From positions 656-64,655 of the forward strand of contig JAUQWV010000003.1 of the NCBI GenBank assembly GCA_030834985.1: a stretch of 64,000 bases of DNA. Reading direction: 5' to 3'. This DNA comes from Candidatus Dojkabacteria bacterium (GTDB taxonomy: Bacteria > Patescibacteriota > Dojkabacteria > J137). Positions 1 to 64,000 of this stretch are shown here, one piece after another; position 1 is the first letter of the stretch, and each line of letters starts with the position of its first letter. A model generated the notes under the pieces. The model was not told where the DNA came from and searched no databases. It saw nothing but the letters and a program-made list of their open reading frames with translations. The position numbers and the translations under genes are program-made.

Positions 1-467
1 AAAATTACAGAAGGATTTTAAAAGTTCGAAGCCAGGCAAAGTATAGGCACTTTATGCTTTTAATTGAAAGTATACTTTCAAGCGAAAATATCTCTAAAAA
101 AGAATTCAACCGAAGATTAAGACATATGTTTGACCTCTATCATCACGATGTATTGGCCTTATCCATACTTGCAGACATTAAAAGAAAAGAAAAAGAACTG
201 CATGCACATAGGTTAATAAAGCATACTCCAAAGACTACTAATTTAATTGAAAGCTTTAATTCACAGCTTGAAGCCAGACTGGTTTCTATCCGTAGCTTTC
301 AGAGTTATGAACACGCAAGGTTATGGTTAAATGGGTATGTTTTAAAAAGAAGATTTACAAAATTTACCGACTGTAAAGGTAAATTTAAGAATTTAAATGG
401 AAAAAAACCTGTAGAAATCACATTACGAGAAGATAGGGTTTTAACCCCAATTTTTAAGAAAATATAG
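1..467 (+). CDS. DDE transposase, C-terminal part (IS256/ISL3-like); reading frame open to the 5' window edge, so partial
   Basis: TTNLIESFNSQLEARL and SFQSYEHARLWL match the conserved C-terminal motifs of mutator/ISL3 transposases. The frame stays open upstream to position 1. Confidence 0.6.
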   Translation, partial: NYRRILKVRSQAKYRHFMLLIESILSSENISKKEFNRRLRHMFDLYHHDVLALSILADIKRKEKELHAHRLIKHTPKTTNLIESFNSQLEARLVSIRSFQSYEHARLWLNGYVLKRRFTKFTDCKGKFKNLNGKKPVEITLREDRVLTPIFKKI

Positions 468-3400
468 CGGGCAACTGTCAGAAATGGTACACTGCCAATT
501 ATACTGACCATTTGCATTAGTAATTGCAGCACCTAATTGCCTACCTGACTCTCTTTCAAATACCCTTACAAATATTCCACTTAGCTTAGTTCCTGATTGA
601 CGATCATATACACTCCCTGTCTTATTCCTGCGAATAAAGTAGTACACTACAACTTGAATAATAAAAATAAATAATATTACTAAATTTACCAAATTCGGTG
701 CAATTACAAGTGTAATAATGGAGAATATTAAACCGATAAAGAAAATCAAGGAGTTAATCTTGAATAAATTTTCTTTAAACCATCTTTTTACTTCATAAAA
801 TTTGTTTTCTTTAGAATCTAAAGCTGTCATAGGTATCTCTAAGTTAAACGTATCGCCCTCTAACTTAACCCTCAATTGAAATTCTTTATAGCCATTGACT
901 TTTGCAATTACAAAATATTCCCCAGGAGTTGTAACAATAGAATATTTACCATTTAGATCGCTTATCTCTTCTGTTACAAACTTTCCTGATAATTCAAGTA
1001 ACCTTACAGTAACAAATGGAATCGGTTTATTAGTTAGACCGTCAAATACAAGACCCCACGAAAGTTGTTTCTTTCTTTTTCTAAACCATACAAATGCATA
1101 CAACACAGAATTAGGATAACTTGCTGCCGTAAGTACAGTAGCTGCAGTTGTTGTTGCTACAAGGGCAGCTGGAAGCTGCCCTGATTTTGCAGTTGTTGAG
1201 ATAGCGTCTGTTACAGAATTTACGATATTTAACAACTGCGCTTCAAGAGTATTATTTCCAGCATCCCTATCGGTACCCAATAATTCATCCAGCTCATCAT
1301 CCATTTCACTAACTGGCAGTTTTGATGGGGAGTTTGGATCTGTTGGATCGGTAGGATCAAACTTTTGAGTACTACATACAATTGTTCCAATTCTAAAATA
1401 ACATCCATAAACTTCTTCTCCATCAAGAAGCCCATCATCATCTGTATTAGCGTTATTCGGATCTGTTATAGGAAAGGTAGTATCAGAGCATTCTGTAGTA
1501 TTTTTTATAAATAAACAGCCTTTAACTTCCTCACCATCAAGCAGTCCATCATTATCTGAATCGCTATCATTCGGATCAGTTCCCAAAGTTGCTTCCTCTT
1601 TATCGGTTAAGCCGTCTTTGTCTGAATCGATATCCTCATCTTCTGTATCGCTCTCTTCATTATTATCCTGACTGCTTCCGGTTGGCTGATTTACAATTAT
1701 TGTTAAAGACTTTTCTAAGCTCCCATACGGTCCATTTCCAAATATTGTATAAACCGTTGTTGTAGTTGGAGCAACAATAGTTGAGCCAGAAAAGGTATTA
1801 AGTGTTCCCACTCCTCTATTTATATTTAACGAAGTTAAATTCGAAGCATTCCATGTTAATGTAACAGATTCACCTAAATTAATTGTATATCTATTTGCAG
1901 TAAATGTTATTGCAGGAACAGGATCAGGAATACTTTCAACTACACTAATTATGTTAGAAAAATAAGTTTCCTCTTCGTAAGTTGAGGTAATTACAAAAGA
2001 ACCTAGATTAGAAATCGATGCATTATTTAGTGTTGCTTCTCCATTAACTAAGTTAACAGAATTTATATTCATCCACGATGTTCTATTAGTGGAAGTTGCA
2101 CTATCAATTAAGCTTATTGATAATGTTCCATTATAATCAGTATTTGTAAATCCTAATTCATCTACTACTTTTATAGTCAAAGCAAAATTCTCAAGTGGAT
2201 TCACTTCATTCGGAAGTACATTTATACTTAATGAATAATTATTTTTTGCTTGCTCTTCGTCTTGGTATGCTCCAAATGCAAGTGTATATGAATCAAGAAC
2301 TGGAGTTGAATTATTTACCTGATTCATTTCGATTTTAAACTTTACTTTGTAATCATTCTGATTAACATTTAATATTTCTGCCAATGTGATCGGGTGCCAT
2401 GTGATACCATCGTCAACCGATACCGAGTAATAAACAGCGTTGCTTCCTGCTTGCGCATGTACTGTTGGGAATAACAAATCCTGTAATTTATTAAAGATGG
2501 TGTTACTTGGTTCGATTTGCTCAGCAACAATTATGTTACTAATTCTTTTAATCTCTTTAAGTTCAAAAAAGTTTGCAAATAATCTGTCTTCCGGTGTTGA
2601 ATAAACAACAGCCTGGCCATCATCTTCCCATCCACGGTTAAGATCATATTTTTGGAATCCGTCTACATCGCCATTTACATACAATGTATTGTAGTCTTTA
2701 ACGATTAGATTAGCGCTTCCTCTGTATGCATAATTTGTATCAACCCCTCGGTTGTTGGTTGTAATTTTTAATCTTATATAAGTATCGTCTAGTAAATCAG
2801 TGTAGGTGTCATTAAAGTTCAAATAGTAAGCGTCTCCCAGTTCTCCGCCTAAGAATAATTGATCTCCTACTCCGTTCTGACCTTCAACATACACAATATC
2901 GTATACATTCAAATTTTTTATTTGAGTTGAATCAGCTAATTTTAATACAGTATCATCGGATGCATTGTTTGGAGTTGTATGAGGATCCAAAACAACATAC
3001 AATCCTCCTGTTTGGTTGAACCCTGCCATTCCGACTAAAAGATATCCATTAGGATCTACCAGCATTGAAAATACATTTCCATTATTTTCAAATTGAGCAT
3101 TACTATATTGAGTTAACACATCATCTGAAAAATCTAAAGGAGTATTATTATCATTTAATCGATCCATTCCAAATCCATATCTAGAAATATATAAATGGTT
3201 GCGAGGGGCATCTAAATATAACTCTACTCCACTTCCTAATGGAGCTGAAGTGACATTAGTAAAAGTATCATCAGAAGTATCTGTTAAAGTTCCGTTTAAA
3301 TTTAAATACCGTAGATTTCCATTAATCAGTATATATGCTCCTAACCTTCCTCTTTGGCTATCGGGTAGTATTGCACCAGTTCCACCGGTATTAATTTGTA

Positions 3401-6400
3401 TAGCTGTATTATCTGTCAAATTATATATTTGTATTTTACCTCCATCTGCAACCCATAAGTAAGTCTTTCCATTTAGCTGTACTGCTTCAATACTTCGAAT
3501 TGGAGCACCTAGATTCGCCAATCCCCATGAAGTAGGGTTAAGCGGTGTAACTTGATCAGTAGAAATGTTGTAACTAACTATTTCTCCGGTTCTGGAATAC
3601 CATATTCTATTTGCATTTCCAGGATCCGACTTTATTAAATACATATTATAAGCAGTATTTACATACTTTGTTGGATAATTGGTAGTATCAATTGATGTTC
3701 TAGTAGTTGTAATCGTTTCTCTTAATCTCAATTTTCCATTACCCCATATTAGGTTAGATTCAGATAACACATGATTAGTATGATCTTCAAAGTCTTCAGT
3801 CTCTGTAATTAATTCAGGATCTACGTTTACGGGGGATATAATGTTAAATTCATCACTTTCTGTCGATGTGTGTCCTGCATCGTCATCGCATTCGACTTCT
3901 ATTGTATGAGCCCCATTACTGATCTCTGGTAAATCAAAAGAGTACTTTTCTACTGAATTACCAAAACCTCCATCAAGCGGAGTTATATTCTCCCAAGAAC
4001 CTCCATCTAAGCTGTACCTTAAACTGGTAATTACTGAGTTAGTATCATAAAGGCTATTATCCGCACAACTTCCTGTAATACTTGGAGTAGAATCCATAAT
4101 AGGATCAGGCCTTACAGGTTCAAGAAACAATGTTGGAGGCGTGTTATCTTCAGCTTCTAAGGTAAAGAAGTCGCTGCCTACGTAAGTTGCACCGTTACCG
4201 GCAATATCGATTGGATTTAGCCTTACAAAAATAATTCCATCCGGCAAATCTATTGGGATTGTAAATGTAATAACTTCATGCGTATCACCTAATGAACCAT
4301 CTTGTGCCACGGTTTCAGGAAGCATATCATTGTAGAGTACATCATACAAATTATCTCTTGTTACTATTAGTTGTAGTTCAGCAATACCGCTGTCATCCTG
4401 ACACTCAATATTGCTGTAAGTAACCTGGTTTGAATAGACAACTGATTCCTGACTTACCAGGTTACAGAAAGGTCTTTCGTAATCATCAATATAACCGACA
4501 TAATTAAAAGTAAAGGATTCGGTTGTAGATTTACCGGATTCATCATATGCAGTAAATGAAACAATATTACTACCTAATTCTAATTCTTCAATATAAAGCC
4601 AAAAGTATTTATAATCATGATCACCTTCTATCTCTAACATTTCGGGATCACCATCGTTAATCTGATATTCTGCATAATCTACAGCTACATCATCAATAAT
4701 ATAACCTTCAAATTCAATGCTGTTCGATTCAATAGTACCAGGAGCCAATATAAATTCAAATTCTGGAGGATCGATATCTTCAGACGGGCCTCCTCCCTCT
4801 GGCACATAAGTATAGCTATTAGGAGACAATGCAGGTCCATCAGCTCTTACCGCTACTGCAACAGCTGTATAGTTTTTAACATCTTCATTTGAGTACCATT
4901 CTAACGTTGAACTGTAATCAAAAGCCGCATTAAACGCGTATCCCGACCCGTTCCAAGACTGAATATATTCTCCATATGTTGGAGTTAACACAACATTCGA
5001 ATCTGTATAAACAGCACCTATAACAAGGTCCTTACTTTTTGCATTTGTATCTACAGAAAAGTTGGATGTATTAGCATCTCCCGAAGATGCACATCCATAA
5101 TCAGTAAACCTAAAACCTTGGTTAGCATTTGATAACGCAACTGCTGTTAAAGTTAAGTCACGGATATTTGATTTATTACCTGAAAAGTTAAAGCCCAATT
5201 CTAAAGTTCTTTCTACACCAAGATTATGACTGTAGTACCATACTTCTGTAACCATGGAATATGGTTCTGGAATATTTTCTAATATTGGAAAACATTTAGG
5301 ATATCCTCTAGATGAATATGGCATAAGTTGCGCGAAGCTTTCTTCTTCTTCATCAGTATCTATAGAAGATAAACGATTTCCCGCACCACCATAAGCCTTA
5401 TACGAAGCAAATAACAGAACTACATCAGTATCTTCTTCCACACCAATAGCTAGCTCAGCCTCAGTAGCATCATCAAATTTACCGACTGCACCATTAGTTA
5501 CTGTTGGACTTACAGCTTCTGAATACTCTTCAAAATCTTCCGTAAATACTTTTATTTCATAATCTACAGGATCACTTAAGTAATAATCTGTGTATACTTG
5601 TATGTCGTAAGTTCCCTCTTCAGGATCTTCCAATACAACAGATTTATAGAAAGTACTCAAATTATTATCGGATGCAACTAACATATAATCCCAATTACCA
5701 GCCTCAAGCATTAAATCATTAACATCAGCATCCTGAGTAATTAGACTTACTATTAATCTCTTTGCATTCCCGTCATAATAGAATGAATGCCCGTTAAAAT
5801 CTGAATCTAGAGTATCTGTAACTGTATAAATGTCTGTTGAACTAGAACCTTCTTCAAGCTCATAATAAACTAAAACTTTGTATCCTCCACCAGAAGCTGA
5901 ATATAGATCAAAAATCCAATCCTGATACATAACACCCATAGAGCTGTTTACTTCCATATATTTTCCATCCTCAGGGTAGTAAGTCATGTCGCAAAAGTAT
6001 TTTCCACACAAACCTCCAAGTTCTACATCAGAGTCACCTAAAACACTTACTATTACATTCTTAACATTTTGGGGCGTAGAAAAACTAAATTCCTTAAAAT
6101 TATCATAATCAAATTGTCCCACTTCAGATAAAACTGTATTTGGAGGATCTTCATAATAAGAACTTGAAATATAGTCTACTGAAACCGAAAAATCCCCTCC
6201 AATATCAGAACCACCATATGGATAATATACGTCAAAATACCAAGTTCCTTCATAAGGATAGTCTATTGTGAACTCTTCGTAATTTGTATCTCTTTCTTCA
6301 GAATAATAACTAAAGGACATCTCAGAATGAGTTATATCGAATAAATCGAAATCTGTTCCTTCTTCACCCTGCATTGTTATAGTTACAGACTCTACATTCG

Positions 6401-6590
6401 CTGGTAGGTTAAATGAAAATGGAGTACTTTCATCTTGAAAAGATAAGCTTCCCACCGCAGTAAGAGCGTTGTCAGCCTTTACAGGATTGCATACTGATGC
6501 AATAAAAGGGATAGACACTATAATCAGGAAAATATGAAAAACTCCAAGACCTACAATTAGAAGTCTTTTGTTATTATTTTTCATAGACAA
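441..6590 (-). CDS. Giant secreted surface protein (2049 aa). It has PPC-like and Ig-like domains, thrombospondin type-3-like Ca-binding repeats (DxDxDGLxDxEE), and a C-terminal module of TM helices alternating with CarboxypepD_reg-like domains.
   Basis: Long ORF with an N-terminal signal anchor, DSDKDGLTDKEE/DSDNDGLLDGEEV repeats, and a hydrophobic C-terminal region of TM, beta-sandwich, 2TM, beta-sandwich. The 3' end overlaps the transposase ORF. Confidence 0.8.
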   Translation of the reverse strand: MSMKNNNKRLLIVGLGVFHIFLIIVSIPFIASVCNPVKADNALTAVGSLSFQDESTPFSFNLPANVESVTITMQGEEGTDFDLFDITHSEMSFSYYSEERDTNYEEFTIDYPYEGTWYFDVYYPYGGSDIGGDFSVSVDYISSSYYEDPPNTVLSEVGQFDYDNFKEFSFSTPQNVKNVIVSVLGDSDVELGGLCGKYFCDMTYYPEDGKYMEVNSSMGVMYQDWIFDLYSASGGGYKVLVYYELEEGSSSTDIYTVTDTLDSDFNGHSFYYDGNAKRLIVSLITQDADVNDLMLEAGNWDYMLVASDNNLSTFYKSVVLEDPEEGTYDIQVYTDYYLSDPVDYEIKVFTEDFEEYSEAVSPTVTNGAVGKFDDATEAELAIGVEEDTDVVLLFASYKAYGGAGNRLSSIDTDEEEESFAQLMPYSSRGYPKCFPILENIPEPYSMVTEVWYYSHNLGVERTLELGFNFSGNKSNIRDLTLTAVALSNANQGFRFTDYGCASSGDANTSNFSVDTNAKSKDLVIGAVYTDSNVVLTPTYGEYIQSWNGSGYAFNAAFDYSSTLEWYSNEDVKNYTAVAVAVRADGPALSPNSYTYVPEGGGPSEDIDPPEFEFILAPGTIESNSIEFEGYIIDDVAVDYAEYQINDGDPEMLEIEGDHDYKYFWLYIEELELGSNIVSFTAYDESGKSTTESFTFNYVGYIDDYERPFCNLVSQESVVYSNQVTYSNIECQDDSGIAELQLIVTRDNLYDVLYNDMLPETVAQDGSLGDTHEVITFTIPIDLPDGIIFVRLNPIDIAGNGATYVGSDFFTLEAEDNTPPTLFLEPVRPDPIMDSTPSITGSCADNSLYDTNSVITSLRYSLDGGSWENITPLDGGFGNSVEKYSFDLPEISNGAHTIEVECDDDAGHTSTESDEFNIISPVNVDPELITETEDFEDHTNHVLSESNLIWGNGKLRLRETITTTRTSIDTTNYPTKYVNTAYNMYLIKSDPGNANRIWYSRTGEIVSYNISTDQVTPLNPTSWGLANLGAPIRSIEAVQLNGKTYLWVADGGKIQIYNLTDNTAIQINTGGTGAILPDSQRGRLGAYILINGNLRYLNLNGTLTDTSDDTFTNVTSAPLGSGVELYLDAPRNHLYISRYGFGMDRLNDNNTPLDFSDDVLTQYSNAQFENNGNVFSMLVDPNGYLLVGMAGFNQTGGLYVVLDPHTTPNNASDDTVLKLADSTQIKNLNVYDIVYVEGQNGVGDQLFLGGELGDAYYLNFNDTYTDLLDDTYIRLKITTNNRGVDTNYAYRGSANLIVKDYNTLYVNGDVDGFQKYDLNRGWEDDGQAVVYSTPEDRLFANFFELKEIKRISNIIVAEQIEPSNTIFNKLQDLLFPTVHAQAGSNAVYYSVSVDDGITWHPITLAEILNVNQNDYKVKFKIEMNQVNNSTPVLDSYTLAFGAYQDEEQAKNNYSLSINVLPNEVNPLENFALTIKVVDELGFTNTDYNGTLSISLIDSATSTNRTSWMNINSVNLVNGEATLNNASISNLGSFVITSTYEEETYFSNIISVVESIPDPVPAITFTANRYTINLGESVTLTWNASNLTSLNINRGVGTLNTFSGSTIVAPTTTTVYTIFGNGPYGSLEKSLTIIVNQPTGSSQDNNEESDTEDEDIDSDKDGLTDKEEATLGTDPNDSDSDNDGLLDGEEVKGCLFIKNTTECSDTTFPITDPNNANTDDDGLLDGEEVYGCYFRIGTIVCSTQKFDPTDPTDPNSPSKLPVSEMDDELDELLGTDRDAGNNTLEAQLLNIVNSVTDAISTTAKSGQLPAALVATTTAATVLTAASYPNSVLYAFVWFRKRKKQLSWGLVFDGLTNKPIPFVTVRLLELSGKFVTEEISDLNGKYSIVTTPGEYFVIAKVNGYKEFQLRVKLEGDTFNLEIPMTALDSKENKFYEVKRWFKENLFKINSLIFFIGLIFSIITLVIAPNLVNLVILFIFIIQVVVYYFIRRNKTGSVYDRQSGTKLSGIFVRVFERESGRQLGAAITNANGQYNWQCTISDSCPLYFLKNWG

Positions 6591-6780
6591 AAAAGGAAAG
6601 ATATCTATAAATGCACTATATACTTGAAATTGGAAGATTGCAATGTTTTTATAAAAAATTCTATCCGCTATAACCTAAAACTGGAAATAGTTATAGGATT
6701 TGCAGGCGAAAGTGTTGACCTGGATTTGAACGTGATATATTCTTACTTATAATGGTAATTTAAATTTTTAATCTCTAAGT

Positions 6781-6948
6781 ATGAAGAAAGGTAAAATTAT
6801 CTTCAAAGGTAGCTTCTGGGACTACTTTATTAAGTTTCTCGGTTTATCAGTGTTAACCGTTATTACTTTAGGATTGTTGCTTCCTTACCTTGTCTATTGG
6901 CAGGTTAAATATTTCGTAGATAATCTAGAGCTTGAGATATACGGCTAA
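6781..6948 (+). CDS. 55-aa membrane peptide resembling a single DUF898/YjgN repeat unit
   Basis: Translation is MKKGKIIFKGSFWDYFIKFLGLSVLTVITLGLLLPYLVYWQVKYFVDNLELEIYG. The F-x-GS-x-W-x-YF ... TLG-x-x-x-P-x-x-x-x-W motif is typical of DUF898. It is below the ORF-track length cutoff. Confidence 0.35.
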   Translation: MKKGKIIFKGSFWDYFIKFLGLSVLTVITLGLLLPYLVYWQVKYFVDNLELEIYG

Positions 6949-6991
6949 TTGTATTGTTTTAAAAGAAAGAAATGGTACACTGCCTAAATAA

Positions 6992-7067
6992 TGGGGTAGC
7001 TGGAGGGACTTGAACCCTCGACACCCGCTTCCACAGAGCGGTGCTCTACCACTGAGCTACAGCCACC
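6992..7067 (-). tRNA. tRNA-His (anticodon GTG) with an encoded G-1 and no encoded CCA after discriminator C73
   Basis: Reverse complement folds as a cloverleaf. The acceptor is GTGGCTG/CAGCTAC, the D-arm is GCTCAGTGGTAGAGC, the anticodon loop is CTGTGGA, and the T-loop is GGTTCAAGTCC. Confidence 0.85.
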
Positions 7068-7106
7068 ATACATGACGCGACTATTATACCATCTGAATAA
7101 TGTTTA

Positions 7107-7916
7107 CTAAAGCCTGCAGGAGTTAAAATCGCCAGTAGTATAACCTTTATTAAATGACTCTACTCTTTGAGCTGATGAACCGTGAGTCCAAGTTTCAGGA
7201 TTAATCTGACCTTCTACTTTTTGCTGTATTCTATCGTCGCCGACTGCTGAGGCGGCGTCTATGGCTTCTTGAATTTCGTTGGGCTCTAAGATATTTAAAT
7301 CACTGATATAGTTGCCCCAAAGGCCTGCATAGCAGTCGGCTTGAAGCTCTATTTTGATTGAATCTTCATTTGTTTGCCTGCCCTCTAGATCTCCTAGTAT
7401 ATTTTGAATATGATGCCCTACTTCGTGAGAAATAACATAGGCTTGAGCTACATCTTCATTTGAACCGCCTAAATAGGTTTTTAATTCATCAAAGAAGGTC
7501 TCGTCTAAATAAATAGTCCGATCAAAAGGACAATAGTGAGGGCCAACATCTGATGTTGCTATCCCGCAACCGGATTGTGTAGCATTCCTAAAAAGTACTA
7601 GCTTAGGAGTGGTGTATGCTCTATTCTGCTGCTGAAAGATCTGATTCCACATATCGTTGTTAGAACCTAAAACTGTAGAAGCAAATCTTTCGTAGCTATC
7701 CTCTCCTTCAAATTCTTGAGTATTTTGTTGTGTAAGACCCTGATCTTCGACTATAGAAAATATATTATTCGCTACATCACCTAAATCTCCACCTGCTAAA
7801 AGAGTTATCCCAGCTATTAACGCTATACCTACAACTCCTATGCCACCGGCAACTGTAGACATTCCTCGTCTATCTTCAACGTCACCTCTACTGCCAATTC
7901 TTTCCCAAACAGCCAT
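7107..7916 (-). CDS. Putative neutral zinc metallopeptidase (YpfJ family), membrane-anchored
   Basis: HEVGHH zinc-binding motif, conserved GCGxATSxxGPxYCPxDxxIYLD block, N-terminal TM segment. Confidence 0.75.
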   Translation of the reverse strand: MAVWERIGSRGDVEDRRGMSTVAGGIGVVGIALIAGITLLAGGDLGDVANNIFSIVEDQGLTQQNTQEFEGEDSYERFASTVLGSNNDMWNQIFQQQNRAYTTPKLVLFRNATQSGCGIATSDVGPHYCPFDRTIYLDETFFDELKTYLGGSNEDVAQAYVISHEVGHHIQNILGDLEGRQTNEDSIKIELQADCYAGLWGNYISDLNILEPNEIQEAIDAASAVGDDRIQQKVEGQINPETWTHGSSAQRVESFNKGYTTGDFNSCRL

Positions 7917-7974
7917 ATAAAATTAATAATATTTGTATTGTAAAGTTTAATGTATACAGTGAGAGATAGTAAAG

Positions 7975-8001
7975 GGTCGCCCCGACTTGTTAAGTCGGGG
8001 C
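7975..8001 (-). terminator. GC-rich hairpin (ccccgactt gtt aagtcgggg) downstream of the 261-aa gene
   Basis: Perfect 9-10 bp inverted repeat immediately 3' of the stop on the minus strand. Confidence 0.45.
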
Positions 8002-8775
8002 TCCAACTGGAGATTGCGGGCGCAAAAGTACAATGTACCGCGCCCATATATACCAACTATCACGAGTATCCGGTGTATAAGGGCCCCACCCGCAGAATGC
8101 CATGATGACATACTGATCGGGAGAATCCATAGCATCCTGCCACACTTCGGCGTTTTCAAGGTCAAAAGCTTGCGCCAGACCTAGAATGTTCCGTGTGTTT
8201 GTTGAGTAAGCAGGAACGCCACTTGGATCGATGTAAGCGATCGCTGCTACATCGAACCGTAAGTCTACTGCCGGATTGCTCTGGCTGCCTTCTTCGCGGA
8301 TTCGCATGGTGTGATTCTGGCTTACGAACTCTGCAGTATTCTCGCGAATCCGCTCGTAGTTCGCGTCCAATTCCTCATTGGACATTGCTCTTTCCGGCCA
8401 AAGACCGGATTCAAATTCATGACGGAACTCCTCCCCTTCGAGAGGTGCACCACCGAATATACCAGAGTGTACAATCAAAAATGGGTTGCCCCAATCTTCT
8501 ATTGTCACAACTCCGGTATGCTGTCCTGGTTGAAAACGCCGATCACGAATATCCTCTAAGCTTACCTCACCCCCGTATATTACAGGAGTGAAGGTATGCC
8601 CCCAAAGCCGCGCACCGCTTGCGTTGTACACGCTGAATGTGATCGGCATTTCCCACCCATAACCCAGATCATTTTTTTGTTCTGGATCAGGAGTGGCTTC
8701 AGGCTCTTGAGCGCTAACCGTTAAGCTAGCAAGGGTTAAGAGGATTACAAACAGCAGAACTGCTATCGCTTTCAT
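7990..8775 (-). CDS. Secreted hypothetical protein (261 aa) in GC-elevated island 1
   Basis: Signal peptide MKAIAVLLFVILLTLASLTVSAQE. RBS-like gaaagg lies upstream. Composition is distinct from flanking genes. Confidence 0.7.
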   Translation of the reverse strand: MKAIAVLLFVILLTLASLTVSAQEPEATPDPEQKNDLGYGWEMPITFSVYNASGARLWGHTFTPVIYGGEVSLEDIRDRRFQPGQHTGVVTIEDWGNPFLIVHSGIFGGAPLEGEEFRHEFESGLWPERAMSNEELDANYERIRENTAEFVSQNHTMRIREEGSQSNPAVDLRFDVAAIAYIDPSGVPAYSTNTRNILGLAQAFDLENAEVWQDAMDSPDQYVIMAFCGWGPYTPDTRDSWYIWARYIVLLRPQSPVGAPT

Positions 8776-8805
8776 TTCAAACCTTTCGGTCTAGTCCAGA
8801 AATAC

Positions 8806-8832
8806 TTCGCCCCCCAGTTACGGGGGGCGAGT
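8806..8832 (-). terminator. GC hairpin (cgcccccc agttac ggggggcg) downstream of the 685-aa gene
   Basis: 8-bp G/C stem about 20 nt after the stop of the upstream minus-strand gene. Confidence 0.45.
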
Positions 8833-8850
8833 TAACTGGACGATTATAGG

Positions 8851-10908
8851 TTAGGCTGTCTTGACAGCGCGGCGGCGGGTTATTGCAACTGCGCCTACGA
8901 TGAGCGCACCACCGACGATCACTATACCGGACGGGAAACTGCTAGCTTCACCCGGACGCTCAGGCGAACCCGACTCCGGTGCCGGTTGAGGCGTTGGCGC
9001 GGGATCATCTGCGCGAACCGAGCAAACGCCGGGCTGGACATAGTCTAGCACCACAAATACTGCGCCATTGCCTCCTACCACACGGAATGGACCGTAGTAA
9101 TAGTCGGCATTGGCATTCTTGTGAATGCTAACTTCCCAGCCGCTGGTTTTCTGCTCCTGCTGGGGAACCCAGGCGTCCCACTCGCCCCATTCCTGTCCAT
9201 CCCAGCGCTGTACATACAGTGGCTCGGGTAGCGGATTGGGGAGGTACGCCAAGCATACAAACTGCGGACCGGGTAGCGGAGGCGGAGGTGGCGGTAACGT
9301 CACCGTAGCCGTGGGGACCGGATCGGTGGGGGTCGACGTTGGCTCAAACGGCTCACAGCTAGCGCTCGCCGTCCATGTAAAGTCGGGCGACAAACCGGGT
9401 GCCGTTACGGTCACTCCCTGACCGTTCGGAACAGCTCCCAAATCCATCGTATCTGTTGCTCCGGCCGCGACATTCCGCGTCGCGTTCACGAAGCCCGTTA
9501 CGGTAAACGTTACCGGCTGGTTAGAACCGGTATTATCGAACGTCAGTACTGCGGGAACAGCGCTTTCGCTTCCGTTCCAAACGCACTCGCCGACACTCAC
9601 ACTGACTGCTGGACCGAAAACATCCGGCGGGCAATTTGCTGCCGCCGTCCACGTAAAGTCAGGCGACAAACCGGTTGCTGTTACAGTTACGCTTTGACCG
9701 TTCGGGACTAGCCCTAGGTCAAGCGAATCCGTTACACCGGCTGCGACATTCCGTGTCGCATTTACGAAGCCCGTTACGGTGAATGTCACCGGTTGGTTCG
9801 ATGCCGTGTTGTTGAATATGAGTAGGGCTGGCGATTTGCTTTCGCCTGCGTCGTACACACACTCGCCGACGTTCACACTCACTTGCGGAGCGTAAACGTC
9901 GGGAACACAGCTAGCGCTTGCCGTCCACGTAAAATCGGGCGATAAGCCCGGTGCTGTTACAGTCACGCTTGCACCATTTGGGACTAGCCCCAGGTCCAGT
10001 GTGTCTGTTGCTCCGGCCGCGACATTCCGCGTCGCGTTGGCGTAGCCTGATACTGTGAACGTCACTGGTTGGTTCGACGCGGTGTTGTCGAATGTGAGCA
10101 CGGCTGGCACTTTACTTGCGCCAGCATCGTACATACACTCTCCCACGTTTACACTCACTTGCGGAGCGTAGACATCCGGGATGCAATTGGTATCGACGGT
10201 GAACGTTACTGGCAAGAGATACCAGTTTTGCTCTGCGCCGAGCTGTAGCTTGTACATGATAGTCACTGATCCCCCGTTATAGTCCTCGGGGAATGTTAGC
10301 GGAACGTTCACCGTGCTGAACACGGGAACGTTGACGATACTGTAAATCGGTCCGAATGGCTGCCCAGCGTATGGTCCCTGCGAAATCGTGCCAGGGAACG
10401 ATGGATGGCTTTCGTACGTCGGGGCTTGATCTCCCACCCGGTAGTCCCACGCGAATGCAAAGCGCGTGGAGTTGTTGAAGGTGAGTGTGGCGCCGCCACA
10501 CGTTGCCGTGTGAGACATGGTGGGCGGTGTACTCGGGAATGCGGTGTAGCTTCCGTTGCTGTCGCAGTCGGCGGAGGCGTCAAGCCTCCATGTGAACGCA
10601 CCAGTTGGCGGCACAGTAACATTTCCTACCGTTACCCAATCGGTGCCGGCCGGCAGTTGAGGGACGGGAAACGTCCCCTGACTGACGTTGTTTATGTACA
10701 CGACCACGTTTTGCGCGGCTTCGGTTGCGCCACTCAGATTGCGATAGCGCACCAAACCCTGTTGTGTAACTTCACCGTAGTAGCCGTTCGTGGCATTACA
10801 GTACCACGCTTGGACCGCTCCTTGCGGCGCGGCGAAGAAAGCCAACGCACCGATGAAGAGCGCTAGCCCCAACAAAGACCGCAGTAAGTAACTTAACCGC
10901 TGTTTCAT
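8851..10908 (-). CDS. Surface-anchored protein (about 685 aa) with three tandem ~92-aa Ig-like repeats, a Pro-rich stalk and a C-terminal TM anchor. It lies in the high-GC island.
   Basis: The start is set at ATG 10908 (MKQRLSYLLRSLLGLALF signal peptide), which is preceded by the strong SD GGAGGG. The ORF-track start at 11004 looks like a spurious extension. Three near-identical CxPDVYAPQVSVNVGEC...DFTWTASAS units. C-terminus is GIVIVGGALIVGAVAITRRRAVKTA. Confidence 0.75.
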   Translation of the reverse strand: MKQRLSYLLRSLLGLALFIGALAFFAAPQGAVQAWYCNATNGYYGEVTQQGLVRYRNLSGATEAAQNVVVYINNVSQGTFPVPQLPAGTDWVTVGNVTVPPTGAFTWRLDASADCDSNGSYTAFPSTPPTMSHTATCGGATLTFNNSTRFAFAWDYRVGDQAPTYESHPSFPGTISQGPYAGQPFGPIYSIVNVPVFSTVNVPLTFPEDYNGGSVTIMYKLQLGAEQNWYLLPVTFTVDTNCIPDVYAPQVSVNVGECMYDAGASKVPAVLTFDNTASNQPVTFTVSGYANATRNVAAGATDTLDLGLVPNGASVTVTAPGLSPDFTWTASASCVPDVYAPQVSVNVGECVYDAGESKSPALLIFNNTASNQPVTFTVTGFVNATRNVAAGVTDSLDLGLVPNGQSVTVTATGLSPDFTWTAAANCPPDVFGPAVSVSVGECVWNGSESAVPAVLTFDNTGSNQPVTFTVTGFVNATRNVAAGATDTMDLGAVPNGQGVTVTAPGLSPDFTWTASASCEPFEPTSTPTDPVPTATVTLPPPPPPLPGPQFVCLAYLPNPLPEPLYVQRWDGQEWGEWDAWVPQQEQKTSGWEVSIHKNANADYYYGPFRVVGGNGAVFVVLDYVQPGVCSVRADDPAPTPQPAPESGSPERPGEASSFPSGIVIVGGALIVGAVAITRRRAVKTA
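9358..10185. repeat. Three tandem ~276-bp coding repeats (about 80-90% identity) inside the 685-aa gene
   Basis: Repeated DNA blocks, e.g. ccgtccacgtaaa(g/a)tc(g/a)ggcga(c/t)aa(a/g)cc(g/c)ggt. The protein repeats are at aa 274-549 of the ORF-track numbering. Confidence 0.7.
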
Positions 10909-11171
10909 TGTGATCCCTCCTAGGATCGAGAACCGAAAGTGGGTACGATGGTGGCAGCAGTTGAACTGCTTCGACCGCACTGGGAACCTAATCGATAGAT
11001 TCACAAAACGGTCGAAGCAGCAGCTTAACCTAAATTATTAATTAATCTCCAGTTGTTAAAGAACTTTTGCAGGGCTTTAAGCCACTGCTCATTTTCTAAA
11101 ACTCAATAGAGATAAAGATATCATCTAAATGGTTTTATACCGGAATTATAGCAAAATATATTACAAATATA

Positions 11172-11186
11172 TAGCCTTTGAGGCTA
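11172..11186 (-). terminator. Weak hairpin (tagcct ttg aggcta) plus a T-rich tract on the minus strand, downstream of the 419-aa gene
   Basis: 6-bp stem followed on the minus strand by tatatatttgtaa. Confidence 0.3.
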
Positions 11187-11219
11187 AAAATTGTCTATAG
11201 CGAGGGATGCCAGTTATAG

Positions 11220-12479
11220 CTATTTTGGCATAGCTGTCTGGCTAGTATTTGAGGCAGAGGCAGGCGGCAAAACCTGTTTTTCCATAGCAGTAGGCGCAGA
11301 CGCATCTTTTGCCGCCTGCTTTTGTTTACCACTTCTTGCTCTGGTACGTTTGATTAGACGGTAAATACCGAATATTACTAATTGAAGAAGTAATAAAAGC
11401 GCTAAAGCAATCAGTGCCGATTTTAGGTCAAAACCTGTAGTAGTAGTTTCCTCTTCATCACTTACTTCTACAAAATCATTTGGAGAAATGTCCAAAGTAG
11501 CAGACTGTTTATTGCCTGCTTTATCAAACGCATCTACTACAATTCTACCCGTTGTCTTAGATATACGCATTCCGCTAGCGGCTTTTTCTACTACCTTACC
11601 ATCGATAGTAACTATATATTTATCAACCCCAGAGATTCTATCAAAAGATGAGTAATATACTTGGAGCTCAGTATCACTACTATTTAAAGTTGCAATACCA
11701 AATGGATCTGGAGGTGTTGTATCTACCCTTACTGTAAAATGAGATATAGGTCCCCATCCCACATTATTTCTCGCTTTAATATGAAAATAATAGACCCCAT
11801 CTTTTAAATTAGGAAAAGAAGCAGATGTACCTTCACCTTTTGATTCATCACCAGGATCAGTTTCTGGTGTCTGATCAAATGCATAGCTAAAATCTGTTAC
11901 TCCATTTTGTCTATTCCATGAAAATTGCCCTTCAGCTTTTGAATACCACACGCTTTGATCCGGATGAGATGCAGAAGTGATTGAAACAGCTTCAGGTGCT
12001 GGATCTGGCGGCGGCGGCGGATTAATAGCATTAAATACAACTGTATTGCCGCCGCCATTCACTGGTGTCCCAGATCCGTCGGCTAAAGCAATAGTACCAG
12101 ATGAATTTATACTAGCTTGTGATTCGTGATTTGGTAATGCGAATGAAACTGATAATACATCTCTTCCACCAGAAGCGCTACCACCTAACAAAGCCCCACT
12201 AAAACTTATTGTATTACCAGATACTGAAGGTCCTGCGACACCTGTCCACCCTCCTACAACAGAAGCTCCTAAATACGTTAGGTTATTGAAAGTTACATTA
12301 ACAGTTACCGCGTTATATGTATCGCCAGAATTAGCACTTACAACAACATTTACAGTTTGGCCGATATAGAAAGTTCCACCTCCTGTGGTCCAGAAATTTA
12401 CATCTGCAGCCTTAACAGGAACTGCCGGAACAACAGGAAATACTAAAAGCGCAACTAAAAGTAATAAGAATTTTTTCAT
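11220..12479 (-). CDS. Surface protein (419 aa): signal peptide, N-terminal cohesin-like beta-sandwich, Pro-rich linker, FN3-like domain, and a C-terminal TM anchor with a long basic tail
   Basis: The GQTVNVVVSANSGDTYNAVTVNVTFNNLTYLGASV pattern resembles the cohesin strand-1 to strand-3 region. NPPPPPDPAPE linker. The C-terminus is LIALALLLLLQLVIFGIY followed by RLIKRTRAR. Confidence 0.7.
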   Translation of the reverse strand: MKKFLLLLVALLVFPVVPAVPVKAADVNFWTTGGGTFYIGQTVNVVVSANSGDTYNAVTVNVTFNNLTYLGASVVGGWTGVAGPSVSGNTISFSGALLGGSASGGRDVLSVSFALPNHESQASINSSGTIALADGSGTPVNGGGNTVVFNAINPPPPPDPAPEAVSITSASHPDQSVWYSKAEGQFSWNRQNGVTDFSYAFDQTPETDPGDESKGEGTSASFPNLKDGVYYFHIKARNNVGWGPISHFTVRVDTTPPDPFGIATLNSSDTELQVYYSSFDRISGVDKYIVTIDGKVVEKAASGMRISKTTGRIVVDAFDKAGNKQSATLDISPNDFVEVSDEEETTTTGFDLKSALIALALLLLLQLVIFGIYRLIKRTRARSGKQKQAAKDASAPTAMEKQVLPPASASNTSQTAMPK

Positions 12480-12518
12480 ACTATAAAATAATAACTGCTT
12501 ATTTAATAAATTTCTACC

Positions 12519-14888
12519 TTAAAAATTCTGCATCCAATTTATGGCCAGAATACTTAAGTCAGAAATATTTGTTATACCATCATTGTTAGCATCTGCTGTA
12601 TTGTTTGATTGATTCCAGTAAGTTGCTAGTATACTTAAATCAGATAAATTTACGGCACTATCTAAATTGAAGTCCCCTTTAGTTTTTAAAAAATATTGCT
12701 GAGCATTTATTTGAAATGTTGTTGTAACTTCACGATAATTTCCTACATTATCAAATGCTCTAACTGTTGCAGAGTGAGTTCCGTCTCCTAAAGCAGAAGT
12801 TGTGTATGGGGAAGTAACAGTACTAAAACTTCCTCCATTAATAGAGATTTGGTAGTGCGACATGCCAGATAACGAATCAGTTGTAGAAAAGCTCAATATG
12901 GCAGTCGCACTCAAACTTGTTTTCCCGATTGTAAAATTATTTGGAATAATTTTATCGATTCTTAAATTTCTATTAGATGATAATGTAGTGTTGCCTGCTA
13001 CATCTGTTGCCCTAACTCTCCATTGTTTATTGCCGCTTGGTATTGCCGATGGTGCAGTATGCGAAATTGCTGACAGGTCAGAATATGTTTCAACAGAATC
13101 TATAAGGATATCGTATGTTACTGGACCATTTGCATCAGTAGATGCCTGCCAAGTAAACTCCGGTAAATCATTATTAGTCCAATCAGTTGTCGGACCTGTT
13201 AAATTAAATACCGATGGAGGTGTATTATCTATAATTAATTCTAGAGTATCAGGATCAGATCGGTTTCCATTAAAGTCTTCTGCAATAAGATTAGCCATAT
13301 ATGTTCCATCAGGTTGATCGATATCTAAATCTATTAATGTTGTATTTGATTTATTGCCACGTCCGGTATACATATACGTTGTAGCATCGGGTCCAACTAT
13401 TGAGAAACTAATATAATATGCGTACAAATTTGTAGAGTTAACTGAGCCATTAAGCGCAATATTTCCTTTAAATAAATTGCTTGGAGGTTCTGTAAATGTT
13501 GCGGTTGGAGTTGCGCTGCCTAGTGCTGGGTCAGATAAAGATAGCGCGTTCAGCGCATTAAGTCTGCCAAATCCATACAAGGTGTCGTAACCAGCCGTAC
13601 CTTTATCTTCTGCAGTTGAAAGCAGCGCTTTTCGGATCTCATAATAACCCCAAGGGGTTATATCTTCTGAATGAAGGCTGTACAAAAGCGCTGCTACACC
13701 CGATACATGGGGCGCGGCCATTGATGTACCGCTAAAGCAGCCATATTTTACCGCGCCCACACATCCACTAGTAGGATTCTGCTTTGTCGTTAAAACTCCT
13801 TGTCCTGGAGCAATAATATCAGTTGCTAATCCAAAATTAGAAAATCCGCTACTAAAAACATCATTGTGATTAGCAGCATTTACAGTAATTACATTCTGTA
13901 AACCTGCAGGAGAATAAAATGATGAATCAGTGCTATCGTTACCAGAAGATGCCACCACTGTAATATCATTTTCTACTGCATAGTTAACTGCATCCTGCGT
14001 AACTTGCGAAAAGCCAGGTCCTCCAAGGCTTAAATTGATAATATTTGCACCGTTATCAACTGCGTATTCAATAGCTTCTGCCACAATCGGATCTGCAGTA
14101 CTATTTACTGCTCCAAAAACTTTTAAAACCATTATCTTGCATCCCCAGCAGACACTTGCAATGCCAGTTACATTGTTTGAATTGGCTGCAGCAATTCCTG
14201 CTGTGTAAGTTCCATGGCTTAATTGTTCTTGAATATTTGTAAAGTCGCTAGGATTACAGCCTGGCAGTGGTGTAGGTACACAGAGCGATTTTGCATAAAA
14301 GTTAAAACCGTTAATATCATCTATGTAGCCGTTGTTATCATCATCTACACCGGTTGCTCCATTCGCTTCAATAGTATTTATCCATAATTTATTAGTAAAT
14401 TCCGGATGAGTTAAATCTATCCCTGAATCTACAATTGCAATAATTGTATTTGTTGAACCTGTTTCGATTTCCCAACCTGAAAGGCCACCTGGCGGGTCAG
14501 TAACAGGATTTAGCCCTATTTTTCTTAAACTCCACTGATCGTACTGACCCGCCAAAAAAGTTCCTTGCGAAGCATAGTACTGGTCATCTGGATTAAGCAT
14601 TAATGAATATTCAACAATTGGAGTAACTGTTTCTACCAAAGGATTATTTATTATATTTGTATATTCATTTTTATCTGTAACATTTACTTTACTCCATTTA
14701 CTAAGTTCCTTTGATTTTGACCGACTATTAAAGCCATACTTTCCTGTATTTTTGTACTTAATAAGAAACTCACCTGATTTATACTCATTTGATTCAGCTG
14801 AAATTTGAAAGTTAGCCGCAAAAGAAGATACTAAAAAAACAAGCAGTAAAACTAAAAACGTAGTAGTAGATTTACGTAAATACATCAC
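12519..14888 (-). CDS. Subtilisin-like serine protease (peptidase S8) with FN3/Ig-like domains and a C-terminal type-I dockerin
   Basis: Catalytic triad motifs are AIVDSGID (Asp), HGTYTAG (His) and GTSMAAPHVSG (Ser). Two Ca-binding dockerin segments are present: DFNLDSAVNLSDLSILA and DANNDGITNISDLSILA. Confidence 0.85.
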   Translation of the reverse strand: MMYLRKSTTTFLVLLLVFLVSSFAANFQISAESNEYKSGEFLIKYKNTGKYGFNSRSKSKELSKWSKVNVTDKNEYTNIINNPLVETVTPIVEYSLMLNPDDQYYASQGTFLAGQYDQWSLRKIGLNPVTDPPGGLSGWEIETGSTNTIIAIVDSGIDLTHPEFTNKLWINTIEANGATGVDDDNNGYIDDINGFNFYAKSLCVPTPLPGCNPSDFTNIQEQLSHGTYTAGIAAANSNNVTGIASVCWGCKIMVLKVFGAVNSTADPIVAEAIEYAVDNGANIINLSLGGPGFSQVTQDAVNYAVENDITVVASSGNDSTDSSFYSPAGLQNVITVNAANHNDVFSSGFSNFGLATDIIAPGQGVLTTKQNPTSGCVGAVKYGCFSGTSMAAPHVSGVAALLYSLHSEDITPWGYYEIRKALLSTAEDKGTAGYDTLYGFGRLNALNALSLSDPALGSATPTATFTEPPSNLFKGNIALNGSVNSTNLYAYYISFSIVGPDATTYMYTGRGNKSNTTLIDLDIDQPDGTYMANLIAEDFNGNRSDPDTLELIIDNTPPSVFNLTGPTTDWTNNDLPEFTWQASTDANGPVTYDILIDSVETYSDLSAISHTAPSAIPSGNKQWRVRATDVAGNTTLSSNRNLRIDKIIPNNFTIGKTSLSATAILSFSTTDSLSGMSHYQISINGGSFSTVTSPYTTSALGDGTHSATVRAFDNVGNYREVTTTFQINAQQYFLKTKGDFNLDSAVNLSDLSILATYWNQSNNTADANNDGITNISDLSILAINWMQNF

Positions 14889-14922
14889 TTAACAATATAT
14901 ACTGTATGAAACTTCAAGGCAA

Positions 14923-15168
14923 TTATTGAGTACTGCCATCTATGCAAGCCATTTCTGTACAAATAACTTCACCTTGTGAACAGCTGCAGGTATTGCAGTT
15001 ATCTATACTTAAAAAGGACTCTCCATCTTGATAAGTCTTTCCATCGTATAGACATTGAAGACTATGATTTAAATTATTGATAGTAAAAATAGTTGTAAGT
15101 ACTGCGAGAATACAAATAACTACAGAAGCTAATAGCAAAAATATTTTCAGATTTTTATTGTTAATCAT
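14923..15168 (-). CDS. Small (81 aa) membrane-anchored Cys-rich protein with a VWC-like (von Willebrand type C) cysteine pattern
   Basis: N-terminal TM, then CLYDGKTYQDGESFLSIDNCNTCSCSQGEVICTEMAC. The C-x-x-C-x-C ... C spacing resembles VWC/TIL-like modules. Confidence 0.5.
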   Translation of the reverse strand: MINNKNLKIFLLLASVVICILAVLTTIFTINNLNHSLQCLYDGKTYQDGESFLSIDNCNTCSCSQGEVICTEMACIDGSTQ

Positions 15169-15197
15169 TGTCTAGAGTATAGCGTAAAAAAACCTAA

Positions 15198-18100
15198 TCA
15201 CAAAGGTGCCAATTTGCTTAACACAATGTTTTTATTTATATATCCATTCTTTTTAATTTCAACAGGAACAATTTTTAACATGTTTTCATCTTTTGTACCG
15301 TATTTCATGTTGTAGCCTTTTTTATCAACTACGACATAATAATTGCCATGGTCTAAATCTAAGCTAACTTCACCTTTTTTATTTGTTGCAGCAATATCTA
15401 CTAGTTGGGCATCTTCATCGTAAGCTCTTAATACTGCACCTGCAATGCCTGAGTTAGTAGATTCATCAAGTACTTTATTTTTCTTTAAGAAGAACTGATA
15501 AAGCTTAGGGTAAGCAACAGTAATAAATATTAAGCTATAGATTATTAACAACAATACATTTTGCAAAGATGAATTTGCTACTTGATTGTAAATTGTATTT
15601 AAGAAACCAATAGCTGAAGCAACAAGTACAACTAAATTAAATAAGTTAAAGATTTGTGTTTTAGGTAAAGTTAAAACTTTTTTAGGTGTTAAATATACAT
15701 CATAAATTTGATTATCAAATTTAGATACTGCTTCATTTCTATCTAAAAACCTTAGATATTTATCGTAGCCAGCTGCTTGGACTTCTATAAACATATTTTC
15801 TTTTTGCTCTGAATCTAATCTATATTTACCGCCTAAATCAGTTAGTGTTCTCGCAACTACTGAGGTTTTAACTTTATTATTATCGATTGTTTCTTTTCTC
15901 AATAAGGTAACTATTGCTAGACTTACAGGAGCACCTGTTTGTTCATTTAAAACTATTCCCCAATATTCATTATCTAATGATTTAAAATAGCCAATAATTG
16001 CACTTATAGCTTTAACAGGATTTAGTAAAAGTAAGATCAACAAAGTACCAAGAGCTAAAAGCAATAAAGCAAGGAATATAAGAATTAGTGGGCCCTGTGA
16101 TTGAATAAACACTACACTACCTAAAACTGATCTTAAGAAACTTTGTATAATTGATGAACCAGAATCTACAATTGCAGGAACAAGTTCTTGTATCTCTGTT
16201 GTATCGTTTATAAATACAGAGGAACCATTCGGCTTATTAGTTACTGATGTATTTTTAATAGTGGTATTAGTTGTTGTTTGATTTGTAGTAGTATTTTGCG
16301 TACCACCGCCACCTCCACCAGGTCCACCGTTACCACCACCATTACCGTTGCCGTTACCATTCCCATTTCCTGGGTCATCGTCGTCGTCATCTTCTTCTCC
16401 AAAAGGGTGTTCATAAATCATTATTTTTCCGCGGTTTGTATCGTAAACATACAAATTATCGCCTTCATCAAAAGTCATAGCAAAAGGCCAGCCGTAAAAG
16501 TCTTCAAGTTGACCATCTGCAACTGCATACGCAGGATCTGATCTATTTGAAGGATTAAATTCAGTAGGGTCTTCAAAATACTCGATAAATCTTGGTCCAC
16601 TATATGGGTTGTACCCGGTAACCATTCTATTTTCGCTATCAAATGCGGTTTCAAAAGTAGATGGCGCAAAACCTGTAATTGGGTTAACTCGTGGGAATTC
16701 TTTAGCAGCTGATAATCCAAACACAACAGATTCTGGTGATGCTGGGAAAGAACTTGCAGCAAACATTAGGAGTCTCCAATTACCATCAATCTCAAAAAAA
16801 TGATCTGATACAAATAAATTACCATTATTATCTAAGGATAATGCACCAGGTAAACAAAGCATTGATCTATCGGCAGATTGACTGCCGTCTACGTTTGGCG
16901 GCGGCACAACTCCTCTGTTGCACTGAGTACCACCTAAACTAGTTTGCCCAAGCATAATATCAACAACTGGGTCTGTTAATGGATTTCGTATTCTGAATAC
17001 GCGATGATAATCGGTATTAGCAACCCAAAGATATTGGCCATCAGGTGACGGAGCAAGTCCTCCAAATGTATCTGCGACATTAACTGTGCCGCCGCCAGCA
17101 GCATTAAATGGACCTGTTAGTGTAACAAGTGGTTCTGACTCTTCTGTTAATGGAGTTTCAAAAATATCTATATGTCTTTCATAAATCGAAGATCTTACAA
17201 CATATATATGACCGCTTTTATCGGCTTTTAGTACGTTGTATCCAGGCTGTCCATCTAAAGGAAGTGCGCCATCTTCATAAGTTACAAAACCGTCTGCAAC
17301 TTTGCCGTTTGTAATACTCGATAAATCGTTCCAGAACATTAATCTTCCATCTGTTGCTATTAGCTGATCATCCACAACTGCTACTCCACCCCAACCGCCT
17401 TGTTCAAACCTATCAGGACTTGTTAAGTTGTATCCTCCGGGTAGAGAAAATAGACTCATGTCTGGTAAGTAATCACCTTCACCATTATCAAAAGAAAATC
17501 TTGCAACATCCTGCTGATATACATAAGCTGAAACTAAGATGTTCCCTTCAGTATCTATACCAACTGAACCACCTCCAGGATTCCAGTTAGTAAAATGATG
17601 TCCTTCTGATACGCCGTCTAGATCCCAATCTCTAAAACCTGCGCCTGCACCCTCATTTTCATATGTCCAAAAAATATTTCCACTAGGATCCATTTCAATT
17701 GCTACCAAACCATCTGGGAAATCACTATCATCAAGAATCGCAGTACCGCTCATACCGGAGGTAAAGGGTGCTGTGTATCGCATTACTCTATTATTACCAG
17801 CATCGGCGATAAGTAGATCTCCAGTTGAACCAAATCTTACTGCAGTAGGACTTTTTAAGTTAGTTGTCGAAGAACCCGATGCTGCCGAGGTAAAATTTGC
17901 TTGTCCAATCACAATATCTGCCGTTTTAGCTATTACACCGTCATTATTTGGAAACCTTAATACGCGGTTGTTTCCACCGTCAGCTACCCAAAGGTTTCCA
18001 TCAGCATCAAGCGCTACTCCAGCACCTCCATCAAAAGTTGAATAAAAACATATCGAAGAAGCAGTTGGTGCAGGTGTACTTTGGTTATAGCCTCTAGTTA

Positions 18101-18779
18101 AATTGCATTTATTCCCAGTAAAATTTACCTGTCCCCAAACTTCATCTGCAATTGAATCAGTAGTAAACGGATTAATATATTTTAAAACTCTGTGATTTTC
18201 AAAATCACCTACATATAGATTACCATCATCATCTACAAACATACTTGTGAATGTTTTATGCTCTAAAGATGTATGTGTCCACTCTGGAATTCCACAGATC
18301 GTTTCTGCGCCAGCTGGAGCTCTTTCTGGATAATATTGAAAACTTGAATCTCGATTACATGCACCCCAATCCGTTGCCGAAGGCTGACCTATTACAATAT
18401 CTGCAGCACATCGTTCTTCTTCATCTTTGAGATAACAATCTTCTAAATCAATTCCTATAATTCTACTGTTTCCAGAATCCCATACGTAAGCTCTCCCAGG
18501 ACTCTCTGATCTATCAACAATAACTCCTCCCGGTGATGAAACTTTATCTAGAACTATTTTACGCGGGGCAATTTCCCCGAAGTCCCTTTTTCCTAAAACT
18601 ATATCTGCCCATAAATCATTTGCTTCTCCACGTACTGCCCCGCCTTCAGCAGCACCAATATATGCTGCATACCAACTAGCAAAAAAATTACCTGATACAA
18701 AAAGAAAGACCAACAATATTGCTAAAACAGAAACTTGTCTTTGAGTTTTTGTAGCTCTAAATTTCTCTCTGCCTAACAC
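15198..18779 (-). CDS. Large (1193 aa) surface protein with NHL-repeat beta-propeller(s), an acidic/Gly-Asn low-complexity linker, and the same C-terminal TM/CarboxypepD_reg-like module as the 2049-aa protein
   Basis: GNNRVLRF, AGNNRVMRY and HRVFRI are NHL repeat signatures. DDDDDDPGNGNGNGNGNGGGNGG is the linker. The C-terminus has 3 TM helices interleaved with two GxxxGxYxL/AxGY beta-sandwich motifs. Confidence 0.8.
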   Translation of the reverse strand: MLGREKFRATKTQRQVSVLAILLVFLFVSGNFFASWYAAYIGAAEGGAVRGEANDLWADIVLGKRDFGEIAPRKIVLDKVSSPGGVIVDRSESPGRAYVWDSGNSRIIGIDLEDCYLKDEEERCAADIVIGQPSATDWGACNRDSSFQYYPERAPAGAETICGIPEWTHTSLEHKTFTSMFVDDDGNLYVGDFENHRVLKYINPFTTDSIADEVWGQVNFTGNKCNLTRGYNQSTPAPTASSICFYSTFDGGAGVALDADGNLWVADGGNNRVLRFPNNDGVIAKTADIVIGQANFTSAASGSSTTNLKSPTAVRFGSTGDLLIADAGNNRVMRYTAPFTSGMSGTAILDDSDFPDGLVAIEMDPSGNIFWTYENEGAGAGFRDWDLDGVSEGHHFTNWNPGGGSVGIDTEGNILVSAYVYQQDVARFSFDNGEGDYLPDMSLFSLPGGYNLTSPDRFEQGGWGGVAVVDDQLIATDGRLMFWNDLSSITNGKVADGFVTYEDGALPLDGQPGYNVLKADKSGHIYVVRSSIYERHIDIFETPLTEESEPLVTLTGPFNAAGGGTVNVADTFGGLAPSPDGQYLWVANTDYHRVFRIRNPLTDPVVDIMLGQTSLGGTQCNRGVVPPPNVDGSQSADRSMLCLPGALSLDNNGNLFVSDHFFEIDGNWRLLMFAASSFPASPESVVFGLSAAKEFPRVNPITGFAPSTFETAFDSENRMVTGYNPYSGPRFIEYFEDPTEFNPSNRSDPAYAVADGQLEDFYGWPFAMTFDEGDNLYVYDTNRGKIMIYEHPFGEEDDDDDDPGNGNGNGNGNGGGNGGPGGGGGGTQNTTTNQTTTNTTIKNTSVTNKPNGSSVFINDTTEIQELVPAIVDSGSSIIQSFLRSVLGSVVFIQSQGPLILIFLALLLLALGTLLILLLLNPVKAISAIIGYFKSLDNEYWGIVLNEQTGAPVSLAIVTLLRKETIDNNKVKTSVVARTLTDLGGKYRLDSEQKENMFIEVQAAGYDKYLRFLDRNEAVSKFDNQIYDVYLTPKKVLTLPKTQIFNLFNLVVLVASAIGFLNTIYNQVANSSLQNVLLLIIYSLIFITVAYPKLYQFFLKKNKVLDESTNSGIAGAVLRAYDEDAQLVDIAATNKKGEVSLDLDHGNYYVVVDKKGYNMKYGTKDENMLKIVPVEIKKNGYINKNIVLSKLAPL

Positions 18780-18851
18780 ACGACAAACGTTAATAATTAC
18801 TATCTTTTAGTATACACATTATTAAATTTGGAGGCTAGAAAAATCAAGAAG

Positions 18852-18924
18852 TATGCCCGGCACGATTCGAACGTGCGACCTACTGCTTAGAAGGCAGTTG
18901 CTCTATCCACTGAGCTACGGGCAC
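18852..18924 (-). tRNA. tRNA-Arg (anticodon TCT), no encoded CCA
   Basis: Reverse complement is GTGCCCGTAGCTCAGTGGATAGAGCAACTGCCTTCTAAGCAGTAGGTCGCACGTTCGAATCGTGCCGGGCATA. The anticodon loop is CTTCTAA and the T-loop is GTTCGAATC. Confidence 0.85.
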
Positions 18925-18965
18925 ATATATAGTGTAATTTTAACACTTTGCTTGAATTTTTAAAC

Positions 18966-19037
18966 TGAGCTGACCGAGACTCGAACTCGGAACCAACTGC
19001 TTAAGAGGCAGCTGCTCTACCATTGAGCTATCAGCCC
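18966..19037 (-). tRNA. tRNA-Lys (anticodon CTT), no encoded CCA
   Basis: Reverse complement is GGGCTGATAGCTCAATGGTAGAGCAGCTGCCTCTTAAGCAGTTGGTTCCGAGTTCGAGTCTCGGTCAGCTCA. The anticodon loop is CTCTTAA. Confidence 0.85.
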
Positions 19038-19104
19038 TTTCAAGCTTTTTAAGCTTGTGAATTATACCATTTCGATACTTGAAGTTAAAGTTATAGAAAG
19101 TGTT

Positions 19105-19125
19105 GAGGGAGCCTTCGGCTCCCTC
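19105..19125. other. Perfect GC hairpin with a UUCG tetraloop (GAGGGAGCC UUCG GGCUCCCUC). Probable terminator or structured RNA element at the edge of GC island 2.
   Basis: 9-bp G/C stem with a canonical UUCG loop, seen directly in the sequence. Confidence 0.45.
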
Positions 19126-19411
19126 GAAAAGAAATATTTGAGCGTTTGCCAAAACTACTTCTTTCGCCTGCGCGCTTTACGTCGCTCCTCCTTTTTGAAA
19201 GCACGAATCCGCGCACGCTTTTCAATTTGGCTCGGGCTCTTCATGACGCAACTCCTTTACTAGTATACGGTACCTTGATTGTACTATCTGTAAAAAGTTA
19301 TGTAAATATTAGTCAACTTAAATTGGAAAAATTTTCGAAGAAAACGATTACAGAGAAAGATACTCCGGCGAAACACCTTACCCTGCAATCGCCCTATTGG
19401 GGACGGAGACG

Positions 19412-20005
19412 CTAGTCTTGCTCGTCCTCGTCATCACTGTCGCGGCCGAAGTTTTCGCTGGCGCTAAAGCGATGAATGATGCTTCTCAGCACCAAAGTCA
19501 GCACTACAGCTGCAAGTCCATAACCGGCAACTGACCGCGCTTCTACTGCCAGCATATCCAACGTTTCAGCGGGCACTCCCGTGCCCCAGTGAATCGCGAT
19601 ACGCTCTGCAATGAAGCCCAGCGACGAGAACGCTTTTCCAGCAAAGAAAAGGGTACCTGCGAACGCGGCATCTCCCACGAATTCGGCGTATTTCCCGTGG
19701 CCGGGGACTGTGTCCAATGGCAAGGCTATAAGATAGCCCACCACGAACACAACGTAGTGGATATTTGCCACTACCTCCCAGACAATCGGTGTGATTACAA
19801 CGCCGGTAGGCAGATTCATGCCCAGGCGCGCGAAAAGGAATCCTCGAAAGAGGCTCGCAACCGCAGTTACCACAACGAGGACTACGAAGAGCCCCCAGAT
19901 AACGCGCTGATTTTCTAATACGCCTTTCAGGGATACTGATGGCAGACTGGGCGCAGAAACGCTCGGCAATGAAAACGGAAAACGCTTACCAGCTGTGTCA
20001 GACAT
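19412..20005 (-). CDS. Polytopic membrane protein (197 aa) with an acidic C-terminal tail, encoded in GC-elevated island 2
   Basis: Several hydrophobic helices. The tail is RDSDDEDEQD. Codon usage is rich in GCG/CCG/GGC, unlike neighbouring genes. Confidence 0.65.
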   Translation of the reverse strand: MSDTAGKRFPFSLPSVSAPSLPSVSLKGVLENQRVIWGLFVVLVVVTAVASLFRGFLFARLGMNLPTGVVITPIVWEVVANIHYVVFVVGYLIALPLDTVPGHGKYAEFVGDAAFAGTLFFAGKAFSSLGFIAERIAIHWGTGVPAETLDMLAVEARSVAGYGLAAVVLTLVLRSIIHRFSASENFGRDSDDEDEQD

Positions 20006-20046
20006 TGACTGTCTCCTTTGAACTATTTGCCCATTCGATATACGAT

Positions 20047-20105
20047 TTGTGCCGGAGCATGTGTGTACAGTATTATACGCACATGCTCCGGCACAAGGTA
20101 ATTTT
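20047..20105 (+). terminator. Strong 17-21 bp perfect inverted repeat (ttgtgccggagcatgtg ... cacatgctccggcacaa) followed by a T-run, at the right boundary of GC island 2
   Basis: The stem is at 20047-20063 and 20080-20096, followed by ggtaatttttg. Confidence 0.5.
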
Positions 20106-20246
20106 TGTATCTTTCTCTGTTAATGTGCTAAAGCTTTATCTAAAAAGCATTTATATTATCATTATATAGATTTAGCCATAAGTTGTCAATATTTGGCAAC
20201 AATATAGCCTAGTGCTAAGTTGCCTTATATGTGCTACATTTAATAT

Positions 20247-20516
20247 ATGAAGCTTCATTTTGAGGAACCAAAAGATTATACAAGAGAAAATAGTGCTATT
20301 TTCGAGTTTTTTGCGAACAAAGAAGACGACTCTATGCAGCCAAAACTGCTGAAAGGGAAATCGCTAGCAAGGCTTATTGAAGAACGAAAAATCAGTAATT
20401 ATTACAAGAAAAAGAAGGATATAAGGAAAGACTTAAAACTTTTAAATATTCTAGTAGTATTTAGTTCAATAATATGTCTAATCTTTATTATTTTTTTGCT
20501 AACTAGGCCTATTTAA
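20247..20516 (+). CDS. Small (89 aa) tail-anchored hypothetical protein
   Basis: Charged N-terminal region and a single C-terminal TM (LNILVVFSSIICLIFIIFLL). It overlaps the convergent downstream gene by 8 nt. No recognisable family. Confidence 0.35.
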   Translation: MKLHFEEPKDYTRENSAIFEFFANKEDDSMQPKLLKGKSLARLIEERKISNYYKKKKDIRKDLKLLNILVVFSSIICLIFIIFLLTRPI

Positions 20517-21060
20517 AATCACCAAGATCCATCTGCTCCTGCTCCCCTATTAAATCGTTTAGATTTTGTAATATAAACTGCCTTACAACTTCGCGGAATT
20601 GTTCGATATCATTACCGGGATTGGTAACGTAGTAATCATAAATGAACTGCGCAGTTCTGGAATCTGCAGGATTATCAAACCGCTCAATACCTTCTCTATC
20701 TATATGTATTGTCTGTGCTTCGGGATACTCCTGTAAAAGTTTCGCAATCTCTTCGGGCTCGCGTATATGCAAAAATACTATCGAGTTATCTTCTGTTTGA
20801 GCAATCTTTTCAAGTAAATATCTTGTAGGCCTGTTATTATCAGCAACCATCATCTGCTTAATTTCATGCATTCTAAATCTTATTGAGGCATCTTTTGTTA
20901 TACCATCCCAGCCTTCGTTATCCTTTAACCATTGCTTAACTTCATCTACTGAAGAATATGTAGCAACATTCACATTACCTGCAAAAAGTTCACGCGTAAG
21001 GTTAATAAACGTGTCTTTACCTGTGCCTGCTGCACCATTGATTACAAACACTCTTTTCAT
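20509..21060 (-). CDS. P-loop nucleotide kinase, dNMP-kinase-like (phage T4 gp1-like)
   Basis: Walker A variant VINGAAGTGKDTF resembles the GxxxSGKDT P-loop of dNMP kinases. Size is 183 aa. Confidence 0.55.
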   Translation of the reverse strand: MKRVFVINGAAGTGKDTFINLTRELFAGNVNVATYSSVDEVKQWLKDNEGWDGITKDASIRFRMHEIKQMMVADNNRPTRYLLEKIAQTEDNSIVFLHIREPEEIAKLLQEYPEAQTIHIDREGIERFDNPADSRTAQFIYDYYVTNPGNDIEQFREVVRQFILQNLNDLIGEQEQMDLGDFK

Positions 21061-21069
21061 ATTGTGAGA

Positions 21070-21840
21070 TTAATTGTTTCTTAATTCTAACAAACTTCCC
21101 ATACCGACAGATTTACTAAATTCTTCAATTTGCCGAATAAAGAATTTAATACTATTTCCCCAATTATGACATTCTTCCTGCGGGCCACAGAATGTTCCCT
21201 CCATTAAGGATGGATCTTCCATATATTGAGTTCCATAGTTTTCAACCAGTACTTTTGTTACTCTATCTATAGATTCTTCAAAATTAGAAAATTGAATTCT
21301 ATTTACGCCACCACCTCCAAAACCCCAACAGTTAAACATTTCAGCAGATAGTTGATATTTACATAAATTAGTTTCATTACGTGCAATTGCAATAACCGTT
21401 ATGCAGTCTTTTGGGGCACCATACTGGTCACACTTTTCTACAAAATACTTACCATACCCAAATAGTGGAGAATCATTAGCTAAAAAATATTGATCGAATA
21501 CAAAAGCCCGTTTATCTAGCAGATCAATAGTAGAGTTTATCTTTTTTTCCTGGTAAGCAATTCCTAAAACTTCTGCTCTATTATTTACGGTAATTGCTGA
21601 AGGATCTACATTTAAAGATGCTTTATAGTACGACTCTTTTGCATCAACTGAATACGAGGTGAAATTACCATTAATAATATGCCCCAGTTCATTAACACCT
21701 AAGCCAAGAATTAATAGTAAGAATAAGTAATATGTCAGTTTATATGGCTTAAGTTTTTTAATTCGGAGTTTTCGGTACAATCTTTTCTTAAAAGGTCTCA
21801 ATAAAGAAACCTTTTTTACTCTCCCTAATTTTTGATCCAT
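21070..21840 (-). CDS. Membrane-anchored hypothetical protein, possibly a glucosaminidase-like cell-wall hydrolase
   Basis: N-terminal basic segment plus TM. The FNCWGFGGGG block is weakly reminiscent of the NNLFGIKG glucosaminidase motif. Low-specificity call. Confidence 0.5.
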   Translation of the reverse strand: MDQKLGRVKKVSLLRPFKKRLYRKLRIKKLKPYKLTYYLFLLLILGLGVNELGHIINGNFTSYSVDAKESYYKASLNVDPSAITVNNRAEVLGIAYQEKKINSTIDLLDKRAFVFDQYFLANDSPLFGYGKYFVEKCDQYGAPKDCITVIAIARNETNLCKYQLSAEMFNCWGFGGGGVNRIQFSNFEESIDRVTKVLVENYGTQYMEDPSLMEGTFCGPQEECHNWGNSIKFFIRQIEEFSKSVGMGSLLELRNN

Positions 21841-21889
21841 TAAATTATTCTACCAGAACAGAAGTGAAATGGCACTCACCGTTAGAAGT

Positions 21890-22666
21890 TTAATCAAGAA
21901 GAGTTAATATCTCTGGCTTGCCTTTTCTTACTATAACCATATGCTCAAACATTACCCCCTTGGAGCCATCAACCGTTTTTAAACTCCAGCCATCGTTGTC
22001 TAAATATAGATCAGCTTTACCTAGTGTGAGCTGATTCTCTATACACAAACACATTCCTTCAACTAAATCTATCTGCTCCATTCCAGGGTATGTATATGTT
22101 AAAATCTCAGGCTCCAGCCATAGCTGTTTTCCTATACCATGTCCGCAGTATTGTCTTACAAAGTTAAAGCCTGCTAATTCTGCTACTGATTGCAATGCTC
22201 TTGAAATATCCGATACTTTATTGCCAACTATTGCTTCTTTGACTGCAGTATTTACACATAACTTACCAGTTTCTAGTAATCGTTTCTCCTCACTTGTAAT
22301 ATTACCTAAACCTACTGTTACACAATGATCAGTATAAAAGCCGTTGTATATTAATCCAAAGTCTATTTTTACTAAGTCGCCATCTTTAAATTCAACAGTG
22401 CTGTGAGGAATACCATGTAAGATAGTGTCGTTTACACTTATGCAAACTGCTGATGGAAATGCACCTTTTGGGCCAGGTACACCTAAGAATGCGGGTTTAA
22501 CACCTTTTTTAGTACACAAGGTGGTTACAAGCTCATTGATATCACTTGCTCTGATTCCAATTTTTACAGAACCTCTTAGCTCTTTTAGAATTTGTGTGGA
22601 AATTTCTGCAGCCTTTTTTACAGAAGTATAGTCGCTTTCAGTTTTAATTATATTTTTGTAAGACAT
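21890..22666 (-). CDS. map: Methionine aminopeptidase type I
   Basis: Pita-bread fold motifs: DGDLVKIDFG, HGIGKQLWEP-like, and the MEQIDLVEGMCLCIEN metal ligands. Confidence 0.9.
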   Translation of the reverse strand: MSYKNIIKTESDYTSVKKAAEISTQILKELRGSVKIGIRASDINELVTTLCTKKGVKPAFLGVPGPKGAFPSAVCISVNDTILHGIPHSTVEFKDGDLVKIDFGLIYNGFYTDHCVTVGLGNITSEEKRLLETGKLCVNTAVKEAIVGNKVSDISRALQSVAELAGFNFVRQYCGHGIGKQLWLEPEILTYTYPGMEQIDLVEGMCLCIENQLTLGKADLYLDNDGWSLKTVDGSKGVMFEHMVIVRKGKPEILTLLD

Positions 22667-24187
22667 TTAGGCGCTTATATATTTTTCGTAGTTTCTAGTT
22701 GCCTGCAAAGATTTGTACTGCCTATAGGTATCTAAGAAAACTCCTACAATAATCAAAACACTTGTACCTCCGATTCCAGATAAGATTATCAGCGTAGTTC
22801 CGCTTGAATTTAAAACCATATTACTTGCCAAAATCGGAATCTCTGCAATGATTGCTAAAAATATACCGCCAACTAATGCTATCTTCAATAGTACGCTAGA
22901 AAGATAGTTCTCTGTTGCTTTACCAGGTCTAATTCCCGGAATAAACGCACCATTTTTTTGCAAGTTTTCTACTGCAACTTCCTGCGGGTTAAATACAATA
23001 AATGCATAAATTAACGCAAATACGACTGTTGTAACAAAGTAAACTAATGCATAGATTGTGTCGTGTTCATTTACAACGTTGTCTGTTGTTGCGTATAAAA
23101 AGCTAGTTTTTAACGATTGTATAAATGGATATATGCTTGAATCCGGCTGAATATTATTTTCAACTAAAGGCAGTATAATCTGCGGTATTGATAAGAATGC
23201 GTATGTGAAAATTACTGGAATAACACCTGTTAAGGTAAACTTTAGCGGCAAAAATGAGCCTCGGCCAATTTCTGCACCTCTTACCCTACGAGCATATTGA
23301 ATATTTATTTTTCTATACGATTCATTAATAAAAATAATACCCGCAATAACCAGGACGGCTCCAATCAGTACTACCAGCAAGGCAGTTGTAAGTGGATTAT
23401 TAAGAACTGAAAAGTTACCTTGCAATAATTGATTTATAATTTCACCAAAATTTACTCTGGCAAAATCTTGAGTAAGGTAAACAGGTAATGTAGATAAAAT
23501 TCCAATTGTAATAATTACAGAAGAACCATTTCCTAATCCTTTTTCTGTAATTATTTCAGAAAGCCACATTAAGAATATTGTTCCAGCTGCCAAGATAATT
23601 GCCATAAAGATAATCTTTTCTAAACTTGGCATATTTGAACCTATTTCGTGGGGAATCAAATATACTGGTGTATGATTAGGGTCAGCTGCAATTGCTGGAT
23701 CTGCATTAGGATTACCTAAGTCTCTTTGAGCAATAATGTATAAATATACAATTGAGTAGAAGAGCGAAAGAGGCAAGGTCAGAAACCTAGTTATTTGATT
23801 GATAACCTGTCTGCCTCTTTCGCCTTCTTTTTGTAATTCTTTTAACCTAGGTATAGCATAAGGTAAAATCTGCATTACAATAGATGCGTTAATATAGGCA
23901 GCAATTCCTAAACCAACTAAACTTGGAGTATCAACTCTACCTCCTGTAAAAATAGTAAATAAGTAATTAATTTCTGATGCAGTATTAGCTCCAAAATAGC
24001 TTTCGTAAATATTCATATCTACACCTGGCAAAGGAATATTTGCTAAGCCTCTGTAAATTACTACTATTAAAAGTGTGATACCAATTCTTGTAAGGATTTC
24101 TTTATTTGTTAAAAACGATGGTAATCTGATTTTTCTAAATAATCTTTTAGGGAATTGCTTTACAGCATCAAGTCTTAATTTTGCCAT
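22667..24187 (-). CDS. secY: Preprotein translocase subunit SecY (506 aa, with an N-terminal extension)
   Basis: Ten TM helices. Position is at the end of the spc operon. Conserved SecY blocks present. Confidence 0.9.
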   Translation of the reverse strand: MAKLRLDAVKQFPKRLFRKIRLPSFLTNKEILTRIGITLLIVVIYRGLANIPLPGVDMNIYESYFGANTASEINYLFTIFTGGRVDTPSLVGLGIAAYINASIVMQILPYAIPRLKELQKEGERGRQVINQITRFLTLPLSLFYSIVYLYIIAQRDLGNPNADPAIAADPNHTPVYLIPHEIGSNMPSLEKIIFMAIILAAGTIFLMWLSEIITEKGLGNGSSVIITIGILSTLPVYLTQDFARVNFGEIINQLLQGNFSVLNNPLTTALLVVLIGAVLVIAGIIFINESYRKINIQYARRVRGAEIGRGSFLPLKFTLTGVIPVIFTYAFLSIPQIILPLVENNIQPDSSIYPFIQSLKTSFLYATTDNVVNEHDTIYALVYFVTTVVFALIYAFIVFNPQEVAVENLQKNGAFIPGIRPGKATENYLSSVLLKIALVGGIFLAIIAEIPILASNMVLNSSGTTLIILSGIGGTSVLIIVGVFLDTYRQYKSLQATRNYEKYISA

Positions 24188-24260
24188 AGTCTAAATATGT
24201 TTAATGTGAGTAGATTATACACCATAAATTTAATTTGACGTGCGCTTAATTGCAATAAAA

Positions 24261-24278
24261 ACCCCCGAAACCGGGGGT
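24261..24278 (-). terminator. Hairpin (acccccg aaac cgggggt) flanked by an A-tract and a T-tract, between rplO and secY. Possible intra-operon attenuator or bidirectional terminator.
   Basis: 7-bp G/C stem. On the minus strand it is followed by ttttattgc. Confidence 0.4.
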
Positions 24279-24315
24279 AATTTTTCAGAATACTTATTTT
24301 TAAATCAGCAATACA

Positions 24316-24786
24316 TTATGCTTCTACAACGCTTCCACCTGCTTTTTCAATAGCAGCTTTTGCAGTCTTTGATGTTTTTACACCCTTCAAATTCAATTTT
24401 ATTTCAATATCTTTATCGAATAATACTTTTGGCATTACTACTTTATGAGATTTTAATTTCAAAAGTCCTAATTCAACTAAAGTTCCCAAAGTTACTTCTT
24501 CCACTTTTGCATTCTTAGCCAATTCAGCTAATACACTTAGTTTAACTGGTGCATTAACTTCGCTAGCTTTTATGAACTCTCGGCTGAATCCTTTGTATTT
24601 AGGTAATCGTCTTGAAATTGGGTTTTGACCTCCTTCAAAGTTTCTTCGTGGAGCTTTGTATCCTGTTCTTGCAGTTGCACCTTTTCCACCTCGTGTTGAA
24701 GTATGGCCTCCTTTACCGGATCCCATTCCTCTTCCGATTCTCTTTGATTTTGATGTACTTTTTGGTGATGGTAGTGTATGTAACAT
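24316..24786 (-). CDS. rplO: 50S ribosomal protein L15
   Basis: KRIGRGMGSGKGGHTSTRGGKG motif. Confidence 0.9.
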   Translation of the reverse strand: MLHTLPSPKSTSKSKRIGRGMGSGKGGHTSTRGGKGATARTGYKAPRRNFEGGQNPISRRLPKYKGFSREFIKASEVNAPVKLSVLAELAKNAKVEEVTLGTLVELGLLKLKSHKVVMPKVLFDKDIEIKLNLKGVKTSKTAKAAIEKAGGSVVEA

Positions 24787-24810
24787 AATCTTAAAAATTT
24801 CTATTGTTTA

Positions 24811-25395
24811 TTATAGTCTTGTATTTCTTAAAGCTGCTAATGCATAAATTGTTGCATAAGCATTGGTTACTTTATTATCAGCACCTAAAATTTTGCCTAA
24901 AACATCGTGTATGCCTACAACTTCTGCAACTTGTCTTACAGAAGAACCTGCAACAATTCCTGTTCCAGGAGCTGCCGGTTTAAGTAAAATTCTAGATGAT
25001 TTATATTTAAATTCAATCTCATGTGGAATTGTATTTCCTTTCAGATTTACAAATACTAAATTCTTTTTTGCTTGGCTAACAGCTTTATCTTGTGCACTTC
25101 TAACATCCTCTCCTTTTCCAACTCCAATTCCTACTCTACCTTTTTTATCACCTACAACAACTACAACGCTTATTTTCATTCTTCTACCGCCTTTATGCAT
25201 CTTTGTAACTCTTCTAATAGTAATCAACTTGTTTTCAAATTGATCTTTCTTTTCTTCTGATCTTTCTTTTCGATCTGGTCTTCGTGATCTTATTCTTGAT
25301 CGATCTCGGTTTCTATCCTGTCTATAAGGTGTAGGTGCAGAATGTCCTAATGGTTTTACTTCTGTTGTTGTTTCTGGTTTTACTTGATCTGACAT
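24811..25395 (-). CDS. rpsE: 30S ribosomal protein S5 (with a basic N-terminal extension)
   Basis: Conserved S5 dsRBD and C-terminal domain (GRRMKISVVVVVGDKKGRVGIGVGKG). Directly followed by rplO with no rpmD in between. Confidence 0.9.
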   Translation of the reverse strand: MSDQVKPETTTEVKPLGHSAPTPYRQDRNRDRSRIRSRRPDRKERSEEKKDQFENKLITIRRVTKMHKGGRRMKISVVVVVGDKKGRVGIGVGKGEDVRSAQDKAVSQAKKNLVFVNLKGNTIPHEIEFKYKSSRILLKPAAPGTGIVAGSSVRQVAEVVGIHDVLGKILGADNKVTNAYATIYALAALRNTRL

Positions 25396-25414
25396 ATTCT
25401 ATTAAATATTTTTA

Positions 25415-25756
25415 TTAAAATTGTAAACCTGATTCTCTAGCTCCATCTGCTAAAGCCTTTACTCTTCCATGGTATTTAAAACCTCGTCTATCAAAGACTA
25501 CAGTTTTTACTTTAGCCTTTTTTGCTTTTTCTCCCAATAAAATTCCAACTTCTTTTGCTAATTCAACTGGTTTCAATTTCTTTTTGACTTCAAGGTCAGA
25601 GGCAGCTGCCAAAGTTTTGTGGGTTATATCGTCCACAACCTGAGCATATATATGGTTGTTAGTTCTATGAACAACAATTCTTGGCGTACCTTCTGTTCCT
25701 CTTAAGGTCTTTGAAATTGATTTTATTCTTCTTTGTCTTCTTTGAATTTTATCCAT
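25415..25756 (-). CDS. rplR: 50S ribosomal protein L18
   Basis: RRQRRIKSISKTLRGTEGTPRIVVHRTNNHIYAQV. Confidence 0.9.
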   Translation of the reverse strand: MDKIQRRQRRIKSISKTLRGTEGTPRIVVHRTNNHIYAQVVDDITHKTLAAASDLEVKKKLKPVELAKEVGILLGEKAKKAKVKTVVFDRRGFKYHGRVKALADGARESGLQF

Positions 25757-25781
25757 ATTAATTCAATTTTTTACTTTAAAA

Positions 25782-26354
25782 TTATGCAGCTCCTTTAGTT
25801 GATTTTCTTCTAATCTTTTCTCCTTTATATCGAATACCCTTTCCTTTGTATGGTTCAGGTTTTCGGAATCCTCGGATCTTTGCTGCTACTTCTCCAACTA
25901 GTTGTTTATTTGCGCCGTCAACTGTAATGTTGACCTGATCAGTAACACCGATATTAATTCCAGTTGGCGGCGCATAATTAATTTTATGCGAATAACCAAC
26001 AGATAATACCAAGTTTGAGCCTTGCATTTCTGCTCTATAACCGATTCCAACAATCTCAAGTTCTTTTTTATAACCAGTCACAACTCCTTCTACCATGTTA
26101 TTAATCAATGTTCTGTATAGACCATGATAACTTCTATCTTGTTTAGATTCGCTACTTCTAGTAACAATAATCTGATTGTCTTTAACTTCTACATCTATTC
26201 CTCGTTGAATTGACTGTTCTAGTTCTCCTTTTGGGCCTTTAACTATAACTTTTTTATATCCAAAAGATCCGCCCTCTATAACATTTGCTTCAACTCCTGC
26301 TGGTAATTGTATTTCTTTCTTTCCAATTCTAGACATTATTAATAAACGTAACAA
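25782..26354 (-). CDS. rplF: 50S ribosomal protein L6
   Basis: SRIGKKEIQLPAGVE start, two-domain L6 pattern. Confidence 0.9.
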   Translation of the reverse strand: MLRLLIMSRIGKKEIQLPAGVEANVIEGGSFGYKKVIVKGPKGELEQSIQRGIDVEVKDNQIIVTRSSESKQDRSYHGLYRTLINNMVEGVVTGYKKELEIVGIGYRAEMQGSNLVLSVGYSHKINYAPPTGINIGVTDQVNITVDGANKQLVGEVAAKIRGFRKPEPYKGKGIRYKGEKIRRKSTKGAA

Positions 26355-26731
26355 ATGTATTCTCCACCAATTTTGCTTTTAACTGCTTCTTTACCAGAAA
26401 CAATTCCCATTGGTGTTGAGAAAATTGATAATCCTAATCCTCTTCTAACTGGTTTAATTTCTCTGTAACCTCTGTATTTTCGAACTCCAGGTTTAGAAAC
26501 TCTTACCATTTGAGAAATAGCAGGAACACCATTTACATATTTTAAATCAACCACTAACTCACTTTGTGGCTTAGCTTCTTCAACTCTATAATCTGCTATA
26601 AAGCCTTCAGCTTTTAAAATTGATGCAATTGCAACAATCATCTTTGTAGCAGGCATAGAAACAGAATCCTTCTTTCTGGCTTGTGCATTCCTTATTCTTG
26701 TTAAAAAGTCTGCTATTGGATCACTTATCAT
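26339..26731 (-). CDS. rpsH: 30S ribosomal protein S8
   Basis: MISDPIADFLTRIRNA start. Confidence 0.9.
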   Translation of the reverse strand: MISDPIADFLTRIRNAQARKKDSVSMPATKMIVAIASILKAEGFIADYRVEEAKPQSELVVDLKYVNGVPAISQMVRVSKPGVRKYRGYREIKPVRRGLGLSIFSTPMGIVSGKEAVKSKIGGEYICYVY

Positions 26732-26760
26732 ATTTTCCGTTTAATTCTGTAAATAAAATA

Positions 26761-26973
26761 TTACCAAGACATCTTTCTTACTCCAGGTAGTTCTCCGTTT
26801 AGAGCTGCTTTTCTAAAGCAGATTCTGCACATTTTGAATCTACCGATATATCCTCTTGATCTTCCACAAACTTGACATCTGTTTTTTAACTTAACAGACT
26901 TAAATTTTGTGCTTCCGCCTTTTACTCTGATCTGTTGTTTTTTATTTTTAGCAATTGCTGCTTTATTTGCCAT
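26761..26973 (-). CDS. rpsZ: 30S ribosomal protein S14, zinc-binding type Z
   Basis: [23 protein letters not shown] contains the CxxC...CxxC zinc ribbon. Position is between rplE and rpsH. Confidence 0.9.
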
Positions 26974-27028
26974 ATCTTAGTAATTTTTTCTAATTAATTT
27001 TTGTTTAAATCGCCAACAATTATAGCTT

Positions 27029-27595
27029 TTAAGCGTTTGCCTGTCTACCTTTTTGCCTTTCAAATGGCATTCCAAGCTGCTCTAAAAGCGATAATCCTTG
27101 TTCATCATTTTCTGCAGATGTTTCTATTACAATCTGCAAAGATCTGATCTTTACTAATGTTGATGTATCAATTTCTGGGAAAATAGTATGATCTTTTATT
27201 CCCAAAGTGTAGTTTCCTCTTCTATCAAACGCTTTTCTAGAAACACCTCTAAAGTCTTTAATTCTAGGTAGCGTTACTCCTATTAACTTGTATAAGAAAT
27301 CCCACATCCTGTCACCTCTTAAAGTAACTTTAAGACCATTTGGAGTTCCTACTCTTAATTTAAAGTTAGAGATTGCAATCTTAGAGTTAATTACAATAGG
27401 TTTTTGACCTGTAATTGCCGCTAACGTTTCAGACATTTCTGCAACAACATTTGAATTATTCTGATACTCTTTACCAATACCTGCATTTACAATTATCTTT
27501 TTAATTGTAGGTACAGCCATATCATTTTTAATAGCAAACTGCTCTTTCAATTTTGGCTTTACTTCTTTTTGATATTTAGTTTGTAACTCTGTCAT
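27029..27595 (-). CDS. rplE: 50S ribosomal protein L5
   Basis: Conserved L5 sequence and operon position. Confidence 0.9.
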   Translation of the reverse strand: MTELQTKYQKEVKPKLKEQFAIKNDMAVPTIKKIIVNAGIGKEYQNNSNVVAEMSETLAAITGQKPIVINSKIAISNFKLRVGTPNGLKVTLRGDRMWDFLYKLIGVTLPRIKDFRGVSRKAFDRRGNYTLGIKDHTIFPEIDTSTLVKIRSLQIVIETSAENDEQGLSLLEQLGMPFERQKGRQANA

Positions 27596-27614
27596 ATATT
27601 CAAAATTTTTCTAT

Positions 27615-27932
27615 TTATTTAAGTAATTCACCACTTTTTTTAGCAAATCTAACCTTTTTACCGGTTTTTTCATCAACTTTAAATCCAACTCTTGTTGGCT
27701 TATCAGTTTTTGGATCAATCAACATTACGTTTGAAACATCGATTGCTTTTTCAACTTCAACTAGACCGCCTTTAATGCCTAACTGAGGATTTGGTTTTCG
27801 AGCTCTTTTTACAACATTAATTCCTCTAACTACGATTTTTGCATCATCAACAAGTGCTAAGACTTCACCTCTTTTTCCAGAGTCTTTGCCTCTCATAATT
27901 TGTACTGTATCACCTTTTCTTATCTTGCTCAT
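27615..27932 (-). CDS. rplX: 50S ribosomal protein L24
   Basis: KOW motif in [24 protein letters not shown]. Confidence 0.9.
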
Positions 27933-28312
27933 AATACTTCTAGTGCTAACGAAACTAATTTATTAAATCCTTTTTCCTTTAATTCTCTTGCCACTGGACC
28001 AAAAATTCTGGTTCCTTTAGGCTCTTTTGTATCTTTTGTTACTAAAGCAGCTGCATTTTCATCAAACTTGATGTATGAGCCGTCTTTTCTTCTAACTTCT
28101 TTTTTTGTTCTAATAATTACTGCATGTACCACATCTCCTTTTTTGTAATTGCCATTTGGCAATACTCTTTTTACAGAAGCACTGACGATGTCACCTACAT
28201 AGCCGAATTTTTTAAACATTCCTCCTTTTGCATTACCCAATACTTGAATAACCATAATTTCTTTGGCTCCTGAGTTGTCTGCAACTTTTAGTCTAGTTTG
28301 TGTTTGAACCAT
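27929..28312 (-). CDS. rplN: 50S ribosomal protein L14
   Basis: [18 protein letters not shown] is the canonical L14 N-terminus. The internal Met at 28312 is preferred over the ORF-track start at 28345. Confidence 0.85.
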
Positions 28313-28322
28313 ATCCTTAAAC

Positions 28323-28580
28323 TTAAATTGATTTAATAACTCCAACTACTTCCCATTTCTTTAATTTAGAAACAGGCTTGCATTCACTGAATTTAACAAT
28401 GTCTCCTACCTTTACGCTGAATTTATCACTTACATGAACTACGTAACTAGTATGATGCTTTACGATTTTTTCGAATCGGGCATGTGGATATTTAGACTCT
28501 ACTCTTACTTTAGCAGTGTCTTTTCCACTTAGTTTAGAAATAATTCCTGTAATTGTTTTTCTTTTCTTAGTTTCAGCCAT
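28323..28580 (-). CDS. rpsQ: 30S ribosomal protein S17
   Basis: [23 protein letters not shown]-fold start. Confidence 0.9.
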
Positions 28581-28585
28581 ATTAC

Positions 28586-28822
28586 TTATTTAACGCTTTT
28601 ATTAAGATTTAATTTGGTCATTTCTTGAGCAATCAATCTTTTCAATTTTTTAACCAAAGATGTATTCTGCTCTTTCCCAGTTTTTACATCTAAAGTAAGC
28701 TTTTCTAATTCTGCTTTTAATTCTTTTAGGTTTAAGTTTGCCCAAGAATTTACAGCTTCAGCTTTTTTAACAGCTTTTGCTGGAGCTTTTTCTGTTTTTG
28801 TTGTTTTAGCTTCTTTAGCCAT
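28586..28822 (-). CDS. rpmC: 50S ribosomal protein L29 (with an N-terminal Lys/Ala-rich extension)
   Basis: LNLKELKAELEKLTLD...LIAQEMTKLN coiled-coil pattern. Position is between rplP and rpsQ. Confidence 0.8.
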   Translation of the reverse strand: MAKEAKTTKTEKAPAKAVKKAEAVNSWANLNLKELKAELEKLTLDVKTGKEQNTSLVKKLKRLIAQEMTKLNLNKSVK

Positions 28823-28826
28823 AGTC

Positions 28827-29243
28827 TTAGTTTAATTGATCTTTAGAAACTATTCTGGTTTTTACAGATAATTTTGCAGTAGCAAGTTTTAAGGCTTCCT
28901 TTGCAACGTTTTCTGGTAAACCACCTATTTCAAATAAAATTCTTCCTGGTTTTACAACAGCAACATACATTGAAACTTCTCCTTTTCCTGAACCTCGAAC
29001 AACTTCATCACTTTTTTTAGTGTATGGCTTGTGTGGAAAGATTTTTATCCAAAGTTTTCCTTTTCTTGCTGTGTAATTTACAATAGTCTTTCTTGCTGCT
29101 TCAATCTCTCTTGCTTTAACCCAAGCTTTCTCAGTTGTTTGAATTCCAAAATCGCCATAAGCTAACTCAGAACCTCTATAAGAAAGTCCTCTCATTTTTC
29201 CTCTATGTTCTTTTTTGTGTTTTCTTTGCTTTGGTTGCAACAT
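28827..29243 (-). CDS. rplP: 50S ribosomal protein L16
   Basis: MLQPKQRKHKKEHRGKMRG start. Confidence 0.9.
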   Translation of the reverse strand: MLQPKQRKHKKEHRGKMRGLSYRGSELAYGDFGIQTTEKAWVKAREIEAARKTIVNYTARKGKLWIKIFPHKPYTKKSDEVVRGSGKGEVSMYVAVVKPGRILFEIGGLPENVAKEALKLATAKLSVKTRIVSKDQLN

Positions 29244-29255
29244 ATTTAAATCTTA

Positions 29256-29912
29256 TTAATCAATTGAATACGAGCTTTTCTCGCCCTTATTAATCCAAAC
29301 TTTAATTCCATGCTTTCCTGCTTGAGGAACATGAGCTTCTGTAAAAGCATAATCAATATCGCTTCTAATAGTGTGTCTTGGAACAACACCCCATCTTACT
29401 CTTTCTCGTCTTGCCATTTCAGCTCCTTTAATTCTTCCGCCTACCCAAACTTCAATTCCCTTAATTAAACCAGTATTTTTAGCAGCTTCTACTGCTTTAC
29501 TTGCTGCTACTTTAGGATTAACTCTTTTTTCGCATTGCAAAGCAATATTTTCTGCAACTAGTTTAGCTACAACATCAGGATTCTTAACTTCAAATATCTT
29601 AATGTCTACATTAGTTTTTAAAAGCTTAGTTAACTCGTCTTTTAATGAGTTAATGCCAGCACCACCTCGGCCAATAACTACACCAGGTCTAGCTACACTA
29701 ATTTCAATTAGAACTTTGTTAATCAACCTTTTAATAACTACTGAAGCAACACCAGCTGCTTTTAGCTTAGTTTCTATTAGTTTATTAACTTTTTTGTCAC
29801 TTAAAAATTTATCGGCATACTCCTCTTTAGTTGCATACCATCTTGAATTCCAATTTTTATTGACTCCGATTCTAAATCCTATTGGATTTACTTTGTGTGA
29901 ACCTCTTGCCAT
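29256..29912 (-). CDS. rpsC: 30S ribosomal protein S3
   Basis: KH domain and C-terminal S3 domain. Starts MARGSHKVNPIGFRIG. Confidence 0.9.
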   Translation of the reverse strand: MARGSHKVNPIGFRIGVNKNWNSRWYATKEEYADKFLSDKKVNKLIETKLKAAGVASVVIKRLINKVLIEISVARPGVVIGRGGAGINSLKDELTKLLKTNVDIKIFEVKNPDVVAKLVAENIALQCEKRVNPKVAASKAVEAAKNTGLIKGIEVWVGGRIKGAEMARRERVRWGVVPRHTIRSDIDYAFTEAHVPQAGKHGIKVWINKGEKSSYSID

Positions 29913-29963
29913 ATTTTTCTATCTAAATGTTTTTAAAGTTAAAAAAAGCTTTATATTATAACA

Positions 29964-30434
29964 TTATTCTGCTTTTTCGGCAGTTGCTGCTTTAGTTGTT
30001 TCAGCTGCTTTTTTTGCAGGAGCTTTTTTAGCTACTGGCTCGCTAGCTTCAACTTTATTAGCTTTAGCAACCTTCTGAACCGGCTTTTCAGCTTTAGTTC
30101 CTAATGAGTCTTTAACTATTACTGTTATATGGCTCATTGGTCTATTGTAAAAAGCGACACTACCTTTAGCCTTATATTCAACCCTTCTTAAAGAAGGTCC
30201 TTTATCTACTAAAACCTCTGAAACAACCAAATCTGACTGCTTCATTCCTAAATTATGAACAGCATTTGCAATAGCAGATTCTAAAACCTTTTTTACTGGA
30301 TGTGCGGCTCCTTTTGGCATGTATTTTAATACATATACAGCTTCAACAGCACTCATTCCCTTAATAATTTGTGCAGGAATTCTTGCCTTTCTTGTTGATA
30401 CTCTAATAAATTTTCCTACTGCTTTTGCTTCCAT
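29964..30434 (-). CDS. rplV: 50S ribosomal protein L22 (with an Ala/Lys-rich C-terminal extension)
   Basis: MEAKAVGKFIRVSTRKARIPAQIIKGMS start. Confidence 0.9.
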   Translation of the reverse strand: MEAKAVGKFIRVSTRKARIPAQIIKGMSAVEAVYVLKYMPKGAAHPVKKVLESAIANAVHNLGMKQSDLVVSEVLVDKGPSLRRVEYKAKGSVAFYNRPMSHITVIVKDSLGTKAEKPVQKVAKANKVEASEPVAKKAPAKKAAETTKAATAEKAE

Positions 30435-30456
30435 ATCTATTAACTTAATTTAAATT

Positions 30457-30762
30457 TTATTCGCCACTTTTACCAGTTGATCCCGTTGCTTTTGCAATCT
30501 TACCTTTCTTACTGTGTCCTGCGAATTTTCGCGTAGGCGAAAATTCGCCCAGCTTATGTCCAACCATACTTTCTGTAACAAATACTTTATTAAAGTATTT
30601 ACCGTTATGCACATCAAATGTAAGTCCTACCATATCTGGAGAGATAGTGCTTCTTCTAGCCCAAGTCTTAATAGACTTTCTATCACCAGTCTGTTTAGCC
30701 TTTAACACTTTTTGTGATAATTTTGGATCAATAAATGGTCCTTTTTTGCTACTTCGTGACAT
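30457..30762 (-). CDS. rpsS: 30S ribosomal protein S19
   Basis: [15 protein letters not shown] ... [23 protein letters not shown]. Confidence 0.9.
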
Positions 30763-30767
30763 ATATA

Positions 30768-31631
30768 TTAAATAACTGTCTTATATGATTTAAACTTATT
30801 CTTTTCTGGTCTTCGTTTAATAATAAACTTATTATTTGTATTTCTAAGTTTTCTTGTTCTTTTTCCAACAGGATTACCCCATCTGTCTTTCTTAGGTCCT
30901 CCGGTTCCGTGTCTACCACCTTTACCTTGTCCGCCTCCGTGAGGGTGCTTTGTTGACATGGCTACACCTCGAACTGATGGCCTAATGCCTTTTCTTCTTC
31001 TTCTTCCTGCTTTTCCAAATTTAACATTTTTATTATCAGTATTACTTACTGTACCAACTGTTGCATAGCAAGTTTCTTTTACTAATCTAAACTCCCCACT
31101 TGGCATTTTTAACTGTACATATCCTTTATCACCGCCCATCACCTGAATTGCAGTTCCAGCACTTCTTGCAATCATCGCCCCTTTAGTAGGGAACATTTCA
31201 ACTGCATGAACCATTGTACCTTGAGGAATATCTTTTAACATTAAAGCATTTCCAACTTTTATAGGTGAATTTGGACCGCTAACTACTTTATGGCCAACCT
31301 TTAATCCATCTGGGGCCAAAATATATCTTCTTTCACCGTCTAAATATTTAACCAAAGCAATAAATGCTGTTCTGTTTGGATCATATTCAATTGTTTCAAC
31401 AACACCTTCAACACCATATTTTTCTCTTTTAAAGTCTATTTTTCGGTAAAGCTTTTTCTCGCCACCACCTTGGTGTCGCATAGTGATTTTACCTTGGTTA
31501 TTTCGGCCTGCATTAGCTTTTAACTTTTCTGTTAAAGCTAAATAAGGTCTTCCCTTGCTTAACTCAGATCTATCGATCAAGACAGCATGTCTAACTCCTG
31601 GTGATGTTGCTTTAAACTTTTTTAATGCCAT
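30768..31631 (-). CDS. rplB: 50S ribosomal protein L2
   Basis: Conserved L2 blocks ([22 protein letters not shown] ... [10 protein letters not shown]). Confidence 0.9.
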
Positions 31632-31641
31632 ATTCTTTTAA

Positions 31642-31932
31642 TTAATCGTTTTTGATTTCAAATAAATCTATTTTGCTAGCATCATCTAATTTAAAAATCA
31701 TAATCTTTTTATCTGATTGTCTGCTAGCTCTTCTTGTTAATCTGTTGTACTTGGTTTTACCTAATCTGCTAGAAACTTTTGCCTCTAACACCTTCACTCC
31801 AAAAATTCTTTCTAAAGATTTTGAAGCAGAGATTTTATCTGCATTTAAAGCTACTTCAAATGTAACCTTATGTTCATCAGCATATTTGCTCAAAGACTTT
31901 TCTGTTATTACAGGTTTCTTAATTATTCTCAT
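31642..31932 (-). CDS. rplW: 50S ribosomal protein L23
   Basis: Size and position. KVTFEVALNADKISASKSLERIFGVKV. Confidence 0.85.
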   Translation of the reverse strand: MRIIKKPVITEKSLSKYADEHKVTFEVALNADKISASKSLERIFGVKVLEAKVSSRLGKTKYNRLTRRASRQSDKKIMIFKLDDASKIDLFEIKND

Positions 31933-31933
31933 A

Positions 31934-32557
31934 TTATGCCCAAGTGTTATTTATATATTCTAAAGATTCTTTATCTAATAAAACCTTTCCACCATTAATT
32001 AAGTCGTAAACATTTACTTCTGAAACCATTACTATATTAGATTTTGGTAAATTAGCAAAAGATTTTACTAAATTATCATTCTTTTTGGCAGTAACGATTG
32101 TAAGTTTTTTTGGATTTTCAAAATTAGCTTTAATTTCTACAGCTTCTTTAGTAGAAGGTTCCTTAATTTCAAAACCATCTATAATATTTAGTAATCCAGC
32201 TTTATTTAATTTACTAAAAGCATTCCTAAATGCTGCTGCTTTAAAACTTTTTGTTAATTTTCTTTTCCAGTTGGTCTGATTTGTTGGTCCAAAAGTAACT
32301 CCACCACCTTTCCAGATTGGAGATCTAATAGAACCTACTCTTGCTCGACCAGTACCTTTTTGCTTCCATGGTTTTTTACCACCTCCTCGAACCTCACTTC
32401 TATCCTTTGTATGTGCGTTTGATTCTCTTTGGTTAGATAAATAAACATACACGTATTGAGCAAGTACTTTATCGTTTACAGGAGCATTAAATACCGAATC
32501 ATTAACTTCAATCTCTTCAATCTTTTTTGCTTTTTGGTTAAATACTGGTAAGTTCAT
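31934..32557 (-). CDS. rplD: 50S ribosomal protein L4
   Basis: RGGGKKPWKQKGTGRARVGSIRSPIWKGGGVTFGP. Confidence 0.9.
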   Translation of the reverse strand: MNLPVFNQKAKKIEEIEVNDSVFNAPVNDKVLAQYVYVYLSNQRESNAHTKDRSEVRGGGKKPWKQKGTGRARVGSIRSPIWKGGGVTFGPTNQTNWKRKLTKSFKAAAFRNAFSKLNKAGLLNIIDGFEIKEPSTKEAVEIKANFENPKKLTIVTAKKNDNLVKSFANLPKSNIVMVSEVNVYDLINGGKVLLDKESLEYINNTWA

Positions 32558-32564
32558 ATTTTAA

Positions 32565-33179
32565 TTATTTTTGCTTTTTAATAATTACATAACCTTTGTT
32601 AGGACCTGGAATTGCGCCTTCTACAGCGATCAAGTTCTCTTCAGCCATAACTTTTACAATTTTTAATCCACTAATTGTCTTTGTTCTTGTTCCCATGTGT
32701 CCACCCATCTTTTTTCCTTTAAATACTCTTCCTGGGATTGTTCTTGTACCTAATGATCCTGGAGCTCTTTCTCTGTCAGAAGCACCATGAGTTCTTGGTC
32801 CGCCTGCAAATCCCCATCTTTTAACTACACCTTGAAAGCCTTTTCCTTTGGTTGGTGCAGTTACTTGAACTTTATCGCCAACACTAAAGATATCAGCTTT
32901 AACTTCTGTACCAACTTCTGGCGCAGCTTCGTTCTCAATTAATTTAAATACTTTTTTAAATCTTGGAACAAAATTCAAAATCTTATAATTACCATTATCA
33001 GCTTTATTTGTAATTTTTCTTTTATCCTTGCCAAGTTCAATATGTGTAGCTTTGTCAGCAGTATTTAAAACTTTAGCAACTACGTTATTTGATACATCTA
33101 CAACAGTTACTGGAATTGCATTTCCATTCTCTGTATAAACTTGTGTCATTCCGATTTTTTTTCCTAGTATAGCGTTCAT
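32565..33179 (-). CDS. rplC: 50S ribosomal protein L3
   Basis: ILGKKIGMTQVYTENGNAIPVTVV ... KGKGFQGVVKRWGF. Confidence 0.9.
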   Translation of the reverse strand: MNAILGKKIGMTQVYTENGNAIPVTVVDVSNNVVAKVLNTADKATHIELGKDKRKITNKADNGNYKILNFVPRFKKVFKLIENEAAPEVGTEVKADIFSVGDKVQVTAPTKGKGFQGVVKRWGFAGGPRTHGASDRERAPGSLGTRTIPGRVFKGKKMGGHMGTRTKTISGLKIVKVMAEENLIAVEGAIPGPNKGYVIIKKQK

Positions 33180-33228
33180 AAGTTAATAAATTTACTTAAA
33201 CCGATGAATATCTTTATCTGAATTATCT

Positions 33229-33528
33229 TTACGAAATCTTTAAATCAACTCCGGCAGGCAATTGCATATGAGTCAACGACTCAATTGTTTTAGCATTTGG
33301 TTCTAAAATATCCACCAATCTTGCATGCTCAGTAAGACCAAAATGTTCCTTTGACTTTGCATCGATGTGCGGACCTTTATGTACCGCAACCTTCCATGTT
33401 TTATTTGGCAATGGAACAGGGCCTCGAATCTTTGCACCGGTATCTATTACAGTTCTGCAGATTTGCCCAGTAGCTTTATCTACAACTCTGTAATCGAATC
33501 CTTTTATTCTTACTCTGATTTTCTGCAT
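33229..33528 (-). CDS. rpsJ: 30S ribosomal protein S10
   Basis: QKIRVRIKGFDYRVVDKATGQI ... HFGLTEHARLVDI. Confidence 0.9.
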   Translation of the reverse strand: MQKIRVRIKGFDYRVVDKATGQICRTVIDTGAKIRGPVPLPNKTWKVAVHKGPHIDAKSKEHFGLTEHARLVDILEPNAKTIESLTHMQLPAGVDLKIS

Positions 33529-33573
33529 ATTCTCAATTTAAATTTTCAAATTAGCTTTAAATAATCAAATTAA

Positions 33574-33599
33574 ATCCCCCAAATTTATGTTTGGGGGAT
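33574..33599 (-). terminator. 10-bp hairpin (atcccccaaa tttatg tttgggggat) between tuf and rpsJ. It could be the tuf terminator or an S10 leader element.
   Basis: Perfect inverted repeat with flanking T-rich tracts on both strands. Confidence 0.5.
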
Positions 33600-33609
33600 T
33601 TTTATCTTA

Positions 33610-34818
33610 TTACTTAATAATTTCTGTAACGATACCAGCTCCAACTGTCTTACCGCCTTCTCTAATAGCAAAAGTCATCTTATCTTCTACTGCTACTGGA
33701 GTAACAAGTTTAACATTTACAGTTACATTATCTCCTGGCATTACAATTGCGTTTGCATCATCTAGTAACACTTCACCTGTAACATCAGCAGTTTTAATGT
33801 AGAACTGTGGTTTATAACCTGATTTGAATGCTGTATGTCGTCCACCTTCATCCTTAGATAGAATGTACAATTCTGCCTTGAATTCAGTGTGTGGTTTAAT
33901 AGAGCCTTTAGCTGCCAAAACCTGACCTCTTTCGATCTCTTCTCTTTTAATACCTCTAATCAATAAACCTACATTATCGCCAGCTTGGCCTTCCTGTAAG
34001 CTTTTCTTGAACATTTCAACACCAGTGATTGTAAGCTCTTTAACCGATTTCTCTTCTTCTCCACCCATGAAACCGATTTGCTCTACAACTTCCCCAACCT
34101 TAACTTTTCCTCTTTCAATTCTACCTGTTGCTACTGTACCTCTTCCTTCAATTGAGAATACATCTTCAACTGGCATTAAGAATGGTTTGTCTAATTCTCT
34201 TTCTGGCAATGGAATTGTAGCATCCATAGCAGCTAACAATTCTTCCATTGTTTTATCACCATCTTTTTCACCTGTTGTACCGTATAAAGCACTACCAACT
34301 ACGAATGGAACTTTTTCTGCATCGTATTTATATTTCTTTAATAGATCTTTGATTTCTTCCTTGATTAATTCAAGTAAGTCAGCGTCCATATCATCTTCAA
34401 ATCTGTTGATGAATACAACGATATGCTGTACTCCAACTTGGTGAGCTAATAATAAGTGCTCTTTTGTTTGAGGCATAGGACCGTCTGCTGCAGAAACGAC
34501 TAAAATAGCACCATCCATTTGTGCAGCGCCAGTAATCATGTTCTTGATGTAGTCTTTGTGGCCTGGACAGTCAATGTGTGCGTAATGTCTTGTTTCAGAT
34601 TCATACTCTACGTGAGAAGATGCAACTGTAACAATCTTATTTGAACCTGCTCTTGCAATACCTCCCTTAGCAATGTCTGAGTAAGACTTGCCAGAGTTTT
34701 GCCAACCCTTTCTTTGAGAGTATGCAACCAAAGCAGCAGTTAATGTAGTCTTACCGTGGTCAATGTGACCAAGAGTTCCAACATTAACATGTGGCTTAGT
34801 TCTCTGAAAATCTGCCAT
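33610..34818 (-). CDS. tuf: Elongation factor Tu
   Basis: [21 protein letters not shown] and NKFEDD GTPase motifs. Confidence 0.95.
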
Positions 34819-35031
34819 ATATTTTTGTTAATAAATTAAAATAAGTTATTTTAGAACAATTTAAAGGCTAGATAAATCAGCCTTTATAAATTGGTTTTCG
34901 CTAAGTGGGTATTATATAAAATAAGTCTCAACTTAGCAATGCCTTATCTTTAAGCTTTGGAATTATACCATCTTAAAAGCATTTGTGCAGTATTTTAGGG
35001 GAAAATTTAAGGAAATTCGTCCTATATATTT

Positions 35032-36795
35032 TTAGCTGCTTCGTTTTTGTTTTAGTATCAGACTTTCCACATTTTTAAAGTCTTTAGCCTTCTCTATGCT
35101 TCCATTATTTACAAAGAATATCTGATCAGCTTTCTTAATAGTATTAAGCCTGTGAGCAATTATTACTTTAGTAGTCTTTTTAGGCAGTTTATTGATTATA
35201 TTTTGAAGTAATTCCTCAGTTACAGTATCTATATTAGCAGTAGCTTCATCTAGAATTAATAGATCCGGATTGCGCAAAATTATTCTAATAAATGAAATTA
35301 TCTGCTTTTGACCTAAACTGATATTTTCAGCGTTGTTATTAATCGCAGTTTCTAATCCATTATCGAATTTCTCAATAAAGTCCGATAAACCTGCCTCTTT
35401 TAATCTATCCAACAGCTCTTGATCTGATAAGCTAGCAAGTTCATTATTTCCATATCTAATATTTTCACCTACAGTTCCCGTAAATAGCAGTGGATCCTGC
35501 AGTATAAAACCTATTCTATTTGAAAGCTCTTTGAAAGAATAACTTTTAATATCCTTACCCCAGAAATTAATTACCCCGCTTGTAGGGTCATAAAGACGCA
35601 CCATTAAAGATGCCGTTGTACTTTTACCGCCACCAGTTGGCCCTACAAGCGCGTAGGTTTTGCCCTTTTCAAGCTCTAAGTTAACATTCTTTAAAATAGG
35701 ATCTTCATTTTGATAACCAAAATTAACATCTTCAAATTCAATTGCATTTATACTTTGTGACCCTGTATCAGTATTAGAAGATGATTCAACTACTCTTAAA
35801 TTTGATTCAAGCTTTAAAACCTGATTTATTCTGGACCATGCAGCTAACGCTAACTGAACGTTACTCCATATTTGAGCCATCATTCTTAAAGGATCATAAA
35901 ATCTTTGAGTATATGTAAAGAAAGTAAACAGCAGACCAAAGGTGATTTCGCCGCGAGTTACTAAGCTTAGACCATAGACTACAACTATTACTTGAGCCGC
36001 ACTACTTGCCAGATCATAAATTGGCTTTAGAAATTGACTGGCAATATCAGCTTTAATTGATGCTAAGTAGTTTTTTTCGTTGAATTCTTGGAATTTATCT
36101 GCAAAGTAGTCGCGGCGGTTAAAAGCAATAATTACTTTAAATGCGCTTAGTCCTTCTTGGATTTGTGCAGATAAATTCCCTGTTGCATCTAAGCTTACTC
36201 TGTTAAGTCTTTTTAGAATCGGCGAAATCACCTGAGTAATCACAAACAGAATTACCGTAACCGACAATGTAACTGCTGCAAGCTGTATATTGAGCACAAA
36301 CATTGAGATTGCTATGCCAACTAGAACAAAAATGCTACCAAGTAACCTTATTAAGTATTCAGATAAAAATGAATTAACTTTATCGGTATCGTTATTAATT
36401 CTAGAAATTAAATCACCACCTCTATTAGCATTAAAAAATGCTAATGGCAGCATTTGCAGCTTATTAAATATTACGTTTCTTAATTTGAATAAGACTCTTT
36501 GTCCAAGTTTTCCTGTTATATAGATTTGTAAAAAGCTTGCTAAAGCGCCAATTATATATACTAACGCCATTAAGCCAACAAAGGCTAAAAGTGTATTAAG
36601 ATCACGATTTGATAACAAATCATCTAAAGCATCCCCCTGTAGTTTTGGGCCCAAAATACTAGTTAGTGAAGTAACAATAACCATTGTTAAAGCTAAACCC
36701 ATAGCCTTAATTTCTCCACTTATAAAAAGATTAAAACTCTTTATTGTTTTTAATAAGCCTGTTTTTTCTTCTTTGTTATTTAAATTATAGTCCAT
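35032..36795 (-). CDS. ABC exporter, fused permease/ATPase (half of a heterodimeric MsbA/LmrCD-like pair)
   Basis: Six N-terminal TM helices, Walker A GPTGGGKSTT, signature LSLGQKQ, Walker B ILDEATA. Confidence 0.85.
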   Translation of the reverse strand: MDYNLNNKEEKTGLLKTIKSFNLFISGEIKAMGLALTMVIVTSLTSILGPKLQGDALDDLLSNRDLNTLLAFVGLMALVYIIGALASFLQIYITGKLGQRVLFKLRNVIFNKLQMLPLAFFNANRGGDLISRINNDTDKVNSFLSEYLIRLLGSIFVLVGIAISMFVLNIQLAAVTLSVTVILFVITQVISPILKRLNRVSLDATGNLSAQIQEGLSAFKVIIAFNRRDYFADKFQEFNEKNYLASIKADIASQFLKPIYDLASSAAQVIVVVYGLSLVTRGEITFGLLFTFFTYTQRFYDPLRMMAQIWSNVQLALAAWSRINQVLKLESNLRVVESSSNTDTGSQSINAIEFEDVNFGYQNEDPILKNVNLELEKGKTYALVGPTGGGKSTTASLMVRLYDPTSGVINFWGKDIKSYSFKELSNRIGFILQDPLLFTGTVGENIRYGNNELASLSDQELLDRLKEAGLSDFIEKFDNGLETAINNNAENISLGQKQIISFIRIILRNPDLLILDEATANIDTVTEELLQNIINKLPKKTTKVIIAHRLNTIKKADQIFFVNNGSIEKAKDFKNVESLILKQKRSS

Positions 36796-36796
36796 A

Positions 36797-38566
36797 TTAA
36801 TTTTCAGTAGATTGTTGAGATTCGTAAATTTGTTTGTACTCTAAAGAGCTTTTTAGAAGCTCTTCATGAGTTCCTTGAGCTAAAACTTCTCCTTCCATAA
36901 TCAAGATTATCTTGTCGAAATCTTTGATTGAGTCTATTTTTTGAGAGATTACAAGCTGCGTAATACCTGGATACTCATCATCTAAATTTTTAAAGATTTT
37001 CTGCTCAGTACCCTTATCTACTCTAGCCGTAAAGTCATCTAATAGCAGGATCCTCGGATTAATTGCCAAAGCTCTTGCTAAAGTTAAACGCTGTTTTTGT
37101 CCACCCGATAGATTAGAACCTCTTTCGTTTATATAAGTCTCTAAGCCTTGGTCTAAACCGTTAACAAAATTATTAAGTTCGGAAGCCGCAATTACTTTAT
37201 TCAAGTCTGAGCTAGCCTGATGAAAATCTATATTTTCTCCAATTGTGGTATTAAAAATTATACTGTCTTGAAAAACAATACCCATTTGCTTATACAGATT
37301 TTGTAAATTGTAATCTTTTACATTAATGTCATCTATTAATATTTCACCTTCTGTAGGCTCAATTAAACCTGTTAGCAAATACATAACTTGAGTTTTGCCT
37401 GCCGCAGTAGGTCCAATAATTGCAGATTTTTTACCCGCTGGGATAGTGAATGATACATCTTTTAAAATATTTTTCTCATCAAGTATTAGACTTACATTTC
37501 TAAATTCAATTTTGCCTTCGATATCCTTTTGATAAGTTCCTTTACCCTCTTCAACTTTGGAGTCTAGGACTTCGTTGATTCTATTTATTGAAATAAAGGC
37601 CCTAGAAATTAAGTTGCTTATAAATCCAAGAGTTACAATTGGCCAAATTAATATACCTAAGTAAGTGAAAAAAGAAACAAAATCTCCGGGAGTAATACGA
37701 TCTTGCAAAAATTCATTTGCTCCAACATATAAAACTAAGACTCCTCCTAAGCTACTTACAAGATTCATAAATGGAAACACAAAGGCAAAGCCATTAAGTA
37801 TTTGGGAACCCAAAGTCCTTGCTGCAATATTCTGCTCTTCAAACTTTTGAATTTCTGACTTTTGAGAATTTAATACGCGAATTAAACTTGCTGCAACAAT
37901 ACTTTCTGTAATAACTCTATTTAGCGAATCTATTATTATTCTAGATTTAAAGAATAATGGACCAAGTTTTTTAAATACAATAAAAAAGGCGCCGGCGATT
38001 AAAGGGATCATTAATAAACCAGCAATAGCCATTTGCCAATTTATACTAAACATTAAAGCGCCGGCGCCTACAAGTATAAATATCGAAGACAACAGCAAAA
38101 TTAAGCTCTGTGAAATTAATTCACGAACTGCATCCACATCAGATGTTAATATACTTAATAGTTTTGACGGTGTAATTTGATTTATAAATTTGAAAGTCTG
38201 TTTTGCAATCTTGCTGGAAATTGCAACACGTAAATTAAAAGCAACTTTTTGCGATAAATATACACCTGCAACCATCTGCATAATACCTATTGCAAAAGAA
38301 ACAAATATAAGGACAATCATTGTATTAACAAGTTCAGTGTAGTCTTGCCTAAGCGCAGCTGCATCAAAAATATAACCTATATATTTAGGAGTTATTAAAG
38401 ATAATACTGTTGCTGTTATTGTTAATAGAACTAAAAAAGCAGCAACAAATTTGTAAGGTTTTACAAACATTACAACTGTAGCTATAGGATTTGTACCTTG
38501 AAATTGAGGTTTATTGGCTGGATTTTCAGTCACAGAAGTACTTTTTTTAGGTCCTTTAATATTCAT
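36797..38566 (-). CDS. ABC exporter, fused permease/ATPase (partner half)
   Basis: TM domain plus GPTAAGKTQ Walker A, LSGGQKQR signature, LLDDFTA degenerate Walker B. Confidence 0.85.
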   Translation of the reverse strand: MNIKGPKKSTSVTENPANKPQFQGTNPIATVVMFVKPYKFVAAFLVLLTITATVLSLITPKYIGYIFDAAALRQDYTELVNTMIVLIFVSFAIGIMQMVAGVYLSQKVAFNLRVAISSKIAKQTFKFINQITPSKLLSILTSDVDAVRELISQSLILLLSSIFILVGAGALMFSINWQMAIAGLLMIPLIAGAFFIVFKKLGPLFFKSRIIIDSLNRVITESIVAASLIRVLNSQKSEIQKFEEQNIAARTLGSQILNGFAFVFPFMNLVSSLGGVLVLYVGANEFLQDRITPGDFVSFFTYLGILIWPIVTLGFISNLISRAFISINRINEVLDSKVEEGKGTYQKDIEGKIEFRNVSLILDEKNILKDVSFTIPAGKKSAIIGPTAAGKTQVMYLLTGLIEPTEGEILIDDINVKDYNLQNLYKQMGIVFQDSIIFNTTIGENIDFHQASSDLNKVIAASELNNFVNGLDQGLETYINERGSNLSGGQKQRLTLARALAINPRILLLDDFTARVDKGTEQKIFKNLDDEYPGITQLVISQKIDSIKDFDKIILIMEGEVLAQGTHEELLKSSLEYKQIYESQQSTEN

Positions 38567-38631
38567 AAAAAAGAAATTTGCCTATTAGAATCAAATACCG
38601 ATTTGTTCAGTATATCACTTCTAGGCAAGCG

Positions 38632-39714
38632 TTACCTATTCTGAGACAGCCAAATGTTTAGTGTTAAACTACTATCTTTATACTCTTTTGCATTTTCAAT
38701 GCCGATATATCGCCAATGCCAGGCTTCGTGCTGATAGCCTGTTTCTGAGTCTTTACCAGCCGGGTACGATTGCACGAAGCCGTACTTATGAGCATTCTCC
38801 ATAAGCCAGCGTCCTGCAGCACCGTTTTCAAAGTTATTAGTTAAATCAAAGCCGGTTTCTTGGTCTACAAAGTCGACTGCCGTTCCTAACTGATGTTCAG
38901 AAAATCCTGGTCTGGCAGAAACTTTATCAGCTTCATCCTGGCCATACTGTCGTACCCAACCCGCATATGTTCGATATTGATCTAAATAGCTTCTATAACC
39001 CGAAGCAATTACTAAATTTTTATTTAACTCACGCTGTAAATCTCCTGCCATAACTTTTAATGCATCACCTGTTTCTGCAGTTACTAAAATTGGCAGTGAA
39101 CTATTTGTATATAAAAGCAGGTCTTTATTTACATCAACTAGCTGCTTAGGCTCATAATCTAACGGTAGCTTATTCTGTTTATCTACTAAGGCTCTTAAGC
39201 TGTCGCCATCTGCAGTATAAGAAAAAGTATCCCAATCAGAAATTTCTGTTAATCCAAATGGAAGGGTGTACGCATCTCTTTGACCTTTAACCGTAATCTC
39301 ACCTGCGGAACCATTCACGTCTTCTAAGACTACCACTATATTGAATTCGCCTACACCGATATTATTGATTTTTACAACATACCAATAATATGGATCTTCG
39401 TCTTTTGGTCTTTGAGATAGATTAAACTGATATTTTGCCGAAGAGCTTTCTTTAAGCTCAGTTTTTGATTTTAATGTAAAAGTAGCGGAATTTTGTAATG
39501 TTACAAGTACTTTATCGTTATATTGGATCTCTAATGGACCGCTATTTACTGTTTCTTGTTCTTGATCGGGGTTAATAAGGTTTTTTACTGCACTAATTAG
39601 CTCTTCTATTTTATTTGTTCCCGTAACCTGACCAGAAATAAGTAACCCAGCGATAGCAATAACAGCTAGAATAAGTGTTATTAATACTAGTTTTACAACT
39701 ATATTCTTAATCAT
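38632..39714 (-). CDS. VanY-like D-Ala-D-Ala carboxypeptidase (peptidase M15B), membrane-anchored
   Basis: SGYRSYxxQ, SEHQLGTAVD and EAWHWRY zinc-binding motifs. Confidence 0.75.
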   Translation of the reverse strand: MIKNIVVKLVLITLILAVIAIAGLLISGQVTGTNKIEELISAVKNLINPDQEQETVNSGPLEIQYNDKVLVTLQNSATFTLKSKTELKESSSAKYQFNLSQRPKDEDPYYWYVVKINNIGVGEFNIVVVLEDVNGSAGEITVKGQRDAYTLPFGLTEISDWDTFSYTADGDSLRALVDKQNKLPLDYEPKQLVDVNKDLLLYTNSSLPILVTAETGDALKVMAGDLQRELNKNLVIASGYRSYLDQYRTYAGWVRQYGQDEADKVSARPGFSEHQLGTAVDFVDQETGFDLTNNFENGAAGRWLMENAHKYGFVQSYPAGKDSETGYQHEAWHWRYIGIENAKEYKDSSLTLNIWLSQNR

Positions 39715-39738
39715 AAATATAAAATAACCTTAAACCTA

Positions 39739-40578
39739 TTATAGTTCATAGGTATCGGATATTGTAAAGTCTCCAATTTGGGTACGCTCTAGATTTATTA
39801 GTGTAGAAGGGATTTGAAGTTTATTTCCTAAGTCAATTGCAAGCTGGCGAATATAAGTTCCTTTAGAAACTTTTGCAGAAATAGTTATATATGGATATGT
39901 CTCTAAGTATAGTTGATCAGCATTTAAAGGCTCTTTTTTATATGCATTCAATACATTATTAAAATTTTCTAAAACCTGCTCTTTAGATAAAACGCCACTT
40001 TCTAAAAAATCTACTTTATAGATTGATACCTTTTTCGCAGGTAATTCAACTGATTTTGCTAGCTCGTTTTCTTTATAAAATTGAATAATAGATTTTTCAT
40101 CTCCTTTTATAACTTCAAATCTATCAAATGATCTTGCTAATTCACGAAGCTTTTTACCGGCTACCTTTACAGATGAGAATACTGGGACAGTTTGAATGTA
40201 CTCAGGCACAAATTCTGTTAAAGCATCTTTTATAGAATCTACATTTACTTTTATTTCTGTCTTAGCACTATCAACGATTTTACCTTCAGGATCGCCTGAT
40301 AGCGTTTCAAGTCCCAACAGAATTTGTGCCTTATACACTTTATCTTTATTTAAAAAAGAGTCTGACAACTTAGTAGCCTTACCTACCAAAATTAATAAAA
40401 GCCCGCTAGCAAAAGGATCCAATGTTCCTGCGTGTCCTACTTTTCTAGTTTCAAAATGTTTTCTAAATTTATAAACAATATCATGAGAAGAAACTCCAGC
40501 AGGTTTATTGTATGCAAAGATGCCTGAAACTCGGCCAAATTCGTCTTTGTAGATCTGATTAATCTCATATTTATCCAT
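39739..40578 (-). CDS. truB: tRNA pseudouridine-55 synthase
   Basis: HAGTLDPFASGLLLILVGKATK catalytic-Asp motif. Confidence 0.85.
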   Translation of the reverse strand: MDKYEINQIYKDEFGRVSGIFAYNKPAGVSSHDIVYKFRKHFETRKVGHAGTLDPFASGLLLILVGKATKLSDSFLNKDKVYKAQILLGLETLSGDPEGKIVDSAKTEIKVNVDSIKDALTEFVPEYIQTVPVFSSVKVAGKKLRELARSFDRFEVIKGDEKSIIQFYKENELAKSVELPAKKVSIYKVDFLESGVLSKEQVLENFNNVLNAYKKEPLNADQLYLETYPYITISAKVSKGTYIRQLAIDLGNKLQIPSTLINLERTQIGDFTISDTYEL

Positions 40579-40670
40579 ATTGGCAAGTATATCACAGCAA
40601 AACCTATGGCTCTACTCAAAGTATCCATTAGTCTGTTAAAATCAATATAATTAATCGTTACGTAGTAAAT

Positions 40671-41030
40671 ATGCCAGACATCATTTTAGAAGATCAACAA
40701 AAAAGAAAAGAGTTAATGAAAGAGCTTGGCAGTAAAATTAAGCTTGCTAGAGATGAAGCACAGATGTCGCAACTTCAAGTAGGAGTAGCACTAGCTGTAT
40801 CTGACAAAACAATCAGCGGATACGAATCTGGCAGAATTGCACCTCCTATCGATAAATTAATACATTTGGCAGACTTATTTAAAAAACCAATCGCATTCTT
40901 TTTAGGAGCTGACCCTAGAGAATATAAAGTAGCATCCAGACTAAGAGCAGTAGAAATCGCCCTAAGAGACGTACGTAAACAGTTAAATGAAATTCGGCTA
41001 ATTAGTCAGAATACAGATTTAGATGATTAA
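40671..41030 (+). CDS. XRE-family helix-turn-helix transcriptional regulator
   Basis: LGSKIKLARDEAQMSQLQVGVALAVSDKTISGYESG HTH_3 pattern. Divergent from truB. Confidence 0.7.
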   Translation: MPDIILEDQQKRKELMKELGSKIKLARDEAQMSQLQVGVALAVSDKTISGYESGRIAPPIDKLIHLADLFKKPIAFFLGADPREYKVASRLRAVEIALRDVRKQLNEIRLISQNTDLDD

Positions 41031-41042
41031 TTAAGAAGAAAA

Positions 41043-41124
41043 TGCAAGCGGAGGGAATCGAACCCTCACCTCTTGCGAGACTGGTTCCTAAGACCAGCGC
41101 GTATACCAGTTCCGCCACGCTTGC
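41043..41124 (-). tRNA. tRNA-Leu (anticodon TAG), class II with a long variable arm
   Basis: Reverse complement is GCAAGCGTGGCGGAACTGGT...CTGGTCTTAGGAACCAG...GGGTTCGATTCCCTCCGCTTGCA. The anticodon loop is CTTAGGA. Confidence 0.8.
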
Positions 41125-41169
41125 AGTGCGATAATTGTACTCTAAAATCACTCTATTTGTCTATTGGGA

Positions 41170-43905
41170 TTATCTATAAGTTACCGTAGCTTTTCTTCTT
41201 TTTCGTTTGTATTTGTTCACTCCAGCTACAGCACCCGTCGAAGCACTCAATAACCCTAATGCAGCTAAAGGTACTGCTATACCAGTTTCAGAAAGTCCAC
41301 CGCCACCATCCTCATCACCACCACCGCCACCTGAGCCTCCTGTGGTAACAGTTAGCACAGCACTATTAGAGCCATAATTTATTCTAAATATTGTACTGCC
41401 AACTGTGAAAGTTGAGTTATTTGGTAAACCGTTAAACGTTCCTACCAAAGCGCTTGAAGCCTGAATAATTGTAAAAGTTTGCCCAACTGTTGTAGACATT
41501 CCTAAAGCTACATTCAGTGTTGCACTATTTAAGTTTACTGCACCTGTTACATTCAGCTGATCATATTGGCTGCCAACTGTAGTTCCGTTAATTTCAACAT
41601 TAAAGCTATTTGTATTAGCAAACACCACATTACCTGTTACATTTAGAATCCCTGGACTGGTTCCAGGTGCTATTCCTCCTGTTCCTCCTCCTGTAATTAC
41701 TCCAACTCTACCTGTTCCGCCTAAAACACCTGTTCCGCTCAAAGTTACGGCACTACCTGCCTGCTGACCGTTGATATTTAGCCTACCAGCTGCAACTGTT
41801 GTTGTTCCTGTATATCCGTTATTGGCTGTTAAAGTAAATGTACCTGTTCCAACTTTAGAAACTCCTCCAGCACCATTAATAATACCACTAAATGTAGAAG
41901 TGCCATTATTCGCACCTACTGATAATGTAGCATTCCCTAAAGTAATTGCTGAATTGGAATTTTCATTACTTAAAGAGCCAAGTGTTTCTGAAAAAGAATT
42001 TAAATCTAAAGTTGACCATTGGTTTAGCCAAACACTAATAGTATCAGGGAATGCGTTTACACTGGCAGATTTTCTAAGAGTTACATCCTGCAAATTTATT
42101 TGTGCAGCACTATATGTATTTGCAGTACTAAGCTGAATTACACCTGAACCTGCACCAAATCGTTGAAATATTACATTTCCACTTACACTGCCCGATATCC
42201 CTCCTGAGATTGTTAAAATAGCATCACCATTTTGAACAAACATTGCCTCAGCACCAGCAATAGTAATTGGACCACCATAAACATTTGTACCTGATGCTGA
42301 TGTTAGTGCACCACCGAAATCTCCTCCTAAACCTGTAATTTGTAAAGGCTCATTTGCAATGGTAATTCCACCTATTAAAGCTAATACACCTCCATTTTCT
42401 ACTACAGTTCCCGATGCACTATTACCCAAACCATTAGCATGCGATACATTCAGCCTAGTATTTGGATTAATAATTGTATCTCCTGTATAAGTGTTGTTTG
42501 CCTTAAAAGAAACTCCCTTTGCTCCAATCCATATATTTGAAGAACCGGTGATAGGAACTAAGAATTCACACCGCTCGGTAGCATCTGCAATACTACCATC
42601 TATAGAGAAGTTTTCTGCTGTAGGTGTAAAATTTCCTACTCCACTGATTCTAGCAGTATTACCATCTGCGTCATTACAAATCATACCCTCTGCTGATACA
42701 GTAGAGCTGTCTAACATTTCAAGAACTCCACCATTTATAACAAGACCTGCAAGTGAAGATGTGCCTCTAATCACAGCTTTACCTATATTAATTTCTAGTA
42801 AGCCAATATTATTATTTACGCTTTCAGCATATTGTAAAAGCCCATCTGAATAGATAAATATTTCAGCATCTGCATTTATTTGATCACTGCTTTCTAGCGA
42901 TAGTATTGCACTTTCGCTGCCTCCGATGCCATTTCCAACAGCTACTAATGATGATGATACTGCTACTCCACTTGATTTATTTAATGACACCTCCCCTTCC
43001 TCTACAGTAAATGGGCGAGTAAATGTATTACCTGATGAGCCACTTATAATCAATTCGCCACCACCATTTTTGTAGATTTCAGAGTCTCCGGTAATAACAC
43101 CTGATAACGTTAAAGTTCCTGAATCTACAGTAATCCACGTTAATCCGTCTTCGAAGAAGACATCTATTGGCCCAGCCCAGGTGTTATTACCGGAGACATT
43201 ATGCAACGCACCATAATTTTCATAAAAGCCATTACCATCTAGTACTAAAGATGGTGTTGATATTGTTATATTACCAATTAATTCAATTGTTTTTGGATGA
43301 GTAACTGTTGCCGCTGAATTCTGTAGAGCCGTTGAAGAAGCTAATCTTAATATACCGTCCTGAACAATAGTATCGCCATTAAAAGTATTATTTCCCGATA
43401 AAGTTAATCGTCCCGGATACTGTTTATAGAGATCTACCCCTGTATTATTACTAATATTCCCTATCCAATCTATACCTGTACTTTCATCTATAACTTGAAT
43501 ATTTAAATAGTCGAAATATAGTGTAACGTCAATAGACCATTCCAATACTCCAGAGTTATCGTCATCATCAAATATAAAGTCACCTCGTAAATCAATAGCA
43601 TTACCTGATATTTCGTAATCGTTCCATCCTACCCATATTCCCTGTATATCTAAACCAGCACTCATATTATTTACACTGGTATAATTTTCGCCCCCATTTG
43701 GGAAAGGAAATTCTAAAGTATCGCCATCTGAAGGAGTTGTACAACCAGACCAATTACCATTAGTACCCCAATTACTATTAACTGATCCATTCCAAACACA
43801 GGTAGCTGCATATAAGCTATTTTGGCTGCTTACAAAAAGAGAAAGGCCCAGCACAACTGAAGTAAAAAGAATAAATTGTAATAATCTAGAGCTGTTAATA
43901 TTCAT
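41170..43905 (-). CDS. Large (911 aa) secreted beta-helix-like surface protein with a C-terminal sortase-type sorting signal (LSETG, hydrophobic stretch, KRKRRK tail)
   Basis: Signal peptide, repetitive G/N/T-rich beta-strand repeats, a GGGGGDEDGGGG linker, and the C-terminus LSETGIAVPLAALGLLSASTGAVAGVNKYKRKRRKA. Confidence 0.75.
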   Translation of the reverse strand: MNINSSRLLQFILFTSVVLGLSLFVSSQNSLYAATCVWNGSVNSNWGTNGNWSGCTTPSDGDTLEFPFPNGGENYTSVNNMSAGLDIQGIWVGWNDYEISGNAIDLRGDFIFDDDDNSGVLEWSIDVTLYFDYLNIQVIDESTGIDWIGNISNNTGVDLYKQYPGRLTLSGNNTFNGDTIVQDGILRLASSTALQNSAATVTHPKTIELIGNITISTPSLVLDGNGFYENYGALHNVSGNNTWAGPIDVFFEDGLTWITVDSGTLTLSGVITGDSEIYKNGGGELIISGSSGNTFTRPFTVEEGEVSLNKSSGVAVSSSLVAVGNGIGGSESAILSLESSDQINADAEIFIYSDGLLQYAESVNNNIGLLEINIGKAVIRGTSSLAGLVINGGVLEMLDSSTVSAEGMICNDADGNTARISGVGNFTPTAENFSIDGSIADATERCEFLVPITGSSNIWIGAKGVSFKANNTYTGDTIINPNTRLNVSHANGLGNSASGTVVENGGVLALIGGITIANEPLQITGLGGDFGGALTSASGTNVYGGPITIAGAEAMFVQNGDAILTISGGISGSVSGNVIFQRFGAGSGVIQLSTANTYSAAQINLQDVTLRKSASVNAFPDTISVWLNQWSTLDLNSFSETLGSLSNENSNSAITLGNATLSVGANNGTSTFSGIINGAGGVSKVGTGTFTLTANNGYTGTTTVAAGRLNINGQQAGSAVTLSGTGVLGGTGRVGVITGGGTGGIAPGTSPGILNVTGNVVFANTNSFNVEINGTTVGSQYDQLNVTGAVNLNSATLNVALGMSTTVGQTFTIIQASSALVGTFNGLPNNSTFTVGSTIFRINYGSNSAVLTVTTGGSGGGGGDEDGGGGLSETGIAVPLAALGLLSASTGAVAGVNKYKRKRRKATVTYR

Positions 43906-43945
43906 CTCATTTTATCTTACAGACTTTTTTTCTTCATTTCAAATT

Positions 43946-44605
43946 TTAAATATATCCAATAAGACTAGCCTTAACAACAAATCTTTTTTCTGAAGTATAT
44001 AAAGGAGTACAGGTGTATAAAGTAATTTCTCGGACTAATTCTGGATCAGGCTCTCTGACTTCTACCTGATCAGGATTAACTAGAAGAGTTTCGTAAACTT
44101 TGTACCAAAAAATACGGCCTTCCCAGTATATATAGATATCATCTCCATATTGCATCTCTTCTAAATTGTAGAAAGTATTGGTGTTTGGCGGAAGGTATTG
44201 AAACCTATGGCCGGCTAAGACCATATTCCCGCTTACAAGTGGAGTTGAAGATGCCGGCTCTCGCCAAACACCCTCATAAACATTCAGAATATCTAAAGTT
44301 TCTCCTTCAACAATTGCAGTATCTACATTTATTTTAGGAATATATAACTTATTACCTACTGTCGTTTGCTCATTATCTGTACTACCGGGAATTGTCTGGT
44401 CATTTACCGCAGCATCAGTAATTGCATTTTCTAAAGTTATTGGAAGATCATTACTATTTGGGACCAGAGCATAAATATGATATTGAATCTTCGGCCACAT
44501 CGGATAAAGAAAATAAGCCATTAAAACTACTACTACTACAGCTACAAGAACTTTAACAACTTTTGAATCTGCTTTTTCAAATTTAAAATTCTTAACGTTA
44601 AACAT
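43946..44605 (-). CDS. Sortase-family transpeptidase
   Basis: N-terminal TM anchor. Catalytic His in LAGHRF, Cys in ITLYTCTP (TLxTC), and a downstream Arg. Confidence 0.8.
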   Translation of the reverse strand: MFNVKNFKFEKADSKVVKVLVAVVVVVLMAYFLYPMWPKIQYHIYALVPNSNDLPITLENAITDAAVNDQTIPGSTDNEQTTVGNKLYIPKINVDTAIVEGETLDILNVYEGVWREPASSTPLVSGNMVLAGHRFQYLPPNTNTFYNLEEMQYGDDIYIYWEGRIFWYKVYETLLVNPDQVEVREPDPELVREITLYTCTPLYTSEKRFVVKASLIGYI

Positions 44606-44638
44606 TTGTGAGATAATTAAATTGTATTAAGTTTAATT

Positions 44639-46633
44639 ATGAAAAAATTTGTATTTTTCATTTCCTTTGTTTTTGTAACTATCCTATTCCATTCTACACT
44701 ATCTGCTAGCCTCAAAGCAGTCTCGTTTGAATACCCCGAATACAATGTAGACATTTCGATTAATACCGATTCATCTTTTACTGTTACTGAAAAAGCTGTT
44801 TATAGGGTTTATGGAGATTTCCATGGATTAAGAAGAGACTTAACTTTGGCCGACGCAAGAAGAGACGAACTTTGCAGAGCTGCAAGCAACTTGTATTGCG
44901 GAGGCTTTGACAGAGTTGTTGTAAATTCAGTTAAAGATTTAAGTGGAAACGATATCTCTAATCTTATTAAACTCTATGTGATTGAGGATGAAGATAATGA
45001 TAAAAGATCTATGAGATTTGAATGGGAAATTTTCCCAAACGGTGAAAATCAAAATGGTACTCAATTTGGTTGGATACTTAACTATACAATCTACGGCGGA
45101 ATTGCCGCTGTTGAAAATTCGCCATATTTTTACTGGAATTTATTACCGGAAGACAGAAGCGGAATTGTAGACAGCTCAGTTATAAGTATTAAATTACCAC
45201 CGTCTGCAGCACTTGATATCAGTAAGCTGAAAGTCTATACAGACATGCTCTTTAGACAATCAAGTACAGAAAACTCTATTACTTTTCAGCTAAATAATTT
45301 ACCATCATACGGTCCATTTACAGCTGCATATCAATTTGAAAGTTCAGAGATTCAATTACCAGGGCAAATTACATATACAATAAGTCCTGCATTTTCATAT
45401 AGTGTTTACTTAGATAGTATTGATGTTACAGATCAAGTAGATGGCGTTATTAAATCAGTAACGGCAGGACAGCATTTAGTCAGATTTGAACATATTGGCT
45501 ATGAGACAGTCGAACAACTAGTTGATGTCGAATCAGGTAAAACTAGAATTTTAGATATTAATTTAAAGCCGCATCCTTGGATGCAGATACTCTTAATAAT
45601 AAATAATTTGATATGTATATGCGGGTGTTTGCTAATTCCATTCGGACTTTTAGCAGTATATATGCACTATCGTAAGAGAGGTCGAGATAAAGATATGCCA
45701 AAAACTATAATTCCTTTATTTAAACCACCAGCAAACACCCGCCCATACTTAGTCGGTTCTCTTGCCGATGAGCAGGTTGATAGGCACGATGTAGTTGGTA
45801 CTATTATCGATTTAGCATATAGAGGATATCTAAAAATTAAAGAGATAGACAAAAATAAAAATTATGAATTAACAAAATTAGAAGGCAAATCAGATGATCC
45901 AGGACTTAACGAAATAGAAACTCAAATTTTTAATGCACTATTTAAAAATGGCGATATTGTTCAGACAAAGGATTTAGGCACATCATTTCCTTCTGATTAT
46001 TTAAAAATTCAACAAAATATTTATAAGGAGATGGTTAATGAAGGTTACTTTAACCGAGCGCCAAAAACTACTATTGGGCTTTATGCAGGATTTGGAGTTT
46101 TTGCAGTAGTTTTTGGCTTTTTAGCAACAATTTGTGTAACTACAATATTAATTACATTCTTAGGCGTAATAACTTTATTTACACCTGGAATTCTTATTGT
46201 ATTTGTTGGCATTGCAATACTGATTATTGCCAAATTTATGCCAGCTAAAACAGCTAAAGGTAGCAAAGTGTATGCAGATATTTTAGGCTTTAAAATGTAT
46301 ATGCAAACTGCTGAACGCTTTACAGTTCAAAAGCTTGAGCCAGAACATTTTGTTAAATATTTAAGTTATGCAATTGTCTTTAAAATAGAAAAAGAATGGG
46401 CAAAGAAGTTTGAAGATATTTATAAAGGACAGCCTGAGTGGTTTGAAGGAACAAACGATATATATAATGCCTTATGGGTCAGCTCTTTTGCCAGAAGCTT
46501 TAGTAACTCTACAACTCAAAGTATGATGCCAATAACATCTGGGAGTTCCAGTGGAAGTGGATGGAGTGGCGGTGGTTCTTTCGGAGGATTCTCCGGAGGA
46601 GGTGGCGGTGGCGGCTCCTCCGGCGGTTGGTAA
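44639..46633 (+). CDS. DUF2207-family membrane protein (664 aa) with a Gly-rich C-terminus
   Basis: Signal peptide, central TM helices, and a terminal SGSGWSGGGSFGGFSGGGGGGGSSGGW tail typical of DUF2207. Confidence 0.7.
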   Translation: MKKFVFFISFVFVTILFHSTLSASLKAVSFEYPEYNVDISINTDSSFTVTEKAVYRVYGDFHGLRRDLTLADARRDELCRAASNLYCGGFDRVVVNSVKDLSGNDISNLIKLYVIEDEDNDKRSMRFEWEIFPNGENQNGTQFGWILNYTIYGGIAAVENSPYFYWNLLPEDRSGIVDSSVISIKLPPSAALDISKLKVYTDMLFRQSSTENSITFQLNNLPSYGPFTAAYQFESSEIQLPGQITYTISPAFSYSVYLDSIDVTDQVDGVIKSVTAGQHLVRFEHIGYETVEQLVDVESGKTRILDINLKPHPWMQILLIINNLICICGCLLIPFGLLAVYMHYRKRGRDKDMPKTIIPLFKPPANTRPYLVGSLADEQVDRHDVVGTIIDLAYRGYLKIKEIDKNKNYELTKLEGKSDDPGLNEIETQIFNALFKNGDIVQTKDLGTSFPSDYLKIQQNIYKEMVNEGYFNRAPKTTIGLYAGFGVFAVVFGFLATICVTTILITFLGVITLFTPGILIVFVGIAILIIAKFMPAKTAKGSKVYADILGFKMYMQTAERFTVQKLEPEHFVKYLSYAIVFKIEKEWAKKFEDIYKGQPEWFEGTNDIYNALWVSSFARSFSNSTTQSMMPITSGSSSGSGWSGGGSFGGFSGGGGGGGSSGGW

Positions 46634-46635
46634 AA

Positions 46636-47079
46636 TTATAACTTTTCTAATCTCTCAATAGTCTTTCTTATTGTTTCACTGCCATCTTTTATTTCAGCGG
46701 TTTCACTATTAGTTATTACACCATCACTCAACATATCTCTTAATTTATTAATAATCTCAACTAACATTCTATAATCTTCTTCGCCGACTTGATTCAAAGA
46801 TGAATAAATCATAACGACACTTCTTAGCGATGCTTTTATTGCAATTTTATCTTCTTCTCTGCCTTCTGAGCTATCAACTGCATCTTCAAGTCTTTCTACA
46901 GTCGCTTCTATCTCTGTAGTAGAAGTTATAGGTGTAGCTTCACCAGTAAAAAACTGCTCTCTAACTTTAGGATTTAATGTACCTACTACCTCTTGAAGTA
47001 TTCTTGCAACTTCTTGCTTTCTTTGAGCAACGATATCAGGTTGTGTCTCGTTAGTCGTATCTAAAACAGAGTTTGACAT
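46636..47079 (-). CDS. Hypothetical acidic protein (147 aa)
   Basis: ORF only. No recognisable motifs. Confidence 0.45.
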   Translation of the reverse strand: MSNSVLDTTNETQPDIVAQRKQEVARILQEVVGTLNPKVREQFFTGEATPITSTTEIEATVERLEDAVDSSEGREEDKIAIKASLRSVVMIYSSLNQVGEEDYRMLVEIINKLRDMLSDGVITNSETAEIKDGSETIRKTIERLEKL

Positions 47080-47153
47080 AATGTTTATCTAAAAAGTAAA
47101 TACAAATATCATATTAGAGCTTAAAATACATTTTTGTAAAGCAGGTGAAAGTC

Positions 47154-47672
47154 CTAAAAAGATATACTTACTGATTTTTCAAGCCCATCAAGAGTATTAG
47201 GAGTACCTAAAGTTGAGTCTGCAGATAAAGTTACACTTGTAAATCTGCCAGGGTCTTGTTTTTTATCAAATATAATTTTGGCAAAATTTGTAATATCCTT
47301 AAATCCAGTAGCATTTGCAGATCTAACTTCTAGAGATATCGTTCCTGCGGAATTATTAATTTTCTGATTAACAGCTATAACATTAGAAGACATTATAATA
47401 TCTTCTACTTCAAGTAAATCTTTATCAAAAGTTAGTTCAAAATTTCCCGAAGTAACAGGAGTTGTAACTAGTATCTGTGAGTTTAGGTCTACTACTACTT
47501 TGTCTACATAAAGCGTGTCATCTTCAACCTGACTAAGTGCAACAAGGTTATAAACATTTGCTGATGAGCTCTCTAACGCATTATTCTGATTAATTTGATT
47601 GATTAAAAATACTCCACCAAGTGTGGCTGCAAGTATTCCCACTATGATTAAAAGATTTCTGAACTGCTGCAT
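47154..47672 (-). CDS. Membrane-anchored protein (172 aa) with a single cohesin-like beta-sandwich domain
   Basis: N-terminal TM. The LNSQILVTTPVTSGNFELTFDKDLLEV pattern resembles the cohesin core motif. Confidence 0.5.
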   Translation of the reverse strand: MQQFRNLLIIVGILAATLGGVFLINQINQNNALESSSANVYNLVALSQVEDDTLYVDKVVVDLNSQILVTTPVTSGNFELTFDKDLLEVEDIIMSSNVIAVNQKINNSAGTISLEVRSANATGFKDITNFAKIIFDKKQDPGRFTSVTLSADSTLGTPNTLDGLEKSVSISF

Positions 47673-47700
47673 AAATCTATTTAATCATAAATAACAAAAT

Positions 47701-47743
47701 AGCGCCAGTGCGTTGTTCCCTTTGGTTCCAACGCACTGGCGCT
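47701..47743 (-). terminator. 15-bp stem hairpin (agcgccagtgcgttg ... caacgcactggcgct) downstream of fusA
   Basis: Long perfect inverted repeat. On the minus strand it is followed by attttgttattt. Confidence 0.6.
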
Positions 47744-47765
47744 TTAAAAATTTAAGATTAAACTA

Positions 47766-49919
47766 TTATTTAGCTGAATCTACTAACACTTTCTCCATAA
47801 TATTCTTAGGAACTTCAGCATAGTGGCTTGGCTCCATGTTTGGAGCAGCAGTTCCAGAAGTTAAGTTTCTTAAATCAGAAACATAACCGAATAATTCAGA
47901 AAGCGGAGCTTCTGCAATAATCTCTTTTGTTTTACCTCTTTGCAATAAATTCTTTACAATACCTCTTTTAGAAGATAAGTAGCCTGTGCAAGCACCTACG
48001 TATTCTTCTGGAGCATTGATTGTTACAGTCATAATAGGCTCTAATAATACAGGGTTGCAAGCTTTCATTGCATTTTTAAATCCATAGTAAGCACAAGTTC
48101 TAAATGTATCTGTATTTGAATCAACTTCGTGATAGGAACCATCAACAATTTCAGCTTGAACATCTACAACAGGATATCCACCCAATGGGCCGGCTGTAAT
48201 TGATTCCTGAATTCCTTTATCGATAGCTGGGATATATTCTCTTGGAATTGATCCTCCTTTAATACTGTCTACAAATTTGTAACCTTCACCTCTTTCAAGT
48301 GGTTTAAGTACAAATGCGATATCAGCATATTGACCTGCACCACCAGACTGTTTCTTTAACAATTCTCGGTGTTCACCACTTGCTGTAATTGTTTCTCTAT
48401 AGGCAACTTGAGGTTTACCAACATTTACTTCAATTCCGTATTCTCTTTTTAGAATATCAACTTTAATGTCTAAGTGAAGCTCGCCCATTCCTGCAATAAT
48501 TACTTGTCCAGTTTCGCTATCCGTTTCAGCTTTAAATGTTGGATCTTCCGATACCAATTTAGCTAAAGCTTCTGATAATTTTTCTTGATCTGATTTTGTT
48601 TTTGGCTCAATTGCAAATCTTACAACAGGTTCTGCAAAGTTAATTCCTTCTAGAACAATTGGCTTATTTTCATCACAAATTGTGTTTCCTGTTTTTGTAT
48701 CTTTAAATCCAACAATTGCAGCAATATCGCCTGCTCTAACCTCTTTAACCTCTTCTCTGTGATTAGCATGCATCATTAAAATTCTACCTACTCTTTCTTT
48801 ACCGCCGCTTGTTGAATTGTAGACATATGTTCCAGACTGTAATTTACCAGAGTAAACTCTAAAGAATGCAAGGTTACCAACGTGTGGATCAACTGCTAAC
48901 TTGAATACTAAACCTGCAAATGGCTCTGTATCGTTTAATTGTCTTGTAATAGTTTCGCCTGTATTAGGGTCAGTTCCTGGGATTTGATCTTTATAAACTT
49001 TTTCTTCATGAGTTTCAGGATCTTCTTTTGCAAAATACTTATCGTGTGGTGATGGCAAGTATCTGCAAACATTGTCCAACATAGCTTGAACACCTTTGTT
49101 TCTTAAAGATGAACCTGCCATAACAGGGAATATTTTGCTTGATAGAACTCCTGCTCTTATTGCAGCTTCAAGCTCAGAAGCAGAAATCTCCTGACCATCT
49201 AGATATTTTTCAGCAACTGCATCATCAACATCTGCTGCAGCTTCAATTAATTTGTTTCTCCAAGTTGTAGCATTCTCTTTTAACTCTTCAGGTATATCAA
49301 CAACGTCAATTACTTTGCCTTCGTCATCTTTATGAATTAAAGCCTTAAATTGAACTAGGTCAATAAGACCGTGGAAGTCACTTTCAATACCGATTGGTAA
49401 ACTTATTGGAACTGCTTTATCTGTTAGATGTTCGTTAATACTATCGTATGATTTATAGAAATCTGCACCGATGTTATCTAGCTTATTGATGTAGCACATT
49501 CTAGGTACTCTATATTTTTCTGCCTGGAACCATACTTTAGAAGATTGAGGTTCTACACCCATTTTTCCGTCAAATACAACAACAGCCCCATCTAAAACTC
49601 TTAATGATCTTTCTACTTCAGCTGTAAAGTCAACGTGCCCTGGAGTATCAATAATGTTAAATCTATAAGTCTGTCCATGTAATTCCCAGAATGCCGTTGT
49701 TGCGGCAGATTGAATTGTAATACCACGTTCTCGCTCCTGGTCCATAAAGTCCATTTCTGCTGCACCTTCATGAACTTCACCAGTTTTATGTTTTCTTCCT
49801 GTAAAGAACAATATTCTTTCTGTAGTAGTAGTTTTACCTGCATCTACATGAGCAATAATTCCTATATTCCTATAAAAATGGGTATCTTTTACCTTTGAAT
49901 AGTCAATAACACCTGCCAT
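47766..49919 (-). CDS. fusA: Elongation factor G
   Basis: [24 protein letters not shown] and domain IV/V motifs. 717 aa. Confidence 0.95.
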
Positions 49920-50080
49920 ATAAAATTTAATTTAATAATTTATTATTCCGCTAAACTAGCAAGCGAATTCTCGCATAATTTGGCAACAATTTCAATTGCT
50001 GAACTATGCAGTATTTCTTCCGTTGTACAGAGCCCAAAAGTCAATCGCGAGCATATCTGCTCTTTTTCTATTAATCTAAA

Positions 50081-50485
50081 TTAGGAGAACCTTATTATAA
50101 ATTTATAGGTATCGCCACCGCAGTAGCCTTCGATTTCCTCACCTGCAGCTTGCGGTGGGATATTAAAATAAGTACTTCCAGTTGGGGGTAAATATTCTTT
50201 AATACCTAGCTTGGGGATATTAATAAAAGCAGTACAGTCATAAGTATTGCTGGTATCAACCTTAAGCTGGGTTGGGAGACTGGCTTTTGCACTTATCCTG
50301 TTTGGCGAATATCCCAACCCAGCTTTAATTGTAATATTCTGTACATTATTTGTTAATTCGACTGCTGAGTCTGTATATTCAGGACTGCTGCTTAATAATT
50401 TAGTACCAGCTAAAACAAGTAGCAAAAAAACAGGCAATAATACCACGCCTAATAAAAGTGTTTTTTTGCTAGATAAGAACTTCAT
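50081..50485 (-). CDS. Small secreted/membrane hypothetical protein (134 aa)
   Basis: Signal anchor KKTLLLGVVLLPVFLLLVLAG. No known motifs. Confidence 0.5.
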   Translation of the reverse strand: MKFLSSKKTLLLGVVLLPVFLLLVLAGTKLLSSSPEYTDSAVELTNNVQNITIKAGLGYSPNRISAKASLPTQLKVDTSNTYDCTAFINIPKLGIKEYLPPTGSTYFNIPPQAAGEEIEGYCGGDTYKFIIRFS

Positions 50486-50529
50486 TCCTATTAAGTTAAA
50501 TAATCTATATGAATTTAGTATAAAGGGTC

Positions 50530-53500
50530 CTAGTTATTTGTAAAACCGATTTCCCTAATTGAATATTTATCGTAGTTTAGATCCTGCTTAAAGACTTCTC
50601 TGTATCTTGCATCATAATAGAATACATGAGCAGGCTGCAATTGATTAGCATTTAGGTTAATGTCTCGCTGTAAGAATAGATCATCACTTGTAACACTACC
50701 TTTAATCATTAAGCCATCACCTTTAGTAGAAGTATTCAATCGATCTAACTTAGTAATTAACTGTCCATCTGTAAAGAATGCTGCTTCAATATAGTCATAT
50801 CTTGCTAAAGCCGAATCGTTTACATCTAATGGACCGCTTGCCTGTGTTCCGCCGTTTTCAATTAAGATATCTCTTGTGACTACAAAAATACATCCATTTG
50901 TAGCATTATTTGCAGTAAAGTTAGGTGTGATTTCAACAACAGCATTTGGATAATCGGAATCTAATACTGTTGCAGTGTCACCTCGAACAAAGAATATTGT
51001 TTTAGTATTGCAGGTTGCATTCTCAACTCGTAATGTTCCATTAATTAAGACATGAGCCTTTGCACCTGGCGATACACCCAAGAAATTTGAGGCTTCTCCT
51101 GTTAACACTGCATCTCCAGCGATTGTTGTTATTGGTGCAGCATTATTCTTTTTAACTACTTCATAAATATATGTAAACCAATTGCCATAACCTGAATCTA
51201 AAGGCGGTTTTGTTGATAAATCATCGTATCTAGTTAAATATTGAGATGTTTTTGACTGTTTTCTTAAAGGCATATCTGCAGTTCCGCTAATTGAGCTGAA
51301 TGATGACAAGAATACAGATAACTTATCTGTTAACAATGGCTGAGGAATACTTGGTGCTGCTCTTAAGTCGTCAGCAAGCTCATTAAGCCCATTTGGTACT
51401 GAAATTCCAATTATTCCATCCCCAGCAGAAACATCGCCGTTGTATCCAATCAGCCAAGGTCTCTGCAAGAATGCAGTTGCTGAAATTCCTCTCTGGTTAC
51501 ATGCTGAGTCTCTAGTAAATGCATAGAATAAGTAATTTGATTGTTTTGTTGGATCATCATCCTGGTATTCCCTTTGCCCTAAGCTTGCCTCTGTTACAAA
51601 TCCATTCCAAGGATTTATTGAATCAAACGTGATACTACCATTATTGTAATTTGCAGTATTAGGAATTTCCATACCTAAGTCAATGTAACTACCGGCAGAT
51701 AAATCTCTTAGAGCTGAATCGTCAATATCGCTTGTTACAAATGATTTTAATCTTAACCCATTAATTTCGTTAAACTGCCAATTAATTCTAAATTGTGACG
51801 GAGTTGTGTAGGTAGCAGTTCCAAAGCCCAATGGTGCCGGAGGAACAGTATCTACCCCCCAATTTACAAGTGAGCCCATAGCGTTAACTTTTCGGTACAC
51901 AAAGGAACTTTGGGGCGTTGAATACGACGTCTTAAGTCTACCTTCAGGGTCTCTAAACAACGCCGCAACAAAGTACGAAAATTTACCAAGCGGGAAACTA
52001 TTATCGAGTCTAATTGTAAATCTTGAAGTTAAATTTGTTCCTGATGCTTGAGCCGTAGATGTACTTCTAAAGCCCATCAATGTACCACCTAATCCTTGTA
52101 AGTTACCCGCATCTATAGTGCTTGCCCAGCCTGAGCCAGTATAAACTCTTGCCGCAGAAGGATTACCTGCTGCATCAAGTACGATTTTAGCTGCGAATGC
52201 TCTAGCACCATTAACTTTAGGTAAAAGTAATGCTTCCGTTTGAGTCTGCCCAACTTCTATATTAGAGGTTACTTGAGCAGGAATTCCAGACTGACTGTTG
52301 AAAGGATCGTTTGCAGGAACAATAGCTACCCAGGCTTCTACAAATGTATTGCCCGGTAGTGTTGTAAAGTTTAATCTAAAGTCTACCGGATTTGTTACTA
52401 ATGGAGATCCAGCCTGACCAGAAAAACCACCTCCACAAACATCTGCCTGAATACCGCTTGTAGTAACTTCTGTAGAATCATCAATTACTGTAAATCTAAA
52501 TACTGAACTTAAAGATGTTAAGCTTCCATTACTTTTTTGCACCCTCCAGCAATACGTAGTACCTCGAGTTAAATTTGGTAATGAATTAACTGCCCCATAA
52601 TTTATATATGCCCCTGTACAATTTGGACTTACCTGCACAGTATAACTATTATTGTTAGTTGGACATCCTGTTCCCCAGCCGCTTGAATTAACATCGTAAG
52701 ATAAAGGAACACTATTACCTACTCCCAAAGTAACATTTGCATTATTAGCAGGGCTTGTTAATGCTGCTACACCTGGAGCTGACTGACTACAAGGCGGCTG
52801 AACTCTAAAATTTACAACTGGGGAATCAGTAAATGCAGAACCGTTATGTTTACGAACAAACCATTCTACAAACGAGTTTGTAGGAAATGTAAGCTGGTGA
52901 GTATTTGAGTTTAAGCCATAGGCATTTCTATACTCAACATAATTTCCACCATTTACTCTTACAAACATTGATGAGTCGTATCGCATTGGGCATCCTCTAC
53001 CCCACCCTGATGAATTAAGATCATACGCAAAAGTTACAGTTGCCGAGGTTGTTGTAGTAAAAATCTGCCCATTACCTGGAGTATATAATGTTGCAGCCCC
53101 TGGAGATAATGGACTACAGTTACATGCCGCAACTACATCAGCTTGAGTGTTTGAACCAGTGGTTCCATTAGGCCTTACCAAGTATTTGTATGTAGGATCA
53201 TTACTACATTGTCTGCTTGTATAACCGTTCTGTGGAGTAATTGGCATACAGAATGTATTACTATTAGCACCTTGCTGACAGAATGGCCCATTTATCCAGC
53301 TACAGCTACTTACACCATCACCACATAACGGATAAAAACCGTTAGACCAAATACCACACCTATCACCGCACCTTCCAATACTTACATTACAAGCACATTG
53401 AGCATCTAAATTACTTTGGTCAGGGCAAAGAGGAGAAACACAAATCTTACGTGTGGGATGACAAATCGACCTATAAGCCCCAGTTGCACCTCTAGGACGG

Positions 53501-53661
53501 GAAGGATCCTGTCCAAACTGACTGTAAGGGCAATCATTATCGGTTTGGCATGGCCATCCGCATTCATGAGGACCTGCACTAACTGTTAAATTAGAGCTAA
53601 GTACCAAGTTAGTAATTATTCCTATAACAACAGTTATTGTTATTAACTTAATGACTTTCAT
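50530..53661 (-). CDS. Large (1043 aa) secreted protein with a Cys-rich N-terminal region and repeated FN3/Ig-like modules
   Basis: Signal peptide. CGWPCQTDNDCP, CHPTRKICVSPLCPD and CACNVSIGRCGDRCG cysteine clusters. Repeated LxYDxNSSGWGxGCP units. Confidence 0.7.
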   Translation of the reverse strand: MKVIKLITITVVIGIITNLVLSSNLTVSAGPHECGWPCQTDNDCPYSQFGQDPSRPRGATGAYRSICHPTRKICVSPLCPDQSNLDAQCACNVSIGRCGDRCGIWSNGFYPLCGDGVSSCSWINGPFCQQGANSNTFCMPITPQNGYTSRQCSNDPTYKYLVRPNGTTGSNTQADVVAACNCSPLSPGAATLYTPGNGQIFTTTTSATVTFAYDLNSSGWGRGCPMRYDSSMFVRVNGGNYVEYRNAYGLNSNTHQLTFPTNSFVEWFVRKHNGSAFTDSPVVNFRVQPPCSQSAPGVAALTSPANNANVTLGVGNSVPLSYDVNSSGWGTGCPTNNNSYTVQVSPNCTGAYINYGAVNSLPNLTRGTTYCWRVQKSNGSLTSLSSVFRFTVIDDSTEVTTSGIQADVCGGGFSGQAGSPLVTNPVDFRLNFTTLPGNTFVEAWVAIVPANDPFNSQSGIPAQVTSNIEVGQTQTEALLLPKVNGARAFAAKIVLDAAGNPSAARVYTGSGWASTIDAGNLQGLGGTLMGFRSTSTAQASGTNLTSRFTIRLDNSFPLGKFSYFVAALFRDPEGRLKTSYSTPQSSFVYRKVNAMGSLVNWGVDTVPPAPLGFGTATYTTPSQFRINWQFNEINGLRLKSFVTSDIDDSALRDLSAGSYIDLGMEIPNTANYNNGSITFDSINPWNGFVTEASLGQREYQDDDPTKQSNYLFYAFTRDSACNQRGISATAFLQRPWLIGYNGDVSAGDGIIGISVPNGLNELADDLRAAPSIPQPLLTDKLSVFLSSFSSISGTADMPLRKQSKTSQYLTRYDDLSTKPPLDSGYGNWFTYIYEVVKKNNAAPITTIAGDAVLTGEASNFLGVSPGAKAHVLINGTLRVENATCNTKTIFFVRGDTATVLDSDYPNAVVEITPNFTANNATNGCIFVVTRDILIENGGTQASGPLDVNDSALARYDYIEAAFFTDGQLITKLDRLNTSTKGDGLMIKGSVTSDDLFLQRDINLNANQLQPAHVFYYDARYREVFKQDLNYDKYSIREIGFTNN

Positions 53662-54326
53662 TTAATTGATAATGAAGTTAAAAATTCTTCAAAATTAGAT
53701 ACTGCTACAGTATTTTCTGCCTTTTCAATCGGTAATATTCCGCTACTTACACAAAAATCTTCTGCAAAACAATAATATGCCTGCCTAACTGCAAAATAAT
53801 CTAAAGGTTCAAATCCTTCTTTGTATGGTTCGTCAGGATCTGGAATAGCAACCCTAACATATGCCATTTCTATTTCACCCTGAAAAGTATTAAAGCTTCT
53901 AAATGCAATTCTGTCAAAAGTATTTAAACCTTCAACTAGAAATGATTGGTTGGCTATATAAAAAGTTGAATCATCTTTTGATATCTCATACACTCTACAG
54001 TTATCTGGATTTGATGAGTTACATACATAGTCTGTACCGGCAACACCAAGCCATGCTTTTTCTAACTGCCAATCATTTGAAAGTTCAACAGTTGTACTGT
54101 TTAATTCAATTGTAGTTTTGTTATCGAGTAATAGTTGCTTAGCAGGTTTAGTTGGATCAGGATTTAAACTACTATCAAAGTCATTTGTAGTATTTGTTCC
54201 GGTATCTGTTGATGGCTGTGTTGCCGAAGACTGCGTTAAAAAATATACAGCTACAGATACGGCCATAACTATAAGAAGAACTATGCCAATAATCGGATAA
54301 ATATTGTTTTTAATACCAAAAGTCAT
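53658..54326 (-). CDS. Membrane-anchored hypothetical protein (222 aa)
   Basis: N-terminal TM IIGIVLLIVMAVSVAVYFL. Overlaps the upstream gene by 4 nt, so probably co-transcribed. Confidence 0.55.
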   Translation of the reverse strand: MTFGIKNNIYPIIGIVLLIVMAVSVAVYFLTQSSATQPSTDTGTNTTNDFDSSLNPDPTKPAKQLLLDNKTTIELNSTTVELSNDWQLEKAWLGVAGTDYVCNSSNPDNCRVYEISKDDSTFYIANQSFLVEGLNTFDRIAFRSFNTFQGEIEMAYVRVAIPDPDEPYKEGFEPLDYFAVRQAYYCFAEDFCVSSGILPIEKAENTVAVSNFEEFLTSLSIK

Positions 54327-54364
54327 ATAAATTTCCTGCTCTTTAGATAGTATAATCAGATTGG

Positions 54365-54811
54365 TCAGGAAAGAAAAGCCTCAACTAAGACATCTTCTGA
54401 AGTTTTTTTAGAAAGTCCGTGAGACTTTAAATAATAAAGCTGATAGGGATCTAAATATCCAATTGTTGCACCATGCCCACCTTTGACTTCAGATTCTAAG
54501 ATCTCTAACGATGGGATTGCCCTTGCACATGCATTTTCATTCATTACAAGGCAGTCGATTTTTAGGTAAGTGTCAGTTCCAGTTGCACCTTTTTCAATTC
54601 GCAGCATTCCTTCAAAATCAAATTTTGCATGATCAAAAACGACTGCCTTAATATTGACGCGTGATTTTAGATTAGGCTTTTTATGTAAAATTGTTATTTT
54701 GCACTTAACTGAACTACCATCTTTACCGATAAATCTACCGGTAATTTCACTATCAGAAGTAACTTCTATTATTTGTTCAGGTTTATCAAAATTAATTTCT
54801 ATTTTTTTCAT
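54365..54811 (-). CDS. Stand-alone SufB/SufD C-terminal-domain-like protein (148 aa)
   Basis: IPSLEILESEVKGGHGATIGYLDPYQLYYLKSHGLS matches the conserved (P)ELEIxxDDVKCSHGAT(V)GQLDxExLFYLxSRGI region of SufB/SufD. Confidence 0.6.
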   Translation of the reverse strand: MKKIEINFDKPEQIIEVTSDSEITGRFIGKDGSSVKCKITILHKKPNLKSRVNIKAVVFDHAKFDFEGMLRIEKGATGTDTYLKIDCLVMNENACARAIPSLEILESEVKGGHGATIGYLDPYQLYYLKSHGLSKKTSEDVLVEAFLS

Positions 54812-55454
54812 AGCTTAATATTGGTTTAAAACTAGTCCTATGTATTTGGCTAGCACCATAAATTTTTAGAGCATTTAAATGTTCTTTTGTAGGATACCCT
54901 TTGTTTCTATCAAATCCGTAGTGATTATAGCTTAAATGAAGTTGGCTCATTAATTCATCTCTGTAAACCTTAGCTAAAATTGATGCTGCAGCTACGCTAT
55001 AAAAAGTTGAATCTGCTTTATTCTGTTTTACCGTTTGATTGCCAAAATCAGTTTTAAATTGCCCATCAATTATATATACCGCTCGCTTATTTTGTTGCAT
55101 CAAGGATTCATTTAACTGAGAGATAGCAGAAGTTATGAGCTGAGATATTGTTTGCCCAATGCCCACCTGATTAATATCTTCTAAAGAACCTGTTAACACT
55201 AGATGATTTGTTGGCTGTAATAAAGATGATAGCTCTTGGCGCTTTTGTTTTGGAACTAGCTTTGAGTCATTAATCCCATCAATTAACTTAAAAGAGTTTA
55301 TATCTAAAACAAAAGCGCCAATACACACCGGTCCCGCCCACGCGCCCCTACCAACTTCATCAATACCAATTACTAAATCAGCATTATGTTGATTTAATAA
55401 TTGTATATCGGCTGAAAAATCTAGAGCTTGCATACGCTCATTATACAACACCAT
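54792..55454 (-). CDS. rnhB: Ribonuclease HII
   Basis: LVIGIDEVGRGAWAGPVCIGA catalytic DEVGRG motif. Confidence 0.85.
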   Translation of the reverse strand: MVLYNERMQALDFSADIQLLNQHNADLVIGIDEVGRGAWAGPVCIGAFVLDINSFKLIDGINDSKLVPKQKRQELSSLLQPTNHLVLTGSLEDINQVGIGQTISQLITSAISQLNESLMQQNKRAVYIIDGQFKTDFGNQTVKQNKADSTFYSVAAASILAKVYRDELMSQLHLSYNHYGFDRNKGYPTKEHLNALKIYGASQIHRTSFKPILSYEKNRN

Positions 55455-55465
55455 AATGCAACAAA

Positions 55466-55488
55466 AAGCCCCGACAAAGTCGGGGCTT
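55466..55488 (-). terminator. Hairpin (aagccccgac aaa gtcggggctt) downstream of rplS
   Basis: 10-bp stem. On the minus strand it is followed by ttttgttgc. Confidence 0.55.
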
Positions 55489-55509
55489 TCAAAGTCTAAA
55501 TACTATATT

Positions 55510-55956
55510 TTATTCAGCAGAATTTGTTTCTGTAGTTTCTGCTGGAACTTCAGCTGCCACTGGTGCAACATTTTCTTCAATTTGACCTTCCTCTGGAACA
55601 GTAACTGTTCTACCTTTTCGAACTCGCATAGACATTTTACCAACTCTGTCTCGCATAAAGTAAAGTTTTGATCTTCGAACAGCTTCAGTTTTTACTACTT
55701 TAACTTTAGAAATATTTGGTGAATATAAAGGTAATTTCTTTTCTACACCAACTCCATAACTAATTTTTCTAACAGTAATCATTGTGCCTGTACCACTTCC
55801 GCTTACAGCAATAACTAAGCCTTTGAATTTCTGAATTCTTTGCTTATTGCCTTCTCGAATGATTGTATCTACTTCTACAGTATCGCCAGGTTTAATTGCA
55901 GGAACCTTTTTGGCTACTGAGTCTTTTTGCACTTTATTTAAAATCTGAGTATTCAT
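55510..55956 (-). CDS. rplS: 50S ribosomal protein L19 (with a C-terminal extension)
   Basis: GDTVEVDTIIREGNKQRIQKFKGLVIA ... KLYFMRDRVGK. Confidence 0.9.
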   Translation of the reverse strand: MNTQILNKVQKDSVAKKVPAIKPGDTVEVDTIIREGNKQRIQKFKGLVIAVSGSGTGTMITVRKISYGVGVEKKLPLYSPNISKVKVVKTEAVRRSKLYFMRDRVGKMSMRVRKGRTVTVPEEGQIEENVAPVAAEVPAETTETNSAE

Positions 55957-55998
55957 AATTATTTCTTAAAAAAGCTTTTCGATTATAACGTAATTTAG

Positions 55999-57417
55999 TT
56001 AAAAATCAAAGCTATATCGAGGTAAAATGACCTTTACTCTATCATAAGCCGTCCCTAAATCTACTTTTTCCCAATAATATTCAGCTAACTCTTCCTGTGT
56101 AAGTTCCTGCTCAGCTGGAAAAGAAGATGGAAAAGATGCAGGTGTTACTGTAGGAAGCTCTGGATCTGGATTATACCTGTACAAATAAGATTTACCAAAA
56201 AATTCTAAAGATGTTGCATATAAGTTATCAAATGGAATAATTGTATAAATATCGCTTCTAATATTTTTAAGATTTAAAGCAGTTTCTGCTGTTGTTATTG
56301 TATTTACATACCGTATATCTATCGCTGTTGTATTCCAAAGTGTTGGACCTGCGGATGTTAAGTTATTAAGCACATAGTATAGATCATTACCTGATAACGA
56401 TAATCTATTAACTACTTGCCCATTGCCTTTAGATAAAATTACTTTCCTTTCAGCTTCTCCGAATGTAAATTTATAGATTTCACCATTTTGGTAAGCTTTA
56501 TAAAGACCATCTGTACTCTCGTTAGTCCAATAAAAGTTACCTCCGAGATTGGAACGTATTTTTTCGCAGGCAAGTGGAGAAATTACTTTATCTCTAAGGC
56601 CTAAGGTATAGCATTCCTTCTGCTGATTTAAATATATTGTGCCTTCAGATACACCAACATACCATACACTTGCCTGCGTATTTAAAAAATTTGTCTGGTA
56701 AAGATTATAGTCTCTTCCTTTTACATCAGTTGCTTCAATATGTACTGTATTATTTCGGTCAAAATACGAGTAATAAAAGGTTTTATCTTGTATTGAAAAG
56801 TGAGCACTTATAAAAACTTCATCCCTAGCTAATTTTCTGATTAAAATTGGCGGATTATTCCGGGTATTCAAATAAAGTTCTGAAGTATGTGAGTTTGGAC
56901 TATTAATTGCGTATAAGAAAGTATTCTCATTATAGAATCTAAACATTTCTATAGGACTGTTAATAAAAGCGACTTGCTGAAATGTCCCATCTTTGTTGAA
57001 TTTACTAATTGTTGTATTTGGCCCTGCTTCTAATTGTAAATACCTAAAGTCGCTAGTGGGAAGTGGCTGAAATTCTTCTGTTAAAGTATCTGTAAAATTA
57101 TTTATTATTGTTTCTGCCTGAGTTAAGGTAAGACTATTTAATTTGGTAGCTGGATTTGTATCAAAAACTCTGCCAATAGTATCTAAGATTGAATCATTAT
57201 CAAATTCGGGCGGATTCTGTAAAAAAACTCCACGTAAGATAAAAACTAAAGCAAAACAAACAATAATTAGTACAAAAGGTATTAAAAGTAGCCGTTTATC
57301 TAGCTTTTTTCTTTGAGCTGCTGATGCACTAATATTATTAAGGCCTGCTGTATTAACTGCAGTTGGATACTTTACATCTAAAGAATTGTTTACTTTTTGT
57401 TCAAAATCAGGATTCAT
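55999..57417 (-). CDS. Membrane-anchored hypothetical protein (472 aa), beta-propeller-like
   Basis: N-terminal TM LLLIPFVLIIVCFALVFIL. No catalytic motifs recognised. Confidence 0.55.
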   Translation of the reverse strand: MNPDFEQKVNNSLDVKYPTAVNTAGLNNISASAAQRKKLDKRLLLIPFVLIIVCFALVFILRGVFLQNPPEFDNDSILDTIGRVFDTNPATKLNSLTLTQAETIINNFTDTLTEEFQPLPTSDFRYLQLEAGPNTTISKFNKDGTFQQVAFINSPIEMFRFYNENTFLYAINSPNSHTSELYLNTRNNPPILIRKLARDEVFISAHFSIQDKTFYYSYFDRNNTVHIEATDVKGRDYNLYQTNFLNTQASVWYVGVSEGTIYLNQQKECYTLGLRDKVISPLACEKIRSNLGGNFYWTNESTDGLYKAYQNGEIYKFTFGEAERKVILSKGNGQVVNRLSLSGNDLYYVLNNLTSAGPTLWNTTAIDIRYVNTITTAETALNLKNIRSDIYTIIPFDNLYATSLEFFGKSYLYRYNPDPELPTVTPASFPSSFPAEQELTQEELAEYYWEKVDLGTAYDRVKVILPRYSFDF

Positions 57418-57506
57418 TTTTTCAATTTAGCTTGTTTTTAAGGGCTTTAGCCATTATAATCATAGTTTGATTAAGCAAGAATTTCAAATATTAAAATTAT
57501 TTAAGT

Positions 57507-57710
57507 ATGTCAAAGACTCAAGGCCCAACCTATAAGCCAAGCAAGATTAAAAGAATCAGAAAATTTGGATTTAGAGGACGAATTGCTAAAAAAGGCGGAG
57601 CTAAAGTTCTAAAAGCTCGACGCACAAAAGGCAGACACGCTTTAACTGCTTCTTCAGAATTCGGCAGTAAAGTTCAAAAAAATAAGAAATTTTCTAGACG
57701 ACGAAGATAA
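57507..57710 (+). CDS. rpmH: 50S ribosomal protein L34 (with a C-terminal extension)
   Basis: [39 protein letters not shown] matches the L34 consensus (FQPSxxKRxRxHGFRxRMxTKxGRxVLxRRRxKGRxxLT). Confidence 0.75.
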
Positions 57711-59465
57711 TCAAACTATCGAATAGTTCTTTGAATCTATAGATTTTCTTTCTTTAGTTAGTACATCTACCTCTTCCATTAAAGAAAGATCCTCTGGGTT
57801 TAGTTTGAATTCCTTTCTAAGCTGCATCAGTCTTTTGTTGATATATTCTTTGCGTAAATTTTGAGCAGTGGAATTTATCTCTTTTTTTATATCTATATCA
57901 CGAACTTCAAACATGATGATATCTTCAAATAGCTGATGATACTCTTGTGGTAATTTACTTTCTAAAATCCCAAAGTCAACTTCTGGGTTCTCTTTTAAAA
58001 TTGTAAATACTGTTTTTGTTGAATCACTTAAAAAATTGTCTGCATCGAACTGCGATGATTCAAGTAAATTAGAATAAACAAGCAATTGAAGTAAATATTT
58101 CTCGTCAGGATTAAAAGTGTTATTACTAGGTTTTGTTTCTACAACTTCATTTTCCGTCTGCCCACTATGCCTTAATGCAGGAGCTTTAAGCTTGTTTGCT
58201 CTGGAATCTATAAAGTTTTCAGAAACTTCTAAAATCGATGCTATAGTCTTTCGATAATGATTAAATAGTACTTCATCTTTAACCAAAGATAAACACGGTA
58301 AAATTCGAGACTCGAATACACTTTTACCTTCAGCACTCCCCATATCCAAATCTTCACTAAACTTTTCAATCAAATAGTCCATAGTTTGCTTAGCATTTTC
58401 TATTCTGACTTTCCATTCCTCTGGTACAGCTTTGATTAAATCATCGGCGTCTTGGTAGCCTGTTAAGTCGATTACTTTGTGCTTTAGTTCTATTTCTTCA
58501 GCTATGCCCATACCTCGAATAAGCGCTTTGGTGCCGGCAGCATCTGTGTCAAAACAAAAGTAGACGTACTCACCAAAGCGCTTTATCAATTTAGCTTGGT
58601 TTATTGTAAGAGCAGTTCCAAGAGGAGCCACAATATTGCCGATTTCTACTCTATGTGAAGATAAAATATCAATATTACCTTCTACCAAAATTAGAAAGTT
58701 GTTATCTTTCAAAAACTCTTTTGCTTGATGTAGTCCATAAAGCATTTCCTTTTTTTTATATACTAAGGTTTCTGGTGAATTTAAATATTTAGGAGCTTCT
58801 TTTATTGAACCAATATAGCGGCCGCTGAAAGCTACAACTTCACCTTTTAAGTTGAAAATCGGTTGAATTAATCTTTCACGAAATTTGTCGATAGTTTTAT
58901 TGTTTCGCTCAACTAATAAACCCCATCTAATAAGGTCCTTTTCTTCAAACCCTTTTGATATTAAAAACTTTTTTAGATTATCTGTTTTGTTTGGTGCATA
59001 GCCAACTAAAAAATCATGAATACGCTGTAAATCTATTTTTCTTTTTTTAGTGGCATACTCTAATCCTTTCTTCCCGCTTTTGTGCTGAGTAAGAATATAG
59101 TTGTAATACTTTGCAGTAAGCCAATTTGCATTCAAAAGTTTTTCTTTTTCGGCTTTTTCTTTTGAATTCTTACTAGATGATTCCCGTGTTAGTTCAATAC
59201 CTGCTTTTTCAGCTGCAATTTTTAAAGCATCGGCAAAGTCGGTATGCTCGATCTCTTCTATAAACTTAATTACATCACCGACTTTGCCGCATCCAAAGCA
59301 TTTGAAAATTTGTAAAGACGGATTTACTGTAAAAGATGGAGTTTTTTCTGAGTGAAAAGGACATCTGGCTTTAAAATTCACACCTGCTTTTTTTAAGTCA
59401 GGAACGTATGAACCTATTACATCAACAATATCAAGTTTTGCTTTTATATTTTCAATATCACTCAT
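57711..59465 (-). CDS. dnaG: DNA primase
   Basis: Zinc ribbon CPFHSEKTPSFTV...CFGCG and TOPRIM motif LVEGNIDILS. Confidence 0.9.
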   Translation of the reverse strand: MSDIENIKAKLDIVDVIGSYVPDLKKAGVNFKARCPFHSEKTPSFTVNPSLQIFKCFGCGKVGDVIKFIEEIEHTDFADALKIAAEKAGIELTRESSSKNSKEKAEKEKLLNANWLTAKYYNYILTQHKSGKKGLEYATKKRKIDLQRIHDFLVGYAPNKTDNLKKFLISKGFEEKDLIRWGLLVERNNKTIDKFRERLIQPIFNLKGEVVAFSGRYIGSIKEAPKYLNSPETLVYKKKEMLYGLHQAKEFLKDNNFLILVEGNIDILSSHRVEIGNIVAPLGTALTINQAKLIKRFGEYVYFCFDTDAAGTKALIRGMGIAEEIELKHKVIDLTGYQDADDLIKAVPEEWKVRIENAKQTMDYLIEKFSEDLDMGSAEGKSVFESRILPCLSLVKDEVLFNHYRKTIASILEVSENFIDSRANKLKAPALRHSGQTENEVVETKPSNNTFNPDEKYLLQLLVYSNLLESSQFDADNFLSDSTKTVFTILKENPEVDFGILESKLPQEYHQLFEDIIMFEVRDIDIKKEINSTAQNLRKEYINKRLMQLRKEFKLNPEDLSLMEEVDVLTKERKSIDSKNYSIV

Positions 59466-59539
59466 TTACCGAATTATACCGAAAGTATACTGTTTTGCGT
59501 CAATTTGGTTATATAATGTGATTATTATTAACTTTTAGG

Positions 59540-60016
59540 ATGTACTTAATGCAAGTTTATATAGCAAGCGACCACGGTGGTTTTGAATTAAAAGATAAGA
59601 TTAAAAAAATGTTATTAGAAATGGATATAACACCAATCGACTGTGGTGCTGAAACTTTAGACCCTGAAGATGATTATCCTGATTTTGCAATTGCATTAGG
59701 CCAAAAGTTTAAACAGGATAATTTTGAAGGAGCAAAAGGAATATTAATTTGTCGCTCGGGAGTTGGGATGGCAATAGTAGCAAATAAAATTAAAGGAATT
59801 TATGCAGCACTTTGCTCAACTCGTGAACAAGCAATTAAAGCTCGTGAACATAATAATGCTAACGTACTGTGTTTAGATGCCGATTTTATTGATGACAATA
59901 TTCATTTAGATATTGTAAAAACTTTTCTTGAAACAGAATTTGGAGGCTGGAATTCAAGACACGGCAGAAGGGTCACTAAAATTATTGAATTCGAAAGAGA
60001 TCATTTAAACGATTAA
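59540..60016 (+). CDS. rpiB: Ribose-5-phosphate isomerase B (RpiB/LacAB family)
   Basis: QVYIASDHGGFELK, ILICRSGVGMAIVANK, NANVLCL. Confidence 0.85.
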   Translation: MYLMQVYIASDHGGFELKDKIKKMLLEMDITPIDCGAETLDPEDDYPDFAIALGQKFKQDNFEGAKGILICRSGVGMAIVANKIKGIYAALCSTREQAIKAREHNNANVLCLDADFIDDNIHLDIVKTFLETEFGGWNSRHGRRVTKIIEFERDHLND

Positions 60017-60020
60017 AGAA

Positions 60021-60041
60021 AGCGCCCTCCTCGAGGGCGCT
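60021..60041. terminator. Bidirectional intrinsic terminator (agcgccctc ctc gagggcgct followed by tttaatttt) between convergent rpiB and the 229-aa gene
   Basis: 9-bp GC stem with T-tracts on both sides. Confidence 0.65.
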
Positions 60042-60063
60042 TTTAATTTTCAATAAATCAATC

Positions 60064-60753
60064 TTATAAATTCTCTGTTGCAACAATAGTCAAGATAGAT
60101 TCACTTGAGCTTTCATCGCCAATCACAGAAACTACAACTTCAGTACTGCCCTTCTTAAAGTTTAAGACTTGAGCTAAGAAGTTAAATTCTCCATCTAAAG
60201 TATAGCCATTATTTGGCATTTGAGCTTTGTAGAAGTTAATAATTTCACTAGCTTTTGCAGAAGCAGTAAATGTTACTGATGTTTCTGCTCCATCCGCAGT
60301 ACTCCACGTAGCTGTTGCACCGGTATAAATCGGAACATCGCTTGGAAATGTTGATGGGATCTCTGCACCAAAATTAATACTACCGCTTAAACCAGAATCA
60401 TCTGAATCAGAATCTGAACCTGTATCGTTTGTATTATTAGTTACAGTATTAGTTTGACCGTTATTTGATGATTCAAGGTTATTCAGCATAGCATTCGTTG
60501 CTGCATTTTGTAGTGTTGGGATAGCTTGATTTAGCACATTAGTGAATAAGAACCATGCTACTCCTGAGCATAGTAAACAAGCAATAATCAATACCAATAA
60601 AATTATTAAAACCTTTGGTAATGCTGAGCTCGACTTCTTTTCTACCACAGTTGTAGATGCTGCTGGCGCTGCAGCAGGTGCTGGAGCCACTGCTTGAGTG
60701 TTTGCTTCTGGAGCAACTGGAGCAGTTTCAGCTGGCTTTGGTTCATTAGCCAT
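60064..60753 (-). CDS. Membrane hypothetical protein (229 aa) with an Ala/Pro-rich N-terminus
   Basis: TM LPKVLIILLVLIIACLLCSGVAWFLF. Low-complexity APAPAAAPAA. Confidence 0.55.
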   Translation of the reverse strand: MANEPKPAETAPVAPEANTQAVAPAPAAAPAASTTVVEKKSSSALPKVLIILLVLIIACLLCSGVAWFLFTNVLNQAIPTLQNAATNAMLNNLESSNNGQTNTVTNNTNDTGSDSDSDDSGLSGSINFGAEIPSTFPSDVPIYTGATATWSTADGAETSVTFTASAKASEIINFYKAQMPNNGYTLDGEFNFLAQVLNFKKGSTEVVVSVIGDESSSESILTIVATENL

Positions 60754-60807
60754 AATATTCTTTATAAAAATTAAATAATACTAAAATATATCAGCTATAA
60801 AGCCGTA

Positions 60808-61479
60808 TTACAACTTAAAGATACTCCAGGGATATTCGTCTGGAGTTTTTACTATAAATTTCTGCTTAACTTGAGTTATTGGATGCAAAAACTCCAAACT
60901 ATATGCAAATAGCGCAATTGGTGCAGAACTATCTCGAATGCCTTCAATATACAGTTTATCGCCTAAGATTGGATGGCCTATATCTGCGAGCTGGGCTCTA
61001 ATCTGGTGAGCCCTTCCTGTTTTTAAATCTATATCAAGCATCGACAAATTATCTTTTGATGTAATAACTTTGTAAGATAATTCTGCATATTTGGCATCTT
61101 TAGTTGGCTTATCTAATGCGATTGTTCTACGTTCACTTTCTGACTTTAGCAAAAAGTTCTTAAGTGTTCCGGTAGGTTCTTTTAGAACACCTTCTACAAC
61201 AGCATAGTATTTTTTTTGAAAAGTATGGCTCGCCACCTGTTTAGAAAGCCGGCTTGCTGCCTTAGAAGTTTTAGCAAATACCATTACTCCACCTACATTT
61301 TTATCAAGCCTATGGACTAATCCTAGGAATACATTCCTTGGCTTATTATATTTTTTCTTTAATATCTTTTTAAGTTCTGTAAGGATATCTGGATCACCGG
61401 TAATATCGGCTTGAGAAAGCATACCATACGGCTTTTCAGCTACAATAATATGGTTATCTTCAAATAAGATATTAATCAT
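60808..61479 (-). CDS. RluA-family pseudouridine synthase
   Basis: HRLDKNVGGVMVFAKTSKAASRL catalytic-Asp block. Confidence 0.8.
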   Translation of the reverse strand: MINILFEDNHIIVAEKPYGMLSQADITGDPDILTELKKILKKKYNKPRNVFLGLVHRLDKNVGGVMVFAKTSKAASRLSKQVASHTFQKKYYAVVEGVLKEPTGTLKNFLLKSESERRTIALDKPTKDAKYAELSYKVITSKDNLSMLDIDLKTGRAHQIRAQLADIGHPILGDKLYIEGIRDSSAPIALFAYSLEFLHPITQVKQKFIVKTPDEYPWSIFKL

Positions 61480-62344
61480 TTACTTGAGCTAAACTGTAAA
61501 GTCCCGCTGGCAATATAAAACCACGATTTGTATCTTGTAAGCCTAGTTCACCTGAGGTGATTTGAAATTTTGAATCTAAGTTATCTTTTAATACATTTTC
61601 TAATGCTATAGCAGAAAATGAAGTTGCATAAGCATTAACTAAAAAGAACAAAGGATCTTCTATAATTTTCGCACAGGCTTCAACAAGCTCACTTAAATCT
61701 CTTTCAATTTCCCACAATTGCCCTGTTGGACCTCTACCGTAAGCTGGAGGATCCATTATTATTCCATTGTATTTATTACCCCTTCTAAATTCTCTTTCTA
61801 CAAATTTAATTACATCCTCCACAATAAAACGTGTGCCCTTCCCATCAAGACCTGAATCAACAATATTTTGCTTTGCAATGCTAGTCATACCCTTTGAAGC
61901 ATCAATATGGGTTACTTGAGCTCCAGCTGCCGTACAGGCAGCTGTCGCTCCACCTGTATATGCAAAAAGGTTAAGTATTTTTATTTCTTTTTTACCTTTT
62001 GACTTAGCATTTTGAATTAAATCAGTAAGTCTTTCCCAATTAACTGCCTGCTCAGGAAATAAGCCTGTATGTTTAAATTGTGTAGGTTTAATATTAAATA
62101 TAAGACTTTTGTATTTGATTTTCCATTCACTTGGAGTTTTAGACAAAGTTTCCCATCTGCCGCCACCTGAGTTACTTCTATGATAAATCATATTCGGCAT
62201 ATGCCACTCTTTTACTTTATTGTCTTTATTCCAAATAGCCTGAGGATCAGGTCTACGCAAAATGTAGCTCCCCCATCTTTCAAGTTTTTCACCATTCCCT
62301 GAGTCTAATAACTCAAAATCCTGCCAATCTTTAGGTGTTTCCAT
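61472..62344 (-). CDS. Class I SAM-dependent methyltransferase, RlmI/RlmK-like
   Basis: ILNLFAYTGGATAAC SAM-binding motif and MDPPAYGRGP motif IV. Confidence 0.7.
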   Translation of the reverse strand: METPKDWQDFELLDSGNGEKLERWGSYILRRPDPQAIWNKDNKVKEWHMPNMIYHRSNSGGGRWETLSKTPSEWKIKYKSLIFNIKPTQFKHTGLFPEQAVNWERLTDLIQNAKSKGKKEIKILNLFAYTGGATAACTAAGAQVTHIDASKGMTSIAKQNIVDSGLDGKGTRFIVEDVIKFVEREFRRGNKYNGIIMDPPAYGRGPTGQLWEIERDLSELVEACAKIIEDPLFFLVNAYATSFSAIALENVLKDNLDSKFQITSGELGLQDTNRGFILPAGLYSLAQVND

Positions 62345-62443
62345 AGTTTCTAATTAAAGTTATATGTTAATTGTAACAAATCCTGCAATTGACTTAAGAA
62401 GCGCATTATGACAAACTTAGACGCTAATTTTTAATAAAAATAA

Positions 62444-63169
62444 ATGAGTATTACATTCTCCAAAGCTAAATTACAGGGTTTTTACAAGTTAACCAGAATA
62501 AGAACAATAATGGAATTCTACCCCATATTAATTGTTCTAGGCTTTGTAGCTACTAAATCAGCAATAAATTTATATTCAATAATAACTGCTATCTCAATAC
62601 TACTAACTTTGGTAGCTGCATTTATTATTAATGATGTTGTAGATTCCGATGACGATGCTAAAGATCCTAAAAAAGTAAATCGCAATCCAATTTCAGCAGG
62701 AATAATATCCAAACAGGAAGGTTTTAACTTTTACCTCCTTTTTGCCGCTGTGGGCGTATTGATTTTACTTTTTATAAATCTGCATACTTTATTACTTGGA
62801 ATAATAACTACCGTTATAGGCTATCTATATTCAGCTAAACCGATCCGACTAAAATCACGACCTATTGTTGATCTTTTATCACATGGATTCTTTTTGGCTG
62901 CAGCAATAGTTTTAATGTTTACCTATTTGCCTAACGCAACAGTTAGTATAAACACCGCGCTAATAGTTGCTGGGGTATATCTATTTTCTATGGGTGGTGA
63001 CCTATATAACGAACTACGCGACTGGGTAGTTGACCGAGAAACAGGGCTAAAGAATACCTCCCACTTTTTAGGTATTAAAGCTTCAAAACTTTTAAGCTAT
63101 ATTCTTTATACGCTGGGTATTGGATTATGTGCTTATGCAGCTTTAGCAAATTTAGTTAATTTGTATTGA
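62444..63169 (+). CDS. UbiA-family prenyltransferase
   Basis: NDVVDSDDDAKDPKKVNRNPI first Asp-rich motif, a second DxxxE/D motif, and multiple TM helices. Confidence 0.75.
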   Translation: MSITFSKAKLQGFYKLTRIRTIMEFYPILIVLGFVATKSAINLYSIITAISILLTLVAAFIINDVVDSDDDAKDPKKVNRNPISAGIISKQEGFNFYLLFAAVGVLILLFINLHTLLLGIITTVIGYLYSAKPIRLKSRPIVDLLSHGFFLAAAIVLMFTYLPNATVSINTALIVAGVYLFSMGGDLYNELRDWVVDRETGLKNTSHFLGIKASKLLSYILYTLGIGLCAYAALANLVNLY

Positions 63170-63660
63170 TGAGTCTGACCATTTGGTAAGATTACTTCAA
63201 CAACATCACCAATTTTTGCATTTAAGATTGCTTTACCAATAGGTGAATCTGTAGAAATTTTGCCTTCTGTAGGATTAGCAGATTTACTCTCTTCTGAACC
63301 AACTAATGTGACAACTCTTTTTTGCTTGTTTAAGGTATTTTCAATCTCTACACTTTCACCAACATTTACAAAGTTATCGCCTGAGGTTTTTTCAGTTTCT
63401 TCAACAATGAATACTAAAGCTAAAATGCTTTCTAGCTCATTTATTCTATTTTCATTCATCTCTTTTTTATCCATAGCAACTGTATAAGCATGGTTCTCTG
63501 ATAAGTCACCAAGCTCACGTGCAGCTGCAATTTCCTCAGCAATTTCTAATCTTAAAACATCTTTTCGATATGCTAATTCCTTTGATAATTCATCAAAAGA
63601 AGCCTGAGTCATTGTTATTTGATTCTCTTTTACTTTTTGTGCTTTTCTTGTTCTTGCCAT
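63133..63660 (-). CDS. greA: Transcription elongation factor GreA (with an N-terminal extension)
   Basis: ITMTQASFDELSKELAYRKDVLRLEIAEEIAAARELGDLSENHAY is the GreA coiled-coil. The C-terminus has an FKBP-like domain. Confidence 0.85.
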   Translation of the reverse strand: MARTRKAQKVKENQITMTQASFDELSKELAYRKDVLRLEIAEEIAAARELGDLSENHAYTVAMDKKEMNENRINELESILALVFIVEETEKTSGDNFVNVGESVEIENTLNKQKRVVTLVGSEESKSANPTEGKISTDSPIGKAILNAKIGDVVEVILPNGQTHQYKLTKFAKAA

Positions 63661-64000
63661 AAAATATTTGTTATTCTTAAATTTCTAAAAAATAAGCCAA
63701 ACAAAGGTTACCTTTGCTTGGTCTTTATACGGGTTATTATTTTACCAGATAAATCATAACACAAGCAAGCCTATTTTGTGTTATTTTTTTAGGACAATTT
63801 CAACAACCAAGTTATCAATTAGTTGACTGGTAAAGATTAAAGAGTTCCCAGTTTGCCCAATTTGAGGAACAAAGCTTAATATATTTAAACCGGTAGCTAC
63901 TTCAAACTTAGAATCCAACGTTGTATTCCCCCCTCTAACCTTCGAAATTCCATACTGAATTTCTCTATTTTCGGTCTCAATTATTCTACCTATCGAATTA

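Follow-up and report, generated by a model that had tools for sequence, protein, structure and literature searches.

A sortase and a neighbouring beta-helix protein with an LSETG sorting signal in a Candidatus Dojkabacteria bacterium

The 64-kb stretch of DNA analysed here (the window) comes from a Candidatus Dojkabacteria bacterium, a member of the candidate phyla radiation (CPR), and in all likelihood encodes a sortase paired with a dedicated beta-helix substrate in this monoderm organism. The sortase gene lies 5′ of the substrate gene, both being on the (-) strand and separated by 40 nt, and is divergent from a gene for a DUF2207 membrane protein across a 33-nt spacer; every feature of this three-gene cluster described in the original prediction, which was made from the DNA sequence alone, was found (Table 1). 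One premise of that prediction, a minimal envelope, was off the mark, as CPR bacteria are considered monoderm, often with genes for making peptidoglycan, and a sortase is encoded by over half of their genomes (PMC6744442, PMC13293708, 10.1101/2025.01.22.634366). A sortase with a wall-sorted protein is textbook biology for a monoderm, and the genes are already annotated publicly, NCBI records with routine names existing for the sortase, the beta-helix protein and the DUF2207 protein. Since LSETG is one residue away from the LAxTG of its orthologues, we regard the system as real but ordinary. The cluster illustrates a probable route by which a CPR bacterium secures a large adhesin-like beta-helix to its cell wall. 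CPR bacteria with reduced genomes depend on attachment to a host, and this attachment is likely to be mediated by surface proteins.

The gene cluster and its products

The 219-residue protein is a genuine sortase, as its LAGHR and TLYTC motifs had suggested. It matched PF04203 (6.3e-25, 87.8 bits against a cut-off of 26.6) and TIGR01076 (65.4 bits, cut-off 39.35), the gene is intact, and His133, Cys199 and Arg208 are unchanged throughout an alignment of 30 sortase homologues (alignment A1); all three catalytic residues were likewise present on comparison with PDB entries 4d70 and 5cuw. The AF2 model (pLDDT 86.3) was assigned a sortase fold by Foldseek, with the best 50 PDB matches all being sortases, and AF2 and Foldseek together recovered the eight-stranded beta-barrel and N-terminal membrane anchor that define the sortase superfamily. 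The N-terminal helix is predicted to anchor the enzyme as a type II membrane protein.

Table 1. Features of the sortase cluster, with window positions, strand and basis of assignment. A1, alignment of 30 sortase homologues.
Feature	Position	Strand	Basis or remarks
Substrate gene, 911-aa secreted protein with PATR repeats	41170..43905	(-)	Pfam PATR 2.2e-15; TIGR02601 1.7e-18
Predicted N-terminal Sec signal peptide, ~aa 1-34, ...SLYA/AT	43804..43905	(-)	Read from sequence
Beta-helix passenger, aa 35-855	41341..43803	(-)	AF2 short regular strands, mostly pLDDT >90
Gly-rich flexible linker, aa 856-870, GGSGGGGGDEDGGGG	41296..41340	(-)	Precedes sorting motif; pLDDT <50 from aa 858
Cell-wall sorting signal	41173..41295	(-)	LSETG, hydrophobic IAVPLAALGLLSASTGAVAGVN, basic tail KYKRKRRKATVTYR
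40-nt spacer, sortase/substrate	43906..43945	(-)	Promoter-like TTGAAA-N17-TAAGAT, 43942..43914 (consensus scan)
Sortase gene, 219 aa	43946..44605	(-)	N-terminal membrane anchor and C-terminal catalytic beta-barrel; Pfam PF04203
Sortase predicted N-terminal transmembrane helix, aa 14-46	44468..44566	(-)	Hydrophobic KVVKVLVAVVVVVLMAYFLYPMWP; AF2 helix 14-46
EGVWRE, beta3/beta4 loop, with Trp114	44258..44275	(-)	phmmer alignments to 5cuw, 4d70
LAGHR, aa 130-134, with His133	44204..44218	(-)	Invariant in A1; aligns to 4d70/5cuw catalytic His
TLYTC, aa 195-199, with Cys199	44009..44023	(-)	Invariant in A1; aligns to PDB active-site Cys
RFVVKA with Arg208	43967..43984	(-)	Invariant in A1
DUF2207 membrane protein, 664 aa	44639..46633	(+)	Pfam N 6.6e-14, C 2.5e-40

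The neighbouring substrate gene encodes a protein built of PATR (autotransporter-associated beta-strand) repeats, whose AF2 model (pLDDT 86.9) is all-beta over aa 35-855 and whose best PDB matches by Foldseek were the autotransporter passenger beta-helices of Ssp, Ag43, EspC, SepA and pertactin. Orthologues P0093-P0098 share 47-54% identity with it, and a linker equivalent to the Gly-rich segment, rich in Gly, Asn and Ser, is found in its orthologues. The signal peptide region was modelled as a helix (aa 5-25, low pLDDT) and the substrate orthologues have an L-x-A/A site in common; cleavage of the signal peptide would probably occur at SLYA/AT. Searches of Pfam and NCBIfam gave no match to the autotransporter barrel domain (PF03797) in the substrate, the PATR repeats alone being matched, and anchoring of the autotransporter or PEP-CTERM type was rejected, as the protein has neither a barrel nor a PEP-CTERM tail and its C-terminus is a sorting signal.

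The same window also encodes SecY and a VanY D-Ala-D-Ala carboxypeptidase. The GC3 of the cluster (0.20-0.24) is like that of the EF-G and EF-Tu genes; with the base composition being native, horizontal acquisition of the cluster was rejected. Scanning the cluster for promoters and terminators returned overall counts equal to background, with the conserved element in the sortase/substrate spacer alone being noteworthy; this candidate promoter-like element is kept in the orthologous loci L001 and L003. A cohesin-like neighbour was discarded, the match being weak (E = 0.004) and having no sequence support from the PDB.

The LSETG signal and its linkage to the sortase

LSETG occupies aa 871-875 of the substrate (window positions 41281..41295), with TCT as the Ser codon. 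The features of an LPXTG-type signal, namely motif, hydrophobic segment, basic tail and N-terminal signal peptide, are all there, with Ser after Leu and not Pro, and the tripartite signal originally described thus stands apart from its length, the hydrophobic segment having 22 residues and not 21. The proposal that Ser replaces Pro had to be revised to Ser for Ala, since the same-position motif in the other orthologues recovered (six cluster representatives and locus L043) is LAETG, LADTG or LANTG. LSETG is therefore best read as a lineage-specific Ala-to-Ser variant of a class-E-type LAxTG signal. It is not an error, being identical in five strain variants that have 2-15 differences elsewhere, with the spacing fixed and the flanking residues variable.

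A search of the 64-kb window and of 122 fetched loci gave no further LSxTG tail, so the expectation that other proteins would share the tail holds at the level of L[A/S]xTG and fails for the exact LSxTG. The search of the window returned no other sorting signals. Two window ORFs have loosely similar tails. LSxTG has already been reported among substrates in actinobacteria that have class E sortases (PMC7350218, PMC4751264, PMC8603203), and LSXTG wall proteins were detected in Trueperella pyogenes (PMC7350218).

In order to relate signals to sortases we used 123 loci (the 122 fetched loci and the window), counting as near those long ORFs lying within 500 nt of the sortase. Signals of the form [LIVMF]xxTG were present in 37/189 long ORFs near the sortase and in 3/785 farther away (odds ratio 63, Fisher p = 1e-24), a difference that argues against chance pairing of signal and sortase. 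The residue following the Leu position in the 37 sortase-adjacent signals was A in 19, P in nine, V in five, and T, R, Q and S in one each, LSxTG thus accounting for 1/37, and sortases of the same clade as the window's adjoin substrates in which Leu is followed by Ala, Pro, Val, Ser or Thr. Sortase followed by PATR protein is likewise the gene order of orthologous loci L001, L003, L007-L009 and L043, where the motif is LAETG or LADTG. In addition, three single ORFs (P0344, P0316 and P0293) combine a sortase domain with a substrate tail that carries LAKTG or LPNTG, the hydrophobic stretch after the motif being clear in P0344 and P0316 and less clear in P0293. The closed relative BOLA01000001.1 (1.11 Mb) has two paralogues of the sortase. 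Given the conserved synteny, the signal enrichment and the fusion proteins, the adjacent beta-helix protein is very probably the substrate of this sortase, in agreement with the original prediction.

Probable fate of the substrate and alternative explanations

Following the sortase paradigm, the 911-aa beta-helix protein would be exported through Sec by its N-terminal signal peptide and retained in the membrane by the hydrophobic segment and basic tail at its C-terminus. Cys199 of the sortase, with His133 and Arg208, would then cut LSETG between Thr874 and Gly875, and the amine of a peptidoglycan precursor, the presumed acceptor, would resolve the acyl-enzyme. The beta-helix would thereby be placed covalently on the wall via its Gly-rich spacer, where it probably serves as an adhesin; we infer this function, like the cleavage and the acceptor, by analogy.

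An improbable variant of this scheme is that the sortase processes the signal and the product ends up elsewhere than on peptidoglycan, either shed by hydrolysis or moved to an S-layer or lipid acceptor. The one-to-one relation of the sortase with its neighbour, with the two sometimes fused, speaks for such a product, being unlike the unclustered housekeeping class E enzymes (PMC8603203), whilst wall anchoring is what a Gly-rich wall-spanning linker and a classical tripartite signal typically indicate, peptidoglycan synthesis is frequent in CPR genomes (PMC13293708) and the gene for a VanY-type peptidoglycan enzyme lies two genes away. Still less probable, in our view, is that the Ala-to-Ser change disabled the motif, leaving a protein merely anchored in the membrane by its C-terminus and a sortase that is inactive or works elsewhere. 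Of the 37 sortase-adjacent signals just one is LSxTG, and there is, according to PMC7350218, no published evidence of class E enzymes acting on LSXTG, in vitro cleavage included. Against this, LSETG and its spacing are fixed across the five strain variants despite varying flanks, the sortase gene is intact with all its catalytic residues, and within the clade A, P, V, T, Q and R are all tolerated after Leu. Furthermore, [L/I/V][S/A]XTG proteins of Bifidobacterium bifidum depend on a class E sortase, and their precursors accumulate in sortase mutants (PMC8603203).

The pilus-like polymerisation entertained in the original prediction, in which the sortase would join copies of the beta-helix head to tail via a lysine as class C enzymes do with pilins, fares worst of all and we give it almost no credence. 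It is true that clustering of sortase and substrate is typical of pilus loci, and common to class C pilin operons and the window, that class C structures are among the best Foldseek matches of the sortase, and that some family members score about as well with the class C model as with the class E model. Regular-expression searches, however, recovered neither a YPK-type (YPKN) pilin motif nor an E-box in the substrate and no DP[FWY] lid motif in the sortase; the substrate is a beta-helix and not the Ig-like domain of pilins, its mature region has just 9 Lys, and there is a single substrate gene per locus. Wall anchoring of a single beta-helix substrate is the reading that we retain.

The divergent DUF2207 membrane protein was found as predicted, with matches to both its N- and C-terminal domains (PF09972 and PF20990; 52.9 bits against a cut-off of 24.4 and 139.2 bits against a cut-off of 33, respectively). 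It might be a functional third component, for instance one that partners the sortase in the membrane and shares regulation with it through the 33-nt divergent spacer, and the divergent arrangement, with spacers of 33-59 nt, is kept in L001-L004, L007-L009, L043 and L044, with a conserved short motif AATTATCTCA in the spacer. DUF2207 is, however, beside the sortase in only 4 of the 40 loci with at least 2.5 kb of flank on both sides, these being the four best-scoring orthologues, and the surrounding housekeeping genes (EF-G, TruB, VanY and ABC transporters) are syntenic in the same loci, so that the adjacency is explained by shared ancestry. A role for DUF2207 as part of the system is thus unsupported and we consider it unlikely. 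The sole study of DUF2207 concerned S. mutans and reported a phenotype in stress and biofilm formation (PMC10457818).

Class placement and comparison with known systems

Classification of the sortase with HMMs, which had been suggested at the outset, gave a ranking and not a membership. The class E model NF033747 was the top NCBIfam class model, with class D models scoring lower, whilst its 74.4 bits fall short of the 160-bit cut-off, and the sortase lies under every curated class cut-off. For the A1 homologues (n = 30), class C gave a lower best E-value (1.1e-24) than class E (2.9e-21). Structure-based assignment was abandoned, as Foldseek E-values are near-equal for class D, C, E and A structures and fold comparison therefore does not discriminate class. 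By phmmer, Trp114 of the beta3/beta4 loop aligns to Tyr229 of SrtE1, a residue conserved in class E and proposed to select Ala after Leu (PMC5148588), and to F92 of Clostridium perfringens SrtD (CpSrtD). At least 90% of the A1 sequences have Trp here, and this near-invariance across the clade extends to sortases whose neighbouring protein carries LPxTG. A search for a residue separating Ala-, Pro- and Val-type loci returned phylogenetic signal only, Trp114 being constant. With the HMM cut-off missed and Trp114 in place of Tyr, formal class E membership was rejected.

As a tentative reading, to which we lean less than to its negation, the 'GHRFQYLPPN / EGVWRE' sortases of Dojkabacteria and related CPR bacteria might form a separate class outside class E, jointly marked by four traits. 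Each enzyme would serve a single neighbouring substrate, sometimes fused with it into one polypeptide; Trp would replace the class E Tyr on the ridge contacting the residue after Leu; Ala, Ser, Val, Thr or Pro would be tolerated after Leu, which would make these LxxTG enzymes; and the proteins anchored would be beta-helix adhesins resembling autotransporters, through which these bacteria, probably episymbionts, may attach to host cells.

Compared with class E itself (Streptomyces coelicolor SrtE1/SrtE2; PDB 5CUW; PMC5148588), the window's sortase, already named 'class E sortase' by NCBI, is alike in its membrane anchor and His/Cys/Arg triad. A non-proline residue after Leu is also common to the substrates, the orthologues carrying LAETG, LADTG or LANTG and the window the A-to-S form LSETG, so that LAXTG-type substrates are present as judged by gene adjacency. 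The two differ in Trp114 versus Tyr229, in the host, here a low-GC CPR bacterium and not an actinobacterium, and in that relatives within the window's clade adjoin LPxTG or LVxTG substrates. Housekeeping class E genes do not cluster with their substrates (PMC8603203), whereas the substrate lies at most 500 nt from the sortase in 37 non-redundant loci. CpSrtD (4D70) is the best PDB match by both sequence (2.5e-13) and Foldseek (3.4e-12, 32% identity), and also has a non-Tyr aromatic at the Trp114 position; this enzyme has a preference for LPQTGS, and LAETG is not processed by it (PMC5148588). The cluster is a further case of L[A/S]xTG signals, here outside the actinobacteria and with enzymes that are without the Tyr proposed for Ala recognition in class E, and is of relevance to the rules that govern sortase specificity and to efforts to find orthogonal sortases for protein ligation.

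The substrate, for its part, has the PATR/TIGR02601 repeats and long right-handed beta-helix of type V autotransporter passengers and PEP-CTERM beta-helix proteins, and its homologues are adhesin-like surface proteins. In other phyla the homologues have an autotransporter barrel or a PEP-CTERM tail at their C-terminus, whereas the window's passenger is joined to a sortase signal. As to that signal, the closest parallels are the [L/I/V][S/A/P]XTG substrates of the B. bifidum housekeeping class E sortase BF1_0427 (PMC8603203) and the LSXTG wall proteins of T. pyogenes (PMC7350218), where Ser likewise occurs beside Ala after Leu and the signals are also borne by large secreted surface proteins for adhesion. 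Those organisms are actinobacterial and have many scattered substrates for one housekeeping enzyme, whilst the CPR bacterium of the window has one adjacent substrate.

Genomic setting of the sortase cluster

The substrate, sortase and DUF2207 ORFs lie exactly where the original prediction had placed them, and identical sequences of all three proteins are already public from Candidatus Dojkabacteria or 'Patescibacteria group' MAGs, under the names 'class E sortase' or 'sortase A', 'DUF2207 domain-containing protein' and, for the substrate, 'autotransporter-associated beta strand repeat-containing protein'. The window belongs to the core chromosome, with SecY, EF-Tu, EF-G, a ribosomal-protein block, DnaG and four tRNAs, and the composition of the three genes is native (GC3 0.20-0.24, as in EF-G and EF-Tu). 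The ~13 kb between tuf and fusA (within 33610..49919) hold the sortase cluster, tRNA-Leu, an XRE-type HTH gene, truB, vanY and two ABC transporter genes, and the tuf-to-fusA gene order recurs in L003, one of the fetched loci encoding a relative of the window sortase.

Coordinates of the sortase cluster and of other features in the window
Feature	Position	Strand	Description
Putative surface protein	441..6590	(-)	2049 aa; PPC, TSP3, CarboxypepD_reg domains
tRNA-His	6992..7066
ORF of foreign composition	7990..8775	(-)	GC3 0.46
ORF of foreign composition	8851..11004	(-)	GC3 0.61
Secreted protein	11220..12479	(-)	419 aa
S8 subtilase	12519..14888	(-)	C-terminal type I dockerin domain
Putative surface protein	15198..18779	(-)	1193 aa; NHL repeats, CarboxypepD_reg
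tuf	33610..34818
Substrate ORF	41170..43905	(-)	911 aa
Promoter-like element	43914..43942	(-)	TTGAAA-N17-TAAGAT
Sortase ORF	43946..44605	(-)	219 aa; LAGHR and TLYTC; 40 nt upstream of substrate gene, same strand
Divergent spacer	44606..44638		33 nt; conserved AATTATCTCA
DUF2207 ORF	44639..46633	(+)	664 aa; start 33 nt from sortase start, opposite strand; both DUF2207 domains matched
Membrane-anchored protein	47154..47672	(-)	172 aa; adjoins sortase cluster
fusA	47766..49919
Putative surface protein	50530..53661	(-)	1043 aa; Cys-rich; no Pfam match

A divergent DUF2207 membrane protein indeed adjoins the sortase, as originally predicted, but the adjacency is restricted to the closest orthologues: it is kept in L001-L004, L007-L009, L043 and L044, the closest relatives, where the flanking housekeeping genes are syntenic as well, and of the 40 loci whose sortase is flanked by 2.5 kb or more in both directions, just the four best-scoring orthologues have DUF2207. 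We treat DUF2207 as a neighbour, the sole points in favour of a functional link being lineage-level synteny and the short conserved motif in the divergent spacer. The promoter-like element in the sortase-substrate spacer is kept in L001 and L003; since it ends only ~8 nt before the substrate ATG, it suggests a near-leaderless substrate transcript.

Probable pairing of sortase and substrate

The central reading of the original prediction, a sortase with its cognate substrate, is well supported. The window was compared with 122 fetched loci encoding sortase relatives (123 in all), and a sorting signal was scored in non-redundant long ORFs as [LIVMF]xxTG with a hydrophobic segment and then a basic tail behind it. 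Such signals occurred in 37/189 ORFs within 500 nt of a sortase versus 3/785 farther off (odds ratio 63, p 1e-24), and the pairs were mostly co-directional and often abutting. The residue after the first motif position was Ala in 19, Pro in nine, Val in five, and Thr, Arg, Gln or Ser in one each. When 1.84 billion cluster representatives were searched, 59 relatives reached E <= 1e-30 and 905 reached E <= 1e-10. Three of the matches, P0344 (2568 aa), P0316 (708 aa) and P0293 (511 aa), are single ORFs in which a surface-protein tail (LAKTG or LPNTG) stands directly ahead of the sortase region; P0344 and P0316 show a clear hydrophobic stretch on the substrate side, P0293 a less clear one. These are either genuine fusions or artefacts of read-through, assembly or gene calling; if genuine, they lend the pairing Rosetta-stone support. 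At the second sortase paralogue of BOLA01000001.1 (locus L010) no sorting-signal protein stands alongside; a few kb away (4469..5710) a SipW-like signal peptidase I adjoins a 203-aa TasA/camelysin-like secreted protein.

The substrate has a signal-peptide-like N-terminus, and its AlphaFold2 model (15 homologues, pLDDT 86.9) consists of short strands that follow one another without a break across aa 35-855, after which come a Gly-rich linker, disordered, and a helix at the end of the chain. In the PDB it is matched best by the autotransporter passenger beta-helices Ssp, Ag43, EspC, SepA and pertactin, and Pfam and NCBIfam find PATR/TIGR02601 repeats only, with no translocator barrel. Across phyla, homologues of this PATR passenger occur with three anchoring systems: Dojkabacteria have LAxTG/sortase, proteobacteria have autotransporter beta-barrels, and sequences apparently of Verrucomicrobia or Planctomycetes type have PEP-CTERM tails (VPEPS...).

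By analogy with the sortase paradigm, the beta-helix protein would be exported through Sec, and the hydrophobic segment and basic tail at its C-terminus would keep it in the membrane; Cys199 would attack the Thr874-Gly875 bond, a peptidoglycan-precursor amine would resolve the acyl-enzyme, and the beta-helix would be displayed on the wall via the Gly-rich spacer. Both this acceptor and an adhesin role for the substrate are what we infer. The pilus-like polymerisation entertained earlier is not supported, the sortase having no DP[FWY] lid and the substrate, encoded by a single gene, no YPK pilin motif, E-box or Ig-like fold. Nor is a sortase surprising in this organism, for which a minimal envelope had originally been expected: more than half of CPR genomes have sortases, which are near-ubiquitous in Microgenomates (PMC6744442), and CPR bacteria are regarded as monoderm with peptidoglycan synthesis frequently encoded (PMC13293708; 10.1101/2025.01.22.634366), so that one is expected here.

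Other putative surface proteins of the window

The 2049-, 1193- and 1043-aa putative surface proteins have no sortase signal, and the first two appear to be held by TM segments near the C-terminus. The region 7990..11004, near tRNA-His, is probably a recently acquired island; its GC3 is foreign against ~0.20-0.26 for native genes, and neither ORF has a Pfam match. The 717-aa ORF ends in a tripartite-looking ...SFPSG-IVIVGGALIVGAVAIT-RRRAVKTA lacking LxxTG. The 419-aa secreted protein carries ...EETTTTGFDLKS, a hydrophobic segment, RLIKRTRAR and a further ~37 residues; its TGFD context resembles sorting signals beside CPR sortases in L070, L098 and L112. It has a long tail and is without the Leu, and may represent a signal that has degenerated, or simply a TM anchor. 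The 172-aa protein matches cohesin weakly (E = 0.004) and nothing in the PDB by sequence; with the dockerin subtilase it could make up a cohesin-dockerin pair for surface display in a member of the CPR.

Sortase class and sorting signal

The window sortase matches Pfam Sortase at 6e-25, and the catalytic residues expected of it, His133, Cys199 and Arg208, do not vary among 30 aligned homologues; the clade has a signature of its own, EGVWRE, GHRFQYLPPN and TLYTCTPLYTS. Its AlphaFold2 model (pLDDT 86.3) has an N-terminal helix at residues 14-46 and a beta-barrel, and the top 50 Foldseek matches in the PDB are sortases without exception. The class assignment is ambiguous. Class E is the best NCBIfam model, although its 74.4 bits fall short of the 160-bit cut-off; the class C and D models reach 54-62 bits, and E-values for C, D and E are similar across the 30 homologues. 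C. perfringens SrtD (4D70) is the best PDB match by sequence and fold, and structures of classes C, E and A come next with almost equal E-values. Kattke et al. proposed that class E sees the Ala after Leu via a conserved Tyr in the beta3/beta4 loop (SrtE1 Tyr229), where CpSrtD, which does not cut LAETG, has Phe (PMC5148588). Both phmmer alignments place Trp114 of the window sortase at this position; it is almost invariant in the clade and retained even in members whose adjoining substrate has LPxTG. Given this conserved Trp in place of Tyr and the sub-cut-off score, the sortase appears class-E-type by its apparent signal only, yet outside class E by both measures. The novelty that is left lies at clade level: a group of CPR sortases that score under every curated class threshold, an apparent Trp where class E has Tyr, and a post-Leu residue that varies among neighbouring substrates, with sortases tightly paired one-to-one with them.

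The substrate ends in ...GGGG-LSETG-IAVPLAALGLLSASTGAVAGVN-KYKRKRRKATVTYR (LSETG, aa 871-875), so the tripartite tail stands as predicted, save that the hydrophobic segment has 22 residues and not 21. Ser had been taken to replace Pro. The motif at this position is LAETG, LADTG or LANTG in the L043 orthologue and in six cluster representatives that are orthologous (47-54% identity), in each case after a comparable Gly/Asn/Ser-rich linker and ahead of a similar tail, NKYxxKRxRLKKNFR; because of this, LSETG reads as a one-residue change from Ala and no departure from Pro. The Ser codon is TCT, and five strain variants of the species, which differ at 2-15 other residues, motif-flanking ones included, all keep the motif unchanged; judged from these variants, LSETG is not an error, nor does it appear to be a decaying site. 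The label 'non-canonical' also falls away, the L[A/S]xTG type having been described before. LAXTG is the class E signal (PMC5148588), and the B. bifidum class E housekeeping sortase presumably recognises [L/I/V][S/A/P]XTG according to the authors, its mutants accumulating precursors of sortase-dependent proteins described with [L/I/V][S/A]XTG (PMC8603203). Proteins of known systems carry Ser here too: LSKTG, LSATG and LSNTG proteins are listed for B. bifidum (PMC4751264), and in Trueperella pyogenes LSXTG occurs in 10 of 25 detected wall proteins, beside eleven LAXTG proteins and a sortase E (PMC7350218).
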